NCBI GenBank assembly: GCA_033763455.1
Contig: JANRKO010000062.1
Coordinates: forward strand, 32,001 to 96,000
Length of the DNA stretch: 64,000 nucleotides
From: Polyangiaceae bacterium
Lineage (GTDB): Bacteria > Myxococcota_A > Polyangia > Polyangiales > Polyangiaceae
Direction: 5' to 3'
In this document: positions 1-64,000 of the stretch, one piece after another
How the letters are laid out: every line of letters starts with the position of its first letter
Numbering within the stretch: the first letter of the stretch is position 1
Notes under the pieces: generated by a model
What the model was told of the DNA's origin: nothing
The model's database searches: none
What the model saw: the letters and a program-made list of their open reading frames with translations, nothing else
Made by a program: the position numbers and the translations under genes

Positions 1-981
1 CTCGGTTGCGGCTCAGATGGTACTGTCCGCCCAGTACGAGGGTCGTACGCTGAAACAGGTGGTGCAGGGGTCACGGTTGGCAACTCGACTGGAGGCGGTG
101 GGGGGTCCGGTGGTAGCGCTCCGGGGAAGGTGGGTACCGGAGGCACGGCAGGCAGCGGAGGCTCAAATTCAGGTGGAACAGGCGGCAAGTTAACGTCGAT
201 GGGCGGCTCAGGCGGGGTTCCTTCGGTTCCGACCGGTGGCGCAAGTAGCACTACCGGTGGAGTGGGCAATTCGACGGGGGGAGCTCAGGCCGCCTCGGGT
301 TGCGCGAATTCAAGCTATCTTCTCTGTGAAGACTTCGAGGGCACAGCGGTGGGGGCAATTCCCGCCGGCTGGACAAAACAAGGTGCGACCGGCGTGGTAG
401 AAGACAACGCGCGGAATGGCACCCGTTCGCTCAAAGTAGAGCCAGCAACGAACGGACCACGAAGGATTTTGCACCCCGCAGAGACCTTTGGAAGCAAGCA
501 CTGGGGTAGGATTTTTTATAAGCTACAGCTGCCGGTGCCCGATGCTTTTGTGCACTCGACGTTGGTGGCACTTTCTGGAAACGGCCCCAACATTGGGGCA
601 GCAGAATATCGCGTTGTGGATACCGTGAAGCAGGCCGTGGATACGCAAGATGTGGGCTCGCGCTATCAATTTTTGTTTAATGTGCAGCCGCAAAATAGTG
701 CAGAGTTCGGCACCGGCACGAATTATGATCGGCCGTTTGACGGCGAATGGCACTGCGCGGAGTGGAACATCGACGCCGCCGATCAATCTTACCGGATGTA
801 CTGGGACGGCACCGAGATGCTCAACTTCACTCGCGGAGCCGGCAATTACGCTGGCTCGGAAATCCCCAATGAGTTTGGCGAGATCAGAGTTGGGCTGAAC
901 AATTACCAAGCGGCTCCGCCCGGATTCACCGTTTGGATCGACGATATTGCGATTTCGGCGGCTCGGGTGGGGTGCCAGTAG
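1..981 (+). CDS. Lipoprotein (5'-truncated) with Gly/Ser/Thr linker and C-terminal Cip1-like / polysaccharide-lyase-like beta-sandwich domain
   Basis: Frame is open from base 1 (L-G-C-G-S-D lipobox at 1-18). Low-complexity linker, then LCEDFE...WHCAEW...VWIDDIAIS..RVGC, typical of myxobacterial ConA-like/Cip1-like domains. Confidence 0.7.
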   Translation, partial: LGCGSDGTVRPVRGSYAETGGAGVTVGNSTGGGGGSGGSAPGKVGTGGTAGSGGSNSGGTGGKLTSMGGSGGVPSVPTGGASSTTGGVGNSTGGAQAASGCANSSYLLCEDFEGTAVGAIPAGWTKQGATGVVEDNARNGTRSLKVEPATNGPRRILHPAETFGSKHWGRIFYKLQLPVPDAFVHSTLVALSGNGPNIGAAEYRVVDTVKQAVDTQDVGSRYQFLFNVQPQNSAEFGTGTNYDRPFDGEWHCAEWNIDAADQSYRMYWDGTEMLNFTRGAGNYAGSEIPNEFGEIRVGLNNYQAAPPGFTVWIDDIAISAARVGCQ

Positions 982-987
982 ACCTTG

Positions 988-1028
988 ATCCTTGCAAATC
1001 TAACACGTTGTGTTTAATTTGCAAGGAT
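988..1028. promoter_or_regulatory. Inverted repeat / putative operator overlapping the start codon of the AAA ATPase gene
   Basis: ATCCTTGCAAAT (988-999) is the exact reverse complement of ATTTGCAAGGAT (1017-1028). Inner AACAC/GTGTT also pair. Confidence 0.6.
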
Positions 1029-2199
1029 GATACCTCGTGCCGTTCTGGCCGCCGTGACGAGGGCGCTGGACCGCCAGGCCGCCGTCTGTCTCGTCGGGCC
1101 CCGCCAAGTGGGCAAGACGACGCTCGCCCGTGAGATCGGAGAAAGAGCGTCTGGGATCTACCTGGACCTCGAGTCCGAAGCGGATCGGGCCAAGCTCACG
1201 GAGCCCGCGCAGTTTCTCCGCAGGTTCGAGGACCGCTTGGTTATCTTGGATGAGATCCACCGTGTGCCGGAAATATTTAGCACACTTCGTGGTCTCATTG
1301 ACGACGGAAGGCGCAGGGGGAAACGCCATGGCAGATTCTTGCTGCTTGGCTCGGCCTCCATCGAATTGCTTCAACAATCTAGCGAGACCTTGGCGGGGCG
1401 AATCGCGTTTGTGGAGATGGGGCCACTCAACATCCGAGAGATCGATCCTTCGGAAGAAGCTCTTGAGCGGCTGTGGTTGAGGGGAGGATTTCCCGACAGC
1501 TTCTTGGCGCGTTCGGATGAGGAAAGCCTACTCATTCGAATGGACTTCATAAGGACGTATCTCGAACGCGACGTGCCCCAGTTTGGCCCTCGTGTGCCAA
1601 CAGAAACTCTACGGCGACTTTGGTCGATGTTGGCCCACAACCAGGGCGCACCGCTCAACGCGTCGCGGCTTGCGATGGGGCTCTCGGTGAGCGCACCGAC
1701 TGTGACTCGGTACATAGATCTGTTGTGCGATTTGCTGTTGGTGCGACGCCTTGCGCCATTGCACGCCAATCTTGGAAAACGGCTTGTAAAGACACCTAAG
1801 GTGTACGTGCGGGATAGCGGGCTAGTGCACGCCTTGCTCAGTATTGAAGATCCAGAAGAGCTTGCGGGCCATCCCGTAGTGGGCGCTAGCTGGGAAGGCT
1901 TCGTGATCGAGAACCTGCTGCTTTTCGCTCCGCCGCAATCCGTTGCTAGCTATTATCGCACCTCAGCCGGCGCGGAGATCGATCTCGTGTTGGATGTTCC
2001 CAAGCGTGGCCGCTGGGCAATTGAGGTAAAAAGCGGGCTTTCTCCGCGACCTACGAAGGGCTTCTACTTGGCATGCGACGATATTGAGCCGAAGAAGCAA
2101 TGGGTTGTGTATATGGGCAACGATCGTTACCCGTTGAGTGCTGGCGTAGAAGCTATCAGCCTCGCGGAGCTCGCTTCGGAGCTGGATGGATCGAAGTGA
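1027..2199 (+). CDS. AAA+ ATP-binding protein (AAA_14 + HTH + DUF4143 nuclease-like C-terminus)
   Basis: Walker A GPRQVGKTT, Walker B VILDEIH, LLGSAS, RGGFP, KTPKVYVRDSG and C-terminal EIDLV...AIEVK. Confidence 0.9.
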   Translation: MIPRAVLAAVTRALDRQAAVCLVGPRQVGKTTLAREIGERASGIYLDLESEADRAKLTEPAQFLRRFEDRLVILDEIHRVPEIFSTLRGLIDDGRRRGKRHGRFLLLGSASIELLQQSSETLAGRIAFVEMGPLNIREIDPSEEALERLWLRGGFPDSFLARSDEESLLIRMDFIRTYLERDVPQFGPRVPTETLRRLWSMLAHNQGAPLNASRLAMGLSVSAPTVTRYIDLLCDLLLVRRLAPLHANLGKRLVKTPKVYVRDSGLVHALLSIEDPEELAGHPVVGASWEGFVIENLLLFAPPQSVASYYRTSAGAEIDLVLDVPKRGRWAIEVKSGLSPRPTKGFYLACDDIEPKKQWVVYMGNDRYPLSAGVEAISLAELASELDGSK

Positions 2200-2249
2200 C
2201 CGAACCATGACGGCACTCATGCCAACAAGGTGCAATTCTAGTCTTCAGA

Positions 2250-3326
2250 TTGTCCCTCCAAGCTACCTCCACTTACGCCGGTGAAATCAAGCCTCTTTTG
2301 GGAGTGGGTGTCTTTGCGCCTGCGCGCTCTAGATTGTGGTGGTTGCCCCTACATGGTGGGGTCATCGCTCTTTCGATTACAGCTATCGCGATGGGTTGGT
2401 TGCCTTGGTTTTTGTGGCCTCTCGCTTCGTTGCTTCTTGGCTTGAGTTTTGCGGGCCTTACGTTTTTGGCTCATGAGGCGCTGCACGGGGCTGTTGTTCG
2501 TTCGCGCACGTTGCGAACGTTGGTGGGTTGGATTGGATTTTCGCTATTTTGCGTGTCACCCACGCTGTGGGTGGCCTGGCACAACCGGGTGCATCACGGC
2601 AACACGAATAGGCCTCGTGTGGATCCTGATGCATACCCCACGCGCGCTGAATACGATGAGAGCCCGACGTTGCAGTGGATGACGAACGTGATGGCTCCCG
2701 GTCGGCAACGGCCGCTTGGTGTAATAAGCTTGTTGATTGGGTTCACCGTGCAGAGCTTGCACATGCTGGTAGCGGCTCGAAGGCTGGGTTATCTTTCCGC
2801 GTCTCAGCACCGGCGGGCAATCTTTGAAACGAGCCTCGCGGCGTTGCTTTGGGCTGGCCTCGGGTTTCTCATCGGGCCGTTGCCATTTCTGTTCTGTTTC
2901 TTGTTCCCGTTAATGGTCGCCAATTGCATCGTGATGGCGTTCATTCTCACCAACCACAGCCTGAGCCCACTCACGGACGTGAATGACCCTCTCGCCAATT
3001 CCTTGAGCGTTACCTTGCCCGGCTGGTTGGAATGGCTCAGCCTGGGGTTCGGCTACCACGTGGAGCACCACATTTTTCCCGCCATGAGCTCCCGGCACGG
3101 CCAGGCCGTGCGAGCCGTGCTGCGTTCCCGGTGGCCTGGCAGCTACCAATCGCTTCCACTTCTAAAGGCGCTTGGCGCTTTGCATCGATCGCCGCGCGTC
3201 TACAAGACTTACACACTCCTTACGGATCCCCTAGGCAGCTCAGAATGGCCCACGTTGGCCCCACGGCATGTGTCGGAGCCTGTCGGCATCCGCGACGCTC
3301 GCCGACCCTGTGTTGGTGCCGGCTGA
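2250..3326 (+). CDS. Membrane fatty acid desaturase family protein
   Basis: Three His boxes (HEALH, HNRVHH, HVEHH) and several TM segments. TTG start is uncertain. Confidence 0.85.
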   Translation: MSLQATSTYAGEIKPLLGVGVFAPARSRLWWLPLHGGVIALSITAIAMGWLPWFLWPLASLLLGLSFAGLTFLAHEALHGAVVRSRTLRTLVGWIGFSLFCVSPTLWVAWHNRVHHGNTNRPRVDPDAYPTRAEYDESPTLQWMTNVMAPGRQRPLGVISLLIGFTVQSLHMLVAARRLGYLSASQHRRAIFETSLAALLWAGLGFLIGPLPFLFCFLFPLMVANCIVMAFILTNHSLSPLTDVNDPLANSLSVTLPGWLEWLSLGFGYHVEHHIFPAMSSRHGQAVRAVLRSRWPGSYQSLPLLKALGALHRSPRVYKTYTLLTDPLGSSEWPTLAPRHVSEPVGIRDARRPCVGAG

Positions 3327-3430
3327 ATGACCACCCGCGCGAACCGGTCTAGTGTGCTGCTTGCTTTCCTACCCAATCTTCACCTCGGCGTCGCCATATC
3401 GTCACGCTTGCAGCGGTAACCCCTGAGGCC

Positions 3431-5371
3431 ATGGGAGACCTAGTTGGTGACGTAGTTGCGGGTAAGCTGGTTTGGGTTCCGGCGACTCAATTTGAGCAGA
3501 TTCTGAGGCTTGAGGTTCAACCCGAACGGCGCGCGCAGCTGTTCGCGGATGCTTGCCGCCTGAACGTACTATACATGATAGCCAGAGCCGGCTCTGGGCA
3601 CCTCGGCAGCTCTTTCTCAAGTCTCGACATTGTTACTTGGCTCCACCTGAACCAATTGCAACACGTCAGTGCGGGCGTTCCGGCGCCGAACTCTGACGTC
3701 TACTTTTCCTCGAAAGGGCACGATGCACCCGGGCTGTATGCGGTGCGGCTTGCGATGGGTTTGCTGCCCTTCGAATTGCTCCATCAGCTGAGAGTCCTCA
3801 ACGGTTTGCCTGGTCATCCGGACGTCGGAACACCGGGGATCGTGGCGAACACCGGATCGCTCGGGATGGGGATCTCAAAGGCCAAGGGCATGGCCTGGGC
3901 GCGCCGTCACCAGGGGCGATCCGGTAGGATCTACGTGATGACAGGGGACGGGGAACTTCAAGAGGGGCAGATCTGGGAATCTCTAGTATCTGCCGCCAAC
4001 CATAAGCTTTCCGAGATCACCGTTATCGTTGACCACAACAAGCTTCAAAGCGACACCTTCGTGGGTAACACGAGCGATTTGGGTGATCTCGTTAAGAAGT
4101 TCGAAGCGTTCGGCTGGGCCGTATTTTCAGTGGATGGGCACGATTATTGGTCGCTCGCCGAGATGCTGGAGGCGGCGCGCAGCGTCACGGATAGGCCGCA
4201 GGTGATCATCGCGCACACCGTGAAAGGGCGCGGGGTCTCCTTCATGGAGCATACGAGTTTGGACTCAGATGTCTCATTTTATCGCTTTCATTCAGGGGCA
4301 CCCGACTCCGAAAACTACCAACGTGCTGCCGAGGAGCTCATCGCAAACCTCCATCGCCAATGCGACGCCATGGGCGTGCCTCGGCTCCAGTTTGAATCTG
4401 CACAGAGTGTGGTGGTCCCCGCGAGTGGTCAGAAGGAGCGCCTCATTGGGGCCTACTCGCGCGCACTCCTTTCGCAGATGGACAAGGTCCCCCATCTAGT
4501 GGTGATGGATGCGGATCTACTGGTGGATACGGGGCAATTGCCAGCGCGTGACGCCCATCCGGACCGCTTCATAGAGTGTGGCATCGCCGAGATGGACATG
4601 GTGAGCCAGGCCGGAAGCCTGGCGCGCGAGGGATTTCTCCCCATTTGCCATTCCTTTGCCTGTTTTCTCTCTACGCGTGCCAATGAGCAGATCTACAACA
4701 ACGCGACTGAACATTCGCGAGTGATCTACACCGCCTCGCTTGCAGGCCTCTTGCCCGCAGGCCCCGGTCACTCCCATCAGTCGGTGCGTGATATCTCTGC
4801 GGTGGGAGCGATCCCCGGGCTCATCTTGCTGGAGCCGTCCACAGAAGCTGAGGTGCCCCGGGCGTTGGAGTGGGCCATTGCGCAAGCGCCATCAAGCGTC
4901 TGGCTGCGCCTCGTGAGTATACCTTGTGAAATTCCGTTTCAGTTGCCGGAGGCCCCGCTCGAAATGGGTAAGGGCACTGAGCTTCGGCAAGGTGAGGACG
5001 CGCTGTTCATCGCCTATGGTCCGGTGCTTCTCGCCGAAGCTTGGCACGCCTCGGAGGCACTAGAAGCCCAGCACGGCCTCAAGGTGGGAGTGGTTGCGCT
5101 GCCGTGGTTAAACCGGCTTGATGAAGCTTGGCTCGCCCGTGTCGTGGCTTCTCGCCGCCACATTTTCACGTTGGACAATCACTACGTTGCGGGTGGCCAG
5201 GGGCAGCTCATAGGAGCCACCGTGGCCAGCTTGGGCTTGAGCTCGGTTCGGGTACACAACATCGGGGTGGAATCGGTGCCCGCGTGCGGTCGAAACCAAG
5301 AAGTGCTGCAGCACCATGGCCTGGATGCGGCCTCCCTCGTGCCACGGGTTCGGAGCGTTTTAGAGCGGTGA
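3431..5371 (+). CDS. Single-chain transketolase-family TPP enzyme (N + pyrimidine-binding + C domains)
   Basis: GSGHLGSS, SKGHDAP, LPGHPD, TGSLGMG, TPP motif GDGELQEG...N, ECGIAE and GHSHQ. Confidence 0.9.
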   Translation: MGDLVGDVVAGKLVWVPATQFEQILRLEVQPERRAQLFADACRLNVLYMIARAGSGHLGSSFSSLDIVTWLHLNQLQHVSAGVPAPNSDVYFSSKGHDAPGLYAVRLAMGLLPFELLHQLRVLNGLPGHPDVGTPGIVANTGSLGMGISKAKGMAWARRHQGRSGRIYVMTGDGELQEGQIWESLVSAANHKLSEITVIVDHNKLQSDTFVGNTSDLGDLVKKFEAFGWAVFSVDGHDYWSLAEMLEAARSVTDRPQVIIAHTVKGRGVSFMEHTSLDSDVSFYRFHSGAPDSENYQRAAEELIANLHRQCDAMGVPRLQFESAQSVVVPASGQKERLIGAYSRALLSQMDKVPHLVVMDADLLVDTGQLPARDAHPDRFIECGIAEMDMVSQAGSLAREGFLPICHSFACFLSTRANEQIYNNATEHSRVIYTASLAGLLPAGPGHSHQSVRDISAVGAIPGLILLEPSTEAEVPRALEWAIAQAPSSVWLRLVSIPCEIPFQLPEAPLEMGKGTELRQGEDALFIAYGPVLLAEAWHASEALEAQHGLKVGVVALPWLNRLDEAWLARVVASRRHIFTLDNHYVAGGQGQLIGATVASLGLSSVRVHNIGVESVPACGRNQEVLQHHGLDAASLVPRVRSVLER

Positions 5372-6151
5372 TTGGGGAGGTGTCGGCCGCCGAAACGAAT
5401 GCATGTGGTGCAAGAAATACGCGGCCCAGCCCTCTTTGGGGTAGTCGAGATCAGGCAGGCCATACGCTTGGGGCTTTTGTGCCGGCAAATAAGCCGTCCC
5501 GAACATCCAATCCCAAATCGCTAACTTGGTACCAAAATTCAAACCGGGCGCCTTCGTTTCCCGGGCGTGGTGCCAGCGGTGCATCTCCGGACCGTTGATG
5601 ACGTATTGCAGAACGCCCGAACGCACGTTGATGTTTGAATGAATGTACATCCCCCAGACGGCATCTAGGACGCCTTTTGCCGCAATTACTTCAGGGGCCG
5701 CCCCTAACAAGACCATCGGGGCAAATTCGATCGTTTGGTTGATCAAGATTTCGAGCGCGTGGGAGCGTGCTCCAGAAAGCCAATCCACATCTTTTACAGA
5801 ATGGTGAGCTTCGTGGAGGCGCCAGAGAATGTCAGATTTGTGCTGCAGCCGGTGAAACCAATAAATATAAAAGTCGTGGATCACAAAGAAGAAGGCAAGC
5901 TGAGCCCAGAGCGGCCAAGCGCTCACGAACCCGCCGTCGAACCAGCTCACCTGCGCACGGATAGCCGCAATGATGCCCGCAATCACCACGCTCAATACAT
6001 AGCTCTGCGCTATTGCGTACAAGAAGAGATCTGTGCCGAGGCCTGGCCTTAGGAAACGCTGCCTCGGCTCATAGGGGGCAAGGCGCTCAAGCCCCACCAA
6101 AAGCGCTGCTCCAAGGATGATAATGCCGAAGGTGATGACGGTAGAGTTCAC
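5360..6151 (-). CDS. Sterol desaturase / fatty acid hydroxylase superfamily protein
   Basis: His boxes YWFHRLQH, LHEAHHS, HSN and HRWHH, plus NFG...WDWMFGT. Confidence 0.9.
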   Translation of the reverse strand: MNSTVITFGIIILGAALLVGLERLAPYEPRQRFLRPGLGTDLFLYAIAQSYVLSVVIAGIIAAIRAQVSWFDGGFVSAWPLWAQLAFFFVIHDFYIYWFHRLQHKSDILWRLHEAHHSVKDVDWLSGARSHALEILINQTIEFAPMVLLGAAPEVIAAKGVLDAVWGMYIHSNINVRSGVLQYVINGPEMHRWHHARETKAPGLNFGTKLAIWDWMFGTAYLPAQKPQAYGLPDLDYPKEGWAAYFLHHMHSFRRPTPPQSPL

Positions 6152-6163
6152 ACTTTACCCTTC

Positions 6164-7126
6164 TCAGACTTCGCTAGAAGCGATCCGCCGCAACTTCTCA
6201 CGGTAGGGAACTTCACTCGGGTAAACACGCTTGATGCCATCGCCGAAGGCTTTTTCGATGTCTCGCACCTGCGCTACCAGTCTCTGCAGACCACTCAGCT
6301 CTACGGACGCTGCATGGTCCGTTCCCCACATGGCGCGGTCCAGCGTGATGTGGCGCTCCACAAACGTGGCCCCCATGGCCACGGCGGCCCACGTGGGTGC
6401 GAGCCCTGTTTCGTGCCCCGAATACCCCACTGGGCAGTTGGGGTAACGAAGCTTCAGCGTCTGGATCATGCGCAAATTCAGCTCTTCTAGCGGGCAGGGG
6501 TACGTAGAGGTCGCGTGCGCGATCAGGAGCCCGTCCATGCCCAGTGTTTGTACGGCCGTGTGCACTTCAGCCGAGGTGGACATGCCCGTCGAGAGTATCG
6601 CAGGGCGACCTGTGGACTTGAGCTTTTGCAGAAGCTCCATGTCCGTAATCGAGGCTGACGCGATCTTGTAACATGGTGGTGCGAACTGTTCGATAAAGTC
6701 TACCGACTCGGCATCCCAGCAAGAGGCGAACCAATCAATGCCCTCCCGTCGGCAAAAGCGATCTATCTCTCGGTATTCGGCCTCGCCGAACTCGATGCGA
6801 CGCTTGTAGTCGATGTACTTCATCCGCCCCCACGGCGTATCTCGCATCATCTCCCATTGGCTCTTGGGTACGCAGATTTCGGGCGTTCTTTTTTGGAACT
6901 TCACCGCATCGCATCCCGCGCTCTTTGCGCCGGAAATAAGGCGTTTGGCGATATCGAGGTCGCCGTTGTGATTGATGCCGATCTCGGCGATAAGGTAGAC
7001 GGGCTCACCTTCACCCACATAGCGGTTGCCGATTTTTACCCGAGCCCGCCGGTCTCCGGTTTCAGGTAAACGCGTCATCAGCGTGGAGTGTCGGGTCATT
7101 TCGTCGAGCATTTGGTGCGTTGTCAT
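6164..7126 (-). CDS. neuB: NeuB-family PEP-dependent ulosonate synthase (lacks the C-terminal SAF/antifreeze-like domain)
   Basis: IAEIGINHNG, DAVKFQKR, KIASA, ILSTGMS, STYP, GYSGHE and ERHITLDR. Confidence 0.9.
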   Translation of the reverse strand: MTTHQMLDEMTRHSTLMTRLPETGDRRARVKIGNRYVGEGEPVYLIAEIGINHNGDLDIAKRLISGAKSAGCDAVKFQKRTPEICVPKSQWEMMRDTPWGRMKYIDYKRRIEFGEAEYREIDRFCRREGIDWFASCWDAESVDFIEQFAPPCYKIASASITDMELLQKLKSTGRPAILSTGMSTSAEVHTAVQTLGMDGLLIAHATSTYPCPLEELNLRMIQTLKLRYPNCPVGYSGHETGLAPTWAAVAMGATFVERHITLDRAMWGTDHAASVELSGLQRLVAQVRDIEKAFGDGIKRVYPSEVPYREKLRRIASSEV

Positions 7127-7129
7127 GTT

Positions 7130-7654
7130 TCATGCCTCCTGTCGAACGGCTAAAATCCAATCCGCAAACTCACGAAAACAGCCCCCGCCGCCTTTGGCTG
7201 TCGTTACCTTGTGCGCCATATCCAGCACGCTCGCCACCGCGTCGTTGGGCGCTCCCGTGAGCCCCACCTCGCTCACGAGCGCCATCGCCCCAAAATCATT
7301 CACGTCGTCGCCGATGTAGGCCACTTCGTCGAGTCGGTAGTGCGCTCTGAGCAGTAGCTCAGGCAACGCACGGGCCTTGTCTTCGACGCCACGCCACACA
7401 TGTGAAAGCTTGAGCTTTTGTGACCTTCGGAGCGCAATTGGGCAATTTTCGCGGGTAAAGTAGGCTGTTTCGATGCCGGCTGAGCGCAGTAGCTCGGTAC
7501 CCATTCCGTCGCGGAGGCTGAATCGCTTCAGCTCCTCACCGCGTTCGCTGTAGTAAACCTGCGCAGGAGTGAGCACTCCATCGACATCACTTACAAGTAG
7601 CCGAATTCTGCGAGCGCGTTCGCCCAGTTGAGCTGACGGGAGCGTTCTCACCAT
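7130..7654 (-). CDS. KdsC/YrbI-family HAD phosphatase (ulosonate-phosphate phosphatase)
   Basis: DVDGVLT, RDGMG, YIGDDVND and GGGGCFRE. ATG at 7654 overlaps the SDR stop region. Confidence 0.88.
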   Translation of the reverse strand: MVRTLPSAQLGERARRIRLLVSDVDGVLTPAQVYYSERGEELKRFSLRDGMGTELLRSAGIETAYFTRENCPIALRRSQKLKLSHVWRGVEDKARALPELLLRAHYRLDEVAYIGDDVNDFGAMALVSEVGLTGAPNDAVASVLDMAHKVTTAKGGGGCFREFADWILAVRQEA

Positions 7655-8463
7655 GCCGTCCAACCACCGTCCACTACCAAGTTGGCGCCGGTCATGTAGG
7701 CGGATTCATCGCTGGCGAGGAATACCAACGCGCCACGGTAGTCTGCTTTGTTCGCCATGCGCCCAAGCGGCACTCGGCTTGCGTATTCAGCTTGGAAATC
7801 AGCGTTCTGGCCGTTCGCCACACCACCGGGAGAAAGTGAGTTCGCACGCACCCCCGACCGCCCATAGTAGGCCGCGAGGTAGCGAGTGAGGTGTAAAAGG
7901 CCAGCTTTTGACACCGGATAGGCCGGTGATTTGAAAAAACGCTGTTGCCCTTGTTGATCGAGATAGAGATCTTGGTTGGGGGCGACGATTCCGTACGTGG
8001 AGGCGACGTTTATGATACTGCCGCTGCCACGGCGTACCATTGCTGGCGCGATACTTTGAGCACAAAGAAAGGCGCCCGTGAGGTTCACGCGCATCAGCCG
8101 CTCCCAGGACTCCAGCGGGTAGTTCTCGAAGCGGCTCTGCTCAAGCACGAGCTCGGGCGATTCCACCTTGTCGTCAACAGCGGCGTTGTTTACCAGCACG
8201 TCCACTCGGTCGAAGCGTGCCAACACTTCGCGCGTCATCTCGACAACAGATGCCCTGTTCCCAACGTCCACGCCTAAGCCAACAGCTCGGCCGCCAAATC
8301 GCTCCGCCAATTCACCGGCAAGGTTCCGGGCCGCGGCGCCATCCAAATCCGCAACAACAACGGTGGCTCCGTTTCCGAGTAGGGCTAAACAATGTTCTTT
8401 GCCAAGCAAACCGAGCGATCCGGTGACGATCGCGACCTTGTGCGTGAGATCGAACATGCTCAT
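7648..8463 (-). CDS. Short-chain dehydrogenase/reductase
   Basis: VTGSLGLLG, LVNNAA, YPVSK catalytic YxxxK and YMTGANLVVDGG. Start trimmed to MSMF at 8463. Confidence 0.9.
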   Translation of the reverse strand: MSMFDLTHKVAIVTGSLGLLGKEHCLALLGNGATVVVADLDGAAARNLAGELAERFGGRAVGLGVDVGNRASVVEMTREVLARFDRVDVLVNNAAVDDKVESPELVLEQSRFENYPLESWERLMRVNLTGAFLCAQSIAPAMVRRGSGSIINVASTYGIVAPNQDLYLDQQGQQRFFKSPAYPVSKAGLLHLTRYLAAYYGRSGVRANSLSPGGVANGQNADFQAEYASRVPLGRMANKADYRGALVFLASDESAYMTGANLVVDGGWTAW

Positions 8464-8530
8464 GACGGACTCGTTATGAGTCAGACACTGCCGAACTACG
8501 GTGACAGAACGGCGAAGCTTACGCGACAGT

Positions 8531-9832
8531 TTATTGAGTTTTGCGGAAAACTGGTTGTACGGGTTTGCCTTGAATGTCGTTGCGCACGGTGTTCTTCCTA
8601 ATCGCTCGGCCGAGCACTGGAAGCGCGGCATCGTAGGCGGCGAGAATGCGCTCTACATCCGCTGTTTTGTGCGAAAAGCTCATGTTGTGGAAGCCGGTCC
8701 ACAAGACTCCGTGCCGGATGAGCTCTTGCTGTAAAAGCGACTTGGCAAGCAGTGGGTCGACGGCCTTTTCGTCGAACGTGACGAGTGTGCGACACGGGAG
8801 CCCGATACAGCGCGTAAATGGAAGCTCGTGCTTCTCCGCCAAGCGGTTGTAACCTTCCTGCAACATCGTCCCCATGTCTGCGAGGTGTTGGGGTACGCCC
8901 TTTTCTTCCAACTCCTCGAGCGTGGCTTTTGCCGCTGCCAAAGAAAGGGCCTCACCGCCAAAGGTGGTGTAGAAAAATACGTCATTTTCACACAACTTCA
9001 GCACATCTCGCCGTCCGCTGAGGACGCTCAAAGGCATCCCGTTGGCGACGGCCTTCGAGAAACAAGCCAAGTCGGCTCCCACGTCGAAGTAGGCCTGGGC
9101 TCCACCGAGCCCTAAGCGGAAGCCCGTCCACATCTCATCGAAGATAAGGAGCGTTCCGTTTTGTGTGCAAAGCTGGCGGAGCTCCTGCAAAAACGCGTTG
9201 CGCGGCTCCTCGAATAGCACGGGCTCAAGAATGATGGCCGCAAGGTCTTGGTCCAGAATAGACCGAACGGAAGAAAGATCGTTGTAGGTGAATTTGCGTG
9301 TGAGCGCTTGCACCTCGCTGGGCACTCCCAGGCTTCGCGGGGTCGTGCCGATGTACCAGTCGTGCCAACCGTGATAGCCCGAACACGCCACCACTTTTCT
9401 TCCGGTAAAGGCGCGCGCAAGCCTTACGGCCGCGCTGGTTACGTCGCAGCCTGTTTTGCTAAAACGTACCATTTCCGCCCCAGGAATATGGCCTTTTAGT
9501 TGCTCGGCCACCTCCACCTCCAGAGGATGTACGAGCGAGAAGGTAATCCCATCCTCAAGTTGACGGCGGATGGCATCGTCTACCTTGTCGTAGCAATAGC
9601 CCAGGGAAAGCGGGCCCACGGCCATCGTGAGGTCGATGAATTCGTTCCCATCAACATCCCAGACGCGACAGCCTTTGCCGCGACGTAGGAACTTGGGGGC
9701 CACGCCATCTACGTACTGCGTGGCTCCTTTGGCTAGGGTCTGCGTCGCTCCCGGGATCGCTGCGAGAGCGCGCGCGTACCAGGCATTGGATTCGGAAATT
9801 TTGGGCAGAGCGAGTTCGTCAGTTGGTGGCAT
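8531..9832 (-). CDS. Class III PLP aminotransferase (GSA-aminomutase-like, sugar-pathway type)
   Basis: WDVDGNEFID, GYHGWHDW, LIFDEMWTGFR, FSKAVANG and TTFGGE. Start could be 9832 or 9880. Confidence 0.88.
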   Translation of the reverse strand: MPPTDELALPKISESNAWYARALAAIPGATQTLAKGATQYVDGVAPKFLRRGKGCRVWDVDGNEFIDLTMAVGPLSLGYCYDKVDDAIRRQLEDGITFSLVHPLEVEVAEQLKGHIPGAEMVRFSKTGCDVTSAAVRLARAFTGRKVVACSGYHGWHDWYIGTTPRSLGVPSEVQALTRKFTYNDLSSVRSILDQDLAAIILEPVLFEEPRNAFLQELRQLCTQNGTLLIFDEMWTGFRLGLGGAQAYFDVGADLACFSKAVANGMPLSVLSGRRDVLKLCENDVFFYTTFGGEALSLAAAKATLEELEEKGVPQHLADMGTMLQEGYNRLAEKHELPFTRCIGLPCRTLVTFDEKAVDPLLAKSLLQQELIRHGVLWTGFHNMSFSHKTADVERILAAYDAALPVLGRAIRKNTVRNDIQGKPVQPVFRKTQ

Positions 9833-10637
9833 GGGGTAGTCCTGAGCTCGGTTGAGGGAGGTGGAGGGTTTTGAGTTCATGCAGGTGCTTCTGTTGCCAG
9901 CACACGCCAAGATGGGTTCGGTTGAGGGCCATGAGCTCGGGCTCTCTGCTCAGCAACTCTAAGATCTCCGGCAGCGAGAAGGCGGCCCCAAACCTCGGGA
10001 GGAGTCGCTCAAAAACAGCCCGAATGAATTGGTAGTCGGCTTCGTAATCCAAGACGAAGCGATGGGTGGCCGAGTAATCCCCACCCCCGGGGTAGAGCAC
10101 ATTACCGATCCGAAAGCGCTCGTTATTGTCCCAAATGAACGGAGTGGTGTGCTCACGCTCAAATGGCCTTTGCGCTTCTATCCACGCAGTCTTGAGCGCA
10201 TCCATCGTCATGATTTCCACGTCGTTGCCGTCTGGCCAACTCGGGGGCTGAAGGTTGCTGACGAAGTCGAAGTTGTCCTTGTTCTCCAGAAAGTAGCCAA
10301 GGACGTGATCCAGTGCGGCCGGATCTATGAGTGGACAGTCGGACGGGATCTTCACAACCACGTCAGCTCCAAACTGCAAGGCTGCGCGATAGTGACGATC
10401 CAAAAGATCGTTGGTGCTGCCGCGAAACACCAGAATGTTGCGCTCTTGGCACAGGCTCACGATGGCGGCATCTTCGGGTTCTGAAGTGGTTGCAACCACC
10501 AACTCGAACTGGCTTTTTGCGGCTCGAATGCGCTCTAACATTCGGACCAAGACTGGCTCTCCAAGGAGCGGCAACAGCACTTTTCCCGGCAAGCGTGATG
10601 ACCCAAGCCGAGCTTGAACAACAACGAGTGTTCTCAC
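9819..10637 (-). CDS. SpsF/PseF-like cytidylyltransferase (CMP-ulosonate synthetase family)
   Basis: QARLGSSRLPGKVL, RGSTNDLLDR, SDCPLIDP, DGNDVE and REHTTP. GTG start overlaps the upstream TGA (GTGA). Confidence 0.85.
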   Translation of the reverse strand: MRTLVVVQARLGSSRLPGKVLLPLLGEPVLVRMLERIRAAKSQFELVVATTSEPEDAAIVSLCQERNILVFRGSTNDLLDRHYRAALQFGADVVVKIPSDCPLIDPAALDHVLGYFLENKDNFDFVSNLQPPSWPDGNDVEIMTMDALKTAWIEAQRPFEREHTTPFIWDNNERFRIGNVLYPGGGDYSATHRFVLDYEADYQFIRAVFERLLPRFGAAFSLPEILELLSREPELMALNRTHLGVCWQQKHLHELKTLHLPQPSSGLPHATN

Positions 10638-11623
10638 GCCGCCACCTCGCCTCGCAAATCGGCCCGTTCGGTGGCTAGGAGTTCGCGGCAAACATCCGCA
10701 ATGCGCTTGGCGGCCTCACCGTTTTGCTCTGGCACGAGCTCCACCAACTCCTCCATGGGGTGGTACGAGTAGCACTCCTTTCCGAGTGCCAAGCCAACGA
10801 ACACCACCGAGGAATACTGGGTGATGAGAACTTCCGAGTTGGCAATCATGGCGTTGGTGTCGCCACTGTCGAAAACGAGTGCATCGGGCACCCAACGTTT
10901 AAGCTCGCGGGTTGCCCGCTGGGCATTTTCGTTGGGATGGAGCTTGAAAATTAGGGGGCGACCAGCGGCTTTTTCAACAGCCCAATCGACGAATTTACGG
11001 CGTTTGTCGAGCTTGAGGGTTTCCCGAGCGTCGGAAGTACACACCAGTGCATAACCACGATAGGGAAACTCATTGTTGAGGAAACGCGCGCAGTTGTCGA
11101 AGTTCGGTATGCCTGTCACGATAAGGCGATCTTCGGGAACGCCGCGCTCAGCGAAGTAGCGCTTATAGCCTGCGCTCGCCACGCAGAAGCGTGAGTAGGC
11201 ACGGCTCATCCCTGTCGTGATGGTCCCCGCAATCCATCGTGGAAGTACCGGGAATTTGCGCACCAAATCCCCTAATACGTTGTTCGGATCCAGGATCCCT
11301 TCCTGCACTAAAACGGTAGGCACCCCGCGAATGTTGTCTGGAATCACGATGTCCGAACACGTGAGCACCAGATCATACCGGCCTCGCCGCCCTCCAATAT
11401 CAAGGTTCAGGCCGTTCGCCTCAAGGTAATCTAGGCATCGGCGCGTCAGCTTGTTGCCCGCGATCGAGAACTCGCACAGCCTCGCTTTCTTGGCAAAGTC
11501 AAGGATGGGTCCGCCGTAGTAGGGAGTAAAATAGGCTTCTGCCTCCGGCAAAAAGCTCGAAATTTGATGCATTTGCGTGGTCTGGTTGAGGGAGCCACAG
11601 ATGTAGAGAACTCGCAGGGTCAT
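10634..11623 (-). CDS. Uncharacterised GT-B-fold protein (NeuC-epimerase-like / CMP-sugar transferase-like)
   Basis: LVQEG, VTGIPNFD, FKLHP and ITQYSSV..GLALGK resemble GT-B nucleotide-binding halves. Translationally coupled to spsF-like gene. Confidence 0.6.
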   Translation of the reverse strand: MTLRVLYICGSLNQTTQMHQISSFLPEAEAYFTPYYGGPILDFAKKARLCEFSIAGNKLTRRCLDYLEANGLNLDIGGRRGRYDLVLTCSDIVIPDNIRGVPTVLVQEGILDPNNVLGDLVRKFPVLPRWIAGTITTGMSRAYSRFCVASAGYKRYFAERGVPEDRLIVTGIPNFDNCARFLNNEFPYRGYALVCTSDARETLKLDKRRKFVDWAVEKAAGRPLIFKLHPNENAQRATRELKRWVPDALVFDSGDTNAMIANSEVLITQYSSVVFVGLALGKECYSYHPMEELVELVPEQNGEAAKRIADVCRELLATERADLRGEVAA

Positions 11624-11631
11624 ACCGTGAT

Positions 11632-12678
11632 CTAGTTGGTTGTAAGTGTTGTGGGCGTTAAGTGGAAAGTGCGTGGGAGCGCAAAAAGGCCGTAGCCTAT
11701 ACTGGCCCAGAAGAGCTCTTTGCCGCGCTTCAGTAGGCTAAAGGCAGCAGCTGTTGAGACAGGATCGACCACCCCGAGTGCTCGGAAGAACGTAAAGTAC
11801 CCTAGGTCTTGGATGCCAAGCCCTGCCGGAACTACAACAATCAAGCTGCGCGCTAGGCTGAGGAGGACCTCGAAGCTCATCACCTCTGCCAAGCTCAACC
11901 GAGCGCCGAGAAGGCTCAAGATCACCCAGGTTTCCACCGATTCCATGGCCCACAAGAGGACAATTGGAGCCACCTGGGTGAGCCCCACCGGGCGATGGAA
12001 GAAGCGCTGTAGCGTGGCGTCAGTGGCAGAGAAGTGCGGTGACGCACGCAATAGGGTGCGCCGAAAGGCTTCGCTCGGGATCCGCAGCAACACTCTTAGG
12101 GTGAAGGTTGCAAGCGCGCCGCGGTTTAGACCGGAACCAAACACGATGGCCACCGTTCCGAGTGTGATGGCGGCCACCAGCGGAGCCCACTGTAAAGCGG
12201 TGGAATTGATTAGTTTTTGCGAAGCTTGTGCGAGCGCCTCATGACCTACAAGAAATGCGACCAAGAGAAACCACGCCTGCGATAGCGCGAGCAGGTACTT
12301 GCGCACCCCCACTGCCGCCACGCCGGCTGATACGGGAAGGCCTCCCCGTTGGAGCAAGGCAGCTGTGGCAGAATCACACACGAGTTGTCCGAACGGCAGA
12401 GTGAGCGAAAGCGCTTCCGTCTTCAGGCGGACACGCAAAAGCCCCACAAATGGCACCGCATGACCGAGACGAAGAATGGCGTTTCGCCAGCCCCAGGTCT
12501 CACTGCCGACTGCCAAGGCGTATGGGAGCAAAACGAGGGGGAGCGCCGCCGGATGGAGCCGCCCTAGCAGTGCGGTTACTTGATTGAGCTGGGCGTGGCG
12601 GAAAGTCCAGGCGAGCAATCCTAACGCTGCGACAACGCCAAGCGTTGCAAGAGTGCGCCGATGCTTTGCTCGACCCAT
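11632..12678 (-). CDS. Lysylphosphatidylglycerol-synthase TM-region (UPF0104, flippase-like) membrane protein
   Basis: Multi-TM protein with VPAGLGIQD motif and ...KRGKELFW. Confidence 0.75.
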   Translation of the reverse strand: MGRAKHRRTLATLGVVAALGLLAWTFRHAQLNQVTALLGRLHPAALPLVLLPYALAVGSETWGWRNAILRLGHAVPFVGLLRVRLKTEALSLTLPFGQLVCDSATAALLQRGGLPVSAGVAAVGVRKYLLALSQAWFLLVAFLVGHEALAQASQKLINSTALQWAPLVAAITLGTVAIVFGSGLNRGALATFTLRVLLRIPSEAFRRTLLRASPHFSATDATLQRFFHRPVGLTQVAPIVLLWAMESVETWVILSLLGARLSLAEVMSFEVLLSLARSLIVVVPAGLGIQDLGYFTFFRALGVVDPVSTAAAFSLLKRGKELFWASIGYGLFALPRTFHLTPTTLTTN

Positions 12679-12808
12679 GATTGGGTGACCGTAGTGACGT
12701 CAGATGACAGTTCGGCGACGGTTTCATAACGTATTGGGCGCAGACAAAACATCGGGCGCCTGGGAGGCGGGGATTGACAGCTGTTGGCGAGCCCCACAAA
12801 AGCTCGGC

Positions 12809-13927
12809 ATGCACCAAGCTCGTGGCGTCTGGCTGTTTGGGATATCTTTCCTCTTTGCGGGTTGCGGGGACAAAGCAAGTCCACCCGTGAGCGACACGGC
12901 CTTAGGTGGAGCGACGAGTTCCGGCGGAGCTAGTGTGAGGGCCGGTGGAAGTGGTGGCGGGGGAGGCGCTGCGGGCGGTGCAAGCGCAGGAGGGAGTGTG
13001 GCGGCTGGAGGCACTGTCGCCGCTGCTGGCGCACTGAATCCTTCTGGAGGTAATGGTGGAGCGGGTGGAGCTGGGCAAGTCGCGTGCGTACGGGATCAAG
13101 ACTGTTTCGACGGAAACTTCTGTAACGGCGAGGAAGTCTGTTCTCCGGGTGCGCCGGGTACGGATGCGCGTGGGTGTAAGCCTGCGCTCGCAGGGCCTTG
13201 CGCTGGCGATACGCTCTGCGATGAGGCAACGTATCGCTGCGTGGGCGCTTGCCCTGTTGTAGGCGCGCAGCAGTCTCTTGTGCCCACAATTGCCTCAGAA
13301 TTTTCGCTGGCGCAGGAGTTTGGTTCAAACGTTTCGGTAGCGCTGGCGCCACTTGATGCAGACGGGGACGGCGCTGCGTGGGATGTGGACTGCGACGATA
13401 ACAACCCCAACCGTTACCCTGGAAATACGGAGGTGTGTGACCTTCAGAACGTGGACGAAGACTGCAACCCAGCCACCTTCGGTCTAATCGATCAAGACGG
13501 GGACGGTGCTATCTCCGCCTCGTGCTGCAACGCGCAGCCCTCTGGCGGCCCTCTGTGCGGTACCGATTGCGACGACTTGCATTCGAACGTCAAGCCAGGT
13601 GTCTTGGAAACCTGCAATCACGTCGACGACAATTGCGACGGAGTCGTCGACGATGGCGTCGGTCAAGTGGGCTATCGGGATCAGGATGGTGATGGTTTTG
13701 GAGACCCTGGCTGCACGCGGTCCGTTTGCGGGGTCGAGAACGGCTACGTTCTGAATGCGAATGACTGTGACGACACACGGCCAGCCATCGGTGTTGGCAG
13801 CCAGGTTTGCGCGCCAGATGGACAGGCGGTGTTGTTGTGCGCTTCTCCCGCCACTTTCTCGCGTCTACCGTGCCCCAAAGGCAAGGTTTGCGTCTCCCAG
13901 CCGGACGGCACCGGTCGGTGCGAGTAG
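12809..13927 (+). CDS. Cys-rich lipoprotein with MopE-like putative metal-binding repeats
   Basis: Lipobox FAGC, Gly linker, repeats DxDGDG...DCDD..P...PG..E.C...DxxCDG. Start trimmed to ATG 12809. Confidence 0.75.
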   Translation: MHQARGVWLFGISFLFAGCGDKASPPVSDTALGGATSSGGASVRAGGSGGGGGAAGGASAGGSVAAGGTVAAAGALNPSGGNGGAGGAGQVACVRDQDCFDGNFCNGEEVCSPGAPGTDARGCKPALAGPCAGDTLCDEATYRCVGACPVVGAQQSLVPTIASEFSLAQEFGSNVSVALAPLDADGDGAAWDVDCDDNNPNRYPGNTEVCDLQNVDEDCNPATFGLIDQDGDGAISASCCNAQPSGGPLCGTDCDDLHSNVKPGVLETCNHVDDNCDGVVDDGVGQVGYRDQDGDGFGDPGCTRSVCGVENGYVLNANDCDDTRPAIGVGSQVCAPDGQAVLLCASPATFSRLPCPKGKVCVSQPDGTGRCE

Positions 13928-13947
13928 TTGGTGCGGGATCGCTCGCA

Positions 13948-15882
13948 TCACTCCCAGGCGCTTTTCCAGGCCCCCGAAGCCTGGGCAAATTCTATCCAGC
14001 TCTTGTAGTACTCATGCCCACCTAGAGTTGCGCTATCCCCAATCACAAGCAAGAAGCTGCGCGCGCGTGTGATGGCGACGTTGGTGCGGCGCACGTCCGA
14101 AAGGAAGCCGATTTGGCCTGTGTCGTTGGAACGCACGAGGTCCAAAACGATGACCTCTTTTTCGCGCCCCTGAAAGCCGTCCACGGTTCCGATCTCTAGC
14201 CCTTGCGCCACTTCCGTAGCTAGCAGCTCTCGTAGCAGCTTCACCTGGGCTGAGTACGGCGTGATGGCGGCGATTTCGGTCGCGGGCACACCACGGGCCA
14301 GGAGGCGCTGGATCTCGGTGGCGGTGCGCGCCGCTTGAGCCGGATTACTGGTGCTGGCGTTAAGCAGAGGATCGCTTTCGGAAAAGCCCATGCCTGCTGT
14401 ATCGAGGAATAAGAAGGGGCCGGGGCGTTCGGGGTCGGGAGCAATTCCCGGCAAATCCTCCAGCCTGCGCCCCAGCACCGATGCATCCGTTTGCAGCCGG
14501 TTTTGATACATACTGAGCGACGGGTAGGCTATGAGCCCTTCATGCATGCGGTATTGCACCGTGAGCATGCGCGTACAGGTTTCTTTCCAATGTGCCGAAA
14601 GGCGCTCGAACAGCGTTGTTCCCAGGCCCTCACGCGCAGCGTCCCGATCGATCACCGTGGGGGAAAGCTGCTGCGGATCACCCGCCAGGATCCAGAGCTT
14701 GCCCCGCTCAAGCGCGGCCAAAGCAATTGGATCTTGAGCTTGGGTGGCTTCATCCACAATTACCATATCGAAACGCGCTTCCCCCAAGAGAGAAGTATCC
14801 ACGCCGCCACACGTCGTACACACCACCCGGCAGCGCCGGAGCACCTTGGCTCGTGCTGCATCGAACGAACGGCGCGCATCCTGCGAAAGACGCTGAGCTT
14901 CCGCCAAGAGATCTTTCCCAGTGGATTTGGTGAGGCTTCCGCGCGCTTTTCGCTTGTGTTGCCGGTTGCGGAGTGCGCGCGCTTCGGCGAGCCACTTTTG
15001 AGCTAACTTGCTTTCTTCGGTCTGCTCGATCAAGACGTCCATGGTGCGCGCCTCAACGGCGGGCGAGATGCGTGCGGGGTGCCCGAGCCGCAGTGGCTTC
15101 AACCCCGCTTTCAGCATGCGTTCGGTCAAATTATCGACTGCGGTGTTACTGGGAGCAGTGACCAACACACTTTGGTCCCGCTGCAGCGCTTGCCGAACCA
15201 CTTCCACTAGAGTTTGCGTCTTGCCTGTACCCGGTGGGCCGTGGATAAGCGCGATTTCTTGGGCTTGAAGAGCGAAGCGCACTGCTTGTTTCTGGCTTTC
15301 ATTCAGATTGGGATCTTTGAAAGGCACTCCGGGCAGTGCGTTTTCAAAACGGGGCGCTCGGCCACCGAAGAGTACTTCCCTGCCGCTTCGCAGATCTTTG
15401 CTCCCTAAGAACGCGTTGATGGCGTTTTTTCCGCGTTCGAACGTAACCTCGGGCGCTTCGCGATCGAGATTCATCGCTCCCTCTTCGATGAAGTCAGCAT
15501 AGTTGGCGCCTACCATCACGGCGATGCGATCGTCGGTCCGGCGTACCAGTGTGCCGCGTTCCCCCGTTTTGGGATCGGGGTGCCCTTGCCAGAGCAATAC
15601 AGGCTCTCCGCCGTTCAATCTGAAGTTTGCGAGCGTCTTCGGATCGCTCGGTCGGAGCCAGAGCAGAGCTCGGCCACCCAGCTTGGCCTCCACTTCATCG
15701 AGGTGAAGCTTCTGCAGAGCCGTGCCGCGCCGGATGCGCTCCACCAATGGCGTGGCCACTCGTTGTTCGTGTTCCGCGTCGCGAGTGGCTGTGAGCTCTT
15801 TTTTCCAGAGCCCTAGCAGTTGATAGAGCGCTGCTTCGGCCTGGGTTCCTGGATCCTGCATGGGTGCCCGTTGTACGGGCAA
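13948..15882 (-). CDS. Superfamily 1 helicase, IGHMBP2/UPF1/DNA2-like
   Basis: LNESQ, HGPPGTGKT, VDEATQ, AGDPQQL, QYRMH, TVDGFQGREKE and NVAITRAR. Confidence 0.92.
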   Translation of the reverse strand: MPVQRAPMQDPGTQAEAALYQLLGLWKKELTATRDAEHEQRVATPLVERIRRGTALQKLHLDEVEAKLGGRALLWLRPSDPKTLANFRLNGGEPVLLWQGHPDPKTGERGTLVRRTDDRIAVMVGANYADFIEEGAMNLDREAPEVTFERGKNAINAFLGSKDLRSGREVLFGGRAPRFENALPGVPFKDPNLNESQKQAVRFALQAQEIALIHGPPGTGKTQTLVEVVRQALQRDQSVLVTAPSNTAVDNLTERMLKAGLKPLRLGHPARISPAVEARTMDVLIEQTEESKLAQKWLAEARALRNRQHKRKARGSLTKSTGKDLLAEAQRLSQDARRSFDAARAKVLRRCRVVCTTCGGVDTSLLGEARFDMVIVDEATQAQDPIALAALERGKLWILAGDPQQLSPTVIDRDAAREGLGTTLFERLSAHWKETCTRMLTVQYRMHEGLIAYPSLSMYQNRLQTDASVLGRRLEDLPGIAPDPERPGPFLFLDTAGMGFSESDPLLNASTSNPAQAARTATEIQRLLARGVPATEIAAITPYSAQVKLLRELLATEVAQGLEIGTVDGFQGREKEVIVLDLVRSNDTGQIGFLSDVRRTNVAITRARSFLLVIGDSATLGGHEYYKSWIEFAQASGAWKSAWE

Positions 15883-15891
15883 ACGCGTGCG

Positions 15892-17739
15892 TCAGTCGAC
15901 TTGGCGGCGCACTCCGCGCCGGAAGACGGCCACCATGCCGGCTAATATGCCGAGGAAGGCAAGGCTGTTGGCGCCGGAGGTGCCGTGATGGCTCGAGGCA
16001 GAGCAACCCGACGACTCAACACTGCCGTCGTCGATGGGCACCGCAGTTCCGCTGTCAGGGCCCGTGCCTGATCCATTTCCGGTCGCTCCCGTACCGTTGC
16101 CGGTCATGGCTACGTTCCCAGAGCCGCCCGAGGCATTCATGGTAGTGGGATGCACTGTCGGCATTGGCTTCGCGAGGCCTGCGCTATACGCCGCGGTCTC
16201 TGCAACGATAGCAGCGGAGTTGTCTTCAAGTACTCGGCCAGCACCTGTTTCAGCCTGCCGCAGGATGCGCTGGTTCGCAGGGCCCATACTGAAATCGGGC
16301 CAGGTGTTGAGTGTTGCCGGCGTGCCGCGAATAACGCCCCCTTTGGGCAGCTCGATGCGCCACGGTGCCTCGGATTGGTAGAAGCCTTTAGCGCATTCAA
16401 TAATGCGCTCCGCGGTGTGAAGGTTGCTCACGGGGGCAAGTTCAGGATTGAACGCAAACAACGGATCCACGGTCATTTCCGCTGCTGAAAGCGTGGTGTA
16501 CATGCGGGTGACCTGTGGGTGTGCATCTAACAGCTGCTGCACCACGCGGGCCGGCTGAATAACGTCAGCTTCGAGCGCGGCTATGAACTTTGCGGGGTCC
16601 AGGCTAACCCTACACGGCGTCGGGAAATAGCAGGTCTGGAGGACCTCGCTCGCTTGGCCGGGGGGCACCGTAACTTCCTTGGCAACCATGTCCCAGAAGC
16701 CCTCTGCGGCGCCGTATTGGTTACGCGCCTGCACGAAGAGCTCATCCGGACCTGAAAACGGCTGTTGCTTGAAGTTTTGCCACAATTGCTCTTCGTTCGC
16801 AGACCAAACGAACTCTTTGAGGGCTGAAGTGGGCTGTGCATACTCCGTTACGAAGCCCTGCCCACCCGCGTCATTCGCAGCGGCCGTGACTACATCGTTG
16901 TAGTTCTGGGAAGCATTGAACCAGTTGATGCGCGCTTCGTTCAGTTCCAGAGCGTTGTAGTTCTGGGGAATGGCTTGGGCGTCGCCCAAGATCCAGGTCA
17001 TCACGCCCATGTTTTCGTTCGCGGCTACGGCCGTAAGCTTGATGGGTATCATGGGTTTGGTTGCATTATAAGTGAGCACCAAGGGGCGAATCGAACCAGT
17101 ATCCGCTCCCTTAACGAGGCGCAGCGCCAACAGATGCATGCCGTCAGCTAGGTACGGTCCGAGCAGGGCAGGGGCGCCGGCGGGGACGTCGTAACCATTT
17201 GCCGTGAGCCACTGAACGGCAGCATCCGCGGGATTGGGGAGGCTCGCTTCCAGCGAAATTACCTTATACTCAAAGGCACCTACGATCCCCATAGCGGACA
17301 CGGTAACCGCGCCCCCGACGCCCGACGTCGGTGGACCTGCAGCTGCGCCCCCGGTGCCAGCCGCCCCGAAAAATGGGCTGTTCGGCTCAACATCGCATGT
17401 GCCTTCCACCCGCGTGGTCAAAGAGTAGTTCGGGTTCGTGGCTTGCTGCAGTCGCTGAAAAGCGCTGTTGGAGGCCACAGCGATCTGGTCCGTGTTGGGG
17501 ACCGAAGAGATGGGCAACAACCAAGAAAAGTTCTGCGAGGGCCCCTGGTATTGGATCTCGATCACGGCGGTGACCGTCCCGTTGTTATTCTTCGCGAAAA
17601 TGATGCGCTCCGCCGCCTGATTTACAGGCTGCGTTTGCGAGCAGAAAAAGCCACCACACGCTTCGGCTTGGCTCACGCCCACCCAAGTGGCCATTCCCAA
17701 CACGCCCGAAAGCAACCCTCGAAATGCACGCTTCTTCAT
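15892..17739 (-). CDS. DUF2330-domain surface protein with MYXO-CTERM-like C-terminal anchor
   Basis: Signal peptide then ACGGFFC...VNQAAERIIF, PMIPIKLTAVAA, FVTEYA and TRMYTTLS..EMTVDP. C-terminus is SSGCS + TM + RR. Confidence 0.8.
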   Translation of the reverse strand: MKKRAFRGLLSGVLGMATWVGVSQAEACGGFFCSQTQPVNQAAERIIFAKNNNGTVTAVIEIQYQGPSQNFSWLLPISSVPNTDQIAVASNSAFQRLQQATNPNYSLTTRVEGTCDVEPNSPFFGAAGTGGAAAGPPTSGVGGAVTVSAMGIVGAFEYKVISLEASLPNPADAAVQWLTANGYDVPAGAPALLGPYLADGMHLLALRLVKGADTGSIRPLVLTYNATKPMIPIKLTAVAANENMGVMTWILGDAQAIPQNYNALELNEARINWFNASQNYNDVVTAAANDAGGQGFVTEYAQPTSALKEFVWSANEEQLWQNFKQQPFSGPDELFVQARNQYGAAEGFWDMVAKEVTVPPGQASEVLQTCYFPTPCRVSLDPAKFIAALEADVIQPARVVQQLLDAHPQVTRMYTTLSAAEMTVDPLFAFNPELAPVSNLHTAERIIECAKGFYQSEAPWRIELPKGGVIRGTPATLNTWPDFSMGPANQRILRQAETGAGRVLEDNSAAIVAETAAYSAGLAKPMPTVHPTTMNASGGSGNVAMTGNGTGATGNGSGTGPDSGTAVPIDDGSVESSGCSASSHHGTSGANSLAFLGILAGMVAVFRRGVRRQVD

Positions 17740-17860
17740 CGCAACTAACCTCTCGCAGAAGACTTCCCCACCGCACCCCTGACGTCCGATGCCGCTTGCC
17801 GCCCGGATTGGCACAAGGTGGCACAGTTTTGAGGGTTGGAAAGCATCGGTTCAAATCTTG

Positions 17861-17876
17861 TGCAAGCTCAATGCCA
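17861..17876 (-). promoter_or_regulatory. Sigma54 (-24/-12) promoter for the DUF2330 gene
   Basis: Minus strand reads TGGCATTGAGCTTGCA, i.e. GG-N10-GC, close to the consensus TGGCAC-N5-TTGC. Confidence 0.6.
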
Positions 17877-17946
17877 CCGGAGAATCCACCCGTGGCGCTC
17901 AAGATTGGGGAGGGTGAGCCGCACTCGAAGCCGCCTAGTACCGCCC

Positions 17947-17962
17947 CGGCACGAAAACTGCT
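17947..17962 (+). promoter_or_regulatory. Sigma54 (-24/-12) promoter for the lipoprotein/haloperoxidase genes
   Basis: CGGCACGAAAACTGCT, i.e. GG-N10-GC. Confidence 0.5.
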
Positions 17963-17974
17963 CTGGTGCCACCC

Positions 17975-18475
17975 ATGGTTCGGAGCTGCATCGTTTGGGG
18001 CGCATGCCTGCTCGCGCTCAGTTGCGGCAGCGTAGAGCCGGGCGCTACCCCCGTCGTGGAACCGGACGTGGTGAGTGTTGAGCTTGGAATTCCAGCGGGG
18101 GATGGCTTAGATTTTGCGCCCATCAAGGATGGGGACGAATTGTACGTGCAGACCTTCGGCCAAGGCGGCACGCATGTTCTAGTAGGCGTTCGTTGTCTGG
18201 GATTCGGGAGCCGTGCGTTCATTTCGGCGGAGCTCACCAACCTTAGCACTGGCGTTCAGGTAGAAGAGCCGGCACCCGCGCGGCCTCAGCTTCTCTACTG
18301 TACCGAAGGCGGCCCTTGCGATCTGGTGCCCTATCTCGTGCACACGAGTGGCCTTGTGCCAAGCGGCGTGAAGGGTGCCGGTGTGCATGCACGGTTACGG
18401 ATCAAGGCTCGCACCGAGGCGGGGCTACAAGCCGAAGGCGAACGGGAAGTTTTACTGAACACGAGCAATCTTTGA
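17975..18475 (+). CDS. Hypothetical lipoprotein (GQGGxH-motif type)
   Basis: Lipobox LALSC and QTFGQGGTHVLVGVR motif. Co-oriented with the haloperoxidase gene. Confidence 0.7.
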   Translation: MVRSCIVWGACLLALSCGSVEPGATPVVEPDVVSVELGIPAGDGLDFAPIKDGDELYVQTFGQGGTHVLVGVRCLGFGSRAFISAELTNLSTGVQVEEPAPARPQLLYCTEGGPCDLVPYLVHTSGLVPSGVKGAGVHARLRIKARTEAGLQAEGEREVLLNTSNL

Positions 18476-18543
18476 GGTACGGGACGCGCAATCTAGCGGC
18501 TTTAGAAAGTCTGAACCCTAACGCTAAGAGCTAGGAAGAGAAT

Positions 18544-21354
18544 ATGAATCGTCTGTGGGTCATCTGGGTATTGTTCGCGGCGGTAAGCCTCGGGTGCAGC
18601 AATCACAAGGCAGGGCAAGAGGTACCCAGCTGGGCGTGGGCGGCTCACAGTGAGGCCGCGGCGTTGCTGAGTGTGCACGGAACATCGGGCGAAGACGTGT
18701 GGATGGCTGGCGCTGACGACGGCCAAGGGCCACTTGTGTTGCACTTCGACGGAAGTGCCTGGGAGCGCCGAGTCACAGGTGTTTCAGGGGACATTTGGTG
18801 GGTGCACGCCACGGCGGAGGGCCCAGTTTTTCTAGGTGGCTCGGGCTCGTTGCTGTTGCGTTACGAAGCTGGGAAATTTGAACGCCTCGTCACTCCAGGT
18901 CTCGGAAAGCACACCATTTTCGGCGTCTCTGCAGCATCTTCCGAGGATGTCTATGCGGTGGGCGCTGCGGCAGGGCGAAATGGATTCATTTGGCATTTCG
19001 ATGGAGTGAAAGTGGTGGAGGTCCCGCTTCCTCAAACGGTGCCTCAAGATGCCCACCACGACGTGCCTGGCATGTTCAAGGTGTGGGTCGCCTCTCCGAA
19101 GGATGTATGGGTGGTCGGTGCGCACGGCGTGGTGTTGCGCGGGAACGCAACCGACGGCTTTTCGCTCGTTCAATCCGGCGGAGAGGAAATCTTGTTCACG
19201 GTGCATGGTAGCGGAGAACATGTGGCGATTGTTGGCGGCACAGGGCAGGGCCAGGTGCTAGAAAGTCGTGGCGAAGGGCTGGAGAATCACACGCCAGAGG
19301 CCGCGCCTCTCTTGCAAGGCGTGTTTGTGCAACCGAACGGTGTCTCTTGGGCTGTGGGCGCAGGCGGTAGCATTTTTCGTGGTTTTGACGGCAAATATGA
19401 GGCAGTCGATCCAGAGCTCGCTTTCGCTGCGGGGGAATCCTTGCATGCGGTGTGGGTCGATCCGAGCGGCGGGGTGTGGGCAGTGGGTGGAGACGTGTTA
19501 ACACCCGAGCTCGATCAGGGGTTGGCTCTTTCCACTCGCCCAGGAGTGCCCGAGTTCAAGCTGGAGAAGCCCGTCCCTGGTGCACCCAGCTGCCCAGAAG
19601 CAGTGGTCGATCCTCATCCGAACGGCTCAATTGCTCGGCGCTGGGACGAGCAGTTGCTCAACGCCATTCGCCGCGATGTGCCGCGTCCAGGCGTGCATGC
19701 GCGCAATCTATTCCATACTTCGATCGCGTTTTGGGATGCCTTTGCGGCCTACGACGCCCAAGCCGACGGCGTCTTGACTCACGAACGCCTGCAAGCGCCT
19801 GATATCAGCCTCGCGCGCACGGAGGCCATTTCCTACGCGGCCTATCGCGTGCTGAGCCAACGTTACGCAAAAGCCGTAGGTGGGGGCGTTTCCCAGGCCT
19901 GCTTCGATGCTTTCATGGCCAAGCTTGGGTTCGACCCCAAAGACACCACCGAAGTTGGCACCTCCCCGCGTGCCCTCGGCAACCGGATCGGGAGCACCAT
20001 CTTGCAGACCTTTGCCAATGATGGAGCCAATGAAGCGAACAACTACGCCGATCCCGCTGGGTTTGTTCCGGATACTCCCAATCTCGTCGTCGATCAGCCG
20101 GGCACAACCACAGAGTCACCGCTCCTTTGGCAACGCTTGGTGCTAGCCAAGGCGGAAACTCAGAACGGGATCCCGAGCGATGCGGGCGCCCAGGGTTACA
20201 TTGGGGGCCAGTGGGGCACCGTGACACCCTTTGCGCTCGTTCGCCCGGCGCCGAACATGCCCTACCTCGATCTCGGCACGGCTCCGCTTGCGCTAGATGA
20301 CACACTGGTCGCAGACACGGTGGACGTGATTCGGCGTTCCTCCGAACTGGACGCAGAAGATGCCACCATGATCGATATCTCGCCCGGAGCTCTTGGCAAC
20401 AATGCTCTCGGTACCAACGACGGCCACGGCTACGCCGAAAATCCGATTACTCACACTCCGTACGCATCACAGCCGGTTCGGCGCTCGGATTTCGGACGCG
20501 TCCTCGCAGAATTTTGGGCAGACGGCCCCACCTCGGAAACCCCGCCCGGGCACTGGAACACCATCGCGAACGATGTGGCTGACAACCCACAATTCAAACG
20601 CCAGTTGTTCGGAGCCGGAGAAGCGTTGGACGCTCTTACGTGGGATGTGCACACGTATCTTGCACTCAACGCAGCGGTACACGACGCGGGTATCGCCGCC
20701 TGGGAGCTCAAGCGAAAGTACCTCACCGCCCGGCCCATTACTCTCATTCGTTACATGGGCGGCAAAGGGCAACGAACGGATGCCACTGGGCTATCTTATT
20801 CCCCGGAAGGGTTGCCGCTCGTTCCCGATCTGATCGAGGTTATTACGGAGGCGAGTTCGATGCCGGGGCAGCGGCATGCGCATCTTAGCCGATACGTGGG
20901 GGAGGTTGCTGTGCGTGCGTGGCGCGGAGAACCTGGAGACCGTAAACAAGAGGTTGGCGGGGTGGGGTGGCTCCGAGCGGTCGAATGGACCCCGTATCAG
21001 CGGCGTACGTTCGTCACGCCTGCGTTCCCCGGCTACATCTCAGGGCACAGCACCTTCAGTCGTGCAGCGGCAACGGTGCTTTCCGAGCTCACCGGTTCCG
21101 CCTATTTCCCGGGAGGGCTCGGCAGTTACACGTTTGCTCCCGGGTACCTATTTTTTGAAAAGGGGCCCACGGCGAGCATCAAGCTACAGTGGGCTACGTA
21201 TTTTGACGCTGCCGATCAGGCGGGGCAGTCCAGGATTTGGGGTGGTATTCATTCGGCCCCAGATGATTTCGATGGTCGCAAAGTGGGCGCGGTGGTGGGC
21301 GCTAAGAGTTTGGCACTAGCCAAGACCTACTTCGATGGGTCTGCCGTGCCCTAG
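18544..21354 (+). CDS. Lipoprotein: N-terminal Trp-rich beta-propeller fused to a vanadium-dependent haloperoxidase domain
   Basis: Lipobox SLGC, repeated VW(A/V)VG blades, and PAP2/VHPO motifs KRKY...RP, PGYISGHS and SRIWGGIH. Confidence 0.85.
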   Translation: MNRLWVIWVLFAAVSLGCSNHKAGQEVPSWAWAAHSEAAALLSVHGTSGEDVWMAGADDGQGPLVLHFDGSAWERRVTGVSGDIWWVHATAEGPVFLGGSGSLLLRYEAGKFERLVTPGLGKHTIFGVSAASSEDVYAVGAAAGRNGFIWHFDGVKVVEVPLPQTVPQDAHHDVPGMFKVWVASPKDVWVVGAHGVVLRGNATDGFSLVQSGGEEILFTVHGSGEHVAIVGGTGQGQVLESRGEGLENHTPEAAPLLQGVFVQPNGVSWAVGAGGSIFRGFDGKYEAVDPELAFAAGESLHAVWVDPSGGVWAVGGDVLTPELDQGLALSTRPGVPEFKLEKPVPGAPSCPEAVVDPHPNGSIARRWDEQLLNAIRRDVPRPGVHARNLFHTSIAFWDAFAAYDAQADGVLTHERLQAPDISLARTEAISYAAYRVLSQRYAKAVGGGVSQACFDAFMAKLGFDPKDTTEVGTSPRALGNRIGSTILQTFANDGANEANNYADPAGFVPDTPNLVVDQPGTTTESPLLWQRLVLAKAETQNGIPSDAGAQGYIGGQWGTVTPFALVRPAPNMPYLDLGTAPLALDDTLVADTVDVIRRSSELDAEDATMIDISPGALGNNALGTNDGHGYAENPITHTPYASQPVRRSDFGRVLAEFWADGPTSETPPGHWNTIANDVADNPQFKRQLFGAGEALDALTWDVHTYLALNAAVHDAGIAAWELKRKYLTARPITLIRYMGGKGQRTDATGLSYSPEGLPLVPDLIEVITEASSMPGQRHAHLSRYVGEVAVRAWRGEPGDRKQEVGGVGWLRAVEWTPYQRRTFVTPAFPGYISGHSTFSRAAATVLSELTGSAYFPGGLGSYTFAPGYLFFEKGPTASIKLQWATYFDAADQAGQSRIWGGIHSAPDDFDGRKVGAVVGAKSLALAKTYFDGSAVP

Positions 21355-21492
21355 CAGCTAGCTTGCTAGGCCTGCTCGCGGACGGGTGCGGGAGCTCGCA
21401 TCCGGGGATTTGAACACAAAGATCACCGATCCAAGCTATTGTCTTGGAGTAACCCTCGTTGCCTTGATGGGCCCCGAAAGAGGTGTGTTCAA

Positions 21493-23610
21493 ATGGCGAG
21501 TCAACGGCTTGGGTTAACGTGTGTAGCGTTGTTGGTGGCGGGTGTATCCGCTTGGTCGTGCAGCAGCAAGTCGCTTGAGGACTCGGCCGCACCGATGGCG
21601 TCCGCCACCGCGGAGATGCCGGGGACTGGTGGCGCCGGGATGATCGCCGTGGTGCCCATGGATCCACCGCCCAATCCTGACGTTCCGAAGGCCGCAGGCG
21701 AGGGCACGCTCACTTGTCGCCCCACGTTTGCGCCGCCCACGGTGCCCGCAATGGGCAAGATAATCTATGTAGCAAAAACCGGCAAAGATACGAATGACGG
21801 CAGCCAGCTCTCGCCGCTCGCCAGTGTCTCGAAAGCCGCTGAGCTGGCACAGCCGGGTGATACGGTGCTAGTTCGCGAGGGTATCTACCGCGGGCGCGTG
21901 GCTCCGGCGCGTGGCGGCGTTGAAGGAATGCCCATCACGTACATGGCTGAGCCGGGCAAGACGGTGGTCCTCAGAGGATCAGATGAATGGAAGCCCACCT
22001 GGGAGCCAGTGCCGGATCGGCCCAACGTCTTCAAAGCTGTGCCCGATGTTGCCATGTTCACCGACGCAAGCCAGGCGGACGGAGCGAATCCTCTGGAAAT
22101 CCAACGTAAGGATGCCAAGCCGGGCATGACACTCGGGCAGGTATTTTTGGATTCCGAACGCATGGTGCAGCAGCAAGCCCTAAACGATATCTGGAAGCGG
22201 CCTGGAACCTGGCATTACCTGGCGTCGGAAAAGGCTATTTACCTGCATTTCCCGGACGGTAAGGCACCGGGCACCGCGATGATTGAGCTGACGACGCAGA
22301 GGAGGGTTTTCGCGCCGCATGTGCGAGGGCTCGGGTACATCACGCTCAGTGGCTTCACCATCGAGCACGCGGCCAATCAAAACCCCGGGGGATTTTATGA
22401 GGGAGATGTCAAACGCAACCAAGCGGGAATGGTAGGCGTGCGTAGCGGGCACCACTGGATCATCGAGAACAACATTATTCGGTTTGCCAATTCTTTGGGT
22501 ATAGATTGCGGCGTGGAGGGCACGCCTCCAGATATCGAAAACGTGGATCAATCAGTCAAAGTGCCGAGCTTTCCAATTATTCGGAACAACGTGATCTCCG
22601 ATAATGGTACCGGCGGGATGATGTGTTGGCGCGTTCAAGACGCGCAGATTGTCAACAACGTATTCGAACGCAACAATCACCACCGGGAAACGGGGCCGGA
22701 ATCGGCCGCCATCAAATTTCACGGTTCGCAGCGAGCCCAGATTATTGGCAACCTCTTTCGAAATAACCTGGCGTTTGGCATGTACACGGACAATGGGGAC
22801 CGCGATGCTCGCATCCGGCAGAACGTGTTCTTGAATAACATGTCGGCCGGGGTATTCGTTGAGCTTCCGCGCGGGACCAACAATACCGTCGACAACAATA
22901 TTATTGTGGGCAACATCCCTAACGGGATCTACACCCACAATTCCTCCGCCGTACACGTGCTTCACAACCTGATAGCGAACAACACGGGTGACGACGACTA
23001 CGGGGCCCACGGTGAGGGCTACTTCTTGCGAAAAGTGGGGGAAGGAACCCAGCCTCCGAAGGACCACCTAGTGGTGAATAACATCTTTGCCCAGAACAAA
23101 GGTGGAGCCATCAACATTCCCTACACGTGTGGCGGTACCATCAACAATATCAGCGATTACAACGTCTATTCTGAAACGCTGCCACGCCCCTTCTTTGTCA
23201 ACGGCTACTGCCCCGATACGCAGATGATGTTGGCACCGGGTCTTCAAACGCTCGTCTTTGGGGGGCTTGGAGCCGCCGCACCGGCAGGCATCAGTGAGCT
23301 AGGATCCGGTCAGAACGCGGTTGGGCTAAATCTCGCGGAGTGGCGAGCATTCTGGGCCAGCCAGGGCGAGACTCATGACGCCAAGAGTGTGCTTTCGCCG
23401 GGGGTAAAAGCCACCGTAGATCCTCAAACACTCAAGCTCTCGCTCATGGTTGATTTCGACCCTACCACGGTAGGGTCGCAGACGGTCGCTCCGGTTACTT
23501 CCGATTTCTTTGACAAGCCGGTGCCTCAAGACGGAACCGCCAAGCCCGGCCCATTTCAGGATCTGGTGCAGGGGCAGAACGAGTTCCAGCTCTACAAGTG
23601 CGCGCCTTAG
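21493..23610 (+). CDS. Lipoprotein with right-handed parallel beta-helix (DUF1565 / GH120-like)
   Basis: Lipobox WSC, YVAKTGKDTNDGS...AQPGDTVLVREGIYR, HHWIIENN and AAIKFH with Asn-rich beta-helix repeats. Confidence 0.75.
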   Translation: MASQRLGLTCVALLVAGVSAWSCSSKSLEDSAAPMASATAEMPGTGGAGMIAVVPMDPPPNPDVPKAAGEGTLTCRPTFAPPTVPAMGKIIYVAKTGKDTNDGSQLSPLASVSKAAELAQPGDTVLVREGIYRGRVAPARGGVEGMPITYMAEPGKTVVLRGSDEWKPTWEPVPDRPNVFKAVPDVAMFTDASQADGANPLEIQRKDAKPGMTLGQVFLDSERMVQQQALNDIWKRPGTWHYLASEKAIYLHFPDGKAPGTAMIELTTQRRVFAPHVRGLGYITLSGFTIEHAANQNPGGFYEGDVKRNQAGMVGVRSGHHWIIENNIIRFANSLGIDCGVEGTPPDIENVDQSVKVPSFPIIRNNVISDNGTGGMMCWRVQDAQIVNNVFERNNHHRETGPESAAIKFHGSQRAQIIGNLFRNNLAFGMYTDNGDRDARIRQNVFLNNMSAGVFVELPRGTNNTVDNNIIVGNIPNGIYTHNSSAVHVLHNLIANNTGDDDYGAHGEGYFLRKVGEGTQPPKDHLVVNNIFAQNKGGAINIPYTCGGTINNISDYNVYSETLPRPFFVNGYCPDTQMMLAPGLQTLVFGGLGAAAPAGISELGSGQNAVGLNLAEWRAFWASQGETHDAKSVLSPGVKATVDPQTLKLSLMVDFDPTTVGSQTVAPVTSDFFDKPVPQDGTAKPGPFQDLVQGQNEFQLYKCAP

Positions 23611-23638
23611 CAAGGCCAGCGGTGTGAGAGCCTGGCTA

Positions 23639-24877
23639 CTACGCTGCGCCCCAACCAAGTTGACGAAAGGCTGTTAGCGGCAGCGTCACAGCCGTGATGC
23701 AAACGGGCGTTTGCCGGTAGTTGCGCTCCGGGTGAAGGCACTCATAGGGCGCACCGCTCGCGGCATCCGTTCGGAAATCCGTCGCTTTTAGCTCGCTCAC
23801 GTATTCCTCAGCCAGCCGGCGCGCCGCCAGCTCGTCCACCTGAGCCATCGCAAAACACACCCATCCTACCGTGGGCATCCAATAGGCGCCGTTTTGGTAC
23901 TCATTCAGCGGTAAAGGGCCTACGGTACGTTCCCAGGCAGTCTCCGTGCTGAAATCATCTGAAGTGAGCACACTTCGCACGGCTCCTCGGTACGCAAGCG
24001 TTCCTGTGCGGTAGGCGTCACACAGCCGCTCGCAAATTCGCTCGCGGAGCGCCCCCTTCACGGCGCCAGTGTATACCGCGTACGCGGAACCGAATACGTC
24101 GGGCTGTTGGCTCACACCTGTGCAGGCTCGGAGCAGGCCCCCCGCGTGTGCAAATGTATCCGGCAAAGTGGCCTCAATCCTCGCAGCTATAGTGCTGTAG
24201 GCTTCGTTCCCGGTGAGCTCCGCCAATAGGAGCGCCCCACGCCGCCTCAGAAGCGACGCAAACAAGAGCTCTCCCGTGTGCACGACTGCATCGCAAAACC
24301 CAAAGGAAGCTGCTCGTTCCTCTTCCGTGCACCTTACGAGGCCGTTCTCCACGCTTACTTTGGGTACGGAAAAGGCCAATTCCAACCGCTCGATGAGCGG
24401 CTCACCCGCGACAAGCTCGCCCAAGATGCTGCGGCTAGCGGAGCGGTTACAATACTCCCAGACCATTTCGATGAACAAAAAGTGATCGTCCACGCTTGGG
24501 AGCGTACCCCAAGCGCTGCTCTGCATTTGTGCGTCCAGGGTGCCAGGGAAAAACACGGCTTCGCCGCTGAAGCTGATGTGATCAGCAATGGATCCCTTGG
24601 GGACAAAGCTGCCTGAAGGGGTGTGCCAGTCCCGTGTCTGTTGGGTACGAGCTGCCAAGAGGATCGCATGACGCTGTTCCTCAAGGCTGATGCAGCCGCT
24701 CGCCACGGAGAGTGCGTGATCGCGCAGCCAGAATGCTGGATAGCTGCAGCGCCCGCTCGGCTGAAGTAGCGTCCCGCCGGTAACGTTCGGTGGGGTACCC
24801 TCCGAGGTCCGATCCGGTGGCACACGGCAGGCCTCCACTACCGCTTGGGTGAGGTCGGTCAAGAACTTGAGATCCAT
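23639..24877 (-). CDS. Six-hairpin (alpha/alpha)6 glycosidase-like protein
   Basis: YPAFWLRD, FGFCD, YQNGAYW and APYEC motifs. Confidence 0.65.
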   Translation of the reverse strand: MDLKFLTDLTQAVVEACRVPPDRTSEGTPPNVTGGTLLQPSGRCSYPAFWLRDHALSVASGCISLEEQRHAILLAARTQQTRDWHTPSGSFVPKGSIADHISFSGEAVFFPGTLDAQMQSSAWGTLPSVDDHFLFIEMVWEYCNRSASRSILGELVAGEPLIERLELAFSVPKVSVENGLVRCTEEERAASFGFCDAVVHTGELLFASLLRRRGALLLAELTGNEAYSTIAARIEATLPDTFAHAGGLLRACTGVSQQPDVFGSAYAVYTGAVKGALRERICERLCDAYRTGTLAYRGAVRSVLTSDDFSTETAWERTVGPLPLNEYQNGAYWMPTVGWVCFAMAQVDELAARRLAEEYVSELKATDFRTDAASGAPYECLHPERNYRQTPVCITAVTLPLTAFRQLGWGAA

Positions 24878-25052
24878 TTGCCCACTTTGCGCTCACTTAG
24901 GCGGGGTTTGAAGTTCGCGGCGGACCTAGCCAAATGCGCACGGCTTTCTTACCAAGGCTTGGTGCCCACCGCTGAGCTGTGATATGCGGAGGATCGTGCG
25001 ACGTTCGACGCTGCGAGATCGCTTTCGGTAATCAGCCTTAATTGAGGCTGCC

Positions 25053-25421
25053 GTGGCGTTCTGTCTGCTGCTGCAGCTTTCCTCTGTGGCACACTTCCTT
25101 ATCGTTCGGCATGAGGCTTGCGCCGAGCACGGGGAGCTCGCGCACGTGGATACTGTCGATCTGTCGAACCTGGCTGACCAGGGTTTGCGGTCTGCGGCTC
25201 TTGCGAAGGTCGTTGCGGTTCGTAGCGGGCATTCAGGCGGTGGCCACGAGCATTGCCCGCTGGTTTCAGATCGCGCGGGGCAAACGGTACTTGTGCCCAA
25301 TTCAGTGCAAAATATCGCTGAATTGAGGCTCTCGGGGAGCGGTAGGCCTCACACTACAGCAGTCTGCTTGTCGCCGAACGCGCTTCAGCTGCTCGCACCG
25401 AAAACATCTCCGCCCGTCTGA
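25053..25421 (+). CDS. His/Cys-rich small protein, DUF2946/CruR-like leader of a metal-uptake operon
   Basis: N-terminal hydrophobic segment, HxxxVRHEACAEHGELAH, HEHCPL and C-terminal LLAPKTSPPV. GAGG precedes the GTG. Confidence 0.65.
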   Translation: MAFCLLLQLSSVAHFLIVRHEACAEHGELAHVDTVDLSNLADQGLRSAALAKVVAVRSGHSGGGHEHCPLVSDRAGQTVLVPNSVQNIAELRLSGSGRPHTTAVCLSPNALQLLAPKTSPPV

Positions 25422-25560
25422 GCGTCACCCCTCATCTACGCTACACGCAGTGCCTTCGTATTGCGTCATCGAACCCGTTCGCGCTTGGCCTACGGCCGTG
25501 CGGGCGTGTGTGTCGTCACGATAAACCTATAGATCCGCTCCAGCGCGGAGGAGAATTGCC

Positions 25561-26904
25561 ATGCGAATGTGGAAATCCACACGCATGCTGGCCACTCAAT
25601 GGAGTGCCAGCCTATGCGTATTTGTGTTGAGTCAAGTAGGGTTCGCCCAAGAAGCTGCACCGCCCAACGCTGCGACTTCGGAAGCGTCCCCTGAGAAAGC
25701 TGAAGTCGGTCCGCCAGTTCAAAACGCAGAAGAAGCCGCGGCCCGAGCCCGGGAAGAGGCTGAAATAGCCGCGGAACTGGCGAAGAATCAAGGTGCTTCG
25801 GAAGGCACAGTCGATGGGCCATCCGAGAGCAGGCAGCCGGAAGTAAGTGGAGCCTCGGCCTCATCGAACGGCCTCAGCAATTTCATGAACCCAGCCATTA
25901 GTGTCGCTGGCATCACGCTTGGGGGTGCGACTTCCAGATCCGAAAACGCGGTAGAAGGCACGCCAGATGATCTACCTACCGGCATATCGCTTCAGGAAGT
26001 GGAACTCCGCGCAAGTGCGATCGTGGACCCGTTTCTACGAGCAGACGTGAGTTTGAGCGGGAGCGTGGAAGAGGTGGGGTTTGAGGAGGCTTACATCACA
26101 ACCTTGGGCATTCCCAGGTTAACCGTGCGAGCTGGGCAGATGCGAGCAGCCCTGGGGCGACACAACCTCTTACACACCCACGCCTTCCCGTTCATCACAG
26201 CTCCGTTGCCGTGGCGAGCGCTTATCGGGCCAGAAGGGCTCACCGATGCTGGAGTCTCGGCAGAGTTGCTCCTCCCGTTGCCCTTCTACGGTGAGATCAC
26301 GGGGCAGGTTTTTCAGGGAGATTGGGCCTCTCTACAAGGTGAGATTGCGGACGACCCTTTGACGGCGGTTGATGAATCGGTGCCGGATAGGCGTAAGGAC
26401 CGTGACCTCGGTTACGTAGCACACTTGAAGACGCTTTTTGACCTCAGCGAGTCAACGACGCTTGAGCTCGGCACAAGTTACGCTGGCGGCCGCAACGGCT
26501 ATGCGGGGCTCACCTCACTCCTTGGCGGAGACGTGACGCTCAAATGGCGCCCACTGAACGCTGAGCGTTACACGGGAATCGATTGGACTACCGAATACGT
26601 ATGGTCGGATCGGGATGGCGCTCCCGTGGATCGAAAGCGGGGCGGCGGCTACTCGGCTTTGCGGTTTCAGTTCGCACAACAATGGTGGCTGCAGGCACGC
26701 GGAGCCGTGTTGGGCGTGCCTGAGGCTGAGAGTCGCCGTATTTGGCGCGGGGAAGCGCTGGCGGCTTTCGTGCCGAGTGAGTTCTCAACGGTCAGGCTTC
26801 AATATGCCTTGGAAAGACGGGAACAAAGCCCAGAACGGCCCGTGCAGGAGCTGTTCTTACAGGCCATTTTCTCGATTGGGCCACACCCAGCCCACGCCTA
26901 TTAA
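25561..26904 (+). CDS. Outer-membrane beta-barrel protein of metal-uptake operons (zinc-regulated OM receptor-like)
   Basis: Signal peptide, MNPAISV, LQEVEL...VDPF, EEAY, GRHNLLHTHAFPF, PSEFS.VRLQY and C-terminal IGPHPAHAY. Strong SD GGAGGAG. Confidence 0.75.
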   Translation: MRMWKSTRMLATQWSASLCVFVLSQVGFAQEAAPPNAATSEASPEKAEVGPPVQNAEEAAARAREEAEIAAELAKNQGASEGTVDGPSESRQPEVSGASASSNGLSNFMNPAISVAGITLGGATSRSENAVEGTPDDLPTGISLQEVELRASAIVDPFLRADVSLSGSVEEVGFEEAYITTLGIPRLTVRAGQMRAALGRHNLLHTHAFPFITAPLPWRALIGPEGLTDAGVSAELLLPLPFYGEITGQVFQGDWASLQGEIADDPLTAVDESVPDRRKDRDLGYVAHLKTLFDLSESTTLELGTSYAGGRNGYAGLTSLLGGDVTLKWRPLNAERYTGIDWTTEYVWSDRDGAPVDRKRGGGYSALRFQFAQQWWLQARGAVLGVPEAESRRIWRGEALAAFVPSEFSTVRLQYALERREQSPERPVQELFLQAIFSIGPHPAHAY

Positions 26905-26914
26905 CGCCTATTAA
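26894..26914. repeat. 10-bp tandem duplication spanning the stop codon of the OM protein gene
   Basis: ACGCCTATTA ACGCCTATTA A. Confidence 0.8.
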
Positions 26915-26928
26915 TCTCAGTAGGAGAG

Positions 26929-27861
26929 ATGAGAGCTATGAAATATCTGTTCTTTACGTTGTTCGTCTGCTTTGTGGGCTTGTTCGTTACGGATCCTGCA
27001 TCAGCCGAGCTCCGCGTGGTCACTACCACCTCAGATCTTGGGTACTTTGTCCGCACTATTGGTGGAGACAAAGTGCGCGTAGATACGATTTGTCAGGGGG
27101 CCCAAGATCCACACTTTGTGCAGGCACGCCCGAGCTATATGGTAACTCTGAGTCGCGCCGACCTTTTGGTCTCGGTAGGGCTTGAGCTGGAAGTGGGTTG
27201 GCTCCCGTCTTTGATTCAGGGTGCTAGGAACCCTAACATCAAGCCGGGTAAACCTGGGTACTTGGAGGCTTCGAGGGCGGTCAAAGCGATCGATATTCCG
27301 AAGGGTCAGGTAGATCGCTCGCGGGGTGACGTTCATCCCTTCGGAAATCCACATTTTTGGCTGGATCCACTGAATGCAAAGCTTGCCTCCAGCGCCATCG
27401 CAGAGCGCATGGCAGCTCTCGATCCAAAGAACGCCGGCCTTTATCGAGCCAATCAGCGGACGTTTGAGGGAAAGCTGGATAAGAAGATGAAGGAATGGTC
27501 GGACCGCATGGCGCCATTTCGCAATACGAAGATTGTCTCCTATCACGCCACCTTCAATTACTTTCACAGGCGTTTTGGGCTCAGTGGGATCGGGTATCTG
27601 GAAGATCGTCCCGGCATTCCGCCTTCGCCTGCCCATTTGGTGGAGCTCATTCGTCAGATGAAGGAGCACAAGGTTCGGGTCATCTTCCACGAAGCTTTCT
27701 ATGATCACTCTACATCCGACATGGTTGGCGCTCGTGCGTCGGCCAAAGTGCTCGTGCTCCCAACGTCGGTAGGTGGCGCCAAAGGCGCCGACACGTATGA
27801 GCAGCTCATTGATACGTTGGTGAACCAATTCGTTGCTGCCGCCAAACAGGCCAAATCATGA
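26929..27861 (+). CDS. Metal (Zn/Mn) ABC transporter substrate-binding protein, ZnuA/TroA family
   Basis: VVTTT, QDPHF, GLELE.GWL, GNPHFWLDP, SYH..F.YF and PGIPPSPAHL. Confidence 0.9.
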   Translation: MRAMKYLFFTLFVCFVGLFVTDPASAELRVVTTTSDLGYFVRTIGGDKVRVDTICQGAQDPHFVQARPSYMVTLSRADLLVSVGLELEVGWLPSLIQGARNPNIKPGKPGYLEASRAVKAIDIPKGQVDRSRGDVHPFGNPHFWLDPLNAKLASSAIAERMAALDPKNAGLYRANQRTFEGKLDKKMKEWSDRMAPFRNTKIVSYHATFNYFHRRFGLSGIGYLEDRPGIPPSPAHLVELIRQMKEHKVRVIFHEAFYDHSTSDMVGARASAKVLVLPTSVGGAKGADTYEQLIDTLVNQFVAAAKQAKS

Positions 27862-28685
27862 TGGATGCGCTGGTTTTCCTGGGGCCAGCGCTGGCCATTT
27901 GCCTCGTAATTGCCAGCCTGCATGTCTATTTGGGCATGCACGTTTTGGCTCGTGAGGTCATTTTTGTGGATCTTTCCTTAGCGCAATTGGCGGCACTTGG
28001 GGCCACAGTTGCGGCGTTGCTTACCTCCGAAGAAGAGCCCGGGTGGCAAGCTCACGCGTTGGCTCTGGCGTTCACGATCTTGGGCGCCGCGTTGTTTGCG
28101 TTTACGCGCCGCGCGCGAAAGCAGGTGTCTCAGGAAGCCATCGTTGGGATTGTGTACGCGGTTGCGAGCGCCGTCACGGTGTTGGTTGTCAGCCACTCGC
28201 CCCATGGTGCTGAGCATATCAAAGATATCTTGGTCGGTTCGTTATTGAACACCACCTGGGCAAACGTGTGGCAGACAGCCGCAGCCTATGTGGTGTTGGG
28301 CGCCGTGCAGCTGGCCCTAGCAAAACGCTTCATCACCATTTCCTGGCAACCAGACGAAGCGGAGGCTGCGAGCCGGTTTGTGGCGTGGTGGGATTTTGGG
28401 TTTTACGTGTTGTTCGGTTTGATGATCACGATCAGCGTTCAGTTTGCCGGGATCCTCTTGGTATTTTCGTATCTCATCGTGCCGGCGCTCATCACCCGGC
28501 TGTACCTGAACCGGCTACTTCCACGGCTGTTCGCTGGCTGGGGTGTGGCGACGGCCGGGAGCTTGCTCGGGCTCTCGGCCTCGTGGGTGTGGGATTTCCC
28601 AACGGGAGCGGCCATCGTTGCCGCGTTTGGCGCGCTGCTGGCTGTAGCAGCGTTGGGGCGCCTGCTGGCGCCCAGTCGGGCGTAA
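27858..28685 (+). CDS. Metal ABC transporter permease, ZnuB/MntB family
   Basis: YLGMHVLAREVIFVDL, EAIVGIVY and GILLVFSYLIVPA. ATGA overlap with the binding-protein gene. Confidence 0.88.
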   Translation: MMDALVFLGPALAICLVIASLHVYLGMHVLAREVIFVDLSLAQLAALGATVAALLTSEEEPGWQAHALALAFTILGAALFAFTRRARKQVSQEAIVGIVYAVASAVTVLVVSHSPHGAEHIKDILVGSLLNTTWANVWQTAAAYVVLGAVQLALAKRFITISWQPDEAEAASRFVAWWDFGFYVLFGLMITISVQFAGILLVFSYLIVPALITRLYLNRLLPRLFAGWGVATAGSLLGLSASWVWDFPTGAAIVAAFGALLAVAALGRLLAPSRA

Positions 28686-28693
28686 AACCCCGC

Positions 28694-29671
28694 TTACGGG
28701 TTGGAGGCGCCAGGCGTCACCTCGGGTGTCACAGAGAAGTTGCCGGTGCCATTGGGGCGGCGCCCGTAGCTGGTCGTTACATCCGCCGGGAAGTCGACTG
28801 CATCGAGCTGCGTTTGGCTGGAATTAAACAGGTAAATCGTCTCGCCTGAGTTGCTCACCGCGAACGTGCCTTTGTAGCACCCTTCCCCCACATCTTCACA
28901 CTGCGCAGCGGAGAGCGGGCCTGAACTATTGTTGTCACTCACTGCTAACAGTACCACGTAGTGCCCCGGTTGAAGCAGGGTTCCGTTCGGAAAGACGAAG
29001 GGATTCGCGAGGTCGGGCTCGTCGCTGTTAGTATCGGTTACAAGGTAACCACTCAGGTTTGCCACCGCATTGCCGGCGTTGTATAGCTCGACAAAATCAG
29101 GAGCATTGCCGCGAATCTCATTGATGACCACCTTGGGCATCAGAGCTTGTGCGCCACCGGTTCCGAACCCGCCGGAAGTTCCACCGCTAGCTGTGTTTCC
29201 GCCTGAGGAGTTGCCGCTCCCGCCGAGCCCGAGCTGGCCCCCGCTCGCGTTACCTCCTGTCGATGTGGCTCCACCACTTGCTCCTAGGTTGCCTCCGGTC
29301 GCTGAGTTGCTGCCACCCGTGTCGGGTCCCGCGTTGGTCCCGCCTGCTCCAAGTACGCCGCCAGTGCCGACGTTTGCTCCGCCTCCCGAACTCGGTGCCT
29401 CGGAAGGATTGCCGCCCGCGGAAGGTGTTGGATTAGCGGAGCCTCCCAGGCTTGGCGAAAAGCCTCCGCTGCCCGCTCTCACGCCGCCGGTTCCGCTAGC
29501 GCCACCTGCTGAGGTTCCCGGTGTGTTCGGCAAAACACTCGGCGAAGTGAATGTCGCGTCAGGCGGGGTGCTGCAGGCCAGAAACCCGATGATGCCGAGA
29601 GCCAAGAGCGGCGTTGCGGGTGCCAGACGTTTTCGCGTTCCGCCGCGAGGGCGAAGGGACGGGGGCGCCAT
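28694..29671 (-). CDS. Lipoprotein with Gly/Ser linker and lamin-tail domain
   Basis: Lipobox FLAC, VVINEI...DFVELYN...LSGY.VTD, SNSGETIYL, SYGRRPNG and TPGASN. Confidence 0.8.
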   Translation of the reverse strand: MAPPSLRPRGGTRKRLAPATPLLALGIIGFLACSTPPDATFTSPSVLPNTPGTSAGGASGTGGVRAGSGGFSPSLGGSANPTPSAGGNPSEAPSSGGGANVGTGGVLGAGGTNAGPDTGGSNSATGGNLGASGGATSTGGNASGGQLGLGGSGNSSGGNTASGGTSGGFGTGGAQALMPKVVINEIRGNAPDFVELYNAGNAVANLSGYLVTDTNSDEPDLANPFVFPNGTLLQPGHYVVLLAVSDNNSSGPLSAAQCEDVGEGCYKGTFAVSNSGETIYLFNSSQTQLDAVDFPADVTTSYGRRPNGTGNFSVTPEVTPGASNP

Positions 29672-30024
29672 GATACGCGAATAAGCCACGAGATTTAGGT
29701 GGCGGCAAGGCGGGCCCCAACAGGGACGTTCTGACAGTTGCGGGGGCCCCGTGGGGTGAGATTCGGAACCCCGGCCGCCCTGGGTCGGGTAGAATGGCGG
29801 AAATCCTACGGTTGGGCTTCACGCTGAATTCAGCCAGGATTGCTGAAATAGTCCTAGGTTTCGGCGATTTGACCCCTCGCACAGCCAGCCCGAGGGGGTT
29901 CGGCGAAATAAGAATGGAACGCGGGGGCGGAATTCAGGGTACGGTGTTCGGAATAAGTGTACGCAGCTCTCGTTGCAGCCACTTTGGTGGCAACGGGCAG
30001 CGTATTTTCAAAGGCAGTGCAAAA

Positions 30025-30222
30025 GTGGCTGAAGGCAAAATCAAGAGAAAAACGGACCGCGGATTTGGTTTCATCGACACCGGCAGTGGGAAAGACTTGT
30101 TCTTCCACATGTCGGCTCTAGAGGGAGCTCGTTTCGAGGACCTAGAGGAGGGCCAGCGCGTGTCCTTCACTGAAGGTCAGGGGCAAAAAGGGCCCTGCGC
30201 AATCAGTGTTCGCCCTATCTGA
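30025..30222 (+). CDS. csp: Cold-shock domain protein
   Basis: RNP1 RGFGFI, RNP2 LFFH, L.EGQRVSF...GQKGP.A. GTG start at 30025. Confidence 0.92.
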   Translation: MAEGKIKRKTDRGFGFIDTGSGKDLFFHMSALEGARFEDLEEGQRVSFTEGQGQKGPCAISVRPI

Positions 30223-30254
30223 GCATTGGCTCGGTCGGGATCAACATTGGGTTG

Positions 30255-30294
30255 GAGCTAGACGGGGGCGCCTTGAGCGCGCCCGTCTAGACTC
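30255..30294 (+). terminator. Stem-loop downstream of csp (probable terminator or stabiliser)
   Basis: CTAGACGGG (30258-30266) pairs with CCCGTCTAG (30282-30290), inner GCGC/GCGC. No strong U-tract. Confidence 0.5.
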
Positions 30295-30533
30295 TCCTTA
30301 AGAAAATCGTAGCGGTACGGGGGAAGAGAAAGAGAACTGGTGGGGCGAGTGGGGAAATACTTGGGGGAAGACGCGGAACGAACCAGCGCTTGGGAGTGTG
30401 GTTGACCCAGGGTGGAGCGGAGAGCTTCTTGAGTCGGGCTTCGCTGGCTCTGCTGGCGGTGCCCCCCGTTGCCGGCATAGCATGGCGCCCGCCGAGAATA
30501 CGGCACCCCATCTCACAGCCATAGGAGTCAAAG

Positions 30534-31067
30534 ATGCCTAACGCATTTGCACATATCGAGCTTGCCACCGATGACGTGAAAGCAGCCAAAAAGTTCTACA
30601 AATCTCTGTTTGATTGGAACCTTAACGACCTCCCCGCGATGTCGTACACCATGATCGACGTTGGGGGCGGTACCGGCGGCGGCATGGCAAAGAAGCAGAT
30701 GCCCGAACAGCCGACGGCGTGGCTTCCATACGTGGAGGTAGCCGATGTGAAGAAGACACTTGCGAAAGCTGCAAAGGCGGGCGCCAAGGTCGTGCTTGAC
30801 TACCAAGAGATCGGTGAGATGGGTGCAATTGGCGTTTTCGTGGATCCGATGGGCGCGGGGCTCGGTATTTGGCAGAAGGGAGCCGGCGCACCGCCACCGC
30901 CCGCGACCAAAACGAAAGCTTCTAAGAAATCTGTGAAGGCGAAAGCCCCCGCTGAGAAACCTGTGGCTAAGAAAGCATCCGCGGCCAAAGCGGCGCCCGC
31001 CAAGGCACCCGCAGGCAAAGCTGCCCCTGCCAAAGGTTCAGCGAAAAAGGCCTCAAAAAAGCGCTAA
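30534..31067 (+). CDS. VOC (glyoxalase/bleomycin-resistance) protein with Lys/Ala/Pro-rich histone-H1-like tail
   Basis: HIELAT.D...AKKFY..LFDW, WLPYVEV.DV and DPMGAGLGIWQ. Tail KAKAPAEKPVAKKASAAKAAPAK... Confidence 0.88.
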   Translation: MPNAFAHIELATDDVKAAKKFYKSLFDWNLNDLPAMSYTMIDVGGGTGGGMAKKQMPEQPTAWLPYVEVADVKKTLAKAAKAGAKVVLDYQEIGEMGAIGVFVDPMGAGLGIWQKGAGAPPPPATKTKASKKSVKAKAPAEKPVAKKASAAKAAPAKAPAGKAAPAKGSAKKASKKR

Positions 31068-31084
31068 ATAGTGCGAAAGAGGGC

Positions 31085-31124
31085 GGGCTGGCTGCCGGTA
31101 GCTTAACAGTGCCCAGGCCAGCCC
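31085..31124. terminator. Hairpin between convergent genes
   Basis: GGGCTGGC (31085-31092) pairs with GCCAGCCC (31117-31124). Confidence 0.4.
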
Positions 31125-31127
31125 TTG

Positions 31128-31574
31128 CTAGCCATCGACCGCATTGGGGAGCTCGTTCTTATCGGTAACCGCCTTGCGCGGGAAGTGGTGCGAGAGCTGA
31201 GCTCCTGCGGCGGAAATGGCAGCGACTAAACCCGCCGTGAACTCCCCACGCTTGAAGTGTTCGGTGAGGATGGCCGCGAGAGCCTCCCAGAACTCTTGCC
31301 CCACGTGGGCATGAATACCTTCATCGCCCAGCACCGCGAAGGCTCGGCGTGACGGCACCACGAAGAACAACACGCCGTTTCGATCTTGGGTCTTCGTCAT
31401 GCCGAGGCGCACGAATGCGCGATCTGCCGCACGCTTCACGTTGCCCCAAAAGTATGGCGCCAAAGACACACGGATTTCCCCCGAGGTCTGGAGTTCCGCT
31501 TGTGCTATCGCTTGTTGAATCAACTCGCGATCGACCCAAGTAGAGTTCTTCTTTCGACCAAACCACAGCATCAT
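31128..31574 (-). CDS. TPM-domain protein (short form)
   Basis: AE.QTSGEIRV, F..LGM.KT..RNGVL, GDEGIH and NELPN. Confidence 0.88.
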   Translation of the reverse strand: MMLWFGRKKNSTWVDRELIQQAIAQAELQTSGEIRVSLAPYFWGNVKRAADRAFVRLGMTKTQDRNGVLFFVVPSRRAFAVLGDEGIHAHVGQEFWEALAAILTEHFKRGEFTAGLVAAISAAGAQLSHHFPRKAVTDKNELPNAVDG

Positions 31575-31584
31575 AAAGCCTGCT

Positions 31585-32406
31585 TTACCATGAGCCCGAA
31601 GCGCCGCCGCCCCCCGAGCGTCCGCCCCCGCCACCACCAAACCCGCCTCCACCTCCACCAAATCCGCCTCCCCCGCGTCCGCCGCTAGTCAGCACCCAGA
31701 GTAGGCTAAGTGCGAGCGTCGGGTGAGTGACAGCGAGGAGCAAGAACCCAAGTAGCAGCAGACCAAGCACCACGAGCTGTGCCTTACCGGGGCCGCTCGA
31801 CTGAGCTGGATCTTCCGGCGGAAGGGCAGGAGGGCGGGCGGCAAACGGTTTGCCTGAAATGGCCTCCAACGTCGCGTCGATTCCGTCGGAAAGAGCCGCG
31901 CTTGTATCACCGGCACGAAGCTTCGGAACCATGACGTCGTTGATGATCCGCGCCGCTACGGCATCTGGCACCCGATCTTCGAGGCCATAGCCCACCTCGA
32001 TCGCGAGCTTTCTGTCTTGGGCTAACACCACCAATAAAAGTCCGTCGTCGAGCTTTTTGCGGCCCAGTTGCCAGCTCGCAAAAGTCTTTACCGCGAAGTC
32101 CCGCACCGGCAAGATGCCTGTGGTGGCCCCGATCCAAACCACCACCTGATGGCCAGTCTGATGCTCATAATCTGCCAACCGTTGGTTGAGTGTTTGCTCT
32201 ACTTCAGGGGGCAAAAGGTCAACGCTGTCGGTTAGCCATTGTGTGGGCGGAGGGGGAATTGGTGGCGCCCCCGCTTGGGCGACTACGGTCGACCCGAACA
32301 GCCCAAGCGCCAGAATGACCGCGATGAAACCGACCGCACGGACCCACCACGAGCGATCGCGCTTAGAAAGCAACTTTGGGTGCTCGTGCAGCGCCGGCAT
32401 CCGCAT
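31585..32406 (-). CDS. TPM-domain (YgcG/DUF477) membrane protein
   Basis: W.LGRKK.DDG.LL, IEVGYGLE..VPD and Gly-rich tail GGGRSGGGGASGSW. Start is uncertain. Confidence 0.88.
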   Translation of the reverse strand: MRMPALHEHPKLLSKRDRSWWVRAVGFIAVILALGLFGSTVVAQAGAPPIPPPPTQWLTDSVDLLPPEVEQTLNQRLADYEHQTGHQVVVWIGATTGILPVRDFAVKTFASWQLGRKKLDDGLLLVVLAQDRKLAIEVGYGLEDRVPDAVAARIINDVMVPKLRAGDTSAALSDGIDATLEAISGKPFAARPPALPPEDPAQSSGPGKAQLVVLGLLLLGFLLLAVTHPTLALSLLWVLTSGGRGGGGFGGGGGGFGGGGGGRSGGGGASGSW

Positions 32407-32974
32407 GGAAGTAGCCCTTCTCCTGAAAGCGGCTCCCAAAGAATGAGGCGATAAGTGCCGTGGGGAAGGTGTTGCGGGTGGTATTGAAGGCCCGGGTAGC
32501 TTCATTGAAGCGCATTCGTTCAACGGCAATACGGTTCTCGGTGCCTTCCAGCTGTGCTTGTAGGTCACGGAAATTCTGAGTCGCCTTCAGATCTGGATAC
32601 TTTTCGACAACCACCAATAAGCGAGCGAGCGACGACGAAAGCTGATTCTGCGCGTCTTCGAACTTTCGCAGTTCATTCGCATCCGCGGGCGCTCGGCCGG
32701 AGCCACTGCTTGAAACTGATGCGGCCCGGCTACGAGCTTCAGTGACCTCGGTGAACGTGCTCTTCTCGAATGCTGCGGCTCCCTTCACCGTCTCCACCAG
32801 GTTCGGCACCAGATCTAGGCGACGCTGATAAACGTTTTCCACCTGGGCCCACTGTGCCTGCACGCCCTGATCGAGCCCCACGAGGTTGTTGTAACTGGAA
32901 ACGGAACAGCCGGCAGGCAGGATTACGCACGCCGCCACCACCGCCAAAACAATCCATAGGGTTTTTGTCAACAC
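32363..32974 (-). CDS. lemA: LemA family protein
   Basis: YQRR.DLVPNLVETVKG, E.YPDLKA.QNF..LQ.QLEGTENRIAVER. SD AAGGAG upstream. Confidence 0.93.
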   Translation of the reverse strand: MLTKTLWIVLAVVAACVILPAGCSVSSYNNLVGLDQGVQAQWAQVENVYQRRLDLVPNLVETVKGAAAFEKSTFTEVTEARSRAASVSSSGSGRAPADANELRKFEDAQNQLSSSLARLLVVVEKYPDLKATQNFRDLQAQLEGTENRIAVERMRFNEATRAFNTTRNTFPTALIASFFGSRFQEKGYFHADAGAARAPKVAF

Positions 32975-33121
32975 TCGCTCCTTAAGCCCTGAAAAATGCT
33001 TGGTTCGAAACGTAAGGCGTGCCTTCGGGTCCGGCAAGGGCCGGGCGAGTTGATGCTGTAGAAACCGAAGTTCGCAGCGGTTGAAACAACGAGTTCATAT
33101 CGCGCGCGTAGCCTCGGGGGC

Positions 33122-35647
33122 ATGCTCGCCGTGCCAAATGTCTCGCCAAAGCCACCTGAAATCTTGCCATTCGACGGGTCGGACACCTCTGACTTCCAGC
33201 GGAGTGTTCTGAACCATGTGGTCTTCACGTGCGGCAAGGATGTGAAGGACGCCACACCTCGCGACTTCTATCGGGCTATGGCTCATTCGGTGAGGGACCG
33301 GCTGATTGGGCGCTGGCTGGCCACTCAGCGCGCTTATGACGTCGGGGACCACAAGCAAGTGCATTACTTCTCGTCGGAGTTCTTGACGGGGCGCAGCCTT
33401 GGCCTCTGTTTGCTGAACTTGGGCCTGTATGACGCGGCTGAGAGCTTCGCGCGGGAACGCGGTCTAGATCTCAATGCCGTGTTGGAGGCGGAAGGGGATC
33501 CGGGCCTTGGCAACGGGGGCCTGGGCCGACTCGCCGCGTGTTTCATGGATTCTTTGGCAACTCTGCAAATGCCCGCTGTAGGCTACGGAATTCGCTACGA
33601 TTTTGGGATATTTGAGCAGCACATTGTGGGGGGCGAACAGGTGGAAAAAAGGGATGGCTGGCTGGAGATGGAAAATCCCTGGGAATTGGCGCGCCACGAA
33701 GACGCGCAGCTCGTGAGGTTCTATGGCCGCACTCAACGCCATACGGATGAAAACGGGGAGACGCGCGTGGAATGGGTAGATGCCCGTCAGGTCATCGGCA
33801 TCCCGTTCGATTCTTTCATCACGGGGCACAAGACCCAGACGGTAAATACGCTCCGGCTGTGGGCGGCACGCGCCACGCAAGAGTTCAACTTGAACCTCTT
33901 TAACTCTGGTGATCACTGGCGAGCCGTCGAGGAAAAAGTGGATTCGGAGAATATCTCCAAGGTGCTTTACCCGGCTGACCAAACGGAACACGGTCGAGAG
34001 TTACGCCTAAAGCAGCAGTACTTTTTTGTCGCGTGCTCCGTCGCAGACATCGTAAAGCGCTACAAGCGCCGCCACAAAACCTTCAAGCACTTTCCGGATC
34101 GTGTGGCAGTGCAGATGAACGACACCCATCCGGCGATAACCGTGGCCGAGCTCATGCGTGTGCTGGTGGACGAGGAGCGTTTGCCGTGGGCTCAGGCCTG
34201 GGAAATTACGGTGAAAACGCTAGGTTATACCAACCACACCCTGATGCCTGAAGCTCTCGAAACGTGGCCGGTTGCCGTATTCGAGCGGCTTTTGCCGCGG
34301 CACCTAGAGCTCATTTACGAGATCAATCACCGCTTCTTGCGCGAGGTGCAGACACGCTGGCCACACGATGCCGCCCGTTTAGGCGAGCTTTCCATTGTGG
34401 ACGAAGGTGGTGGGCGGCGCATACGCATGGCTCACCTGGCCACCGTGGGTTCCCACAGCATCAATGGTGTCGCACGCCTGCATAGCGATCTTATCAAGAC
34501 GTCGCTATTCCCGGGCTTCCACGAACTTTGGCCCGAACGATTTAACAACAAAACCAACGGCATTACGCCCCGGCGCTGGCTTCTCTACGCTAACCCGGGG
34601 CTCTCACAGTTGATCACGGAGCTCATCGGAAGCACCTGGTGCGACAAAGATCTGATGGAGCTCGAACGCTTGCGTGAATTTCAAGGTGATGCGCACGTAC
34701 TCCAGAGGCTTTCAGCTATCAAACAGGAAAACAAGCGGGAGTTGGCACAGCTCATTAAGAAGACCCAAGGAATTTCACTTCGCGAAGACGCCATGTACGT
34801 GGTGCAGGTGAAGCGGATCCATGAATACAAGCGGCAATTGATGAATTGCCTGGAGATCATCGACTTGTACCTGCGGGCTAAGGAAGATCTCAGCGTGTTA
34901 AATGTGCCTCGGGTGTACATTTTTGCGGGAAAAGCTGCCCCGGCGTATTTTGTAGCCAAGCATCACATCAAGTTAATCTGTGACGTAGCCGACGTCATCA
35001 ACAGTGACCCAAGCCTGCAGGGGCGGCTAAAAGTAGTCTTTATTCCGAACTACGGGGTGAGCCTGGCGCAGCGCATTATCCCGGCGGCTGACGTCTCGAT
35101 TCAGATTTCTCTGGCTGGCAAGGAAGCGTCTGGCACAAGCAACATGAAATTCGCGCTCAACGGGGCACTTACTGTGGGCACTTTGGACGGTGCCAATGTG
35201 GAAATACGCGAAGAGGTTGGCGTCGAGAATTTCTTCCTTTTTGGGATGACCGCCGACGAAGTTTCAGACGCTTCGGCGCGGGGATATTCCCCGAGTGTTT
35301 GCATCGCGCGAAGTGATCGCTTGCGCGCAGTCGTCGAATTTTTGGAATCAGGATTCTTTAGTTTTGGGGATGCGGAAAGATTCAAATCAATCACTGAGTA
35401 TCTGCGCCACCACGATCCATTCATGGTATGTGCGGACTTCGATGCCTACCTTGAAGCCCAACGTGCGGTGGGTGAGTTGTTTGCCAAACCGTTGGCGTTC
35501 AGCAAGAAAGCCCTCCTGAATATTGCTGGAGCGGGTAAGTTCTCAAGCGACGCTACGATTCAGAACTACGTGGATGACATCTGGAAGCTCAAGCCGGTGC
35601 CGATCCCCGCAGCATCGGCAGGGGCAAGTATCTTGCCGGGTCGATAG
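33122..35647 (+). CDS. glgP: Glycogen/maltodextrin phosphorylase
   Basis: LGNGGLGRLAACF, LKQQYFF, NDTHP, NKTNGITPRRW, KRIHEYKRQ and EASGTSNMKF. Confidence 0.97.
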   Translation: MLAVPNVSPKPPEILPFDGSDTSDFQRSVLNHVVFTCGKDVKDATPRDFYRAMAHSVRDRLIGRWLATQRAYDVGDHKQVHYFSSEFLTGRSLGLCLLNLGLYDAAESFARERGLDLNAVLEAEGDPGLGNGGLGRLAACFMDSLATLQMPAVGYGIRYDFGIFEQHIVGGEQVEKRDGWLEMENPWELARHEDAQLVRFYGRTQRHTDENGETRVEWVDARQVIGIPFDSFITGHKTQTVNTLRLWAARATQEFNLNLFNSGDHWRAVEEKVDSENISKVLYPADQTEHGRELRLKQQYFFVACSVADIVKRYKRRHKTFKHFPDRVAVQMNDTHPAITVAELMRVLVDEERLPWAQAWEITVKTLGYTNHTLMPEALETWPVAVFERLLPRHLELIYEINHRFLREVQTRWPHDAARLGELSIVDEGGGRRIRMAHLATVGSHSINGVARLHSDLIKTSLFPGFHELWPERFNNKTNGITPRRWLLYANPGLSQLITELIGSTWCDKDLMELERLREFQGDAHVLQRLSAIKQENKRELAQLIKKTQGISLREDAMYVVQVKRIHEYKRQLMNCLEIIDLYLRAKEDLSVLNVPRVYIFAGKAAPAYFVAKHHIKLICDVADVINSDPSLQGRLKVVFIPNYGVSLAQRIIPAADVSIQISLAGKEASGTSNMKFALNGALTVGTLDGANVEIREEVGVENFFLFGMTADEVSDASARGYSPSVCIARSDRLRAVVEFLESGFFSFGDAERFKSITEYLRHHDPFMVCADFDAYLEAQRAVGELFAKPLAFSKKALLNIAGAGKFSSDATIQNYVDDIWKLKPVPIPAASAGASILPGR

Positions 35648-35702
35648 AGGGCTAAAGTTACCGCCCCTTCACGCAGTCAAAGTGCGTGGTAGCCTTCTCG
35701 GG

Positions 35703-36776
35703 ATGCGAATTCTGTACGGCGTGGTGGGTGAGGGCATGGGCCACGCGATGCGATCGCGTGTCATTCTGGAGCACTTGTTTGAGGCCGGGCATGAGGTTGA
35801 AATCATGGCCTCGGGGCGTGCTGCGGAGTTCCTACGCAAACGCTTCGCTGAGCGAGGTTGGGTACACCGTATTCATGGGATGCACATTGTGTACGACGAT
35901 AACCGCGTGCGAAAAGGGTCGACTCTTTGGTCGAACGTTGTAAGCGGGGTGGCGGCGTTGCCACGTCAGATAGCGGCCTACTTTGAGCTCATTGCCGATT
36001 TTAAGGCGGAGCTTGTAATCAGCGACTTTGAATCTTGGACCTACCATTACGCCAAAGTGCATCGGCTTCCGATCTTGAGCATCGATAACATGCAGGTGAT
36101 CCACCGCTGTAACCTGGATCCAGAGGTTATATCGGGTCACAAGAACGAATTCGAGCTCACCAAGGCATTCGTAAAAACCAAACTGCCCTTCTGCGACGAA
36201 TACTTGATCACCTCATTCTTTCGGCCTCCCGTACGCAAGCCTCACACTGAGCTTTTTCCTCCAATTCTGCGCCCGGAGATTTTAGCCACACACGTTTCAG
36301 AAGGTGAACATCTGCTGGTCTATCAGACCGCTGAAGGTGGGCATGAGCTCCTAGATACCCTCCAAAAAAGCGGTCTTGAATGTCGCGTGTACGGAGTGCG
36401 CCGGAACCTAACGGAGGAAGTGGTCGAGGGAAACTTGCGTTTTCGCCTATTTAGCGAAGCTGGGTTCGTGAGCGATCTGGCACAAGCGCGTGGCGTCATT
36501 GCGGGTGGTGGGTTCACGCTAATGGGGGAAGCGGTGTTTCTCAGGAAGCCGATGCTGGCGGTGCCGGTGCGGGGGCAGTTTGAACAGGTACTAAATGCTC
36601 GGTACTTGCACCTGCTGGGATATGGGCGTTACGCGGAGTCCCTGGCGGATCCGAGGCACGTAGCTGAGTTCATTGCCGCTATCCCGCGCTGTGCGGAGGC
36701 CCTTTCAGGTTATTCGCAACTAGGGAACTCAGAGATCTTAGCTGCGTTAGACGGCCACCTGGCGCGCCTAGGGTAA
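35703..36776 (+). CDS. MJ1255/VC2487-family glycosyltransferase
   Basis: MRILYGVVGEGMGHA.RS, ISDFE, GGFTL.GEA and QFEQ.LNA. Start trimmed to 35703. Confidence 0.85.
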   Translation: MRILYGVVGEGMGHAMRSRVILEHLFEAGHEVEIMASGRAAEFLRKRFAERGWVHRIHGMHIVYDDNRVRKGSTLWSNVVSGVAALPRQIAAYFELIADFKAELVISDFESWTYHYAKVHRLPILSIDNMQVIHRCNLDPEVISGHKNEFELTKAFVKTKLPFCDEYLITSFFRPPVRKPHTELFPPILRPEILATHVSEGEHLLVYQTAEGGHELLDTLQKSGLECRVYGVRRNLTEEVVEGNLRFRLFSEAGFVSDLAQARGVIAGGGFTLMGEAVFLRKPMLAVPVRGQFEQVLNARYLHLLGYGRYAESLADPRHVAEFIAAIPRCAEALSGYSQLGNSEILAALDGHLARLG

Positions 36777-36845
36777 GCCAACGAGCCCGGAGTTTAACCC
36801 ACGGCGGAGGGTGCTGATGCGCTCACGCCAGGCATTGAGTGCCCG

Positions 36846-39395
36846 CTAATTGCCCAGGTGGATAAGGCTTAGAAGGGGTCGCCCGGCAGTCCGGGAAGCG
36901 ACTAAATCGACGCGCACTGTGAAACGCCAGTCGTTGGTCTCTTCGGGATCGCAGAGAATTTGCTCGATTTGCCATGCGCCGTCGAGCTTCTGGATGCGAG
37001 TGTTGAGAGGATGGCGCGCGCTCGGATCCGTGCGCAAAGTGCCGTGTTCGGCCCAAAACGCTTGCAAAGCCGCTTCCAACTTTGCGGGGGAAAAGCTCCC
37101 TTCTCCGGGTTCAAGCAGGGCAGCGGCGCCCGCGTAATCTTGACGCGCCAGGGCTCGCACGACCGAAAATACCGCGTTCCGGACTAGAACCGTGAAAGCC
37201 TTCGGATCTCGCGTAACATCAGCCGTGTCGATGGGTTGCTCGAGGCGCTCTTCGACGGTTTGAATTTTGCCCTCGCGCTGGCGCTCCCATTCGTCCAGCA
37301 AGCTGGAGTCAACCGCGCGCACCATAATGCCAAAGTAGGTCACGATGTCGTCAACAGCTTCGTTGCGAGCATTGAGTGGCACGCTGCGTACCAGTGCCTT
37401 GTACACCTCCGAGAGGTAACGAAGCAACAGGCCCTCGGCGCGCTCCATGCCGTACTCTTTGATATAGTCGGAGAATGAGAGGAGGTTTTCGTACATCTCT
37501 CGGGCCACTGATTTGGGGCGCACATTCTCCGAGCCTATCCACGGGTGTTCCTTCGCAAATGCGTTGAAGGTGTCGTAGATGAAGTCGCGATTGGGCTTTG
37601 GGTACTCTACCTCCTCAAGCCTGGCGATGCGCTCTTCGTATTCCACGCCCTGTGCTTTGAGCTCGGCCATCAGTGCCGTCTTCAGTTTATCCACCTGCCG
37701 CATGAGCACAAAATCAGGATTTTCGAGGATGGATTCCACGAGGCTGAGCACATCCAAACCGTAGCCGGGATCTTCTGGATCCAGCAGCTTGAGAGCGGTC
37801 ATCAAGTACAAACCTAGCGTTTGATTCAGCGAAAAATCGTCCTGAAGATCCAGGTTGACGATGATCTGCTTTTCTTCGGTAACCTCGAGCACCTGCGCCT
37901 GAAGTAAGGAATCGAGTAAAACCTTTGCGGTCTTAGCGGCGCTGCGTTTCTCGACACGGCGCCCGTGGGAACGATGAATTAGTCGCGCAAGCGCGCGGCA
38001 CCCGCCTTCCTGCGACAGGACATTGATCAACATGCCGTGGGTCACGGAAAACCGAGAGGTAAGTGGCTCGGGTGGCGAAGATACAAGCCGATCAAACGTG
38101 GCACGGTCCCAGTGCACGTAGCCGCGCTCGGGGGGCTTCTTCTTGACGACCTTCTTCTTCTTGCCTTCGCCGCTATTTTTTGCGTCTAGACGCAAGTTCT
38201 CAATAACGTGTTCGGGGGCCTGCACCACAACGCTACCGTGATCATCAAAACCCTTTCTGCCGGCACGCCCACTGATCTGTTGAAAATCCCGCACGCTCAA
38301 AATAGCGGTTTTCTCGCCATCGAACTTGCAAAGGCCGGTAAATAGCACCGTTCGGATCGGGATGTTCACGCCAACGCCCAGCGTGTCCGTCCCACAAATA
38401 ACCTTCAATAGCCCCGTCTGCGCGAGGCGTTCCACGATCAATCGATACTTTGGCAGCAAGCCCGCATGGTGAACACCGATGCCGTGGCGCAAGAACTTCT
38501 GGAACTCTTTGCCGTAGGGGCTCGCCCAGCGGACACCCAAAAGAGCGTCATGAATTTTGCGTTTGTCTTCCTTGGAAGAAAAATCGCTGCTCATCAGGTT
38601 CTGCGCGAATTCCGCGCAAGCGCGCTGCGTGAACGCCACGAGGTAAATGGGGTACCGCGACGTCTGAACCAACTCCTGGATCGTCTCGTGGAGCGGGGTC
38701 TGGCGGTAATCGTAATCGAGCGGAACAGGGCGCACCGAGGAATGGATCGCGGCGGTCTCCCGCCCGTTCCGACGGGTGAGCTCAGCCTGGAAAAACTCCG
38801 TGGGCCCAAGCGTGGCGGACATGAGCAGGAAGGTGGCTTGCGGCAAGCTAAGGAGCGGCACCTGCCACGCGGTGCCTCGGTCGCGATCGGAGTAGTAGTG
38901 AAATTCATCCATCACCACGGCTCCCACATCGGCACGGCCTCCCTCTCGAAGCGCGATATTAGCCAGGATCTCAGCCGTACAACAAATGATGGGGGCGCTT
39001 GGATTTACGCTCGCATCCCCCGTCATCAGCCCAACATTCTCGGAGCCGAACGCTTTGGAGAGTGCAAAAAACTTCTCGTTCACCAGTGCCTTGATCGGGC
39101 ATGTATAAAATGAACGTTGATCGAGGGCCATCGCGCGAAAGTGCAGCGCGGTGGCCACCAAGGATTTACCCGAACCCGTGGGTGTCGAAAGGATCAGATT
39201 CTTACCGGCAAAGATCTCAAGAATTGCTTCTTCTTGGGCTGGGTAAAGTTCGAGGCCAATGCCCTTCACGTACTCAAGGAATGGCTCAAGCAAGGCGTCG
39301 CCTGGTGGATCCGGGTTCTCGGGATCTGCGAACCCCGGATACTCCGCTGCCAGTTGATCGAGGTGTAGTTCTAAGGGTGCGCGTTCAGAGGTCAT
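36846..39395 (-). CDS. Ski2/HelY-like DEAD/DEAH helicase with DUF3516
   Basis: [41 protein letters not shown] and [10 protein letters not shown]. Confidence 0.9.
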
Positions 39396-39520
39396 GCACA
39401 AATTGGCTTTCGGGCGCGAGCGCGGACCGTTGCTCACAACATCGAGAGGTGCAAGTGGCCGAGCAGCCGTCGCTCACCTCGGGCCGTGGCGGCGCAAGGC
39501 ATTGCGAGCTCTAAGTGAGA

Positions 39521-39538
39521 TACTTAGCATGCTAAGTA
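39521..39538. promoter_or_regulatory. Perfect 18-bp palindrome, putative transcription-factor operator
   Basis: TACTTAGCATGCTAAGTA, AT-rich, intergenic, upstream of the DUF3516 helicase. Confidence 0.55.
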
Positions 39539-39602
39539 CTCCTGCGTCCGAGAAGAAGGCTCGTGCGGTGCTAATCCCTCATGTAAGGAACAGTTCAAAT
39601 GT

Positions 39603-40613
39603 TTACACTTGCCAGGCGCCGTTTTGGAACACAATACGTTGATCAAGCCTTACCGTGTTTGCAGCCGCGAAAACGTCCACGTGGTGTTTTCCCGCGCGCC
39701 GACCAAAGCCGGGCTTCACGTAGATAGCGTGTTTGGCCCCCAGCGAAAGGTGGATACCGCACATGCGTTCATAGGTTCCAACGTCGGAAACTAGCCGCTC
39801 AGGAGTGAACGCTCTGTTCATTCCGAAGCCAAGCTCTCGGAGCCACACTTCGCCTTCATCTGCTCGAATGCGTGCCAGGACTTCTTCGAATTCCGGGGTG
39901 GAGTGCTCGGCCGCAGTTACTCTACCTGCTTCAACAATGAGGGTGATCGGTGTCGGCGGCTTATTGACCTGAAACGCAACGTCGGCAAAAGCAAACGTGC
40001 GCACGCGACCATTCACACGTTCGAGATCTTTGGATTCCGTGAAGACCTCCCCGATAGGGAATTGGCCGCCGATATTGGCCATCCCCGTGTAATCCCCCAC
40101 ATTCAATTTGGCAGGCTCGAAGCCGGCTGGAAAGATCAGCTCTTCACCGCCGCTTTCCACCACGCACACTTCCGCGCTGTCGATATGCGCTTTAAGCTTT
40201 CTGCCGACTCCACGATAGTATTGCGGATCATAGGCTAGCGACTCGATATACGTGAGGGCCGCTTCTCCCGTCATACGGTAAAGATGCGGATGCTCAATCA
40301 CCTTGAGTTTGCGCTTAAAGAGCTCAACCCGCACCCGATAGGCATCTAGTCGAAAGCTCGTGGATTGGATTAAGATCGCAAGATCGAGAGGGGCGAGCTG
40401 GTTAAAAACCTCCAGAATGAACTCGGGGGTTGCCTGGTCGAAGTCGATAAGCCGCGCCTGCGGTAACGCTTGGCGGTACGCATCGTAGAGGATGATGGAG
40501 AGCTCGGACCGTAGGTCGTAGACGATGACAGCTTCGTGAGCGGGGGAATGCTCAAAGGCAATCGCCAGAATGTCTTCGATGTGCTTTTGGGCGCTTTTTG
40601 TTCTTGCGGTCAA
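39603..40613 (-). CDS. Aminopeptidase-like protein (thermophilic metalloprotease M29-like fold)
   Basis: GQFPIGEVF, ELGFGMN, ERMCGIHLSLG and HVDV. TTG start. Confidence 0.65.
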   Translation of the reverse strand: MTARTKSAQKHIEDILAIAFEHSPAHEAVIVYDLRSELSIILYDAYRQALPQARLIDFDQATPEFILEVFNQLAPLDLAILIQSTSFRLDAYRVRVELFKRKLKVIEHPHLYRMTGEAALTYIESLAYDPQYYRGVGRKLKAHIDSAEVCVVESGGEELIFPAGFEPAKLNVGDYTGMANIGGQFPIGEVFTESKDLERVNGRVRTFAFADVAFQVNKPPTPITLIVEAGRVTAAEHSTPEFEEVLARIRADEGEVWLRELGFGMNRAFTPERLVSDVGTYERMCGIHLSLGAKHAIYVKPGFGRRAGKHHVDVFAAANTVRLDQRIVFQNGAWQV

Positions 40614-40889
40614 TGGTCTGGCTCTTTGGCACTTCGGCGTGTTTCATACTCCGAGCGGCAGGTGCGCTGGGGTAGAGCGCAGGGTGCTAGGCGCGTGAGC
40701 GACGCGCAAGAGCCCATGTGGGCGGGGGCATGAACCAGGCGTAAACACTTGTTGCGCCAGAGGTGGTAGGGAACCATCCATGGGCTAGGTGGGGCTTTTC
40801 TGCTGTCCGAGCGCTAGTGCACGGCAGCGCCGCGCGCGTCCTGGCCTCGTGGGCGCCCCAAGGGACCCGTTTCGACGACACACACCGTT

Positions 40890-41063
40890 TTACGCGATCA
40901 AGTTAACGTTGCGACCCAAGTGCTGCTGAACCGGAAGAGCGGGCTTGGCTGATTGGATCAACTCAAGCTGTTGCTGCCCTTCAGTCCGGATCGCATTCAA
41001 CGTACGGGCCGCCATGATGGCGCCGATCTCTGTACTAGCGGTGAGGTTATTATTCACGGGCAT
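40890..41063 (-). CDS. Small YjfB-like ('putative motility protein') polypeptide
   Basis: 57 aa; amphipathic AARTLNAIRTEGQQQLELIQS followed by HLGRNVNLIA, resembling the YjfB C-terminus. Confidence 0.55.
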   Translation of the reverse strand: MPVNNNLTASTEIGAIMAARTLNAIRTEGQQQLELIQSAKPALPVQQHLGRNVNLIA

Positions 41064-41318
41064 AGGGTGTACCTTCGGCGGCACTTGTTTGGCCAAGCAC
41101 CGTCCTCCTCCACGAACGGCCAGCGGTCCGGGAGTCTTGAACGGAAATGCTCCCAAGCGGTGACGCGAGCGCCGCGTTCGCCTCAGGTAGGTGCTCACAG
41201 GCCGAAATCTCAGGCCTTTGCTTGGTGTTCCGTGGGAAGCCTGGTAAGTCTGCCGAGCGCTGCGGTGAGAGTGCCCCGCGTGTCAAATTGGGACTGGCGC
41301 TCAGAGTTCTTGGTACGC

Positions 41319-41936
41319 ATGCGAAATTTAATCCGAAACGCCACTATCCGAACTCTTACAGCCACACTTTCACTGGTTCTTTTCGCGGGGTGCGAAGAGG
41401 AGAAACCAGCCGCCCAGGCGCCTGCTGCCGCCGCCACGCCCTCTGCGGCACCGACTCCTACACCCACGCCCACTGAGGAACCGGCGCCGGCCAAGCCCGC
41501 TCGCCCCGAAAAAATCGATCAAACCCTCACTGATGAACGCCGTGCAGCGATCGAAAGCAAATATCCTGACGCCAAAGGCTTTCTGTCAGCCGCTGAAGTG
41601 GAAGGAAAGCTTCAGAAGAACAAAGCTCTGAAGGACGAGAAAACGGCGCGGGCGGCGTTTGACAAGTTGGTTAAGGGCAAGTGGATCTTGTTTTCTGGCA
41701 ATGCCGTGAACCTGACCGCGCAAGGATTTGATATGGGGATCGTCTACACTCCACTTATTCCTGGGGACACGATCGGGATCAGCAAGCAATGGTTCCCCGT
41801 CACGTTGAGCGCCGTAGAAGGCTACAAAGAAGACGCCTTCAAGGTCGGCGACGTGTCGGTGGTGCTCGTGAAGTACACCGGGGCCGGCAAGGCTAGCCCT
41901 GGCTATGAACTCGTTGCGACGGGCGCCTGGAAGTAA
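41319..41936 (+). CDS. Hypothetical lipoprotein with Pro/Ala linker
   Basis: Lipobox FAGC followed by PTPTPTPT linker and a globular domain. Confidence 0.7.
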   Translation: MRNLIRNATIRTLTATLSLVLFAGCEEEKPAAQAPAAAATPSAAPTPTPTPTEEPAPAKPARPEKIDQTLTDERRAAIESKYPDAKGFLSAAEVEGKLQKNKALKDEKTARAAFDKLVKGKWILFSGNAVNLTAQGFDMGIVYTPLIPGDTIGISKQWFPVTLSAVEGYKEDAFKVGDVSVVLVKYTGAGKASPGYELVATGAWK

Positions 41937-41941
41937 GCCGC

Positions 41942-41989
41942 CTCAAAGCCAGCCCAATATTGCCACTCAAAGCCAGCCCAATATTCCCA
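41942..41989. repeat. 24-bp tandem duplication of the 3' end of the OM barrel gene
   Basis: CTCAAAGCCAGCCCAATATTGCCA / CTCAAAGCCAGCCCAATATTCCCA, one mismatch. Confidence 0.9.
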
Positions 41990-42608
41990 CCTGAATGAGA
42001 CCAATCGTCTGGTAGTGGCGCATGACGCGATTCGGGCCGGAGTCTACCGCGCCTGAGAAATCGACGTCCAGAGTCGGACCGAACACAATGCCGAAGTGCT
42101 CCGCGGGCGTGAGAACGAAGGTGGGCTCAGCCGTGAGCCCAAGGCCGTTCTCATTTCCCGGATCGGTTGAGTGGTACGTGAAGCCCCCGCGTAACCAGAA
42201 GCTAAACGCAGTGCTAATGGGCCAAAGGTAGCCGACTCTTGGCGCGAAGACGATACTCTCGGTGCTACTGCTGCGCCGTCCGTCGTTGTCGTCCATAGAG
42301 ACATTCGCAAACCCCAGTGATCCGCCGAGGCTAAGCTGCTCGGTGACAAACACATCAACCGCCGCACGTGGCACTTCGTACGGCGAGATATTGGTTCGAC
42401 CGCTCCAGCCGAATCCAATACGTGTCGAGTCGAACACATCATCGGGTTGCCCCGGGCGCCCGGTGATTTGCTTGGAGAATGAAACTCCAAACAGGCGATC
42501 GCCCGAGAACACAACATCCAGCGGTTTTCCGAGGGTCTGCGCACGTGCTTCAGGGGCAGCCGCAAAGCCAATGAGTCCACATGCCGCCGCGACGAGTGTG
42601 TTTTTCAT
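41967..42608 (-). CDS. Outer-membrane beta-barrel protein (OmpA-like, myxobacterial type)
   Basis: Signal peptide (AxA), DRLFG, LSLGGSLG, FAPRVGY and terminal GILGWL. Confidence 0.75.
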   Translation of the reverse strand: MKNTLVAAACGLIGFAAAPEARAQTLGKPLDVVFSGDRLFGVSFSKQITGRPGQPDDVFDSTRIGFGWSGRTNISPYEVPRAAVDVFVTEQLSLGGSLGFANVSMDDNDGRRSSSTESIVFAPRVGYLWPISTAFSFWLRGGFTYHSTDPGNENGLGLTAEPTFVLTPAEHFGIVFGPTLDVDFSGAVDSGPNRVMRHYQTIGLIQVGILGWL

Positions 42609-42847
42609 AAGCTGGATCTTCCGCACTTCGACTCCAGACGCAAGGCTAAGCTGCTTCATGGTGGGGGGGCTTTGCCGCCTTCATCCTCGGCTTCGGCTTC
42701 GGCTAGCTTTTGCTCCACCTCGGCCACGTGTGCCGGAGGGAGGGCAGCGCGCATTTCGCCGAGTGCACGGCGGGCCTCACGGAGCTTGAGAGCGCCGCGA
42801 TCGAAGTCGATACAAATCAGGCACATGAAGGCAGGCTAGCAGGTATT

Positions 42848-44488
42848 GTGGCGCACGTGGAACCCCGCCAACGTTCCGAGCTCACGCTCCGCCCGTATCA
42901 AAAAGAAGCGCTGAGCGCTGTTTTGGCGGCCCGCCGGAGTGGGGTGCGGCGCATGCTCGTGTGTTTGCCCACGGGTTCGGGCAAAACTGTGATTTTCTCA
43001 GAACTGGCTAAGCTTGCCCAGCGTCAGGTTTTGGTCCTTGCCCACCGTGAGGAGCTCCTTGAGCAGGCCCGCGAGAAGCTCGAACGCGCGTTGGATGGGG
43101 CGGGCATCGTCGCGATCGAACGGGGGGAGCAACGGGCAGGCAAGAACGCCAAGGTGCTCGTTTGCTCGATTCGCTCGCTGCACGAGGCTCGGCTTGCGCA
43201 GGTGCTGGAAGGCAGGGATTTTGGCCTCGTGATTTACGACGAGTGCCATCACGCCGCTGCGGCCGACAATCGGCGCGTGTTGCAACAGCTCGGCGCGTTC
43301 GACTCACAATGGACAGGAACGCTACTTGGTTTTACGGCAACCACTTCGCGCGGCGATGGACAAGGCCTGGATGAGATTTTTGAGCGCATTGTCTACTCGC
43401 GTTCTTTGCCCGAAATGATCGAAGATGGCTTCCTGACGCCCCTCCGAGGCTATCGGATTTCCACTTCGGCAGATCTTAGGCGGCTCAGCGGGAGCGGTCT
43501 GGATTTCGGTGAGGATGAGCTCGCGGAGGCGGTTGATATTGAGGAGCGGAATGCGCTTGTGGCGCGGTCCATTCAGGAGCTTGCGCGCGACCGCAGGACG
43601 ATTGTTTTCTGCGTAACCGTCCAGCACGCGATGCACTTGGCCCAGGCCATGAACGCGGTGGGTGTACGTACCGGCATCGTGCATGGTGCTATGCCGCGTG
43701 ATCTAAGAAAAGAAACGCTGGCTCAGTTTAGAAGTGGGTTCTTTCAGGCCATCACCAATGTCGGAGTTTTGACCGAAGGTTTTGATGATCCGGAAGTTTC
43801 ATGCGTTGCGATGGCGCGCCCAACGCGGTCAGCGGGCCTCTATGCCCAGTGCGTTGGGCGAGGGACCCGCCCCTATCCGGGCAAGGCCAACTGTTTGATT
43901 TTGGATTTTGTGGACCTTTCGACCCTGAGCCTGTGCACGTTGCCCTCTCTGTTCGGTACGCCCTACGAGCTCGACCTTCGTGGTGGGGATGCCAACGAAG
44001 CTCGCAAGGTGTGGCTTCAGATCCAGATGGATCATCCGGGTTTTGAACTAGAAGCGGGGGCCCTCACGCTTTCGGAGATAAAGGCGCGAGCGGCAAGCTT
44101 TGATCCGCTAACCCTCGCCGTGAACGATGAAGTGTTGGCTATCTCTGGCAACGCTTGGTTTTCCTTGGGGCGCTACGGGGTAGGTCTCCACTTTGAGCGC
44201 CAACCTGGCCGCGCAAGCGAGGCTTTGGTCTTGAAGCGCGGGCATCGAGGCAAGGCTTGGGAAGTTACGCTCGATGGCCGAGTCATGAGTCGGTTTTCTC
44301 GCTTGGAAGAGGCCGTGGAAGCTGTAGATTACGAACTCGGGCGCATGGGGAGGCACGCTTTGGTGTCAGCGCGGCCGGGAGCAGCCTGGCGTAGCGGCAA
44401 AGCCGATGATGTGCTTGTTCTTCGCGCCTGGCAGAGAATTAACGGTGGCGCACCAGTGAAGGGTCCGAGGGCGGGGGCGGGCACGTGA
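42848..44488 (+). CDS. SF2 DEAD/DEAH helicase (Irc3/RadD-like)
   Basis: LRPYQ, LPTGSGKT, DECHH, GFTAT, VLTEGFD, RPTRS..LY.Q.VGRG.R. Start is uncertain. Confidence 0.88.
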   Translation: MAHVEPRQRSELTLRPYQKEALSAVLAARRSGVRRMLVCLPTGSGKTVIFSELAKLAQRQVLVLAHREELLEQAREKLERALDGAGIVAIERGEQRAGKNAKVLVCSIRSLHEARLAQVLEGRDFGLVIYDECHHAAAADNRRVLQQLGAFDSQWTGTLLGFTATTSRGDGQGLDEIFERIVYSRSLPEMIEDGFLTPLRGYRISTSADLRRLSGSGLDFGEDELAEAVDIEERNALVARSIQELARDRRTIVFCVTVQHAMHLAQAMNAVGVRTGIVHGAMPRDLRKETLAQFRSGFFQAITNVGVLTEGFDDPEVSCVAMARPTRSAGLYAQCVGRGTRPYPGKANCLILDFVDLSTLSLCTLPSLFGTPYELDLRGGDANEARKVWLQIQMDHPGFELEAGALTLSEIKARAASFDPLTLAVNDEVLAISGNAWFSLGRYGVGLHFERQPGRASEALVLKRGHRGKAWEVTLDGRVMSRFSRLEEAVEAVDYELGRMGRHALVSARPGAAWRSGKADDVLVLRAWQRINGGAPVKGPRAGAGT

Positions 44489-45252
44489 GCCTCGGGAGGC
44501 GCAAGGCGCAACTTCTGGACCCCCAAGCGTGGGTGTTCAATCGCATGGCAGATGTCTACGGTGCGCGCCCCGAATATCCAATGGATCTGCTGGAGGCGGT
44601 CGGCGCACTGGCAGGGGAAGAGGGCGCTCGGGTCATCGATCTTGGTGCGGGGATTGGGCACGTGGCCTTGCCGCTTGCGGAGCAAGGCCTCGACGTTGTC
44701 GCGGTGGAGCCAGCCGAAGCGATGCTGGAACGATTAAAAACGCGGGCTGTCGCACGGGGGATTTCTATCAAGGCACTTCACGCGACAGCTGAAGCTCTGC
44801 CGCTTCCGAGCGGCTCCGCCGATTTGATCGTGATCGCGGACGCTCTGCACTTTCTGGATGTGACACTCTCGGCCGGAGAAGTGGCACGTGTGCTCGCTCC
44901 GCGGGGCGCTCTGGCCATCATTACTAGCGAATTTAGCGACACCGCCTGGATGCGGGGGCTCACCCAACTGATGGAGGAAGCAGCACCGCGCCGTCCGCGA
45001 CAGGTGAGCTCGGCGATCACGCAGATGTTCAGAATGTCACGAATTTCAGCCGTCAATGTGCGAGAATATGCAGACGAGACGCCGGTGGATTCGAGCACGT
45101 TGGAGGAAATTTTGCGTTCAATTTCCTTCATTGGCCCGGCGATGAATCCCGAACGCTTCGAACGTTTTCGCACGCGCGTGCACGCTCTCGTGGAGGAGCC
45201 AGTCTGGGCTCGCCGGTTCACGCTGTATTCTGGGCGGCAGACGAGGGCGTAA
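44485..45252 (+). CDS. Class I SAM-dependent methyltransferase
   Basis: Y..RP.YP, VIDLGAGIG, VAVEP...ML and ATAEALPL. Confidence 0.88.
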   Translation: MSLGRRKAQLLDPQAWVFNRMADVYGARPEYPMDLLEAVGALAGEEGARVIDLGAGIGHVALPLAEQGLDVVAVEPAEAMLERLKTRAVARGISIKALHATAEALPLPSGSADLIVIADALHFLDVTLSAGEVARVLAPRGALAIITSEFSDTAWMRGLTQLMEEAAPRRPRQVSSAITQMFRMSRISAVNVREYADETPVDSSTLEEILRSISFIGPAMNPERFERFRTRVHALVEEPVWARRFTLYSGRQTRA

Positions 45253-45269
45253 GCTTCCTATTCGCCCGC

Positions 45270-45812
45270 TTAACGTGGCGGCCGGCGCGCAAACTGGAGT
45301 TCATCGCGCGGGATTTCGTCGATCCAACCAGCTTTCGCGTCTGGAAAAGCATCTGCGTAGGGAATGTACGGTTTGATATCCAGGATGGGTGTTCCGTTCA
45401 GTAAATCGATGCCGAGCACACGCAGGTTACAACCATCGACGCTCAGTAATTGAACCGCCGAGAGGCCGAGCGGATTCGGTCTGTCCGGAGAACGCGTGGC
45501 GAACACGCCTCTTGGGGTGCGTTTGCCGCGTGGCGGTCGAACCTGTGGCGCCCAGCTGCCGCCACGATCGAGCCAGCTTAAGATCCAGATGCGCTCAATG
45601 CCATTCAGATCAGCAAGGGCTTCGGGTGGGATGCGAGTTGGATCGAGTTCGAGTGTCGCTTCGGAGTGCGAATCGATGGCGCTAGCTTGCTGAGGTGTGC
45701 CAAAGCGTCGAACATAGGGAGAGCGGACCCAGCCCACAGGTTCGAGATGAAATGGCCCAAGTTGGCGGGGGACCTCTGGGGGCATGCACCGTGCCATAGC
45801 CGATCCGGCCAC
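45270..45812 (-). CDS. tsaA: tRNA t6A37 N6-methyltransferase TrmO
   Basis: VRPPR, GVFATRSP.RPNPLGLS and DLLNGTPILDIKPYIP. Confidence 0.9.
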   Translation of the reverse strand: MAGSAMARCMPPEVPRQLGPFHLEPVGWVRSPYVRRFGTPQQASAIDSHSEATLELDPTRIPPEALADLNGIERIWILSWLDRGGSWAPQVRPPRGKRTPRGVFATRSPDRPNPLGLSAVQLLSVDGCNLRVLGIDLLNGTPILDIKPYIPYADAFPDAKAGWIDEIPRDELQFARRPPR

Positions 45813-45896
45813 TTCGCGAGAAGGCCTTGCCGATCTGCTCGACGCTTCCTGCCGCGGAAGCTAGGGTCCAAAGGTGCCTACACACCGGAGCCCCCA

Positions 45897-46562
45897 ATGA
45901 AACCTTGGATCGAACTCGATCGAGCCACGGTTCCAGGTGGTGGCATTTTATCCCTACATCAACACGACACCGAGCTCACCATTCGCATTGATGGCCATGA
46001 GCTGATGGGCACACGGCGCCACGCTTCAGAAGAGCGGCTAGCTGAGGCGGCGCTCAACGAGAAGACACCGAAAGACGCTCGCGTGCTGATCGGTGGTTTG
46101 GGTATTGGGTACACAATCCGGGCGACGCTCGATAGGGTTGGTCCACGCGCTCGGGTGGACGTGGCGGAGCTCGTGCCCGCGGTTGTGCGATGGAATCGGG
46201 GAATTTTGGCACCATTTGCGGGGAGGCCATTGGAAGACCGACGCGTGCACGTGATCGAGCGTGATGTCGCCGACATTTTGCGTGAATCGAAGGCCCTCTA
46301 CGACGCGATCTTGCTCGATACCGACAACGGCCCCGCCGCTCTAACGGTGGCGTCGAACAAGAGCCTGTACAATGCAGGGGGGCTTGCGGTTGCTGTCAAA
46401 GCTTTGCGTCCGAAGGGCGTCTTGGCGGTCTGGTCCGCTTCGGATGAGCCAAGTTTCACTGCACGGCTCCAGCGTTGCGGATTCAACGTTACTATTGAGC
46501 GCCCTGCCGCTCACGGCACGCGCGGTTTGCGGCACTTTTTGTGGTTAGCTCAGCGCCGCTAG
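45897..46562 (+). CDS. Spermidine-synthase-like SAM methyltransferase
   Basis: MKPW..LD, ELM....ASEE.LA, VLIGGLG.GYT, DAILLD.DNGP and LAVWS. Confidence 0.85.
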   Translation: MKPWIELDRATVPGGGILSLHQHDTELTIRIDGHELMGTRRHASEERLAEAALNEKTPKDARVLIGGLGIGYTIRATLDRVGPRARVDVAELVPAVVRWNRGILAPFAGRPLEDRRVHVIERDVADILRESKALYDAILLDTDNGPAALTVASNKSLYNAGGLAVAVKALRPKGVLAVWSASDEPSFTARLQRCGFNVTIERPAAHGTRGLRHFLWLAQRR

Positions 46563-46596
46563 GGTGCTTTAGATGCTACGCCTTCAGCTGAGGGCA

Positions 46597-49500
46597 TTAC
46601 CTGAGTGCTGCAACAGCCAGGGCAGCGCTCGCAAGCGGGATAGGGGCTCGCGGTTTCAATTCTGGCGCGAAGATGGAGACGCGTAACTCTTCGAGTTGGA
46701 AACGGACCTCTCTCACAGCTTTTTGATCTTGGGCGGTGGCTTGTTTGGCGAGAAAATCACGAAAAACAGGCGCAAACGGCGCCGCCTTGCTAGCGTCTTT
46801 GCGTGGGTCGGTGGTCGCGCGCGCCAGGCGGGCTTGAACCGCTCGCAAATAGCGCGGGAACTGATCAAGTTGTTGAAGCTCCACGTGGGCGATTAGATCG
46901 CGAGGGAAGAGTTGATCGAGCTGACTGCGTACGTCGTTCACGGCGGCGGTACCGCTCGGCTGCTGAGCCGCGATATCGAGCGCCCGCACCGTGCGTTCGA
47001 GTTCGGTGGTCACCGCGTGTATGGAGCGTGCCCATGCTTCGAAGACTGGCACTAGGCGCGCACTGCCTGAAGCCACGAGAGCAGTGAACGCAAGCTTGGT
47101 GCGTGGTAAATCTTGTCCCAGTTGGAAGGCCTCCTCCACTACACGTAACAACAGTGTGTCTCGAAAGGCGTCCGCGTCGGCTTTGCTATGGAGCAGGCCT
47201 TTGCGATGCGTGAAAGGTGGAGGCGCTCGTTTGGCGAGCGCGCTGAGTTGGGTGCGAGTCGAAAGGGCGAGCAGACGTCGGAGCCCTGCGAAGTGGGCAG
47301 CTCGAGCGGCGGCAGGGGATTCGAGCAAGGTGAGCGAAACCGTTTTCTGTTGATCGACAAGGGTGGGAAAGGCACGGAGGGGTGTGCCCTGAACCGTGCG
47401 GATAACGTGTTCCGGCAAGTCCGGAAAATCCCATGAAGTGAGGCCGGAGTGTTCCCACGACTCTGTGTCCACGGCTTCTCGAAAGGCTTCGCGCGCACGG
47501 GGCCCAAACTTACGCAGCAGCCACGCCGCGTCGCGGCTTTGCGCAAGAACCATCCCCGCTTCATCCACCACTCGGAAATTAAAGCGCAGGTAGCCAGCAA
47601 TAGCGTCTGGGCAAAATACTTCTTCTGGCACCTTCACACCAGTGAGCGACAGCACCGCACGAGAGAGCTCACTCAGCATGGAGCCTTTGAACGGGGTTAA
47701 ACGCGCCGCCACTTGGGGCGCAAGCTCGGCCAGCACTCCGAGCTCCCGCCGAACCGTGCGAGGTAGCTCCTCCAGCAGCTGGGCGACCTTTTGTTCATGC
47801 CATCCCGAGATTATCCATTCCAATTCACCGGTGGTTAACTGGGGCAAACAGGCGAGCGGCAGCGTGAGCGTGATGCCGTCATCGTCAGCGCCTGGTTCGA
47901 AGCGGTAGGTGGCAGGCAGCTCGACGCCGTGAAAGTTGAGCGTGTCCGGAAAATCCTCGGGCCGCAGACGGTGATCGTTGGAGAGCACATCTGCAAGGGA
48001 TAGGTAGAGAATGCGAGGATCAGATCTTTCCGCAGCTTCTCGCCAGTCTTCGAAGGTCTTGCCGTTCACCACTTCTTGGCCGACTCGTCGCTCGAAGAAG
48101 TCGAACAGGGCCTCGTCGTCCGCCAGCATGTCGCTCTGCCTCGCTTTGTCGCGCAGGCGGGCAACTTCAGCCAAAAGCTGCCGGTTCTTCTCTTGAAAAG
48201 CACCCCGGCTCCTGTATTCGCCGCGGACCAGTGCGTGTTCCAAGAACATCTGGCGCGCGCGTGCCGGGGCAACGCTCGCGTAATCCACACTCTTGTCCCG
48301 TAGGACGGGCAACCCGAAAAGAGTAGCGTGTTCTTTTATCGACGCGCGGGCGGATTTCTCCGACCAATGGGGCTGAGAGTAGCTCCGCTTCAGAAGGTGC
48401 GCGCCCACCTCCGCTAACCACTCCGGCTCTACTTTGGCGCAGGTGCGCGCAAACAGTTGAGTGGTTTCTACCAGCTCAAACGTCATCACCCACGCTGGTG
48501 GCTTCTTGGCCAAGGTGGAAGCAGGATGCAGCGCAAAACGAGTTTGGCGCGCGCCAAAATAGTTGCGGTGTTCGGGATCCCAGTGGCCGATCCTCGAAAG
48601 CAAGCCGCTCAACAGGGCACGGTGCAAGGCCGCAGTGAGATCGTTCGATTGGTTGCGTTTGGCTTGCTTGCCTTGTGTGTGCCGGGCTCCTGTTGGCAAT
48701 CTGAGTTCTTGGACGGTACTTGTGAGTTGTTGGTGCACCTCGCTCCATTCGCGCATCCGGAGGAACGAGAGGAAGTTTTCCTTGCAGGCCTTTCGCAGCT
48801 GCGAAGTGCTGCGCTGTTCCTGAGCAAAGCTCCACAGGCGCAAGAGCCCGGAAAAATCGGAATCTTCATCCCGAAAACGTCGATGTAGCTGGTCGGCTTT
48901 TTGCTCAAGGCCGCGTGGCCTTTCGCGCGGATCTTGGATGTTCAGAGCAGCGGTGATGATCAAGATTTCTGCAAGGCAGCCATATTCAGCGCCAGCCAAA
49001 ATCATCCGCCCCACTCGTGGATCTACTGGAAAACGTGCGAGCGTTTTGCCCAGAGGCGTGAGCTCGCGTGCATCGTCGAGGGCGCCGAGTTCTTGCAGCA
49101 CCCGGTAACCTTCAGCAATCGCCCGAGTGCTTGGAGGATCCAAGAAAGGAAAGTCTTCCACGTCTCCCAACCCGAGTGACTTCATGCGCAGAATGACGCC
49201 AGAAAGCCCCGTGCGCTTCATTTCTGGATCAGTGAACCGAGGGCGCGCCAGGTAACTCTGTTCGTCGTATAAGCGAACACAAATTCCATCGCGGATCCGG
49301 CCACAACGCCCCTTCCTCTGATCCGCACTAGCCTGAGAAATTCCCTCGACTTGCAGGCGCGTGATGCCGGTGCGTGGTTCGTAGCGTGAAAGCCGAGCGA
49401 CGCCCGTATCCACCACATACACGATGCCCGGAATCGTGAGTGAGGTCTCGGCCACATTGGTGGCCAAAATGATGCGACGGCCCGCGATATTTTCGAACAC

Positions 49501-50325
49501 ACGCCGCTGCTCGGCTGCAGATAGCCTTGAATATAGGGGTTGGACGGTGGTGTGGCGGAGCCGTTTGGCGAGGAGGGCCTGCTCGGTTTCTCGGATTTCG
49601 CGTTCGCCCGGGAGAAAAACCAAGATGTCACCGCGTGGATCCAGCGATGTGAGATTCTCAACGGAGGCGGCCACTTGGTCCGGCATATCCAGCTCATTTG
49701 AAGGGGGCTCATAGAGCACCTCCACAGGGAAGGTTCGCCCCTCGACCTGCACTACCGGAGCTTGGTTGAAAAACTGGGAGAAGCGCTCCGTCTCGATGGT
49801 TGCCGAGCTAACAATTACCTTTAGATCCGGGCGTTGTGGCAAAATGCGCTTGAGCCAACCCAGCAGAAAATCGATCGTGAGGCTGCGTTCGTGAGCTTCA
49901 TCGATGATGAGCGTATCGTAGCGACGAAGCAGCGGATCACCCTGAGTTTCCGCGAGCAAGATGCCGTCGGTCATGAACTTCACCCATGTGTCGGGGCCAG
50001 TTCGGTCTTCGAAGCGGATCTGGTAACCCACCTCCGCCCCGAGCGTGCACTTAAGTTCGCTTGCGACCCGGGTTGCGACGCTCGTGGCTGCAATGCGGCG
50101 AGGTTGTGTGACGCCGATCAGTTGGTTGCTCCCGCGCCCCATCTTGAGCGCCACTTTAGGTAGCTGTGTGGTCTTGCCCGAACCCGTGGCTCCCACAACA
50201 ATCACTACCTGGTGTTGGTCGAGCGCCGCGATGATGTCGTTGACGCGTGCTGAGATCGGTAGCTCTGAAGGAAACCGAATGGGGGCACGCCCCGTGGACG
50301 GCTGATCTTCTGAGGGGCCTGACAT
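46597..50325 (-). CDS. hrpA: ATP-dependent RNA helicase HrpA
   Basis: GATGSGKTTQLPK, TQPRR, DEAHERSL, ATNVAETSLT, QRKGRCGR and C-terminal EELRVS.FA. Confidence 0.95.
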   Translation of the reverse strand: MSGPSEDQPSTGRAPIRFPSELPISARVNDIIAALDQHQVVIVVGATGSGKTTQLPKVALKMGRGSNQLIGVTQPRRIAATSVATRVASELKCTLGAEVGYQIRFEDRTGPDTWVKFMTDGILLAETQGDPLLRRYDTLIIDEAHERSLTIDFLLGWLKRILPQRPDLKVIVSSATIETERFSQFFNQAPVVQVEGRTFPVEVLYEPPSNELDMPDQVAASVENLTSLDPRGDILVFLPGEREIRETEQALLAKRLRHTTVQPLYSRLSAAEQRRVFENIAGRRIILATNVAETSLTIPGIVYVVDTGVARLSRYEPRTGITRLQVEGISQASADQRKGRCGRIRDGICVRLYDEQSYLARPRFTDPEMKRTGLSGVILRMKSLGLGDVEDFPFLDPPSTRAIAEGYRVLQELGALDDARELTPLGKTLARFPVDPRVGRMILAGAEYGCLAEILIITAALNIQDPRERPRGLEQKADQLHRRFRDEDSDFSGLLRLWSFAQEQRSTSQLRKACKENFLSFLRMREWSEVHQQLTSTVQELRLPTGARHTQGKQAKRNQSNDLTAALHRALLSGLLSRIGHWDPEHRNYFGARQTRFALHPASTLAKKPPAWVMTFELVETTQLFARTCAKVEPEWLAEVGAHLLKRSYSQPHWSEKSARASIKEHATLFGLPVLRDKSVDYASVAPARARQMFLEHALVRGEYRSRGAFQEKNRQLLAEVARLRDKARQSDMLADDEALFDFFERRVGQEVVNGKTFEDWREAAERSDPRILYLSLADVLSNDHRLRPEDFPDTLNFHGVELPATYRFEPGADDDGITLTLPLACLPQLTTGELEWIISGWHEQKVAQLLEELPRTVRRELGVLAELAPQVAARLTPFKGSMLSELSRAVLSLTGVKVPEEVFCPDAIAGYLRFNFRVVDEAGMVLAQSRDAAWLLRKFGPRAREAFREAVDTESWEHSGLTSWDFPDLPEHVIRTVQGTPLRAFPTLVDQQKTVSLTLLESPAAARAAHFAGLRRLLALSTRTQLSALAKRAPPPFTHRKGLLHSKADADAFRDTLLLRVVEEAFQLGQDLPRTKLAFTALVASGSARLVPVFEAWARSIHAVTTELERTVRALDIAAQQPSGTAAVNDVRSQLDQLFPRDLIAHVELQQLDQFPRYLRAVQARLARATTDPRKDASKAAPFAPVFRDFLAKQATAQDQKAVREVRFQLEELRVSIFAPELKPRAPIPLASAALAVAALR

Positions 50326-50362
50326 GCGGGGGCTGCTTAGCACGGGATGAATTGGCGAGAAG

Positions 50363-52015
50363 CTACTTCACGCACCACGCCGCCCAGATCGATCGGTACG
50401 CGGCCTCGAGCTCGCGGGCGAAGCCAGCCTTATCGCACAGGGGAGAGTTCAACATGCGTCCGCGTAGATCGCCGCGCAGCCTCGCGAGGGCCTCCCTCTT
50501 TGTGCTGAGCTCTACAGCGCATTTCACGTACGCGTCGCGGTCTGCTGCCGCAAGCTCGGCCAAGCCTAGCCGCGTTAGAAGATCTAAGCCAACGCGCGAT
50601 GCGTGCCTTTCTCCTACCAAAGATACAACGGGAACCCCCATCCAGAAAGCCTCGCAGGTCGTGGTGGTGCCACAATACGGAAACGGATCGAGCCCGATGT
50701 CGACCTCTCTGTAGCGCGCCAGGTGTTCGTCGATGGTGGGCGCCTCTGCAAGGAGCTTGAGGCGACGCGGAGGAATGCCGTGCGCTTTGAACTTCGCCTC
50801 GAACAGTCTGCGCACTCCCGGGTCCGCGAAGGGTGCAGCCTTTAGCATGAGCTTTGAGCCCTGTACCTCCTTGATGATCCGACTCCACGTTTCGATAACC
50901 TGGGGGCCCACCTTGGCGAGATTGCTGAAGGAGCCAAACGTGATGTTCCCATGGGCGAAAGCTGGAAGCTCTGACACTTCGGGCGCCGTGGCCCAGGGCT
51001 CGTAACACAGAAAGCCGTGGGGCAAGCGGCAGAGCTTCTCCGTGTAAGTTGCGTCCTGGGGCCCTTCCGGATCCGCGATGGCGTCAGTGATGCGATAACC
51101 CACCGTTGAAAGACCCGTGGTGTTGGGGTAGCCGAGCCAAGTAACTTGTACGGGCGCGGGAGCACGCGCGAACACGCCGAGGCGGTTTCCGGCTGAATGC
51201 CCCGAAAGATCGACGAGCACATCTATCCGATCTTGACGCACACGGGCTGCGACCTCTTCGTCCGAAAGCCCAAAAATCTCCACCCATTCGTCCGAAAGGC
51301 CCCGTAGCCGTTCGGTGGTTTCGTCGACGCGCACGTTAGCCTGGTAGCACACTGTTTCTACGCGCGAGCGATCATGAGCCGATAGCAGGGGTGCGAAAAA
51401 GAAAGCAACTGAATGCGTCCTCAAGTCTGCAGATACATACCCCACGCGCAGCTTCCGTGTTGGGTCGCGGTCGTTGGTGTGGGTTGCATGAGGCGAAAGG
51501 GCGGGATGAGCTTCGCCCCATGCTCGGTGTTCGCGCGCAATCTCAGAGGTAGTGGTTTGTTCGAGTAGATTCAGCGTAAGTAGCAGGTTCGAGTGAGAGT
51601 CACTGTCTTTGGCTACGGCAATTGCTCGCGCAAGGTGCTTCAGCGTCCCCGTGGCGTCGCCTGTGAGTTGTAGCACATTTGCGAGGTTCTTGTGGGCGTC
51701 GTGGGAGTTTGGCTCAAGCTTGAGTGCGGCCCGGTATTGCTCCTGCGCAAGGCTGAGTTGCCCGACGGCTTTGTAAGCCGCCCCCAGGTTAACGCGCACA
51801 TAGGCCGCTCGGCAGCCGTTTTTAATCGCACGCTCCATGAGGTCGATAGCGCGTGCGTAGTCCCCGCGTTGATAACAAATTAGGCCAGTGAGTTGGAGAG
51901 CATCGTAGTCTCGCGGGTTCTTTGCGAGCACCTCGGCGTAGGTTGCCTCAGCTTCTTCCAAGCGGCCTTGGCGATGCAAAGCCGTGGCAAGAGTCAACAG
52001 TTGCACTCGATCCAT
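50363..52015 (-). CDS. TPR + GT41 O-glycosyltransferase (SPINDLY/OGT-like)
   Basis: N-terminal TPRs, HSNLL, RVGYVS.D.R.HSV, DLSGH, PAPVQ..WLGYP.TTG and LDPFPY.GTTTT.EA.WMGVP. Confidence 0.92.
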   Translation of the reverse strand: MDRVQLLTLATALHRQGRLEEAEATYAEVLAKNPRDYDALQLTGLICYQRGDYARAIDLMERAIKNGCRAAYVRVNLGAAYKAVGQLSLAQEQYRAALKLEPNSHDAHKNLANVLQLTGDATGTLKHLARAIAVAKDSDSHSNLLLTLNLLEQTTTSEIAREHRAWGEAHPALSPHATHTNDRDPTRKLRVGYVSADLRTHSVAFFFAPLLSAHDRSRVETVCYQANVRVDETTERLRGLSDEWVEIFGLSDEEVAARVRQDRIDVLVDLSGHSAGNRLGVFARAPAPVQVTWLGYPNTTGLSTVGYRITDAIADPEGPQDATYTEKLCRLPHGFLCYEPWATAPEVSELPAFAHGNITFGSFSNLAKVGPQVIETWSRIIKEVQGSKLMLKAAPFADPGVRRLFEAKFKAHGIPPRRLKLLAEAPTIDEHLARYREVDIGLDPFPYCGTTTTCEAFWMGVPVVSLVGERHASRVGLDLLTRLGLAELAAADRDAYVKCAVELSTKREALARLRGDLRGRMLNSPLCDKAGFARELEAAYRSIWAAWCVK

Positions 52016-52040
52016 CGAGAAAAAGGTTAACAGTTTTCCA

Positions 52041-52054
52041 GGCTAGGCCTAGCC
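52041..52054. promoter_or_regulatory. Perfect 14-bp palindrome in the divergent GT41/FkbM intergenic region
   Basis: GGCTAGGCCTAGCC. Confidence 0.35.
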
Positions 52055-52115
52055 GCACGGAGCCCCTTCTTTGACGCTGGCCTCGGAAGCTCGGCTCCCT
52101 CTACACTTTACGATC

Positions 52116-53516
52116 ATGGGTGCTACCGATCATGAGTTCGTGCCGCTCTACCCGGGCTTGCGGGTAGCGGTGCCTGCCACACTGGAGCTCATCACGCACT
52201 ATGTTCTAAAGGAGCAGGAAGACTGGTTTGAAGATGAGATAGAGTTCGTTCGCGGATTTATTCGGCCGGGAATGAACGCACTCGACATCGGGGCGAACTA
52301 CGGGGTTTACACGCTCACCTTGGGCGGCCTGGTCGCGCCCACAGGCCGAGTTTGGGCGTTTGAGCCGACACACAGTACCGCTGAGCTTCTGCGTGTGAGC
52401 GTGGCCGCCAATGCCCTCACCACCATTGAAGTTATCGAAGCCGGCTTATCGAATCGAGAGGGCGAAGCCAAGCTTTTCGTGCACGAGAATGCTGAGCTCA
52501 ATACGCTGAACCCAGAGCCCGGAGGTCAAGCAAGGTCCGAGATAATTCGGCTCCGCACGCTGGATAGCTGCTCAGCCGAATTGGGTTGGAAAGATGTTGT
52601 ATTCGTCAAGCTGGATGCAGAAGGCGAAGAGCTCCGCATTCTGGAAGGCGGGCGCCAGTTCTTCGCGGAGCACGATCCCCTGTGCATGTTCGAACTCAAA
52701 CACGGCTCCATACTCAATCTTCCGCTGGTTCAAGCTCTCAAGGAGCGGGGGTTCGGTCTCTATCGCCTGGTTCCCGGGCTCAACCTTCTGGTTCCCTTCT
52801 CGGAAACGGTCGCGCCGGACGCTTTTCTGCTGAACCTTTTTGCTTGTTCGCCAGCACGAGCAGCTGCGTGCTCGGCGTTGGGACGGTTAGCTACGGTACC
52901 AGCGCTTGCCGCAGAAATCCCCCAGTTTGCTTCGGATCCGGTCAGTACTTTGTCGAGCGCTTTCCCTTACGCGCGGGATTCGGCTGAACATTGGTCTGCC
53001 TCAAGGGCTCACGGGGAACCCGGCCGTGACATTGTGGAGCGCGCTTTAGGTCGTTACCTGGTTGCGCACGACACCAACCTTGATCCTGAAGTGCGCGCAG
53101 GCGCGCTTGCGGCGGCGTTCGACGATTGCGCCCAACTCATGCAAGGCAGCCCGCGCATTTCGCGCTTACTCACGACGGCTCGCGTTGCCTCGGAAATGGG
53201 CTACCGAATGTTAGCGATTCATACGTTGGATGCTGTGTTAAGCTCGCTGGATAGGGGTACCAGGCTTGATCTAGAAGAGCCTTTCCTTTCCCCGAATCCT
53301 CGCTTTGACGCGATCGAACCCGGTGGCTCCCTCCAGAAATGGTGCCTAGCAGGCATCCTTGAGCAGCTGGAGCGCTTGTCCCACTACTCGTCTTTCTACA
53401 CCGGCGACGCTAGCTTGCCGCGGCTCCGAGCTTTTCAGGAGCTGGGATTCGAGGGGCCTGAGATGTCGCGGCGGTTACACTTGGTGGAAACGCGGGTTCG
53501 ATCTTCTTCCGGTTAG
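52116..53516 (+). CDS. FkbM-family methyltransferase with helical C-terminal extension
   Basis: EQEDWFEDE, LDIGANYG.YT, VWAFEP and VKLDAEG.E. Start could be 52071 or 52116. Confidence 0.85.
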   Translation: MGATDHEFVPLYPGLRVAVPATLELITHYVLKEQEDWFEDEIEFVRGFIRPGMNALDIGANYGVYTLTLGGLVAPTGRVWAFEPTHSTAELLRVSVAANALTTIEVIEAGLSNREGEAKLFVHENAELNTLNPEPGGQARSEIIRLRTLDSCSAELGWKDVVFVKLDAEGEELRILEGGRQFFAEHDPLCMFELKHGSILNLPLVQALKERGFGLYRLVPGLNLLVPFSETVAPDAFLLNLFACSPARAAACSALGRLATVPALAAEIPQFASDPVSTLSSAFPYARDSAEHWSASRAHGEPGRDIVERALGRYLVAHDTNLDPEVRAGALAAAFDDCAQLMQGSPRISRLLTTARVASEMGYRMLAIHTLDAVLSSLDRGTRLDLEEPFLSPNPRFDAIEPGGSLQKWCLAGILEQLERLSHYSSFYTGDASLPRLRAFQELGFEGPEMSRRLHLVETRVRSSSG

Positions 53517-53542
53517 TGTTCGCGTGAGGTATTCCGGGAGGT

Positions 53543-54259
53543 TCAACGCAGCGGCGAGAACTCAACGGACCGCACCGAAACGCCACCACTTAGCACTCGC
53601 ACTTCGAGCGATGCCCATTCGAGCCCCGGCGGCATCATGATGCCCGTTAGGTGACCTGCGTCCCCTTCGCTGAGCCGCCATGTTTGGCGGGCGCCGGGTT
53701 GCAGTGGGTTAAACACTTCGATTTCTGCCGAAGAGGGCAGGGCGGGGATCGGGGAGGGCTCGAGCTCTACGAGAATGTCGAACATAATCGCTTGACCGGC
53801 CTTGCTTGGACGAACGCGCAGCTTCAGCGCTTGGTTGTGAGCTTGCTCGCACGGTGGTTTGGGTAGCTGGGGGACGGGAAGGTTGAACGACGGAGTATTC
53901 TTATAGATGGCTGGCGAAATGATGTTGGCAACAGGATCGAATCGGGTAGCACAGGTAACGCTAAGATCGGCTCGGCCTTCTTCGTAGGGATGGCGTGCAC
54001 TCAACTGGAGGGGGGCTTCGAGCCCGCTCGGCATTGCTAACTTAAGGCGGCCTGCGAGCTCCTTGGCCAAGCTAAGCTTTGCGGGGCCCGTGAGGGAGCT
54101 CTTGGTCTTCAGTGCTCCCGAGAGCTTCAATGGCGCGGGTGCAGCATTCGGAATTGCCGGTTGGATCGGAGCCACCTTGGCGGGGCCGGGCTCGCCCTGA
54201 GCCGTAAATGTCCAAGTGGCGATCAGGGATAGTGCGATAATGGGTGACGATTGCTTCAT
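53543..54259 (-). CDS. Hypothetical secreted protein
   Basis: MKQSSPIIALSLIATWTFTAQG signal peptide with SD GAGGT upstream. No recognisable domain. Confidence 0.6.
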   Translation of the reverse strand: MKQSSPIIALSLIATWTFTAQGEPGPAKVAPIQPAIPNAAPAPLKLSGALKTKSSLTGPAKLSLAKELAGRLKLAMPSGLEAPLQLSARHPYEEGRADLSVTCATRFDPVANIISPAIYKNTPSFNLPVPQLPKPPCEQAHNQALKLRVRPSKAGQAIMFDILVELEPSPIPALPSSAEIEVFNPLQPGARQTWRLSEGDAGHLTGIMMPPGLEWASLEVRVLSGGVSVRSVEFSPLR

Positions 54260-54571
54260 TTTACACCTCGGGGAGTGGCGGATGGGCGTCAGGCTAGATG
54301 GCTTACGTTGAGACGGCCTTTGTGGCTTCCCCAGCATAGCCTGCGACCAAGCGGTTCGGCCCACTAGCTCCTTGAAGCGCCAAGATGAGAACGCTCGTCC
54401 CACGGGCGGGCTTGGGGCGAAGCGCCTCGTTCCAGGACCGTGGATTTTTGCACATGACACGCTCGTGACAAACCTTCCCCCTCCGGTCGGTCCATGATCC
54501 TTTACCTAGGCTAGCCCCAAGCGGCCGCCGTTTTCCACCCCCCCGCCTCACACATAACGAAAGACAGACCG

Positions 54572-55432
54572 TTGAACCAGGATCTTAAGGAACTCGATTG
54601 GACCAATATTCTGTTTCTGGCGTTTGCACACCTCCTGGCGTGCGTAGGCGTTTGGTGGATGGTGGTTCACTTCAATCCTTGGACACTCGGTTTGGGTGTG
54701 GTGTGGCTGATTCTATGCAGCCTCAGCATAACTGCTGGGTACCATCGTTTGCTGGCGCACCGCACGTATCAGGCGGCGGGCTGGGTGCGATTTCTGGTGA
54801 TGTGTTTGGGTGCAGCTTCTGTGCAGAATTCGGCGCTGCAATGGGTGAACAATCACCGCGTGCACCACTCCAAAGTGGATCGCACCGAAGATCCCTACAA
54901 CATCAAACGCGGCTTCCTCTGGGCCCACATTGGCTGGGTGTTGTTCAAAGATCGTGAACCTGTTGTGAAGCGAGTGCGCGATCTTCAGGCCGATCCACTC
55001 GTGACCTGGCAAGACCGCTATTATGTTCCCTTGGCGATTGCAGTGGGTGCGCTCGTGCCGATGGCGATCGGCACATTGTGGGGTGACGCCGTGGGTGCGC
55101 TACTCATCGCAGGGTTTTTGCGCCTCGTGGCCCAATATCACGCAACTTTCGCCACCAACTCGCTTGCCCACACCCTCGGGCATCGGCCGTATGATAGGTC
55201 CACATCTGCCCGCGACCATTTCCTGACGGCAGTGTTCACCTTCGGCGAGGGTTACCACAACTTCCACCACCGTTTTGAGAACGACTACCGCAACGGCGTG
55301 AAACCGTGGCAATTCGATCCCACTAAGTGGCTGATCTTTAGCCTTTCGTTGGTCGGGGCCGCAAAGGATCTGAAACGCGCCCCCAAGGAAAAGATTCTGC
55401 AGGCCCAGGCTCAGGCGCGAGCCCTCGGGTAG
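54572..55432 (+). CDS. Delta-9 acyl-CoA desaturase
   Basis: TAGYHRL.AH, HRVHH, NSLAH..G and GEGYHNFHH...DYRNG...FDPTKW. Confidence 0.92.
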   Translation: MNQDLKELDWTNILFLAFAHLLACVGVWWMVVHFNPWTLGLGVVWLILCSLSITAGYHRLLAHRTYQAAGWVRFLVMCLGAASVQNSALQWVNNHRVHHSKVDRTEDPYNIKRGFLWAHIGWVLFKDREPVVKRVRDLQADPLVTWQDRYYVPLAIAVGALVPMAIGTLWGDAVGALLIAGFLRLVAQYHATFATNSLAHTLGHRPYDRSTSARDHFLTAVFTFGEGYHNFHHRFENDYRNGVKPWQFDPTKWLIFSLSLVGAAKDLKRAPKEKILQAQAQARALG

Positions 55433-55434
55433 CG

Positions 55435-56310
55435 TTAGCTCTGTTCGTCCCGCCACTCACTCGGGCTTAGCCCGTGACGCTCCCGAAACACGCGTGCAAA
55501 GACGGTGGCGTTCGGGTAGCCAACTTGCGCGCCGATGTCTCCAATTGGAAGCGTTGTGTTTCGCAGCAATCTTTCGGCTTCATTCAGCCGCAGATCTCTC
55601 AGGGCTTTGCCCGGGCTGATCCCCCGGAGCTCCGTGTACGTGCGCGTGAAATGGGCGCGTTTGAGGCCGGCGGCTTTGGCAAAGTCGTTCACGTCGAACG
55701 GGTAGGCAAGGTTCGTACGGGCGGCGGCATCGGCACGGCGGAGGCGTGTTTCTGGATCTATTAAGCCCGGACCTCGACGCTCGCGCGGCGCCTGATAGGC
55801 CAACCAGATCTGCAAGAGGCCCTGGAGTTCATGATTTGCAGACAAAATGTCCAAGGGATCGGCCGTTAGCCAGCGGTGTATGATAGGGCCAAGGCTCGCC
55901 GCAAATAGCGGCTCGAGCTTTTTGGGGACCTGAACGGGGAGGTCTAGTCCGAAGGCCTCGAGCAACGTCGGCTGGAGCAAGTGCTGCCGTTCCGTGAGAT
56001 CGGAATCATACGAGTAGGCGTTTTTATATTCACCGCGCCGTTCGTTGAAGATCAGATCGAAGTGCACGAACATCGTCCGACTGCCCTTGAGAGATCCCAA
56101 GCGCTGAGTGAGCACTCCGGGTTGGATGAGGTACGAAGCTTTGGGAGGGATCTCGATCGCTTGCTTTTCAACGACGATCTGTTCTGTGCCTTCGTAATTG
56201 AGCACCAGGAGATAATGGGGGAGCCTACGTTCAAGGATCTCCCACGGTGGGCGCTTGAAATCCAGAGCGTCGAGGATCCAAACGGCGTAGGGGCGTTCCA
56301 GCGCAAGCAT
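55435..56310 (-). CDS. AraC-family transcriptional regulator (cupin + HTH)
   Basis: FVHFDL in the N-domain; A..LL..T.LPI..I...VGY....F.R.F....G.SP..WR. Confidence 0.88.
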   Translation of the reverse strand: MLALERPYAVWILDALDFKRPPWEILERRLPHYLLVLNYEGTEQIVVEKQAIEIPPKASYLIQPGVLTQRLGSLKGSRTMFVHFDLIFNERRGEYKNAYSYDSDLTERQHLLQPTLLEAFGLDLPVQVPKKLEPLFAASLGPIIHRWLTADPLDILSANHELQGLLQIWLAYQAPRERRGPGLIDPETRLRRADAAARTNLAYPFDVNDFAKAAGLKRAHFTRTYTELRGISPGKALRDLRLNEAERLLRNTTLPIGDIGAQVGYPNATVFARVFRERHGLSPSEWRDEQS

Positions 56311-56607
56311 CGTCTACTTCGCGTTCAGAGCAGGCATGAGCTTAGCAGTTACCAGCCCGCGGTGGACCAAAAAGGCGCACGAGGCCCTCAGATTATTGTG
56401 CGAAAAGGCCTGCTTCCGGTGGCGCAATGATTCAAAAAGTGGAGTGTCAGACAAAGTGTCTACTGGCCACATCATGCCACGAACGCCCTTGCTCTTTTCT
56501 ACGTACAGTCCCTCGTAGTTGGCGAGCGCATCCGGTGCGTATCGGCCAGCGTAGGAAGCGTGGGCTTGCTGGGAGCTTTGCCAGGTGAGCCAACCAAGCG
56601 CCGCGGA

Positions 56608-57771
56608 TCACAATGGGACGCGGAACGAGGGTACAGCGTTGCGCCGAAAGTGAGAAGGCGTTTGCTTCAGGACCCTGCGAAACGCCACCTGCAATTGGCG
56701 AACTTTTCCAAAACCACTTCGGTAGGCTACATTCTCCATACCGAGCTCGCTTTCGGCCAGCAGGCGCTCGGCCTCTTCGAGGCGAAAGCGGAGCCAGGCC
56801 TGGGCCGGCGAGATGCCGATCGATTCTCTGAACTTTCGCTCCAGAGTTCGGCGTGAGCAGCCAATGGTGTCGAAAAGCTCGCGTAGGCAGTTTTCGTCCG
56901 TGGCGTTTGCTTGCAAGTGGATCAGAGCTCGCGCAACCGACGGGTCACCTGCAGCAATGGCCTCCGTTGAGCGCCGGGTAACGACTCGAATGGGGGGCAA
57001 CCGAATGTGCTCGGCCGGGGCTCCCTCAAGGGCCATCCGCTCAAGGAGGTTCGCAGCCACGTAGCCGCTGCGTTCACCAGCTATTTGCACGCTACTCAAC
57101 GAAGGAGCCGCCAACGCGCAGACGGGGACGTCGTTGTCGACACCTAGGAGCGCAATCTGCTCTGGGACGGAAATCCCCAGCTCTCTGCACAATTCCGTTG
57201 CGGACAGCGCCGCATTGTCCGAGGCGCACAGGACGGCGGCTGGTTGGGGCAGGCTCAGAAGCCAACTTCTTAGCTCCTCCAGCTCACGGGTGAGCGAGCC
57301 GGTGCTGGCATAGGACGGATGGCTTGGTGTTGCCGACGTGACAGCCACCTGACACTCATGCCCGAGCTTGCGAAGCGCTGTCTGAAATTCACGGCAGCGA
57401 GCGTCGACCGCGCCTTCAACAGTGGCATAGTACCCGAAGTGTCGGTAGCCGCGCCCCATGAAGTAACCTGCCGCCATCTTGCCGATTGCCGATTCGTCGT
57501 TATCGACGGATCCCACGCCGGGGGACGTAGGCGCTTCGCCGAAACACACAAGAGGGATTTGGGCGCGTTGGATCAGACCTAGACATTTCGCATCTAGATG
57601 TTTGCCTAAGATGCCATCAGGAGTTACCTGCAACAGCCGTTCAATACCTGACACGCTCGGGCTTTCCCAAGTAAATACCCACGGTTTGCTCGGTCGCGCA
57701 TAGGCCGCGATCCCCCGCAGAAACATCTCGCTTGGGCCGCCCCGGCGGTCCATCGCCAAACCTACGTGCAT
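56608..57771 (-). CDS. XylR-like regulator (LacI-type sugar-binding domain + AraC HTH)
   Basis: LRGIA.YA, WL.SLP.P.AV, VPEQIA.LGVDND, LSSV, VVTRRST, SRRTLERKF. Start trimmed to 57771. Confidence 0.88.
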   Translation of the reverse strand: MHVGLAMDRRGGPSEMFLRGIAAYARPSKPWVFTWESPSVSGIERLLQVTPDGILGKHLDAKCLGLIQRAQIPLVCFGEAPTSPGVGSVDNDESAIGKMAAGYFMGRGYRHFGYYATVEGAVDARCREFQTALRKLGHECQVAVTSATPSHPSYASTGSLTRELEELRSWLLSLPQPAAVLCASDNAALSATELCRELGISVPEQIALLGVDNDVPVCALAAPSLSSVQIAGERSGYVAANLLERMALEGAPAEHIRLPPIRVVTRRSTEAIAAGDPSVARALIHLQANATDENCLRELFDTIGCSRRTLERKFRESIGISPAQAWLRFRLEEAERLLAESELGMENVAYRSGFGKVRQLQVAFRRVLKQTPSHFRRNAVPSFRVPL

Positions 57772-57820
57772 CGTAGCTCGCAATCGGTTGTGTCGCGAAC
57801 AGCCGCATTCCTCACAAACA

Positions 57821-57858
57821 CTGGCGCAAGTATGAAGGCCCGCCGCCGGTTGCGCCAG
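57821..57858. promoter_or_regulatory. Inverted repeat in the divergent xylR-like / DUF1592 promoter region
   Basis: CTGGCGCAA-N20-TTGCGCCAG, with related TGTCGC(G/A)A copies at ~57791 and ~57928. Confidence 0.4.
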
Positions 57859-58071
57859 CAGCGCAGAAGTTCTCGCACAGAAGTAGAAAAACACTGGCAC
57901 TTTCTCGAGCCACCCGACGCTACGGCGTGTCGCAAATGCACGCACGAAAGTCGGCAACCGGGCTTGTTTGGCATTAGTTGGCCCCGTAGATTGCCTATTA
58001 TCGACACGAACCTGTCGGCCTTTTGGCGCCGAATAACGGGCGTCCAACTGTCTATTTGGAGAACCGCACCC

Positions 58072-59829
58072 ATGCGCTACGCGTACCGCGACTACACGAG
58101 CAGCTCGACCCTGCCGGGAGCCAAAGGCTCGCATGCATTGCTCCCCTCATTGCTAGGTTGCTGTCTTCTGCTGGCCGCGGGCTGCGCCAACGAGGCAGAG
58201 AGGGGGCCGGGCCGAAGTCCTTTAGGTCCGGCTACGCCAGCGGTGGGCGACCCAACTTCGATGCCCGGCGGCATGCCAAGTGGAACTCCAGGCCCAGGCC
58301 CAGGTCCAGGGGTTGTCGCTCCCGGCATGGTGCCGGTACCCGCCGGCGCGGTGGTGGGACCTGCGCTCGCGCGTCGGCTCACCAATGTGGAGTTCCTGAA
58401 CACGATCCAGGATCTTCTTCACCCGCAGGCTCCTCCCTCCGCCAGCCTCACGCCCGACACGCTGACGCGCGGGTTCGATAACCTGAGCGGATCCTTGCTG
58501 GTGCCTCCGTCAACTGCGTTTGCGTACGCGGAGTTTGCCGCCGAACAGGCGAAGTCGTTTCAGGTACCCGCGTGCGCCGCGCCCGCAGCGGAGGCGGACT
58601 GTGCGCAATCGTTCATTGCAAGCTTCGGCAAGTTGGCGTTTCGTCGTCCCCTCACCGCTGAGCAGTCGGCGCAGTACCTAGCTCTCTATACTGACCAAAA
58701 GGGTCGGAGCGATCACGCGGGGGGCATTCGGCAGGTGGTGCAGACGATGCTGCAGTCACCGTACTTCTTGTATCGTTACGAGAACGGCACCGAGGGCGCC
58801 CAGCGGACGCTCACGCAGCATGAGATTGCGAGCCAACTCTCGTACTTCTTGACGGCCACCATGCCCGATTCAGATCTGTTCCAAGCAGCGGATAACGGCC
58901 AGCTCTCCAGCGTAGAGCAGATCACCGCACAGGCGCAGCGCCTCTTGGGCAGCGAGAAGGCAAAGCCGGCAATACGTCGGTTCGTACTGGGGTTTTCGGA
59001 GCTCCTTGCCTTCGATCGAGTGGTCAAAGACAACGCCACCTATCCTGAGTTCACGGCCAAGCTTTCCGGAGCAATGCTGGAAGAGACCAGTCGCTTCATC
59101 GATGAGGTGCTGTGGCAAGGCGACGGCACTTACTCCACCCTCTTCTCGGCGCCCTATTCGTTCATCAATAGCGATCTCGCACCGTTCTACGGAGTGGCGG
59201 ATCCCGGGCAGGGCGGCACGTTCGTCAAGACCAATCTCCCGGGCACAGAGCGTCTCGGTCTCTTGACGCAGGCATCGGTCCTTGCGAGTCACGCAAAGCC
59301 GGGTGAATCCTCGCCCATTCATCGAGGGAAGTTCGTGCGCGTCGCGCTGCTTTGCCAGAACCTGCCAGCACCGCCCGCAGTTGTGCCAAAGCTCCCACCA
59401 CCTTCCCCGAATCTGACCACTCGTGAGCGCATCACGCAGCATTCAGCAGATCCCGCGTGTTCAGGCTGCCACCAACTGATCGATCCCATTGGGTTCGGAC
59501 TCGAAAACTACGACGGCATTGGTAAGTTCCGTACAGTTGAAAGCGGCATGCCCGTCAATGCGGCGGGCGCGTTCACCAGCACTTCGGACCTCAATGGCGC
59601 ATTCGTGGGGGGAACTGAGCTCGCCGCCAAGCTGGCGGCCAGTCGAGAGGCTCAGCAGTGCTTGGCCCAACGCGCTTACGGCTGGGCTTTCGGGCGCTCG
59701 GTGCTCGACCAAGAACTTCCCAAGCTCGCGGAGTTGCTCGGCCCGTTGTCGCAGTCTGGTTTGAATATCAAAGAGGTCATGTTGGCCATCACACGCGCCG
59801 ATAATTTCAGGTTTCGGTCATTCGAATGA
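58072..59829 (+). CDS. DUF1587/1595/1592/1588/1585-type lipoprotein with CxxCH
   Basis: Lipobox AAGC, RRLT..E..NTI.DL, AFRRPL, SPYFLYR.E, SSPIHRG and CSGCH..IDP.GFGLE.YD.IG. Confidence 0.88.
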   Translation: MRYAYRDYTSSSTLPGAKGSHALLPSLLGCCLLLAAGCANEAERGPGRSPLGPATPAVGDPTSMPGGMPSGTPGPGPGPGVVAPGMVPVPAGAVVGPALARRLTNVEFLNTIQDLLHPQAPPSASLTPDTLTRGFDNLSGSLLVPPSTAFAYAEFAAEQAKSFQVPACAAPAAEADCAQSFIASFGKLAFRRPLTAEQSAQYLALYTDQKGRSDHAGGIRQVVQTMLQSPYFLYRYENGTEGAQRTLTQHEIASQLSYFLTATMPDSDLFQAADNGQLSSVEQITAQAQRLLGSEKAKPAIRRFVLGFSELLAFDRVVKDNATYPEFTAKLSGAMLEETSRFIDEVLWQGDGTYSTLFSAPYSFINSDLAPFYGVADPGQGGTFVKTNLPGTERLGLLTQASVLASHAKPGESSPIHRGKFVRVALLCQNLPAPPAVVPKLPPPSPNLTTRERITQHSADPACSGCHQLIDPIGFGLENYDGIGKFRTVESGMPVNAAGAFTSTSDLNGAFVGGTELAAKLAASREAQQCLAQRAYGWAFGRSVLDQELPKLAELLGPLSQSGLNIKEVMLAITRADNFRFRSFE

Positions 59830-59866
59830 TCACGCCGCGCAAGCTTCCCCGTAGAAAGGAAACCAC

Positions 59867-61279
59867 ATGATTTCTCGCGCAGTCCTGAAACGACGCTCAC
59901 TCTTGAAGCAGCTAGGTGCCTCGGCATTCCTTGCGATTCCAGTGTTCCGCTCGGTCATCGCTGAGGCTCAGGCAACCGCGCCTAAGCGATTGGTCTTGTT
60001 TCACTTTCCAAGCGGAGTGAGCACGAAGCAACTAGGAATGGAGGAGACGGTCAAGAACTCAACTTGGGACTATGACTACGTTCTCCAGGGTCTCAAAGAG
60101 ATCCAGTCTGACGTCATTGTTTTTCAGAACATGACGCATCCCACGGGTGATATTGTAAGCTCGTTCAACGAACTCGAAGGTCACGGGGGTGGCATGCGGA
60201 CAATGTTCACTGGCAGCACCGACCATGCTTCTACCGAAATTGTCCCAGTATCCCAGGCCTACGGAAAAACATCCTCGATCGATCAGCTAGTGGCCAATGC
60301 GCTCCAGCCGACGACGCAGTTTGGCTCACTGCAGCTGGGGGTGATCACTACCGCCAACGGTACCGCAGAAGGTCGGCGTTGTATCTTCAACAACGGGACT
60401 CACCTGGAGCCTGTGGAGGATCCCCAAGCCGTATTCTCTCGGCTATTCCCTAGTGGAGCGGCAGCGCCAGCCCCTTCCAGCACCATGGCGCCCGATCCTA
60501 ATGCGACAGCAGAGCTTCTGGCTGTTTACCAGCAGGGCAAGAGCCGTTTGGATCAGTTGAAAGCTGAGTTAGAAGCCGTTCGCAGTATCGTTTCCACCGA
60601 GGAGCGAGCCAAGTTCGACCTGCACCTGACGTCACTGCGCGAGCTTGAAAATGCCCTACCTCGGGTTGGGGGCTCTGGGGGCATTTCTCAAGGCGTGACC
60701 TGCCAAGCACCCAACATCGGCGGCATCCAAGGAACCCAGAAGAACGCGCCTGAATATTACAGTGTGGACTTCATTCAGCAGTTGGGGCCAGTCATGCAGG
60801 AGCTGGCCTATCAGGCCATCAACTGCGATTTGAGCCGCATCGTGAGCTTCCAATGGCTCTCCACGGGAGACAACAGCATCTTCCCTTTCCTCGGCATCAA
60901 AGACACTCATCACCACCTAGAGCACGGGTGGGGTGGGGGCGCGGGGATCAAAGGGGATTACGACAAGATCCAGACATGGCTCATGGATCAGATCTCTATG
61001 TTCATCAAACGCCTGCGCATGACACCTGAGAGCAACGGCAACATGCTGGACAACAGCGTGGTTCTCGTAGCCTCTGAGATGTGGGGTGGTCACGGCCACC
61101 AGGAGTACATCGGGCTGGTGGCTGGCAAGGGCGGTGGTGCCATCCGCCCAGGGCGTGTGTTGGACGCCGGAGGTCGGTCGAACAATGATCTGCTGGTTAC
61201 CATCGCCAACGCGATGGGCGTTAACGTGAACAGCGTGGGCGACCCGATGTACTGCGCCGGGCCAATCGATCTAAGTTGA
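59867..61279 (+). CDS. DUF1552 family protein (Tat-like signal)
   Basis: KRRSLLK signal, PKRLV, SIDQ.VA, HL.SLRELE, HHHLEH and LDNS.V...SE. Confidence 0.88.
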   Translation: MISRAVLKRRSLLKQLGASAFLAIPVFRSVIAEAQATAPKRLVLFHFPSGVSTKQLGMEETVKNSTWDYDYVLQGLKEIQSDVIVFQNMTHPTGDIVSSFNELEGHGGGMRTMFTGSTDHASTEIVPVSQAYGKTSSIDQLVANALQPTTQFGSLQLGVITTANGTAEGRRCIFNNGTHLEPVEDPQAVFSRLFPSGAAAPAPSSTMAPDPNATAELLAVYQQGKSRLDQLKAELEAVRSIVSTEERAKFDLHLTSLRELENALPRVGGSGGISQGVTCQAPNIGGIQGTQKNAPEYYSVDFIQQLGPVMQELAYQAINCDLSRIVSFQWLSTGDNSIFPFLGIKDTHHHLEHGWGGGAGIKGDYDKIQTWLMDQISMFIKRLRMTPESNGNMLDNSVVLVASEMWGGHGHQEYIGLVAGKGGGAIRPGRVLDAGGRSNNDLLVTIANAMGVNVNSVGDPMYCAGPIDLS

Positions 61280-61354
61280 GGACAGTCGAGCTTGCTGCAA
61301 CAACCACGACCCGTGGCAACGCCGCTCACGGTATCTGACGTGGGGCCCTCGTAC

Positions 61355-62680
61355 CTACGGGTTCCGTGATTCAAGCCCGTTCGAGATAGCGCTGTGAAGG
61401 GCGGTGAGGCTGCGAGCGCAGTCGTGGGTGAGCGGATTATCTGTGCGGCGCACATACCCACCCAACAATGACGTGAGTTGTGCTTTGGTGCGTACGAGCT
61501 TCTGTTGGCTGAAGAAAATGTCCGGGAGCATTCCCGAGTACCAACCTTCCACCAGGCCGCGGAAGACGGATACGGCCTGCCCCATGGGCACTGTGTACTC
61601 GGCATCCCAATCTACGGGCTGCCCCGAGAGTGCTCGGTGAATAAGCTCCGCTGAGATGGTTGCCGATTCGAGCGCCAGAGTAACGCCCGAGGAAAAAACA
61701 GGATCGAGGAAGTCCCCCGCGTTTCCAGCTACCGCCCAGCGGTCCCCATGCAAGCGGTGGTTCTTTGTGGAATATTCGCGCAGGATCTGCGGCGGCAGCA
61801 CAGGAACTGCCTGAGATAGCCGCAACTGGGCGTTTGGATCGCGGCGGAGCTGGCTGAGCAGGCGCTCAAGCGGGGTACCCGGCAAGCTTTCCCAATATTC
61901 CGGGTCACACACCATGCCGACGGACGTACGCCCGTTGGAAAATGGGATGAGCCACAGCCAACCGTTGTTGGGGTGACAGCAAACCCAAATGTCCCCCTCA
62001 TCGGAGCTCGGGCGGGCGTCCCCCTCGAAGTGCGTAAAACATGCCACCCGGTGAGGAAGCCCTGTAGCCACGTCTAGCTTAAGGAGGCGAGCCAAGACGC
62101 GCCCGTAGCCGCTGCAATCCAAGACCCAACGCGCACGAAGGTTGGAGCTTCGGTTCCTCCAAGTGTCTTCGACCACAGCCGTAACCCCATCGTGATCGAA
62201 AGCTACCTCCTTCACCTCCTGCCCAAAACGCAGATCCACGCCTTGCCGTCGTGCTTCACTGGCTAACGTCTGATCGAAATCATCTCGCGGTACCTGGTAG
62301 GTGGTAGGGAGGTCCCCCGCGAGTCCGTCGGCGAAGGCAAAACGCTCGCGCTCTTGACCACGCAGAAAGTATGCAGCCTTCTTAACCATGTAGCCGCGCC
62401 GCTCGACAGCGCCGAGGAGGCCCAGCTGCCCGAGCAACGCGTTCGCTCGCGGGAGTAGAGATTCCCCCACCACTTGTCGCGGAAAATGCCCCCGTTCCAA
62501 GCAAACGACACGGTGCCCTTTAGCCACGAGGGCGACAGATGCCGCTGATCCCGCAGGCCCCGCCCCGATCACGATCACGTCCGCCCTGTCTTCCTCTACG
62601 GTGTTCGTCACAGGTTGAGTGGTTAGGCTCCGAATTGAGTTAGAGGCAAGCGATTTTCGCTTGCGGGGGTAGGGCTCCAT
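61355..62680 (-). CDS. FAD-dependent halogenase-like oxidoreductase (aryl polyene/flexirubin-associated type)
   Basis: GAGPAG, FPR..VGESLLP, GY.VK, QVPR..FD, WLWLIP and GNA..FLDPVFSSG. Start could be 62680 or 62611. Confidence 0.85.
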   Translation of the reverse strand: MEPYPRKRKSLASNSIRSLTTQPVTNTVEEDRADVIVIGAGPAGSAASVALVAKGHRVVCLERGHFPRQVVGESLLPRANALLGQLGLLGAVERRGYMVKKAAYFLRGQERERFAFADGLAGDLPTTYQVPRDDFDQTLASEARRQGVDLRFGQEVKEVAFDHDGVTAVVEDTWRNRSSNLRARWVLDCSGYGRVLARLLKLDVATGLPHRVACFTHFEGDARPSSDEGDIWVCCHPNNGWLWLIPFSNGRTSVGMVCDPEYWESLPGTPLERLLSQLRRDPNAQLRLSQAVPVLPPQILREYSTKNHRLHGDRWAVAGNAGDFLDPVFSSGVTLALESATISAELIHRALSGQPVDWDAEYTVPMGQAVSVFRGLVEGWYSGMLPDIFFSQQKLVRTKAQLTSLLGGYVRRTDNPLTHDCARSLTALHSAISNGLESRNP

Positions 62681-62691
62681 CGGCACACTCG

Positions 62692-63591
62692 TTGGCTGAG
62701 ATCGCAATGGTGACGCTTCGTGGGTGGTTTGGGCGTACGCTGCAATTGCTGAGGATCTTGCTGTGTGGGCTGGCGTTTGTTGGGTTTGGGGTCGGCGGGG
62801 TTCTCTTGGCATGGTGTGTGTTGCCGCTAGTGGCTTTGTGGCCAGGCGGAGCTTTTGAGCGCCGTCAGCTCTGCCAGCGTCTGGTTCGCGGCGCTTGGAT
62901 CGTGTTTCACGACTATATGAGGCTTACCGGTCTGGTGGCGTTCAACCATCGGCAGGTGGAGCTGCATGTAGAGCATCCGTCGGTGATTATCGCCAACCAT
63001 CCAACATTGGTTGATATTACGGCGCTGGGTTCGGCACTTGGTGCGGTGTGTTTTGTTGCAAAGCGGCCACTCTTCAAAAACCCCGTTTTTGGCCCCCTGT
63101 TGAGGGTGTGCGGACACATTTGTGGTGCCGAGCGTGACGTCGCGGAGGCAGACGGCGCTTTTGCCCAAGCTCTCCTGCGGCTCAGCGAAGGGCACAGCGT
63201 CTTGTTGTTTCCAGAGGGCACTCGGTCGCCCGTCCATGGCCTCAGGCGCTTTCGCATCGGAGCCTTTGAGCTCGCTCGCCGGGCACGCGTGCCCCTCGTG
63301 GTCATCGGGATCAGCGCCGAGCCGCGCGCCCTCAGCAAAGGTACCCCATGGTACAGAATCCCCAAGGTAGCCATGCGGCTTCAGCTTTGGCCGCTGCTCA
63401 CGTTCGACAACTGGGACGCCGTGCCAGGCCTGGAGTCGCTTTCTGAGCTAAGAACGCGCGTGCGGGAGCTCTTGTGGGAGCGCACGGTTATGCCGGTAAA
63501 AGCTGGGAGCAACGAGCCGGGGCCGGGATCCGGAGCTGCAAATTTTCAACACACGGAGGCCATTTTGGATATAGAGAAAGCCATCCCGTGA
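62692..63591 (+). CDS. PlsC-like acyltransferase (ApeD-like)
   Basis: IANHPTLVD, FPEGTRS and LSKG.PWY.IP. Start is uncertain. Confidence 0.85.
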   Translation: MAEIAMVTLRGWFGRTLQLLRILLCGLAFVGFGVGGVLLAWCVLPLVALWPGGAFERRQLCQRLVRGAWIVFHDYMRLTGLVAFNHRQVELHVEHPSVIIANHPTLVDITALGSALGAVCFVAKRPLFKNPVFGPLLRVCGHICGAERDVAEADGAFAQALLRLSEGHSVLLFPEGTRSPVHGLRRFRIGAFELARRARVPLVVIGISAEPRALSKGTPWYRIPKVAMRLQLWPLLTFDNWDAVPGLESLSELRTRVRELLWERTVMPVKAGSNEPGPGSGAANFQHTEAILDIEKAIP

Positions 63592-63893
63592 CCCTAGAAG
63601 AACTAGAATCAGAGCTTCGAACGCTCATCGTTGAGGCGCTCATGTTGAAAGATACCACGCCCGAGGAAATCGAGCCGACGGCGCCACTTTTCTTTCAAGG
63701 CCTAGGCCTGGATTCCATTGATGCGCTGGAGCTCTCGATTGCGATTGAAGGGCGCTGGGGCTTCAAAATAGAAACGGACGACGCTGAAGCTCGAAAGTCC
63801 TTCGCCTCGGTGCGCACCCTGGCCGCCTTCATTTGGGCAAACATCCAAGCCAACGCGGGTTCCGAACCTTTGACCACCACGCACCGCTCATGA
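63588..63893 (+). CDS. Acyl carrier protein (ApeE-like)
   Basis: APLF..GLGLDSIDALEL...F.SV..LA. GTGA overlap with the acyltransferase stop. Confidence 0.9.
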   Translation: MTLEELESELRTLIVEALMLKDTTPEEIEPTAPLFFQGLGLDSIDALELSIAIEGRWGFKIETDDAEARKSFASVRTLAAFIWANIQANAGSEPLTTTHRS

Positions 63894-64000
63894 CCCAGCC
63901 TGAAATCCTCGCCCACGTACAAAAGTTGATGGTTGAACTGTTTGAACTCTCACCCGCGCAAGTCACGCCTGAGGCGCACCTCGTCAACGATTTGGACTTG
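63890..64000 (+). CDS. Second acyl carrier protein (ApeF-like), truncated by the window end
   Basis: MTQPEILAHVQKLMVELFELSPAQVTPEAHLVNDLDL..., ATGA overlap. Not listed in the ORF track. Confidence 0.8.
   Translation, partial: MTQPEILAHVQKLMVELFELSPAQVTPEAHLVNDLDL

Follow-up and report, generated by a model that had tools for sequence, protein, structure and literature searches.

The closest described systems each resemble one part of the locus reported here. The KDN-9-phosphate and Neu5Ac-9-phosphate routes, such as the KDN pathway of Bacteroides thetaiotaomicron and the animal NANS/NANP/CMAS enzymes, use a NeuB-type synthase, a HAD phosphatase and a CMP-synthetase, and our locus carries these three families in one operon. 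In Shewanella, 8-amino-Kdo (Kdo8N) is made by a dehydrogenase and then an aminotransferase (KdnB/KdnA) acting on the ulosonic acid, which is the same logic as in our module. MprF pairs an LPG_synthase_TM flippase half, serving lysyl-phosphatidylglycerol, with a cytoplasmic lipid-modifying enzyme. For bacterial glyco- and anionic sphingolipids (the GSL of Sphingomonas; the glycosphingolipid and ceramide phosphoglycerate of Caulobacter), the accessible text of three papers associates head-group genes with the Spt/bCerS/CerR ceramide genes, describes trafficking of sphingolipids to the outer membrane, and states that no flippase had been identified at the time of writing (PMC11087976, PMC11334938, PMC11324152).

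We did not find a pathway matching the whole module in the literature. The module lies in a window of 64,000 nucleotides (the whole stretch of DNA that was analysed) from a Polyangiaceae genome, and we give somewhat better than an even chance to the reading that it is a self-contained system for making a CMP-activated 3-deoxy-ulosonic acid (sialic acid/KDN/Kdo type) and for placing this sugar on a membrane lipid, where it would form the head group. If this is true, such an ulosonic-acid lipid would add a new type to the surface lipids of bacteria.

A duplicated nine-gene module

A first-pass annotation of this DNA had described an operon of eight abutting or overlapping minus-strand genes. All eight ORFs were found where it had placed them, and the Pfam/NCBIfam matches agree with the families that it had named. 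However, the unit comprises nine genes, because a convergent transketolase gene missed by that annotation is part of a duplicated block and is co-conserved with the other genes. These nine genes are as follows.

3431..5371, plus strand: transketolase-like ThDP enzyme, 646 aa (Transketolase_N, Transket_pyr, Transketolase_C)
5360..6151, minus strand: membrane di-iron protein of the fatty-acid-hydroxylase family, 263 aa, last operon gene (PF04116)
6164..7126, minus strand: short NeuB-type PEP-condensing ulosonate synthase, 320 aa (PF03102)
7130..7663, minus strand: HAD-IIIA phosphatase of the KdsC/YrbI family, 177 aa (TIGR01670)
7648..8463, minus strand: classical SDR oxidoreductase, 271 aa from ATG 8463 (adh_short_C2; longest ORF to 8631)
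8531..9832, minus strand: class III (GSA-aminomutase-like) PLP aminotransferase (AT), 433 aa from ATG 9832 (PF00202; longest ORF to 9910)
9819..10637, minus strand: CTP_transf_3 cytidylyltransferase (CT) from GTG 10637 (PF02348; longest ORF to 10691)
10634..11623, minus strand: GT-B-fold protein, 329 aa (AlphaFold2 model, PF04464 signal)
11632..12678, minus strand: polytopic LPG_synthase_TM membrane protein (MprF-flippase-like, HpnL-like), 348 aa, first operon gene (PF03706)

For CT, AT and SDR, the true 5' end is probably shorter than the longest ORF, and we have used the probable starts given above. The SDR start was chosen because of the available start codons and because the Pfam match begins at residue 65; in the second copy of the module, on contig C33, AT begins with the corresponding ATG (433 aa) and CT with the corresponding GTG. 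With these starts the intergenic gaps are -4 (GTG 10637 overlapping the GT-B stop), -14, +67, -7 or -16, +3, +12 and +8 nt. GGAGG is located 8 nt upstream of the NeuB ATG, and the transketolase gene overlaps the 3' end of the hydroxylase gene by 12 nt.

The whole 9.3 kb module is present twice in its own genome (G000), in copies that are 80% identical at the nucleotide level; the block that includes the transketolase gene is at C62:35431-44745. This is the largest diverged duplication of the genome, and both copies are intact. We have also fetched 80 loci by means of the GT-B protein, of which 41 are full (carrying NeuB, AT and CT), 15 partial and 24 GT-B-only. They come from Myxococcota, Bacteroidota/Ignavibacteriota, Acidobacteriota and Pseudomonadota, with 48-71% identity, and 40 of the 41 full loci are colinear on one strand. 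SDR occurs in every full locus and transketolase in 36-37; tblastn placed the latter in 37, between CT and AT in 32, after the hydroxylase in 4 and elsewhere in 1. LPG_synthase_TM is absent from 26 of the 41, HAD from 12 (present in 29) and the hydroxylase from 6, absences that count against a lipid head group.

A putative route to an aminated ulosonic acid

We infer every chemical step, as well as the donor and the acceptor of the GT-B protein, from the enzyme families. The transketolase may supply or remodel a sugar phosphate, which the short NeuB would condense with PEP into an ulosonate phosphate, and the YrbI-type HAD would take off the phosphate. The SDR would oxidise a hydroxyl and the class III aminotransferase convert the carbonyl to an amine; the ulosonic acid probably bears a free amino group. 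After activation to a CMP-sugar by the CTP_transf_3 enzyme, the GT-B protein, acting on the cytoplasmic side of the membrane, would attach the sugar to a hydroxyl group of a lipid, and the LPG_synthase_TM protein would flip the product outward, as the MprF flippase half does for lysyl-phosphatidylglycerol. The di-iron hydroxylase may modify the lipid or the head group within the membrane.

NeuB matches PF03102 with 259 bits and reaches the cut-off of neither NeuB_NnaB (246.9 bits; cut-off 399.65) nor PseI (200.7 bits; cut-off 340.25). It was rightly called short, because it covers only 1-278 of the 329 model positions of NeuB_NnaB and Pfam/NCBIfam list no SAF/antifreeze-like C-terminal domain or any second domain; its closest solved structure (6ncs) is a short NeuB of 290 aa, and identity over the 41 loci is 60-71%. 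The HAD exceeds the cut-off of TIGR01670 (114.7 bits; cut-off 106.95) and remains under those of the KdsC equivalog (129.9; cut-off 208) and of KDN-9-P phosphatase NF058599 (124.9; cut-off 180), to which the HAD of locus L035 gives 155 bits. In our genome, HADs of the KdsC/YrbI type were found only in the two module copies. The SDR matches adh_short_C2 with 171.8 bits, its top NCBIfam model being NF006619 (PRK09186; 172 bits, below the cut-off of 255). AT matches PF00202 with 161 bits and, as top model, the GSA-aminomutase-like NF004856 (388 bits, below the cut-off of 486); structures related to it have been solved for GSA aminomutases and aminoglycoside C-6' aminotransferases. CT matches PF02348 with 96.8 bits, KdsB models giving just 33-61 bits, under their cut-offs; its closest solved structure is 6oew, named 'Cytidylyltransferase' (E 1.2e-41), with KdsB structures at E 4e-9 or weaker. 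In another genome of the same family, CT and AT are fused into one protein of 686 aa (locus L101), in surroundings of a Pse-like polysaccharide type, and this polysaccharide context counts against a lipid head group.

The top NCBIfam model of the transketolase is NF004559 (362.7 bits, below the cut-off of 488), and its closest solved structures are human-type and split-chain transketolases; in L035 the enzyme is divided into N and C subunits. The hydroxylase matches PF04116 with 109.5 bits and the OlsE model with 124 bits, far under the cut-off of 475; the histidine boxes HRLQH, HEAHH and HRWHH are readable in its translation, and no solved relative was found at E<=1.

These family hits, together with the CT-AT and the GT-B-CT/AT fusions described below, fit the logic already proposed in the first-pass annotation, namely NeuB, YrbI-type phosphatase and CMP-transferase combined with dehydrogenase and aminotransferase. 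The HAD resembles that of the KDN-9-phosphate route in matching NF058599 and passing the YrbI family cut-off. Unlike that route, the module has a HAD under the KDN-9-P phosphatase and KdsC equivalog cut-offs, missing altogether from 12 of 41 loci, and a NeuB lacking the C-terminal domain, and it adds transketolase, SDR, class III aminotransferase, hydroxylase, GT-B and flippase-like protein. From the Kdo8N system it differs in that its SDR and GSA-like aminotransferase belong to other families than KdnB/KdnA. Kdo8N moreover sits in the LPS core, whereas LpxC, KdsB and WaaA were not found in our genome (93.7% completeness), and LPS is therefore an improbable acceptor there. Among the 43 other cluster-bearing genomes, LpxC was present in 31 and was not found in 12, including three complete Sorangium chromosomes. 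When 15 ORFs in window positions 1-17814 were scanned with Pfam, none belonged to the families of Pse/Leg dehydratases, DegT aminotransferases, acetyltransferases, Wzx/Wzy or capsule export, in agreement with the first-pass annotation, and no initiating transferase or export gene was seen in or beside the module. With LpxC, KdsB and WaaA not found, neither a polysaccharide nor LPS is a likely destination of the sugar in this genome.

The GT-B family and its lipid surroundings

The GT-B protein had been regarded as an orphan, but more than 6,230 homologues were found, about 60% identical across phyla, and the named ones are all 'hypothetical'; this is a very large family without assigned function. 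In an alignment of 14 sequences from several phyla, 111 columns are invariant. The AlphaFold2 model (pLDDT 85.5) has a GT-B fold, which is shared with TagF-like CDP-glycerol glycerophosphotransferases and with UDP-GlcNAc 2-epimerases/NeuC, and the C-terminal nucleotide-binding motifs can be aligned (HP after a beta strand; LITQYSS vs LITDYSS or LTDSGG). However, the protein has no significant sequence membership in either family, and its N-terminal half, with invariant GSxNQTTQ, TCSD and VQEGxxDP, is family-specific. With VIA-align the model gave NeuC Z 18.0, UDP-GlcNAc 2-epimerases Z 17-18, TagF Z 15, TarL 14.3, polysialyltransferase 13.4, a capsule multienzyme with CMP 13 and WaaA 12.8, and Foldseek likewise gave NeuC and the 2-epimerases as best matches. 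The closest of these are non-transferases, and the sequence-level signals are TagF-like only; both observations count against the lipid-head-group reading, in which the GT-B protein is proposed to put the activated sugar on a lipid.

The flippase-like protein matches PF03706 with 78.3 bits and HpnL TIGR03476 with 82.5 bits (below the cut-off of 195.65). Its gene immediately precedes GT-B in the same orientation in 15/41 full, 6/15 partial and 1/24 GT-B-only loci, and among 27 long GT-B homologues 19 carry PF03706, while two each carry an ABC-2 permease, CT, Aminotran_3 or no recorded domain. Domain order was checked on four of the homologues (P0123, P0136, P0138, P0139). P0123 is a colinear fusion, with residues 13-327 aligning to the flippase-like protein and 354-669 to GT-B, and in P0136 CT is fused downstream of GT-B. 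The order with the TM part before the enzyme is that of MprF, and this MprF-like layout, with the fusions to ABC-2 permease, CT and aminotransferase, points to a lipid acceptor. In contrast to MprF, the enzyme half is a GT-B protein instead of the aminoacyl-tRNA-dependent LPG_synthase_C, the donor would be a nucleotide sugar instead of lysyl-tRNA, and in the window each half has a gene of its own. The hydroxylase gene comes directly after NeuB, in the same orientation, in 35 of the 41 full loci (52-70% identity). The lack of co-conservation with the sugar genes that would have refuted the first-pass reading was therefore not seen for either membrane protein.

In a quick tree, 20 of the GT-B-only rows form one sister clade (SH-aLRT 100). 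Spt-like, N-acyltransferase-like or reductase-like genes are found within 10 kb of GT-B in 12 of the 24 GT-B-only loci, and eight of these have a common gene order that includes FAAL-ACP-Spt and an ABC-2 exporter; an ABC-2 pair occurs in 13 of the 24, and other loci adjoin PKS, a Lipid_DES desaturase or, for one GT-B gene, a squalene-hopene cyclase. The location of this clade inside ceramide or polyketide-lipid clusters points to a lipid acceptor. An orthologue of the cluster's CT was not found in three of five GT-B-only genomes, the other two having 35-37% identical matches; therefore the GT-B protein may not need the CT product, or the donor may have changed in this clade, a point that also counts against the head-group reading.

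Ceramide is the leading acceptor candidate, because our genome has an adjacent triad of Spt (NF047600, 456 bits, top oxoamine synthase model), a 388-aa GNAT-type protein and an epimerase-type reductase, and because clusters of this kind harbour the sister clade. The window's cluster type does not have the ceramide genes beside it, in contrast to the Sphingomonas and Caulobacter systems, whose head groups are not ulosonic acids and whose transferases belong to families other than this GT-B. A ceramide-synthase-like match occurs in 35/41 cluster genomes vs a Bacteroidota background of 228/301, and this co-occurrence is not discriminating. The earlier amino-ulosonate lipid interpretation is partly supported: a lipid in place of a polysaccharide agrees with the LpxC, KdsB and WaaA search, ceramide is made plausible only by comparison with the sister clade, and the window's cluster type gives no hint of the sterol-like acceptor that had also been suggested.

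Other readings of the module

An ordinary nonulosonic-acid pathway is an unlikely explanation. The soluble CMP-sugar would then serve a glycan (EPS or glycoprotein; LPS in other phyla), the GT-B protein would be a NeuC/PseG-like hydrolase or epimerase supplying a hexosamine for NeuB, and the hydroxylase and flippase-like protein would be neighbours with a separate job. The fold agrees with such a role, and four GT-B homologues have a precomputed PF02350 hit, but at E<=0.01 PF02350 misses both GT-B copies of our genome while recovering a true WecB-like gene, to which hhalign aligns the GT-B protein with 3.6% probability and over the nucleotide-binding half alone. The L101 fusion and the 31 genomes with LpxC also favour a glycan, as does a GSA-like aminotransferase beside an acylneuraminate cytidylyltransferase in the accessible part of a Legionella O-antigen table (PMC3694923). 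Fusions to LPG_synthase_TM and ABC-2 permease, and a whole GT-B clade in lipid clusters without NeuB or CT, argue against it, together with the missing Wzx/Wzy, initiating transferase and export genes in or beside the module and the LPS genes not detected in G000.

Slightly less probable again is a phosphodiester head group, for which a TagF-like GT-B phosphotransferase would move a polyol or sugar phosphate from a CDP donor made by CT to the lipid. The only Pfam hit of the GT-B protein is indeed Glyphos_transf PF04464 (23.2 bits; cut-off 22.1), TIGR04396 gives about 23 bits, the TagF-like polymerase Cps3D is the one PDB profile hit (E 0.043), located at the LITQYSS / LITDYSS motif, and TagF, TarL and the CMP-bound capsule multienzyme are among the structural matches. 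The Pfam match, however, spans 56 residues, the N-terminal half has no TagF signal, NeuB with a phosphatase above the TIGR01670 cut-off points to a dephosphorylated ulosonate, and CTP_transf_3 enzymes produce CMP-ulosonates. The least probable of these alternatives divides the module: NeuB, HAD and CT would make an unmodified KDN/Kdo-like sugar, and transketolase, AT, SDR and hydroxylase would be responsible for making or modifying the lipid. They might, for instance, transfer a ketol to a long-chain aldehyde and transaminate the product to a 2-amino-1,3-diol base, which would yield sphingoid-like bases independently of serine palmitoyltransferase. Transketolase-transaminase cascades to 2-amino-1,3-diols are used in biocatalysis, and the transketolase genes directly precede AT in 32 of 41 loci, but we know of no natural transketolase acting on fatty aldehydes. 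Sugar C-6' aminotransferases among the solved relatives of AT, its fusion to CT in a sugar context and the two listed GT-B-aminotransferase fusions speak for a sugar substrate. No ceramide-synthase-like match was found in six of the 41 cluster genomes, and in the five of these searched for Spt no strong match was found either; this favours the divided module and counts against the lipid-head-group reading, although 35 genomes have such a gene anyway.

The aminoglycosphingolipid of Chlorobium limicola reportedly contains neuraminic acid. It provides chemical precedent for amino sugar acids in bacterial sphingolipids, with no link to the module established; the accessible text of PMC11762602 cites Jensen, Knudsen and Olson (1991) for this lipid. 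One 'Prosthecochloris' record with the cluster, in which no Spt or ceramide-synthase-like match was found, falls into a five-genome class together with Bacteroidetes-labelled genomes.

The gene module and its second copy

We read the nine genes between window positions 3431 and 12678, with a confidence somewhat above an even chance, as an amino-ulosonate membrane-lipid pathway; their anatomy, conservation, fusions and genomic contexts are observed, whereas every chemical step is one that we infer. Eight of them are minus-strand ORFs lying head to tail at 5360-12678, and the eight families named for them in the first-pass annotation were all recovered with Pfam and NCBIfam models. That annotation regarded the eight genes as the complete unit; the genes stand, and the completeness does not, because the transketolase gene at 3431-5371 belongs to the same duplicated block. 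The members are as follows.

3431-5371, plus strand, convergent with the operon: transketolase (N, pyrimidine-binding and C domains; 115.3, 82.8 and 57 bits)
5360-6151, minus strand: FA_hydroxylase (PF04116, 109.5 bits against a cut-off of 31)
6164-7126, minus strand: NeuB (PF03102, 259.3 bits against a cut-off of 22.1, residues 63-299)
7130-7663, minus strand: KdsC/YrbI-type HAD phosphatase (TIGR01670, 114.7 bits, above the cut-off of 106.95)
7648-8631, minus strand: SDR, by Pfam and NCBIfam (longest ORF; likely start ATG 8463)
8531-9910, minus strand: class III aminotransferase (PF00202, 161 bits; longest ORF; likely start ATG 9832)
9819-10691, minus strand: CTP_transf_3 cytidylyltransferase (PF02348, 96.8 bits against a cut-off of 22.6; longest ORF; likely start GTG 10637)
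10634-11623, minus strand: GT-B protein (only a 23-bit TagF-like signal)
11632-12678, minus strand: LPG_synthase_TM membrane protein (MprF flippase domain, 78.3 bits against a cut-off of 33.4)

With the likely starts, which were set for the cytidylyltransferase, aminotransferase and SDR genes from start codons and comparison with the paralogous copy, the intergenic gaps are -4 to +67 nt. A promoter/terminator consensus scan of 3000-13200 gave 2 promoter-like and 12 terminator-like sites, which is the chance level found in shuffled sequences, and the matching sequencing runs were sediment and soil metagenome DNA, with no RNA run listed.

The families are clear, and by the equivalog thresholds the specific functions differ from those of the named enzymes NeuB, PseI, KdsC, KDN-9-P phosphatase, KdsB, HemL and OlsE. 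The NeuB protein scores below the equivalog thresholds of TIGR03569 (246.9 against 399.65) and TIGR03586 (200.7 against 340.25), and it is short, as noticed at first pass: the match covers model positions 1-278 of 329, and a SAF/antifreeze-like C-terminal domain is not listed. The HAD phosphatase, whose orthologue in L035, a locus from a record titled Prosthecochloris vibrioformis, gives 143.2 bits with TIGR01670, stays below the equivalogs for Kdo-8-P phosphatase (NF007019, 129.9 against 208) and KDN-9-P phosphatase (NF058599, 124.9 against 180). Thresholds were likewise not reached by the cytidylyltransferase for KdsB (TIGR00466, 32.9 against 155.2), by the aminotransferase for glutamate-1-semialdehyde aminomutase (best model NF004856, 388.4 against 486; TIGR00713, 244.3 against 527.3), by the transketolase for its equivalogs (NF004559, 362.7 against 488), by the hydroxylase for OlsE (NF052566, 124.4 against 475) and by the flippase-like protein for HpnL (TIGR03476, 82.5 against 195.65). 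Histidine boxes HRLQH, HEAHH and HRWHH can be read in the translated hydroxylase, which gave no match among solved structures at E<=1. Among the solved structures related to the aminotransferase are aminoglycoside C-6' aminotransferases, enzymes whose substrates are sugar aldehydes. LPG_synthase_C, the aminoacyl-tRNA-dependent synthase half of MprF, was not listed for any of the nine module proteins; as a gene of its own it turned up only in L037, a locus with GT-B but without the sugar genes.

A second full set, with 76-94% amino-acid identity, was found on contig C33 in a tblastn search with the eight proteins that covered the entire genome (6.56 Mb in 92 contigs; 93.7% complete). The duplicated block corresponds to positions 35431-44745 of the window's contig C62 (window 3431-12745) and takes in the convergent transketolase gene; the flanks differ. 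In a self-comparison of the genome this module alignment was the largest diverged repeat (9,337 bp at 80.4% identity, the next being about 3 kb); the module is therefore paralogous and does not stem from a mixed bin. The C33 copy has nine intact genes and lies outside the window at C33:115480-124802 (L089:7548-16803), with genes for ATP synthase alpha and gamma just before it and genes for a type III PKS and a methyltransferase after it.

The window's module has other neighbours. On its transketolase side, just outside the duplicated block, lies a plus-strand gene (2250-3326) for a DesB-like fatty acid desaturase (NF052549, 261 bits against a cut-off of 500), which was conserved beside the cluster in none of 80 loci; it is preceded by an AAA_14/DUF4143 ATPase gene (1027-2199, plus) and, upstream of that, by an ORF (1-981) without a family match. 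On the other side, a plus-strand gene (12704-13927) for a protein with MopE-type metal-binding repeats starts 25 nt from the divergent operon start, and minus-strand genes follow for an IGHMBP2-family SF1 helicase (13948-15882; TIGR00376, 458 bits, above cut-off) and a 640-aa DUF2330 protein (15892-17814).

Conservation of the gene set

The search with the GT-B alignment gave 579 confirmed loci, and the comparison covers the best 80 of these, with genes called by tblastn using the window's proteins. NeuB, aminotransferase and cytidylyltransferase genes occur together in 41 loci (hereafter full loci); 15 are partial, mostly on cut contigs, and the other 24 carry only the GT-B gene, without NeuB, aminotransferase, cytidylyltransferase, SDR, HAD phosphatase or hydroxylase among the cluster genes searched. 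The order GT-B, cytidylyltransferase, aminotransferase, SDR and NeuB on one strand is kept in 40 of the 41 full loci, L018 being rearranged, and identity to the window's proteins across the 41 is 60-71% for NeuB, 54-66% for the aminotransferase, 52-63% for GT-B, 48-61% for the cytidylyltransferase and 52-70% for the hydroxylase. The HAD phosphatase is present in 29. A transketolase was found in 37 full loci by tblastn (36 by phmmer). In 32 of the 41 its gene stands between those for the cytidylyltransferase and the aminotransferase, and the four closest relatives have it after the hydroxylase gene; L035 encodes it as separate N and C subunits.

The earlier expectation that hydroxylase and flippase would be co-conserved with the sugar genes was borne out for the hydroxylase, which comes after NeuB in 35 of the 41 full loci, and only in part for the flippase-like gene. 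By iterated HMM search, 15 of the 41 full loci have an LPG_synthase_TM gene, as do 6 of the 15 partial and 1 of the 24 GT-B-only loci; almost always this gene shares the strand of the GT-B gene and lies about 1.1 kb upstream. In L016 (7842-9959) and L075 (5897-7414) its frame, taken from stop to stop, extends about 360 and 150 residues upstream, respectively, without a family match; this extra stretch may belong to a longer protein or may merely be untranslated sequence.

The carriers are labelled as Myxococcota, Bacteroidota/Ignavibacteriota/Kapaibacteria, Acidobacteriota and Pseudomonadota, and include three cultured Sorangium strains with complete chromosomes (So ce1000, So ce134 and So ce1128; L021, L023 and L024). 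Among 301 sampled Myxococcota, a cytidylyltransferase orthologue with at least 52% identity was found only in the genome under study and in two others (G290 and G230), both of which have the full cluster.

Proposed pathway and its alternatives

In the KDN-9-P and Neu5Ac-9-P routes, an aldose phosphate and PEP are condensed, and the product is dephosphorylated and then activated with CMP, a logic that NeuB, the YrbI-type phosphatase and the CTP_transf_3 protein fit. The transketolase may yield an aldose phosphate of an unusual kind or, acting together with the aminotransferase next to it, an amino-polyol. The SDR and the GSA-like aminotransferase together would replace a hydroxyl group by an amino group. 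The GT-B protein would place the sugar onto a lipid at the inner membrane face, the LPG_synthase_TM protein (in the sister clade of GT-B-only loci, an ABC-2 exporter) would move the product outward, and the di-iron hydroxylase would modify either the lipid or its head group.

If the GT-B protein were instead a NeuC-like hydrolase, the module would be a soluble CMP-sugar pathway, which we consider unlikely. Its AlphaFold2 model (pLDDT 85.5) has a GT-B fold, for which Foldseek and VIA-align returned NeuC and UDP-GlcNAc 2-epimerases as the top structural matches (Z 17-18). A PF02350 search of the genome found a true WecB-like gene at 349.6 bits and neither GT-B copy at E<=0.01, and hhalign gave the GT-B protein and this WecB-like gene a probability of 3.6%, aligning the nucleotide-binding half alone; KLHPNE was paired with PLHPRT, and LITQYSS with LTDSGG. 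A TagF-like phosphodiester linkage, to which we give still less credit, is favoured by the PF04464 (TagF-like) score of 23.2 bits against a cut-off of 22.1, spanning residues 218-275 only, and by the sole match in a PDB profile search, the TagF-like Cps3D (E 0.043, at the LITQYSS motif). Structural matches to TagF (Z 15), TarL (14.3), polysialyltransferase 5wc6 (13.4) and WaaA (12.8) rank lower than those to NeuC and the epimerases, and the GT-B protein appears by sequence to be a member of none of these families. Bacterial GT-B sialyltransferases carry D/E-D/E-G and HP motifs; in the alignment of 14 GT-B sequences from several phyla, which have 111 invariant columns in common, Q107-E108-G109 and H229-P230 are invariant. 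The family has more than 6,230 proteins at E<=0.001 among 8,000 candidates scored; identity to the query is about 60% in Polyangiaceae, Bacteroidota and Acidobacteriota, and all the names on record read "hypothetical protein". A third alternative, the least probable of the three in our estimate, splits the module, with construction of the lipid falling to the transketolase, aminotransferase, SDR and hydroxylase. A 686-aa fusion of cytidylyltransferase and aminotransferase in L101 (7363-9423, minus strand), from another genome of the same family (G260), is 45% and 49% identical to the window's proteins and links the aminotransferase with the activated sugar, not with a lipid. This fusion lies in a Pse-like polysaccharide locus with PseB-like, DegT and GNVR chain-length kinase genes, so the pair is not confined to a lipid context. 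Many cytidylyltransferase paralogues of Myxococcota lie within open frames of 600-790 aa.

For the amino-ulosonate lipid pathway, the fusions of the GT-B protein itself are informative. Longer proteins include 27 GT-B homologues at E<=1e-20, whose domains are PF03706 in 19, ABC-2 permease in 2, cytidylyltransferase in 2 and Aminotran_3 in 2, with none recorded in 2. In one of 689 aa (P0123), the alignment with the window's membrane protein spans residues 13-327 (36%, E 1e-40) and that with the window's GT-B protein residues 354-669 (58%, E 5e-133); P0136 is a GT-B protein followed by a cytidylyltransferase, and P0138 an ABC-2 permease followed by a GT-B protein. Fusions with the cytidylyltransferase tie the GT-B protein to the product of that enzyme. 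MprF pairs a cytoplasmic enzyme acting on a lipid head group with a membrane half that moves the product across the membrane, and the GT-B fusions are alike in joining a flippase-type membrane domain to a cytoplasmic enzyme. A complex prediction for the separate flippase-like and GT-B proteins gave a score of 0.00 and no verdict.

Lipid contexts and background

The GT-B-only loci appear to lie in lipid biosynthesis contexts. In a quick maximum-likelihood tree, from which L070 was left out because of a stop inside its tblastn segment, a single clade (SH-aLRT 100) placed within the cluster-type sequences takes in 20 of the 24; L005, L028, L074 and L075 are scattered, L028 being merely cut by a contig end. 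Eight loci share one order, namely FAAL-ACP-oxoamine synthase, ABC ATPase, ABC-2 permease, GT-B, a 380-aa GNAT-like protein and an epimerase-type reductase, and for their oxoamine synthase the Spt models were best or near best. The ABC-2 pair is present in 13 of the 24 loci, and at least one of three ceramide-type genes lies within 10 kb in 12, calls which rest on family and synteny; elsewhere the neighbours are large PKS genes together with a radical SAM enzyme. The bacterial ceramide genes in two published accounts are Spt, bCerS and CerR, often clustered (PMC11334938, PMC11087976). The cytidylyltransferase of the cluster was sought in five sister-clade genomes, with no match in 3 and matches only 35-37% identical in 2, so the donor there must be a housekeeping metabolite, for which CMP-Kdo is our guess.

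Single loci widen this picture. L005 (4597-10948) comes from a Polyangiales MAG; no sugar genes adjoin its GT-B homologue, which shares 61% identity with the window's protein, and nearby lie a flavin amine oxidase, an APH/EcKL-type kinase and a desaturase carrying the N-terminal domain of sphingolipid delta-4 desaturases. A stand-alone LPG_synthase_C lies inside a ceramide-type cluster with GT-B in L037 (12112-13242, minus); the lysine-ceramides reported from the Black Sea (PMC11334938) may be related to it. A GT-B homologue lies directly downstream of a squalene-hopene cyclase gene in L071 (4336-7524), from a Syntrophobacteraceae MAG, a hint that hopanoids are substrates for part of the family. 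For the window's cluster, an acceptor of the sterol or hopanoid type was set aside, the weak HpnL-like score and this L071 neighbour being its only support.

The genome under study has its own probable ceramide synthesis triad on contig C43 (155702-159595; L088:7703-11596), where genes for an Spt-like oxoamine synthase, a 388-aa GNAT-type protein and an epimerase-type reductase are adjacent. The synthase (557 aa) scores best with NF047600 among the oxoamine synthase models (456 bits against a cut-off of 640) and has a 150-aa N-terminal extension before the Spt-model match. Co-occurrence of the cluster with a ceramide-synthase-like gene proved not discriminating (35 of 41 cluster genomes, 33 strong and 2 weak, against 228 of 301 sampled Bacteroidota). 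The other six cluster genomes gave no ceramide-synthase-like match, and the five of them searched for Spt gave no strong match.

Family searches of the genome, which is 93.7% complete, found no LpxC and no WaaA N-terminal domain (Glycos_transf_N), and the KdsB search returned only the two cluster cytidylyltransferases at 29-33 bits. Because these are independent genes, the lipid A-Kdo pathway is probably absent, which makes an LPS core sugar an unlikely product in this genome; the organism may be a myxobacterium without LPS. LpxC is present in 17 of 23 sampled genomes of its own family and in all Bacteroidota and Acidobacteriota carriers; of the 43 other genomes with the cluster, 12 gave no LpxC match, and these include the three complete Sorangium chromosomes. 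An association between the cluster and missing LPS genes in Myxococcota was not retained: no LpxC match was obtained in 12 of 14 carriers and also in 153 of the 301 sampled genomes, only 3 of which have the cluster, and the comparison is confounded by kinship. With about half of the sample giving no LpxC match, no statistical conclusion was drawn.

A bolder version of the amino-ulosonate lipid reading, which we hold to be doubtful, is that Polyangia-type myxobacteria without detected lipid A/Kdo genes (this genome and the three Sorangium chromosomes) cap ceramide with a CMP-derived free-amine ulosonic acid, giving a true bacterial ganglioside analogue that replaces LPS in the outer leaflet. 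The GT-B protein would then be a new "lipid ulosonyl-transferase" working with an MprF-type flippase, and the transketolase, aminotransferase and SDR a new way of making a neuraminic-acid-like sugar that is not acetylated; in Planctomycetota, Betaproteobacteria and Thermodesulfobacteriota, members of the sister clade would add sugars to ceramides and polyketide lipids.

All the enzyme families are known ones, and the novelty lies in the combination, the role of the GT-B family and the MprF-like pairing; a search of the openly accessible literature gave no description of the gene set or of a bacterial ulosonic-acid sphingolipid pathway. If the main reading is true, a function could be assigned to a protein family of thousands, all so far "hypothetical", an acidic or zwitterionic sugar-acid lipid would join the known bacterial membrane lipids, and myxobacteria without detected LPS genes would gain a candidate outer-leaflet lipid. 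It would also provide a candidate flippase for bacterial glyco(sphingo)lipids; such a flippase had not been identified according to a 2024 paper (PMC11087976). Since the cluster is present in three Sorangium strains that are in culture, the reading can be put to a direct test. Lipids of Sorangium are said to have been described by Keck and colleagues in 2011. To our knowledge, the only chemical precedent is the Chlorobium aminoglycosphingolipid reportedly described in 1991. A link of the cluster to Chlorobium through L035 ("Prosthecochloris") was dropped, because the record falls in with MAGs labelled Bacteroidetes and searches of it found neither an Spt match nor a ceramide-synthase-like one. 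The grouping makes its species label doubtful; the 3.6-Mb MAG belongs to a class of only five genomes, together with "Bacteroidetes bacterium" MAGs.

What the first reader, a model, noticed from the sequence alone, without database searches (positions are those of the whole stretch)
25053..25421. Candidate metal-sensing ribosome-arrest leader with a non-canonical KTSPP motif
Seen: a 122-aa ORF directly upstream of a metal-uptake operon with an N-terminal hydrophobic segment, a His/Cys cluster (H-x5-H-x2-C-x2-H-x4-H), a second HEHC site, a spacer and C-terminal LLAPKTSPPV-stop. Established: Bordetella CruR (DUF2946) has the same layout (TM, metal ligands, C-terminal RAPP arrest motif) and controls a downstream metal transporter post-transcriptionally; RAPP/RAGP motifs stall ribosomes in ApdA/ApdP/SecM. 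Inference: a Zn/Mn/Ni-responsive analogue using His-rich ligands and an APKxSPP arrest sequence lacking the canonical Arg. This would be an undescribed class of nascent-chain metal sensor. I saw no clear Fur/Zur box upstream.
Basis: partly seen in the sequence, partly recalled or inferred. Interest (0 to 1): 0.75.

Follow-up and report, generated by a model that had tools for sequence, protein, structure and literature searches.

The report
Zinc-operon leader with new stalling tail
A small conserved gene in front of a zinc-uptake operon looks like a distant cousin of the copper-sensing, ribosome-stalling leader peptides CruR and CutF, but with histidine-rich metal sites and a different, invariant tail (Ala-Pro-Lys-x-Ser-Pro-Pro); nobody has tested whether that tail stalls the ribosome.

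Summary
The ORF is real.

It belongs to a large unnamed family: 2188 cluster representatives at E<=1e-3, found in 106 of 301 sampled genomes of its phylum. The phylum is inferred to be Myxococcota. Invariant or nearly invariant features are H-x5-H-x2-C-x2-HG, HxHC and APKxSPP, the last lying 1-11 residues before the stop.

The HxHC-to-PP distance is fixed at 49-55 residues through a linker with no sequence conservation. Only the last 12 residues before PP are conserved.

The next gene is a homologue of the porin (10 loci), a TonB-dependent receptor (10 directly, 1 after a small ORF) or ZnuC-ZnuB (1) in 22 of 23 assessable loci.

The Pfam DUF2946 model (CruR/CutF) gives only sub-threshold, full-length matches (48 of 150 members; none for the window). 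The defining CXXC and RAPP motifs are replaced.

Best reading (confidence 0.55): a divergent CruR/CutF-type nascent-chain metal sensor, probably for zinc, with an Arg-less arrest motif. Arrest and sensing are untested.

In the window the SPP-stop codons pair with the porin gene's ribosome-binding site. That pairing is not conserved across loci.

The window's copy has an in-frame TAA that cuts off its signal-like N-terminus. Related contigs read CAA there.

The parts
24984..25028 (+). Codons for the ancestral N-terminal Arg-rich region (MRRIVRRSTLRDRFR), now separated from the ORF by a stop.
   Evidence: One search gives the translation. Searches show that it aligns with the G001 homologue. In one search the family profile match on the own genome starts at window 24999 and runs through the stop.
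25029..25031 (+). In-frame TAA that interrupts the full-length leader ORF. Related contigs read CAA here.
   Evidence: Searches show the stop. In one search, T>C at 25029 appears in all 3 contigs (runs X1, X2, X3) that cover the place. In one search this is the only listed match with a stop inside.
25044..25047 (+). GAGG, a Shine-Dalgarno-like site 5 nt before GTG 25053.
   Evidence: Read directly from the sequence.
25053..25421 (+). Leader ORF as called: 122 aa, GTG start, TGA stop.
   Evidence: One search lists the ORF. Family conservation is shown.
25092..25145 (+). First metal-ligand cluster, H14-x5-H20-x2-C23-x2-H26-G27 ... H31, at the end of the hydrophobic helix.
   Evidence: In one search, H20, C23 and G27 are invariant and H14 and H26 are at least 90% conserved in 150 sequences. 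In the model, helix 2-17 and hairpin 20-31 have pLDDT 81-97.
25245..25256 (+). Second ligand site, HEHC (residues 65-68). It has an HxxC register comparable to the CXXC of DUF2946.
   Evidence: In one search, C68 is invariant and H65 and H67 are at least 90% conserved. One search gives the fixed distance to PP.
25380..25415 (+). Conserved C-terminal 12 residues, ALQLL-APKTSPP. This is the candidate arrest sequence; APKTSPP itself is 25395-25415.
   Evidence: In one search, information is 1.6-4.3 bits at positions -12 to -1 and 0.6-1.3 bits further upstream. In one search, 151 of 152 relatives have APKxSPP. One search shows synonymous codon variation in the motif.
25393..25424 (+). 5' strand of a predicted long-range helix. 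It covers the leader codons L114 to the stop plus 3 nt.
   Evidence: predict 22 pairs with 25536-25566 and a duplex energy of -28.4 kcal/mol. In one search none of 60 shuffles reached the observed pairing.
25422..25560 (+). 139-nt intergenic region between the leader and the porin-like gene.
   Evidence: Searches give the region. No intrinsic terminator was found on the + strand. It has no C>G skew beyond that of the flanking coding DNA.
25536..25566 (+). 3' strand of the helix. It holds the Shine-Dalgarno GGAGGAGA (25547-25554) and the start codon ATG (25561-25563) of the porin-like gene.
   Evidence: One search gives the pair list.
25561..26904 (+). Porin-like outer-membrane barrel of 447 aa, with conserved His clusters and a GPHPAHAY end.
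   Evidence: It has no Pfam or NCBIfam hit. One search found 141 homologues, none named. One search shows invariant H205, H207, H442 and H445. The model has 16 strands and pLDDT 84.6. In one search the best Foldseek matches are porins (5mdo E 4.6e-11, OprP 2o4v E 7.3e-10).
26929..27861 (+). ZnuA-type periplasmic metal-binding protein.
   Evidence: PF01297, E 2.7e-57. AztC is the best NCBIfam model at 130.6 bits, below its cut-off of 350; the nearest solved chain is Synechocystis ZnuA (2ov1, E 2.1e-27).
27858..28685 (+). ZnuB-type ABC-3 permease. No ATPase gene follows it.
   Evidence: PF00950, E 4e-26. One search shows that the next ORF (28694-29689) is on the other strand.

Best explanation
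The ORF encodes a regulatory leader protein. It is a divergent relative of the DUF2946 uORFs CruR and CutF and heads a zinc-uptake operon (porin-like barrel, ZnuA, ZnuB).

Proposed mechanism, all by analogy and inference:
- While the chain is being made, the last 12 residues (ALQLL-APKTSPP) sit in the upper exit tunnel. They stall the ribosome at the Pro-Pro pair, with P120 in the P site and P121 in the A site, as found by toeprinting for CruR.
- The stalled ribosome covers the leader's last codons. In this window those codons pair with the Shine-Dalgarno sequence and start codon of the porin gene. Stalling therefore keeps that site open and the uptake genes are translated.
- The HxHC site lies a fixed ~52 residues behind the stall point, so it has just emerged from the ribosome. 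The H-x5-H-x2-C-x2-H cluster sits at the end of the N-terminal helix.
- When zinc is sufficient, metal binding or folding of these sites pulls on the chain and releases the stall. The ribosome then terminates, the helix re-forms and expression falls. This is CruR-type logic for an uptake system.

What is shown here: the gene, its family, the invariant motifs, the fixed spacer, the gene neighbourhood, the weak DUF2946 link and the predicted helix in this window.

What is inferred: the arrest itself, the metal (zinc), the direction of the response and the output step.
For: 1. Family size and motifs.
- The profile search found 2188 cluster representatives at E<=1e-3 and 229 at E<=1e-10.
- 106 of 301 sampled genomes of the phylum have a match.
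- Invariant residues are H20, C23, G27, C68, A115, K117, S119, P120 and P121. H14, H26, H65, H67 and P116 are at least 90% conserved, against a mean column identity of 20%.

2. Conservation pattern typical of an arrest peptide.
- Only positions -12 to -1 before the end of PP are conserved (1.6-4.3 bits). Positions -13 to -30 carry 0.6-1.3 bits.
- The tail after PP is 1 residue in 96 of 153 sequences but ranges up to 11.
- Every motif codon varies synonymously among 22 loci, so selection acts on the peptide.

3. Molecular ruler.
- The distance from the Cys of HxHC to the first Pro is 49-55 residues in 149 of 149 scored sequences, and 51-53 in 128 of them.
- In the same proteins the distance from the first motif to the second ranges 35-60.
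- CruR has the same kind of fixed CXXC-RAPP spacing (PMC9426467, passages).

4. Gene context in 23 assessable loci, window included.
- 10 loci have a homologue of the porin next. 8 of these go on with ZnuA and the other 2 end at the contig end.
- 10 loci have a TonB-dependent receptor directly downstream, and 1 has one after a small ORF.
- 1 locus has ZnuC-ZnuB next.
- All of these are on the same strand, 20-289 nt downstream.

5. Link to DUF2946.
- 48 of 150 members hit PF11162 at E<=10 (best 1.1e-4). Every other Pfam family was hit by at most 1 member.
- The matches are full length and collinear, for example P0077 residues 3-116 against profile positions 13-112 of 117.
- The ESM Atlas lists a DUF2946 cluster at score 0.93.

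6. Structure prediction.
- Residues 32-107 carry no helix or strand and have lower confidence (10-residue pLDDT means 49-74 across residues 31-100), so the protein is not predicted to be a globular domain.
- Confident elements are helix 2-17, hairpin 20-31 and helix 108-114 just before APK.

7. Output step in this window.
- 22 predicted pairs join 25393-25424 to 25536-25566, covering the Shine-Dalgarno sequence and the AUG.
- None of 60 shuffles of the leader end reached this pairing.

8. Published precedent.
- CruR arrest at RAPP has been shown in vitro. RSPP is partially permissive for arrest in ApdA and ApdP (PMC12992588, passages).
- CutF stalling melts a stem-loop that hides the cutO ribosome-binding site (10.1101/2025.02.05.636593, abstract and passages).
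Against: - No experiment or expression data bears on this family.
- The motif lacks the Arg that is essential in RAPP-type arrest. All substitutions of ApdP R131 raised reporter activity, and CruR R139A abolished arrest (PMC12992588). The invariant Lys sits one position further from PP, and the Arg-equivalent position is variable (T 56%, S 15%, N 14%).
- The window protein itself gives no PF11162 match even at E<=10. No member reaches the gathering score (best seen 22.9 bits against 23.7).
- The helix that hides the ribosome-binding site is not conserved. It beats shuffles in only 3 of 21 loci tested (window, L043, L051) and not in the two same-genus loci. Start codons of the downstream genes were taken from the longest ORFs and may be wrong.
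- The intergenic regions are no more C-rich and G-poor than the flanking coding DNA. A CruR-type Rho-dependent output therefore has no support either.
- The window's own copy has lost its Arg-rich N-terminal region to a TAA. This copy may be impaired, or the T may be an assembly error.
- The top 150 hits were selected by a profile that contains the motifs, so part of their uniformity is circular.
Confidence: 0.55

Rival explanations
1. The family encodes a stable, membrane-anchored or exported small metal-binding protein. It would be an accessory or chaperone of the outer-membrane importer. The APKxSPP end would be a docking or processing motif, not an arrest sequence. Co-location with transporters would reflect a shared function rather than cis-regulation.
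For: - The N-terminal part is the best-predicted region (helix 2-17 and hairpin 20-31, pLDDT 81-97).
- It carries four conserved ligands, as a real metal site would.
- 124 of 153 relatives have an Arg/Lys-bearing extension before the hydrophobic helix, like an export or anchor signal.
- The receptors behind many leaders carry an N-terminal TonB_C domain, which is a peptide-binding fold.
- The motif lacks the Arg of proven arrest motifs.
Against: - Residues 32-107 are predicted without secondary structure and are not conserved in sequence, yet the second linker is fixed in length.
- The tail after PP varies from 1 to 11 residues, which argues against recognition of a free C-terminus.
- The only characterised relatives, CruR and CutF, act in cis as nascent chains. 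[quoted passage not shown]
- The gene is first in the operon in all 22 loci with an identified uptake neighbour.
Confidence: 0.2
2. The leader only provides translational coupling or a constitutive Pro-Pro pause. The response to metal comes from elsewhere, for example a Zur-type repressor at a promoter that was not recognised. The His/Cys sites would have another role.
For: - Any ribosome that reads through 25393-25424 opens the helix over the porin gene's ribosome-binding site, stalled or not.
- SPP followed by Ala or Val is not among the strongest EF-P-dependent pause contexts (recalled, no call).
- Promoters of this phylum are not covered by the sigma-70 scan, which found none.
Against: - A plain coupling device would not need an invariant 7-residue motif, two conserved ligand sites and a fixed 52-residue spacer.
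- No shared operator-like 8-mer or AT-containing palindrome was found in the 260 nt upstream of the leader in 22 loci. No 8-mer occurred in more than 6 loci, and only 4 loci had any such palindrome. This was a crude test.
Confidence: 0.1
3. This concerns this copy only. The window's leader is a nonsense mutant (CAA to TAA at 25029) and is no longer functional, or the T is an assembly error and the real gene is 145 codons starting at ATG 24984.
For: - All 3 related contigs read C at 25029.
- Among about 120 matches listed, only this one has a stop inside.
- The upstream codons still align with the homologues.
Against: - A GTG with GAGG 5 nt upstream lies 7 codons after the stop, and every conserved residue downstream is intact.
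- In CruR the signal peptide could be replaced without loss of regulation (PMC9426467, passage).
- In the related X1 variant, the leader's second half, the intergenic region and the start of the porin gene are identical over 374 nt.
Confidence: 0.15

Closest known systems
CruR (Bp2923) of Bordetella pertussis, prototype of Pfam DUF2946 (PMC9426467; arrest shown in vitro in PMC12992588)
   Same: - It is a small first gene of a metal-uptake operon, followed by a long intergenic region and an outer-membrane importer.
- It has a hydrophobic N-terminus.
- Its ligand motif has the same x-x register (CXXC against HxHC).
- The ligand motif lies at a fixed distance from a C-terminal Pro-Pro. CruR has 45 intervening residues between CXXC and RAPP. 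Here 46 residues lie between HEHC and APK, and Cys to first Pro is 52 against 48.
- The PP motif lies 1-3 residues before the stop.
- The sequence link is weak but full length.
   Different: - No member reaches the PF11162 gathering score.
- The ligands are His3Cys plus HxHC rather than CXXC.
- The tail is APKxSPP with an invariant Lys and no Arg.
- The neighbours are ZnuA/ZnuB, a porin-like barrel or TonB_C-fused receptors, not CrtA/PepSY copper genes.
- The family lives in a phylum where PF11162 found nothing in 301 genomes.
- No evidence was found for a Rho-type output.
CutF of Rhodobacter capsulatus and the 'CutF-like' proteins of Ozturk et al. 2023 (PMC9973294; 10.1101/2025.02.05.636593)
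   Same: - It meets their operational filters. [quoted passage not shown]
- In the window, the stall-site codons pair with the next gene's ribosome-binding site, as in the cutF-cutO stem-loop.
- Their clusters include His-only sites and non-copper neighbours.
   Different: - CutF controls a detoxifying oxidase, and metal induces its stalling. Here the cargo is an importer, so the opposite logic is expected.
- CutF has CxxxC and PPP.
- A zinc or ZnuA link is not mentioned in their main text ('zinc' occurs 0 times).
- Their list of clusters (File S1) could not be seen, so I cannot say whether members of this family are in it.
RAPP/RGPP-type arrest peptides (ApdA, ApdP, SecM RAGP; PMC12992588)
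   Same: - The PP motif lies near the C-terminus of a small protein with a localisation signal, encoded upstream of a regulated gene.
- A short conserved stretch lies N-terminal of the core.
- RSPP is partially permissive for arrest.
   Different: - The position of the essential Arg is variable here.
- Lys is fixed one residue further upstream, and Ala-Pro before it are also invariant.
- Whether this sequence arrests any ribosome is unknown.

Membership tests
Pfam DUF2946 (PF11162) | Match to the family model at or above the gathering score (23.7 bits). | tested here: not met
   The window protein has no match at E<=0.01 or E<=10. 48 of 150 relatives match at E<=10. The best score seen was 22.9 bits. 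0 of 61 relatives and 0 of 301 genomes of the phylum score over the cut-off.
Pfam DUF2946 (PF11162) | Conserved CXXC motif (PMC9426467). | tested here: not met
   The position is H-[ED]-H-C. Only the second Cys is kept, and the first position is His in at least 90% of sequences.
Pfam DUF2946 (PF11162) | Conserved C-terminal RAPP motif (PMC9426467). | tested here: not met
   The end is APKxSPP in 151 of 152 relatives, and none of those listed has RAPP. One relative (L031) has APKLAPP.
Pfam DUF2946 (PF11162) | Fixed spacing between the ligand motif and the PP motif. | tested here: met
   The Cys-to-Pro distance is 49-55 in 149 of 149 sequences and 51-53 in 128 of them.
CruR/CutF-type regulatory uORF | [quoted passage not shown] | tested here: met
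   22 of 23 assessable loci meet this, with gaps of 20-289 nt. One locus (L026) is unclear.
CruR/CutF-type regulatory uORF | N-terminal export signal or membrane anchor. | tested here: inconclusive
   124 of 153 relatives have an Arg/Lys-bearing extension before the hydrophobic helix (mean 3.5 K/R against 0.5 D/E). No signal-peptide predictor was available. The window's copy has lost this extension to a TAA.
CruR/CutF-type regulatory uORF | Translation arrest at the PP motif, modulated by metal. | not testable with these tools
   No RNA run holds the locus. This needs in vitro translation, toeprinting or ribosome profiling.
RAPP-like arrest peptides | Arg at position 1 of the four-residue core R-[AGSD]-P-P. 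| tested here: not met
   That position holds T 56%, S 15% and N 14%. Lys is invariant one residue upstream.
ZnuABC-type (cluster A-I) zinc importer, for the downstream genes | ZnuA-fold binding protein with His at the three aligned ligand positions, plus an ABC-3 permease and an ATPase. | tested here: inconclusive
   ZnuA and ABC-3 domains are present. The His in the DPH, PHFW and YHA motifs align with His of Synechocystis ZnuA. That these are the zinc ligands is recalled, not tested. NCBIfam equivalog scores are below their cut-offs. No ATPase gene lies in this operon.

The most novel reading that the evidence does not exclude
APKxSPP, preceded by a short hydrophobic helix, is a new ribosome arrest sequence that works without the Arg of RAPP/RAGP. 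With its His3Cys and HxHC sites held 52 residues from the stall point, the family would be a zinc-sensing nascent chain. It would gate outer-membrane zinc import (a His-lined porin plus ZnuABC, or TonB_C-fused receptors) in about a third of Myxococcota genomes. It would do so in place of canonical DUF2946 and without a recognisable Zur-type operator.
Probability: 0.4. Interest if true: 0.8.

Novelty: new variant of a known kind. Interest (0 to 1): 0.66.

Why it matters
Metal-sensing arrest peptides are known from only two studied copper cases, CruR and CutF. All proven motifs of that class need Arg-x-Pro-Pro or a Pro triplet.

This family offers several things if the reading is right:
- It gives a sharply defined, invariant alternative motif. 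In vitro translation could show within days whether arrest can work without the Arg.
- It gives a natural system for zinc sensing by a nascent chain with a fixed ruler.
- It gives a first functional context to an unnamed, His-lined porin family and to TonB_C-fused receptors in Myxococcota.
- It would mean that zinc uptake in this phylum is controlled, at least in part, after transcription.

If arrest is not found, the family is still a large unannotated group of small metal-binding envelope proteins tied to zinc import.

Tried and rejected
- **Paralogues in the own genome.** The profile search found only this copy; the other three matches had E>0.3. A degenerate DNA pattern for APKxSPP found 6 places. 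Only the leader's is at the end of a homologous ORF.
- **Profile-profile comparison with true DUF2946 sequences.** This was not possible. No DUF2946 member could be fetched. PF11162 gave only noise-level hits in 61 relatives and none in 301 genomes of the phylum. A search from the most DUF2946-like member (P0077) returned 28 relatives, none with a Pfam annotation.
- **Locus search with the 150-sequence alignment.** The 5-sequence alignment was used instead.
- **Ribosome-binding-site-hiding helix as a family feature.** It was significant in only 3 of 21 loci.
- **Rho-loading site in the intergenic region.** The C-G skew was 0.044, no higher than in the leader (0.090) or the downstream gene (0.053).
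- **Intrinsic terminator.** None was found on the + strand between the genes.
- **Whole-region fold.** The fold of 25385-25580 is not more stable than shuffles (z -1.17).
- **Conserved intergenic structure.** The window and same-genus intergenic regions do not align (about 50% identity). G001 against G003 is 90.8% identical there and 85.5% in the leader, which is a single pair.
- **Shared upstream operator.** None was found (the first script failed on a bug).
- **RiPP or metallophore precursor reading.** No maturation enzymes recur next to the gene.
- **MYXO-CTERM-type sorting signal.** There is no transmembrane or Arg-rich tail after the motif. The definition of that signal is recalled.
- **Expression.** No RNA holder was listed.
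- **Earlier notes of this scan on this sequence or place.** None were found.
- **Literature.** I found no paper with the motif strings in a bacterial context. None combined 'arrest peptide', zinc and znuA. Nothing relevant appeared among the 10 listed for ribosome stalling plus zinc uptake. All 17 papers holding DUF2946 or CutF-like were listed and none concerns this family.
- **Complex prediction.** It was not used, because no binding claim is made.
Full report
**1. Observation**

The ORF at 25053-25421 (+) exists as described. It is 122 aa with a GTG start and a TGA stop. GAGG lies 5 nt before the start.

Its translation carries H14-x5-H20-x2-C23-x2-H26-x4-H31, HEHC at residues 65-68, and LLAPKTSPPV at the end.

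It is followed, after 139 nt, by:
- a 447-aa ORF without any Pfam or NCBIfam hit;
- a ZnuA-type binding protein (PF01297, E 2.7e-57);
- an ABC-3 permease (E 4e-26).

The next ORF is on the other strand, so no ATPase gene belongs to this operon.

**2. The gene is real and belongs to a large unnamed family**

A word-indexed search found 4 relatives. A profile of these, run against 1.84 billion cluster representatives, found 2188 at E<=1e-3 and 229 at E<=1e-10.

Among whole genomes, 18 of 61 relatives have a copy, own genome included. So do 106 of 301 genomes sampled across the phylum (100 of 273 of good quality; 74 of 209 genera), usually with one copy each. The own genome has one copy.

Named contigs with the gene are Polyangiales, Polyangiaceae, Sandaracinaceae, Polyangia, 'Myxococcales' and Archangiaceae MAGs, plus two Planctomycetota MAGs. 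The ESM Atlas gives Myxococcota as the commonest taxon of the nearest clusters. From this I infer that the phylum is Myxococcota.

None of the relatives carries a name or a Pfam annotation.

**3. Anatomy of the family**

In an alignment of 150 sequences the mean column identity is 20%. Against that background:
- H20, C23, G27, C68, A115, K117, S119, P120 and P121 are invariant;
- H14, H26, H65, H67 and P116 are at least 90% conserved.

151 of 152 relatives end in APKxSPP. The exception has ASKTSPP. One further relative from a genome locus has APKLAPP.

I anchored the sequences on the end of PP. Conservation is then confined to the last 12 residues, with consensus A-L-[LY]-L-L-A-P-K-x-S-P-P at 1.6-4.3 bits. 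Positions -13 to -30 are Ala/Pro/Ser-rich at 0.6-1.3 bits.

After PP comes one residue, mostly Ala or Val, in 96 of 153 sequences. The tail can be up to 11 residues long.

All motif codons vary synonymously among 22 loci: Ala by GCN, Pro by CCN, Ser by TCN. The constraint is therefore on the peptide. The stop codon is TGA in 16, TAG in 4 and TAA in 2 loci.

The distance from the Cys of HxHC to the first Pro is 49-55 residues in all 149 sequences that my pattern could score, and 51-53 in 128 of them. Four sequences with variant second motifs were not scored. The distance between the two ligand motifs in the same proteins ranges from 35 to 60. This internal contrast argues that the fixed second spacer is not merely a by-product of profile selection.

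124 of 153 relatives have an extension before the hydrophobic helix that bears Arg/Lys. The mean is 3.5 K/R against 0.5 D/E. This is the pattern of an export signal or N-in anchor. No signal-peptide predictor was available.

An AlphaFold2 model built with the 150-sequence alignment has mean pLDDT 72.0. It predicts helix 2-17, a hairpin at 20-31 around the first ligand cluster, and a short helix at 108-114 just before APK. Residues 32-107 carry no helix or strand and have lower confidence (10-residue pLDDT means 49-74 across residues 31-100).

**4. Neighbours**

I fetched up to 8 kb downstream for 16 of the 17 loci from relatives. One locus was left out because it is cut by a contig end inside the gene. 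I also examined the 10 named loci.
- Two of the 16 were not analysed. L031 has the APKLAPP variant that my first pattern missed. L037 is a doubtful match.
- Two more (L024, L028) end at the contig end.

With the window this leaves 23 assessable loci:
- In 10 loci the next gene on the same strand is a homologue of the window's 447-aa protein (phmmer E 6e-198 to 6e-16). In 8 of these ZnuA follows, then ABC-3, and the six outside the window's genus also carry an ABC ATPase. The other 2 end at the contig end.
- In 10 loci the next gene is a TonB-dependent receptor with an N-terminal TonB_C domain.
- In 1 locus a 228-aa ORF comes first and then a receptor.
- In 1 locus ZnuC-ZnuB follow directly.
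- In 1 locus (L026) nothing could be named.

The gaps are 20-289 nt, measured to the first start codon of the longest ORF.

The 447-aa protein has 141 unnamed homologues. It is modelled as a 16-strand barrel (pLDDT 84.6). Its best structural matches are porins: chitoporin 5mdo at E 4.6e-11 and OprP 2o4v at E 7.3e-10. It has invariant His at 205, 207, 442 and 445 and ends in GPHPAHAY.

The binding protein's nearest solved relative is Synechocystis ZnuA (2ov1, E 2.1e-27). Its His in the DPH, PHFW and YHA motifs align with His of that protein. That these are the zinc ligands is my recollection. AztC is the best NCBIfam model, below its cut-off.

The receptors resemble MxcH only in their N-terminal architecture and score far below the cut-off. 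Their substrate is unknown.

**5. Relation to DUF2946 (CruR, CutF)**

Roy et al. 2022 (PMC9426467; passages read) define DUF2946 by a predicted export signal, a CXXC motif and a RAPP motif three residues from the end. [quoted passage not shown] The genes head TonB-receptor or PepSY operons and are followed by long intergenic regions. Copper relieves the arrest, and Rho then terminates transcription.

Fujiwara et al. 2025 (PMC12992588; passages) showed CruR arrest in vitro, with the two Pro codons in the P and A sites. They found that the Arg cannot be replaced and that RSPP is partially permissive.

Ozturk et al. (10.1101/2025.02.05.636593, abstract and passages; PMC9973294, passages and sections 10-11) showed that CutF stalls at a PPP motif on copper binding. 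The stall melts a stem-loop over the cutO ribosome-binding site. They grouped 5334 'CutF-like' proteins into clusters, some with His-only sites next to Ni/Co genes.

Here the PF11162 model gives no match to the window protein, even at E<=10. It does match 48 of 150 relatives, with a best E of 1.1e-4. Each of the 21 other Pfam families seen matches just one relative.

The matches span the whole protein in order but stay under the gathering score. 9 of 74 relatives match at E<=0.02, with a best score of 22.9 bits against 23.7. The Atlas lists a DUF2946 cluster at 0.93.

PF11162 found nothing over its cut-off in 61 relatives or in 301 genomes of the phylum, while it rang in the Caulobacter control.

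I read this as a divergent sister of DUF2946. It has the same layout and ruler (Cys to first Pro 52 here against 48 in CruR). CXXC is replaced by HxHC, there is an extra H-x5-H-x2-C-x2-H cluster, and RAPP is replaced by APKxSPP.

By the defining features (model score, CXXC, RAPP) it is not a member of the Pfam family. By layout and context it works like one.

**6. How the signal might be passed on**

In the window, the minimum-free-energy fold of 25385-25580 joins the leader's last codons to the porin gene's initiation region by 22 pairs.
- UCUCC-G-CCC (Ser119-Pro121) pairs with GGAGGAG.
- The stop region pairs with CGCUC.
- CUCGCA pairs with the AUG region.

The duplex energy is -28.4 kcal/mol. 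None of 60 shuffles of the leader end reached the summed pair probability (18.8 against a mean of 6.2).

A ribosome held at Pro120/Pro121 would cover this strand. When I forced 25397-25430 to be unpaired, the long helix was lost. This is the CutF/SecM type of output.

It is not general, however. Only 3 of 21 loci beat their shuffles at 1 of 60 or better, and the two same-genus loci do not. The uncertain start codons may hide some cases.

A CruR-type Rho output finds no support either. No intrinsic terminator was seen.

The direction I propose, stall when zinc is scarce and release when zinc binds, follows from the cargo being an importer, as for CruR. Zinc-dependent folding of a small nascent domain can release a SecM stall, as was shown for a zinc finger. 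That precedent is recalled and comes from no call.

**7. This copy**

The window has TAA at 25029-25031. Upstream, ATG 24984 opens MRRIVRRSTLRDRFR, which aligns residue for residue with the start of the G001 and G003 proteins. The family profile runs through the stop.

Contigs of three public runs, from two studies, that cover the place all read C, giving CAA. One of these runs may be the source of the assembly. The depths are low (2.8-6.6).

Either the T is an error or this strain makes a short form from GTG 25053. In CruR the signal peptide was dispensable.

The X1 variant differs at 24 places in 664 nt. 22 of them lie within residues 6-58 of the leader, and none lies in the 374 nt from HEHC to the start of the porin gene.

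**8. Novelty**

My searches found no paper on this motif or on a zinc-linked arrest peptide. 'Zinc' does not occur in the main texts of the three key papers.

File S1 of PMC9973294, which lists the CutF-like clusters, is not held, so members of this family may be in it.

Earlier notes of this scan describe RAPP-type DUF2946-like leaders before zinc operons in other phyla. They are unchecked AI notes. They make the zinc link less surprising, but none has this motif.

**9. Verdict**

This is a new variant of a known kind. It is well defined and widespread in one phylum, and its central claim (arrest) is untested.

Noticed in passing
window 25029-25031: An in-frame TAA cuts the leader's Arg-rich N-terminal region from the rest of the gene. 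All 3 related metagenome contigs read CAA here.
   Followed up: yes
window 25068-25226 against 25227-25600: In a 95-99% similar contig (run X1), 22 of 24 differences fall in leader residues 6-58. None falls in the next 374 nt, which hold HEHC, the second linker, APKTSPP, the intergenic region and the porin start. This is a hypervariable patch next to a frozen block.
   Followed up: partly
window 25561-26904: This is an unnamed family of 16-strand porin-like barrels with invariant His205, His207, His442 and His445 and a GPHPAHAY end. It always lies between the leader and ZnuA. One homologue (P0237) carries an N-terminal TonB_C domain.
   Followed up: partly
L025, L027, L030, L033, L036, L044, L045, L047, L048, L050: The TonB-dependent receptors behind other leaders all have an N-terminal TonB_C domain, an MxcH-like architecture. 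Several are followed by ExbB/TonB genes. Their substrate is unknown.
   Followed up: partly
window 26929-28685: The operon has ZnuA and ZnuB but no ZnuC ATPase, as in the two same-genus genomes. In other genera the ATPase gene sits between them.
   Followed up: no
window 24951-24963: A perfect palindrome, ACCAAG-G-CTTGGT, lies 102 nt before GTG 25053, between the leader and the divergent 412-aa gene. Other loci do not share it.
   Followed up: partly
window 25040-25049 and 25322-25331: The 10-mer AATTGAGGCT occurs twice, once at the leader's start region and once inside it. This is probably chance.
   Followed up: no
L041 (G048:C1159), minus strand 1228-1806: A Cys-rich small ORF with a hydrophobic N-terminus ends in ...IYRPPRV. 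It is a sub-threshold DUF2946 match (19.5 bits) and may be a different leader type in the same order.
   Followed up: no
window 21439-23610 and 28694-29689: The flanking genes are a 723-aa beta-helix (NosD-like) protein and a Gly/Ser-rich protein with a lamin-tail domain. No link to the operon is evident.
   Followed up: no
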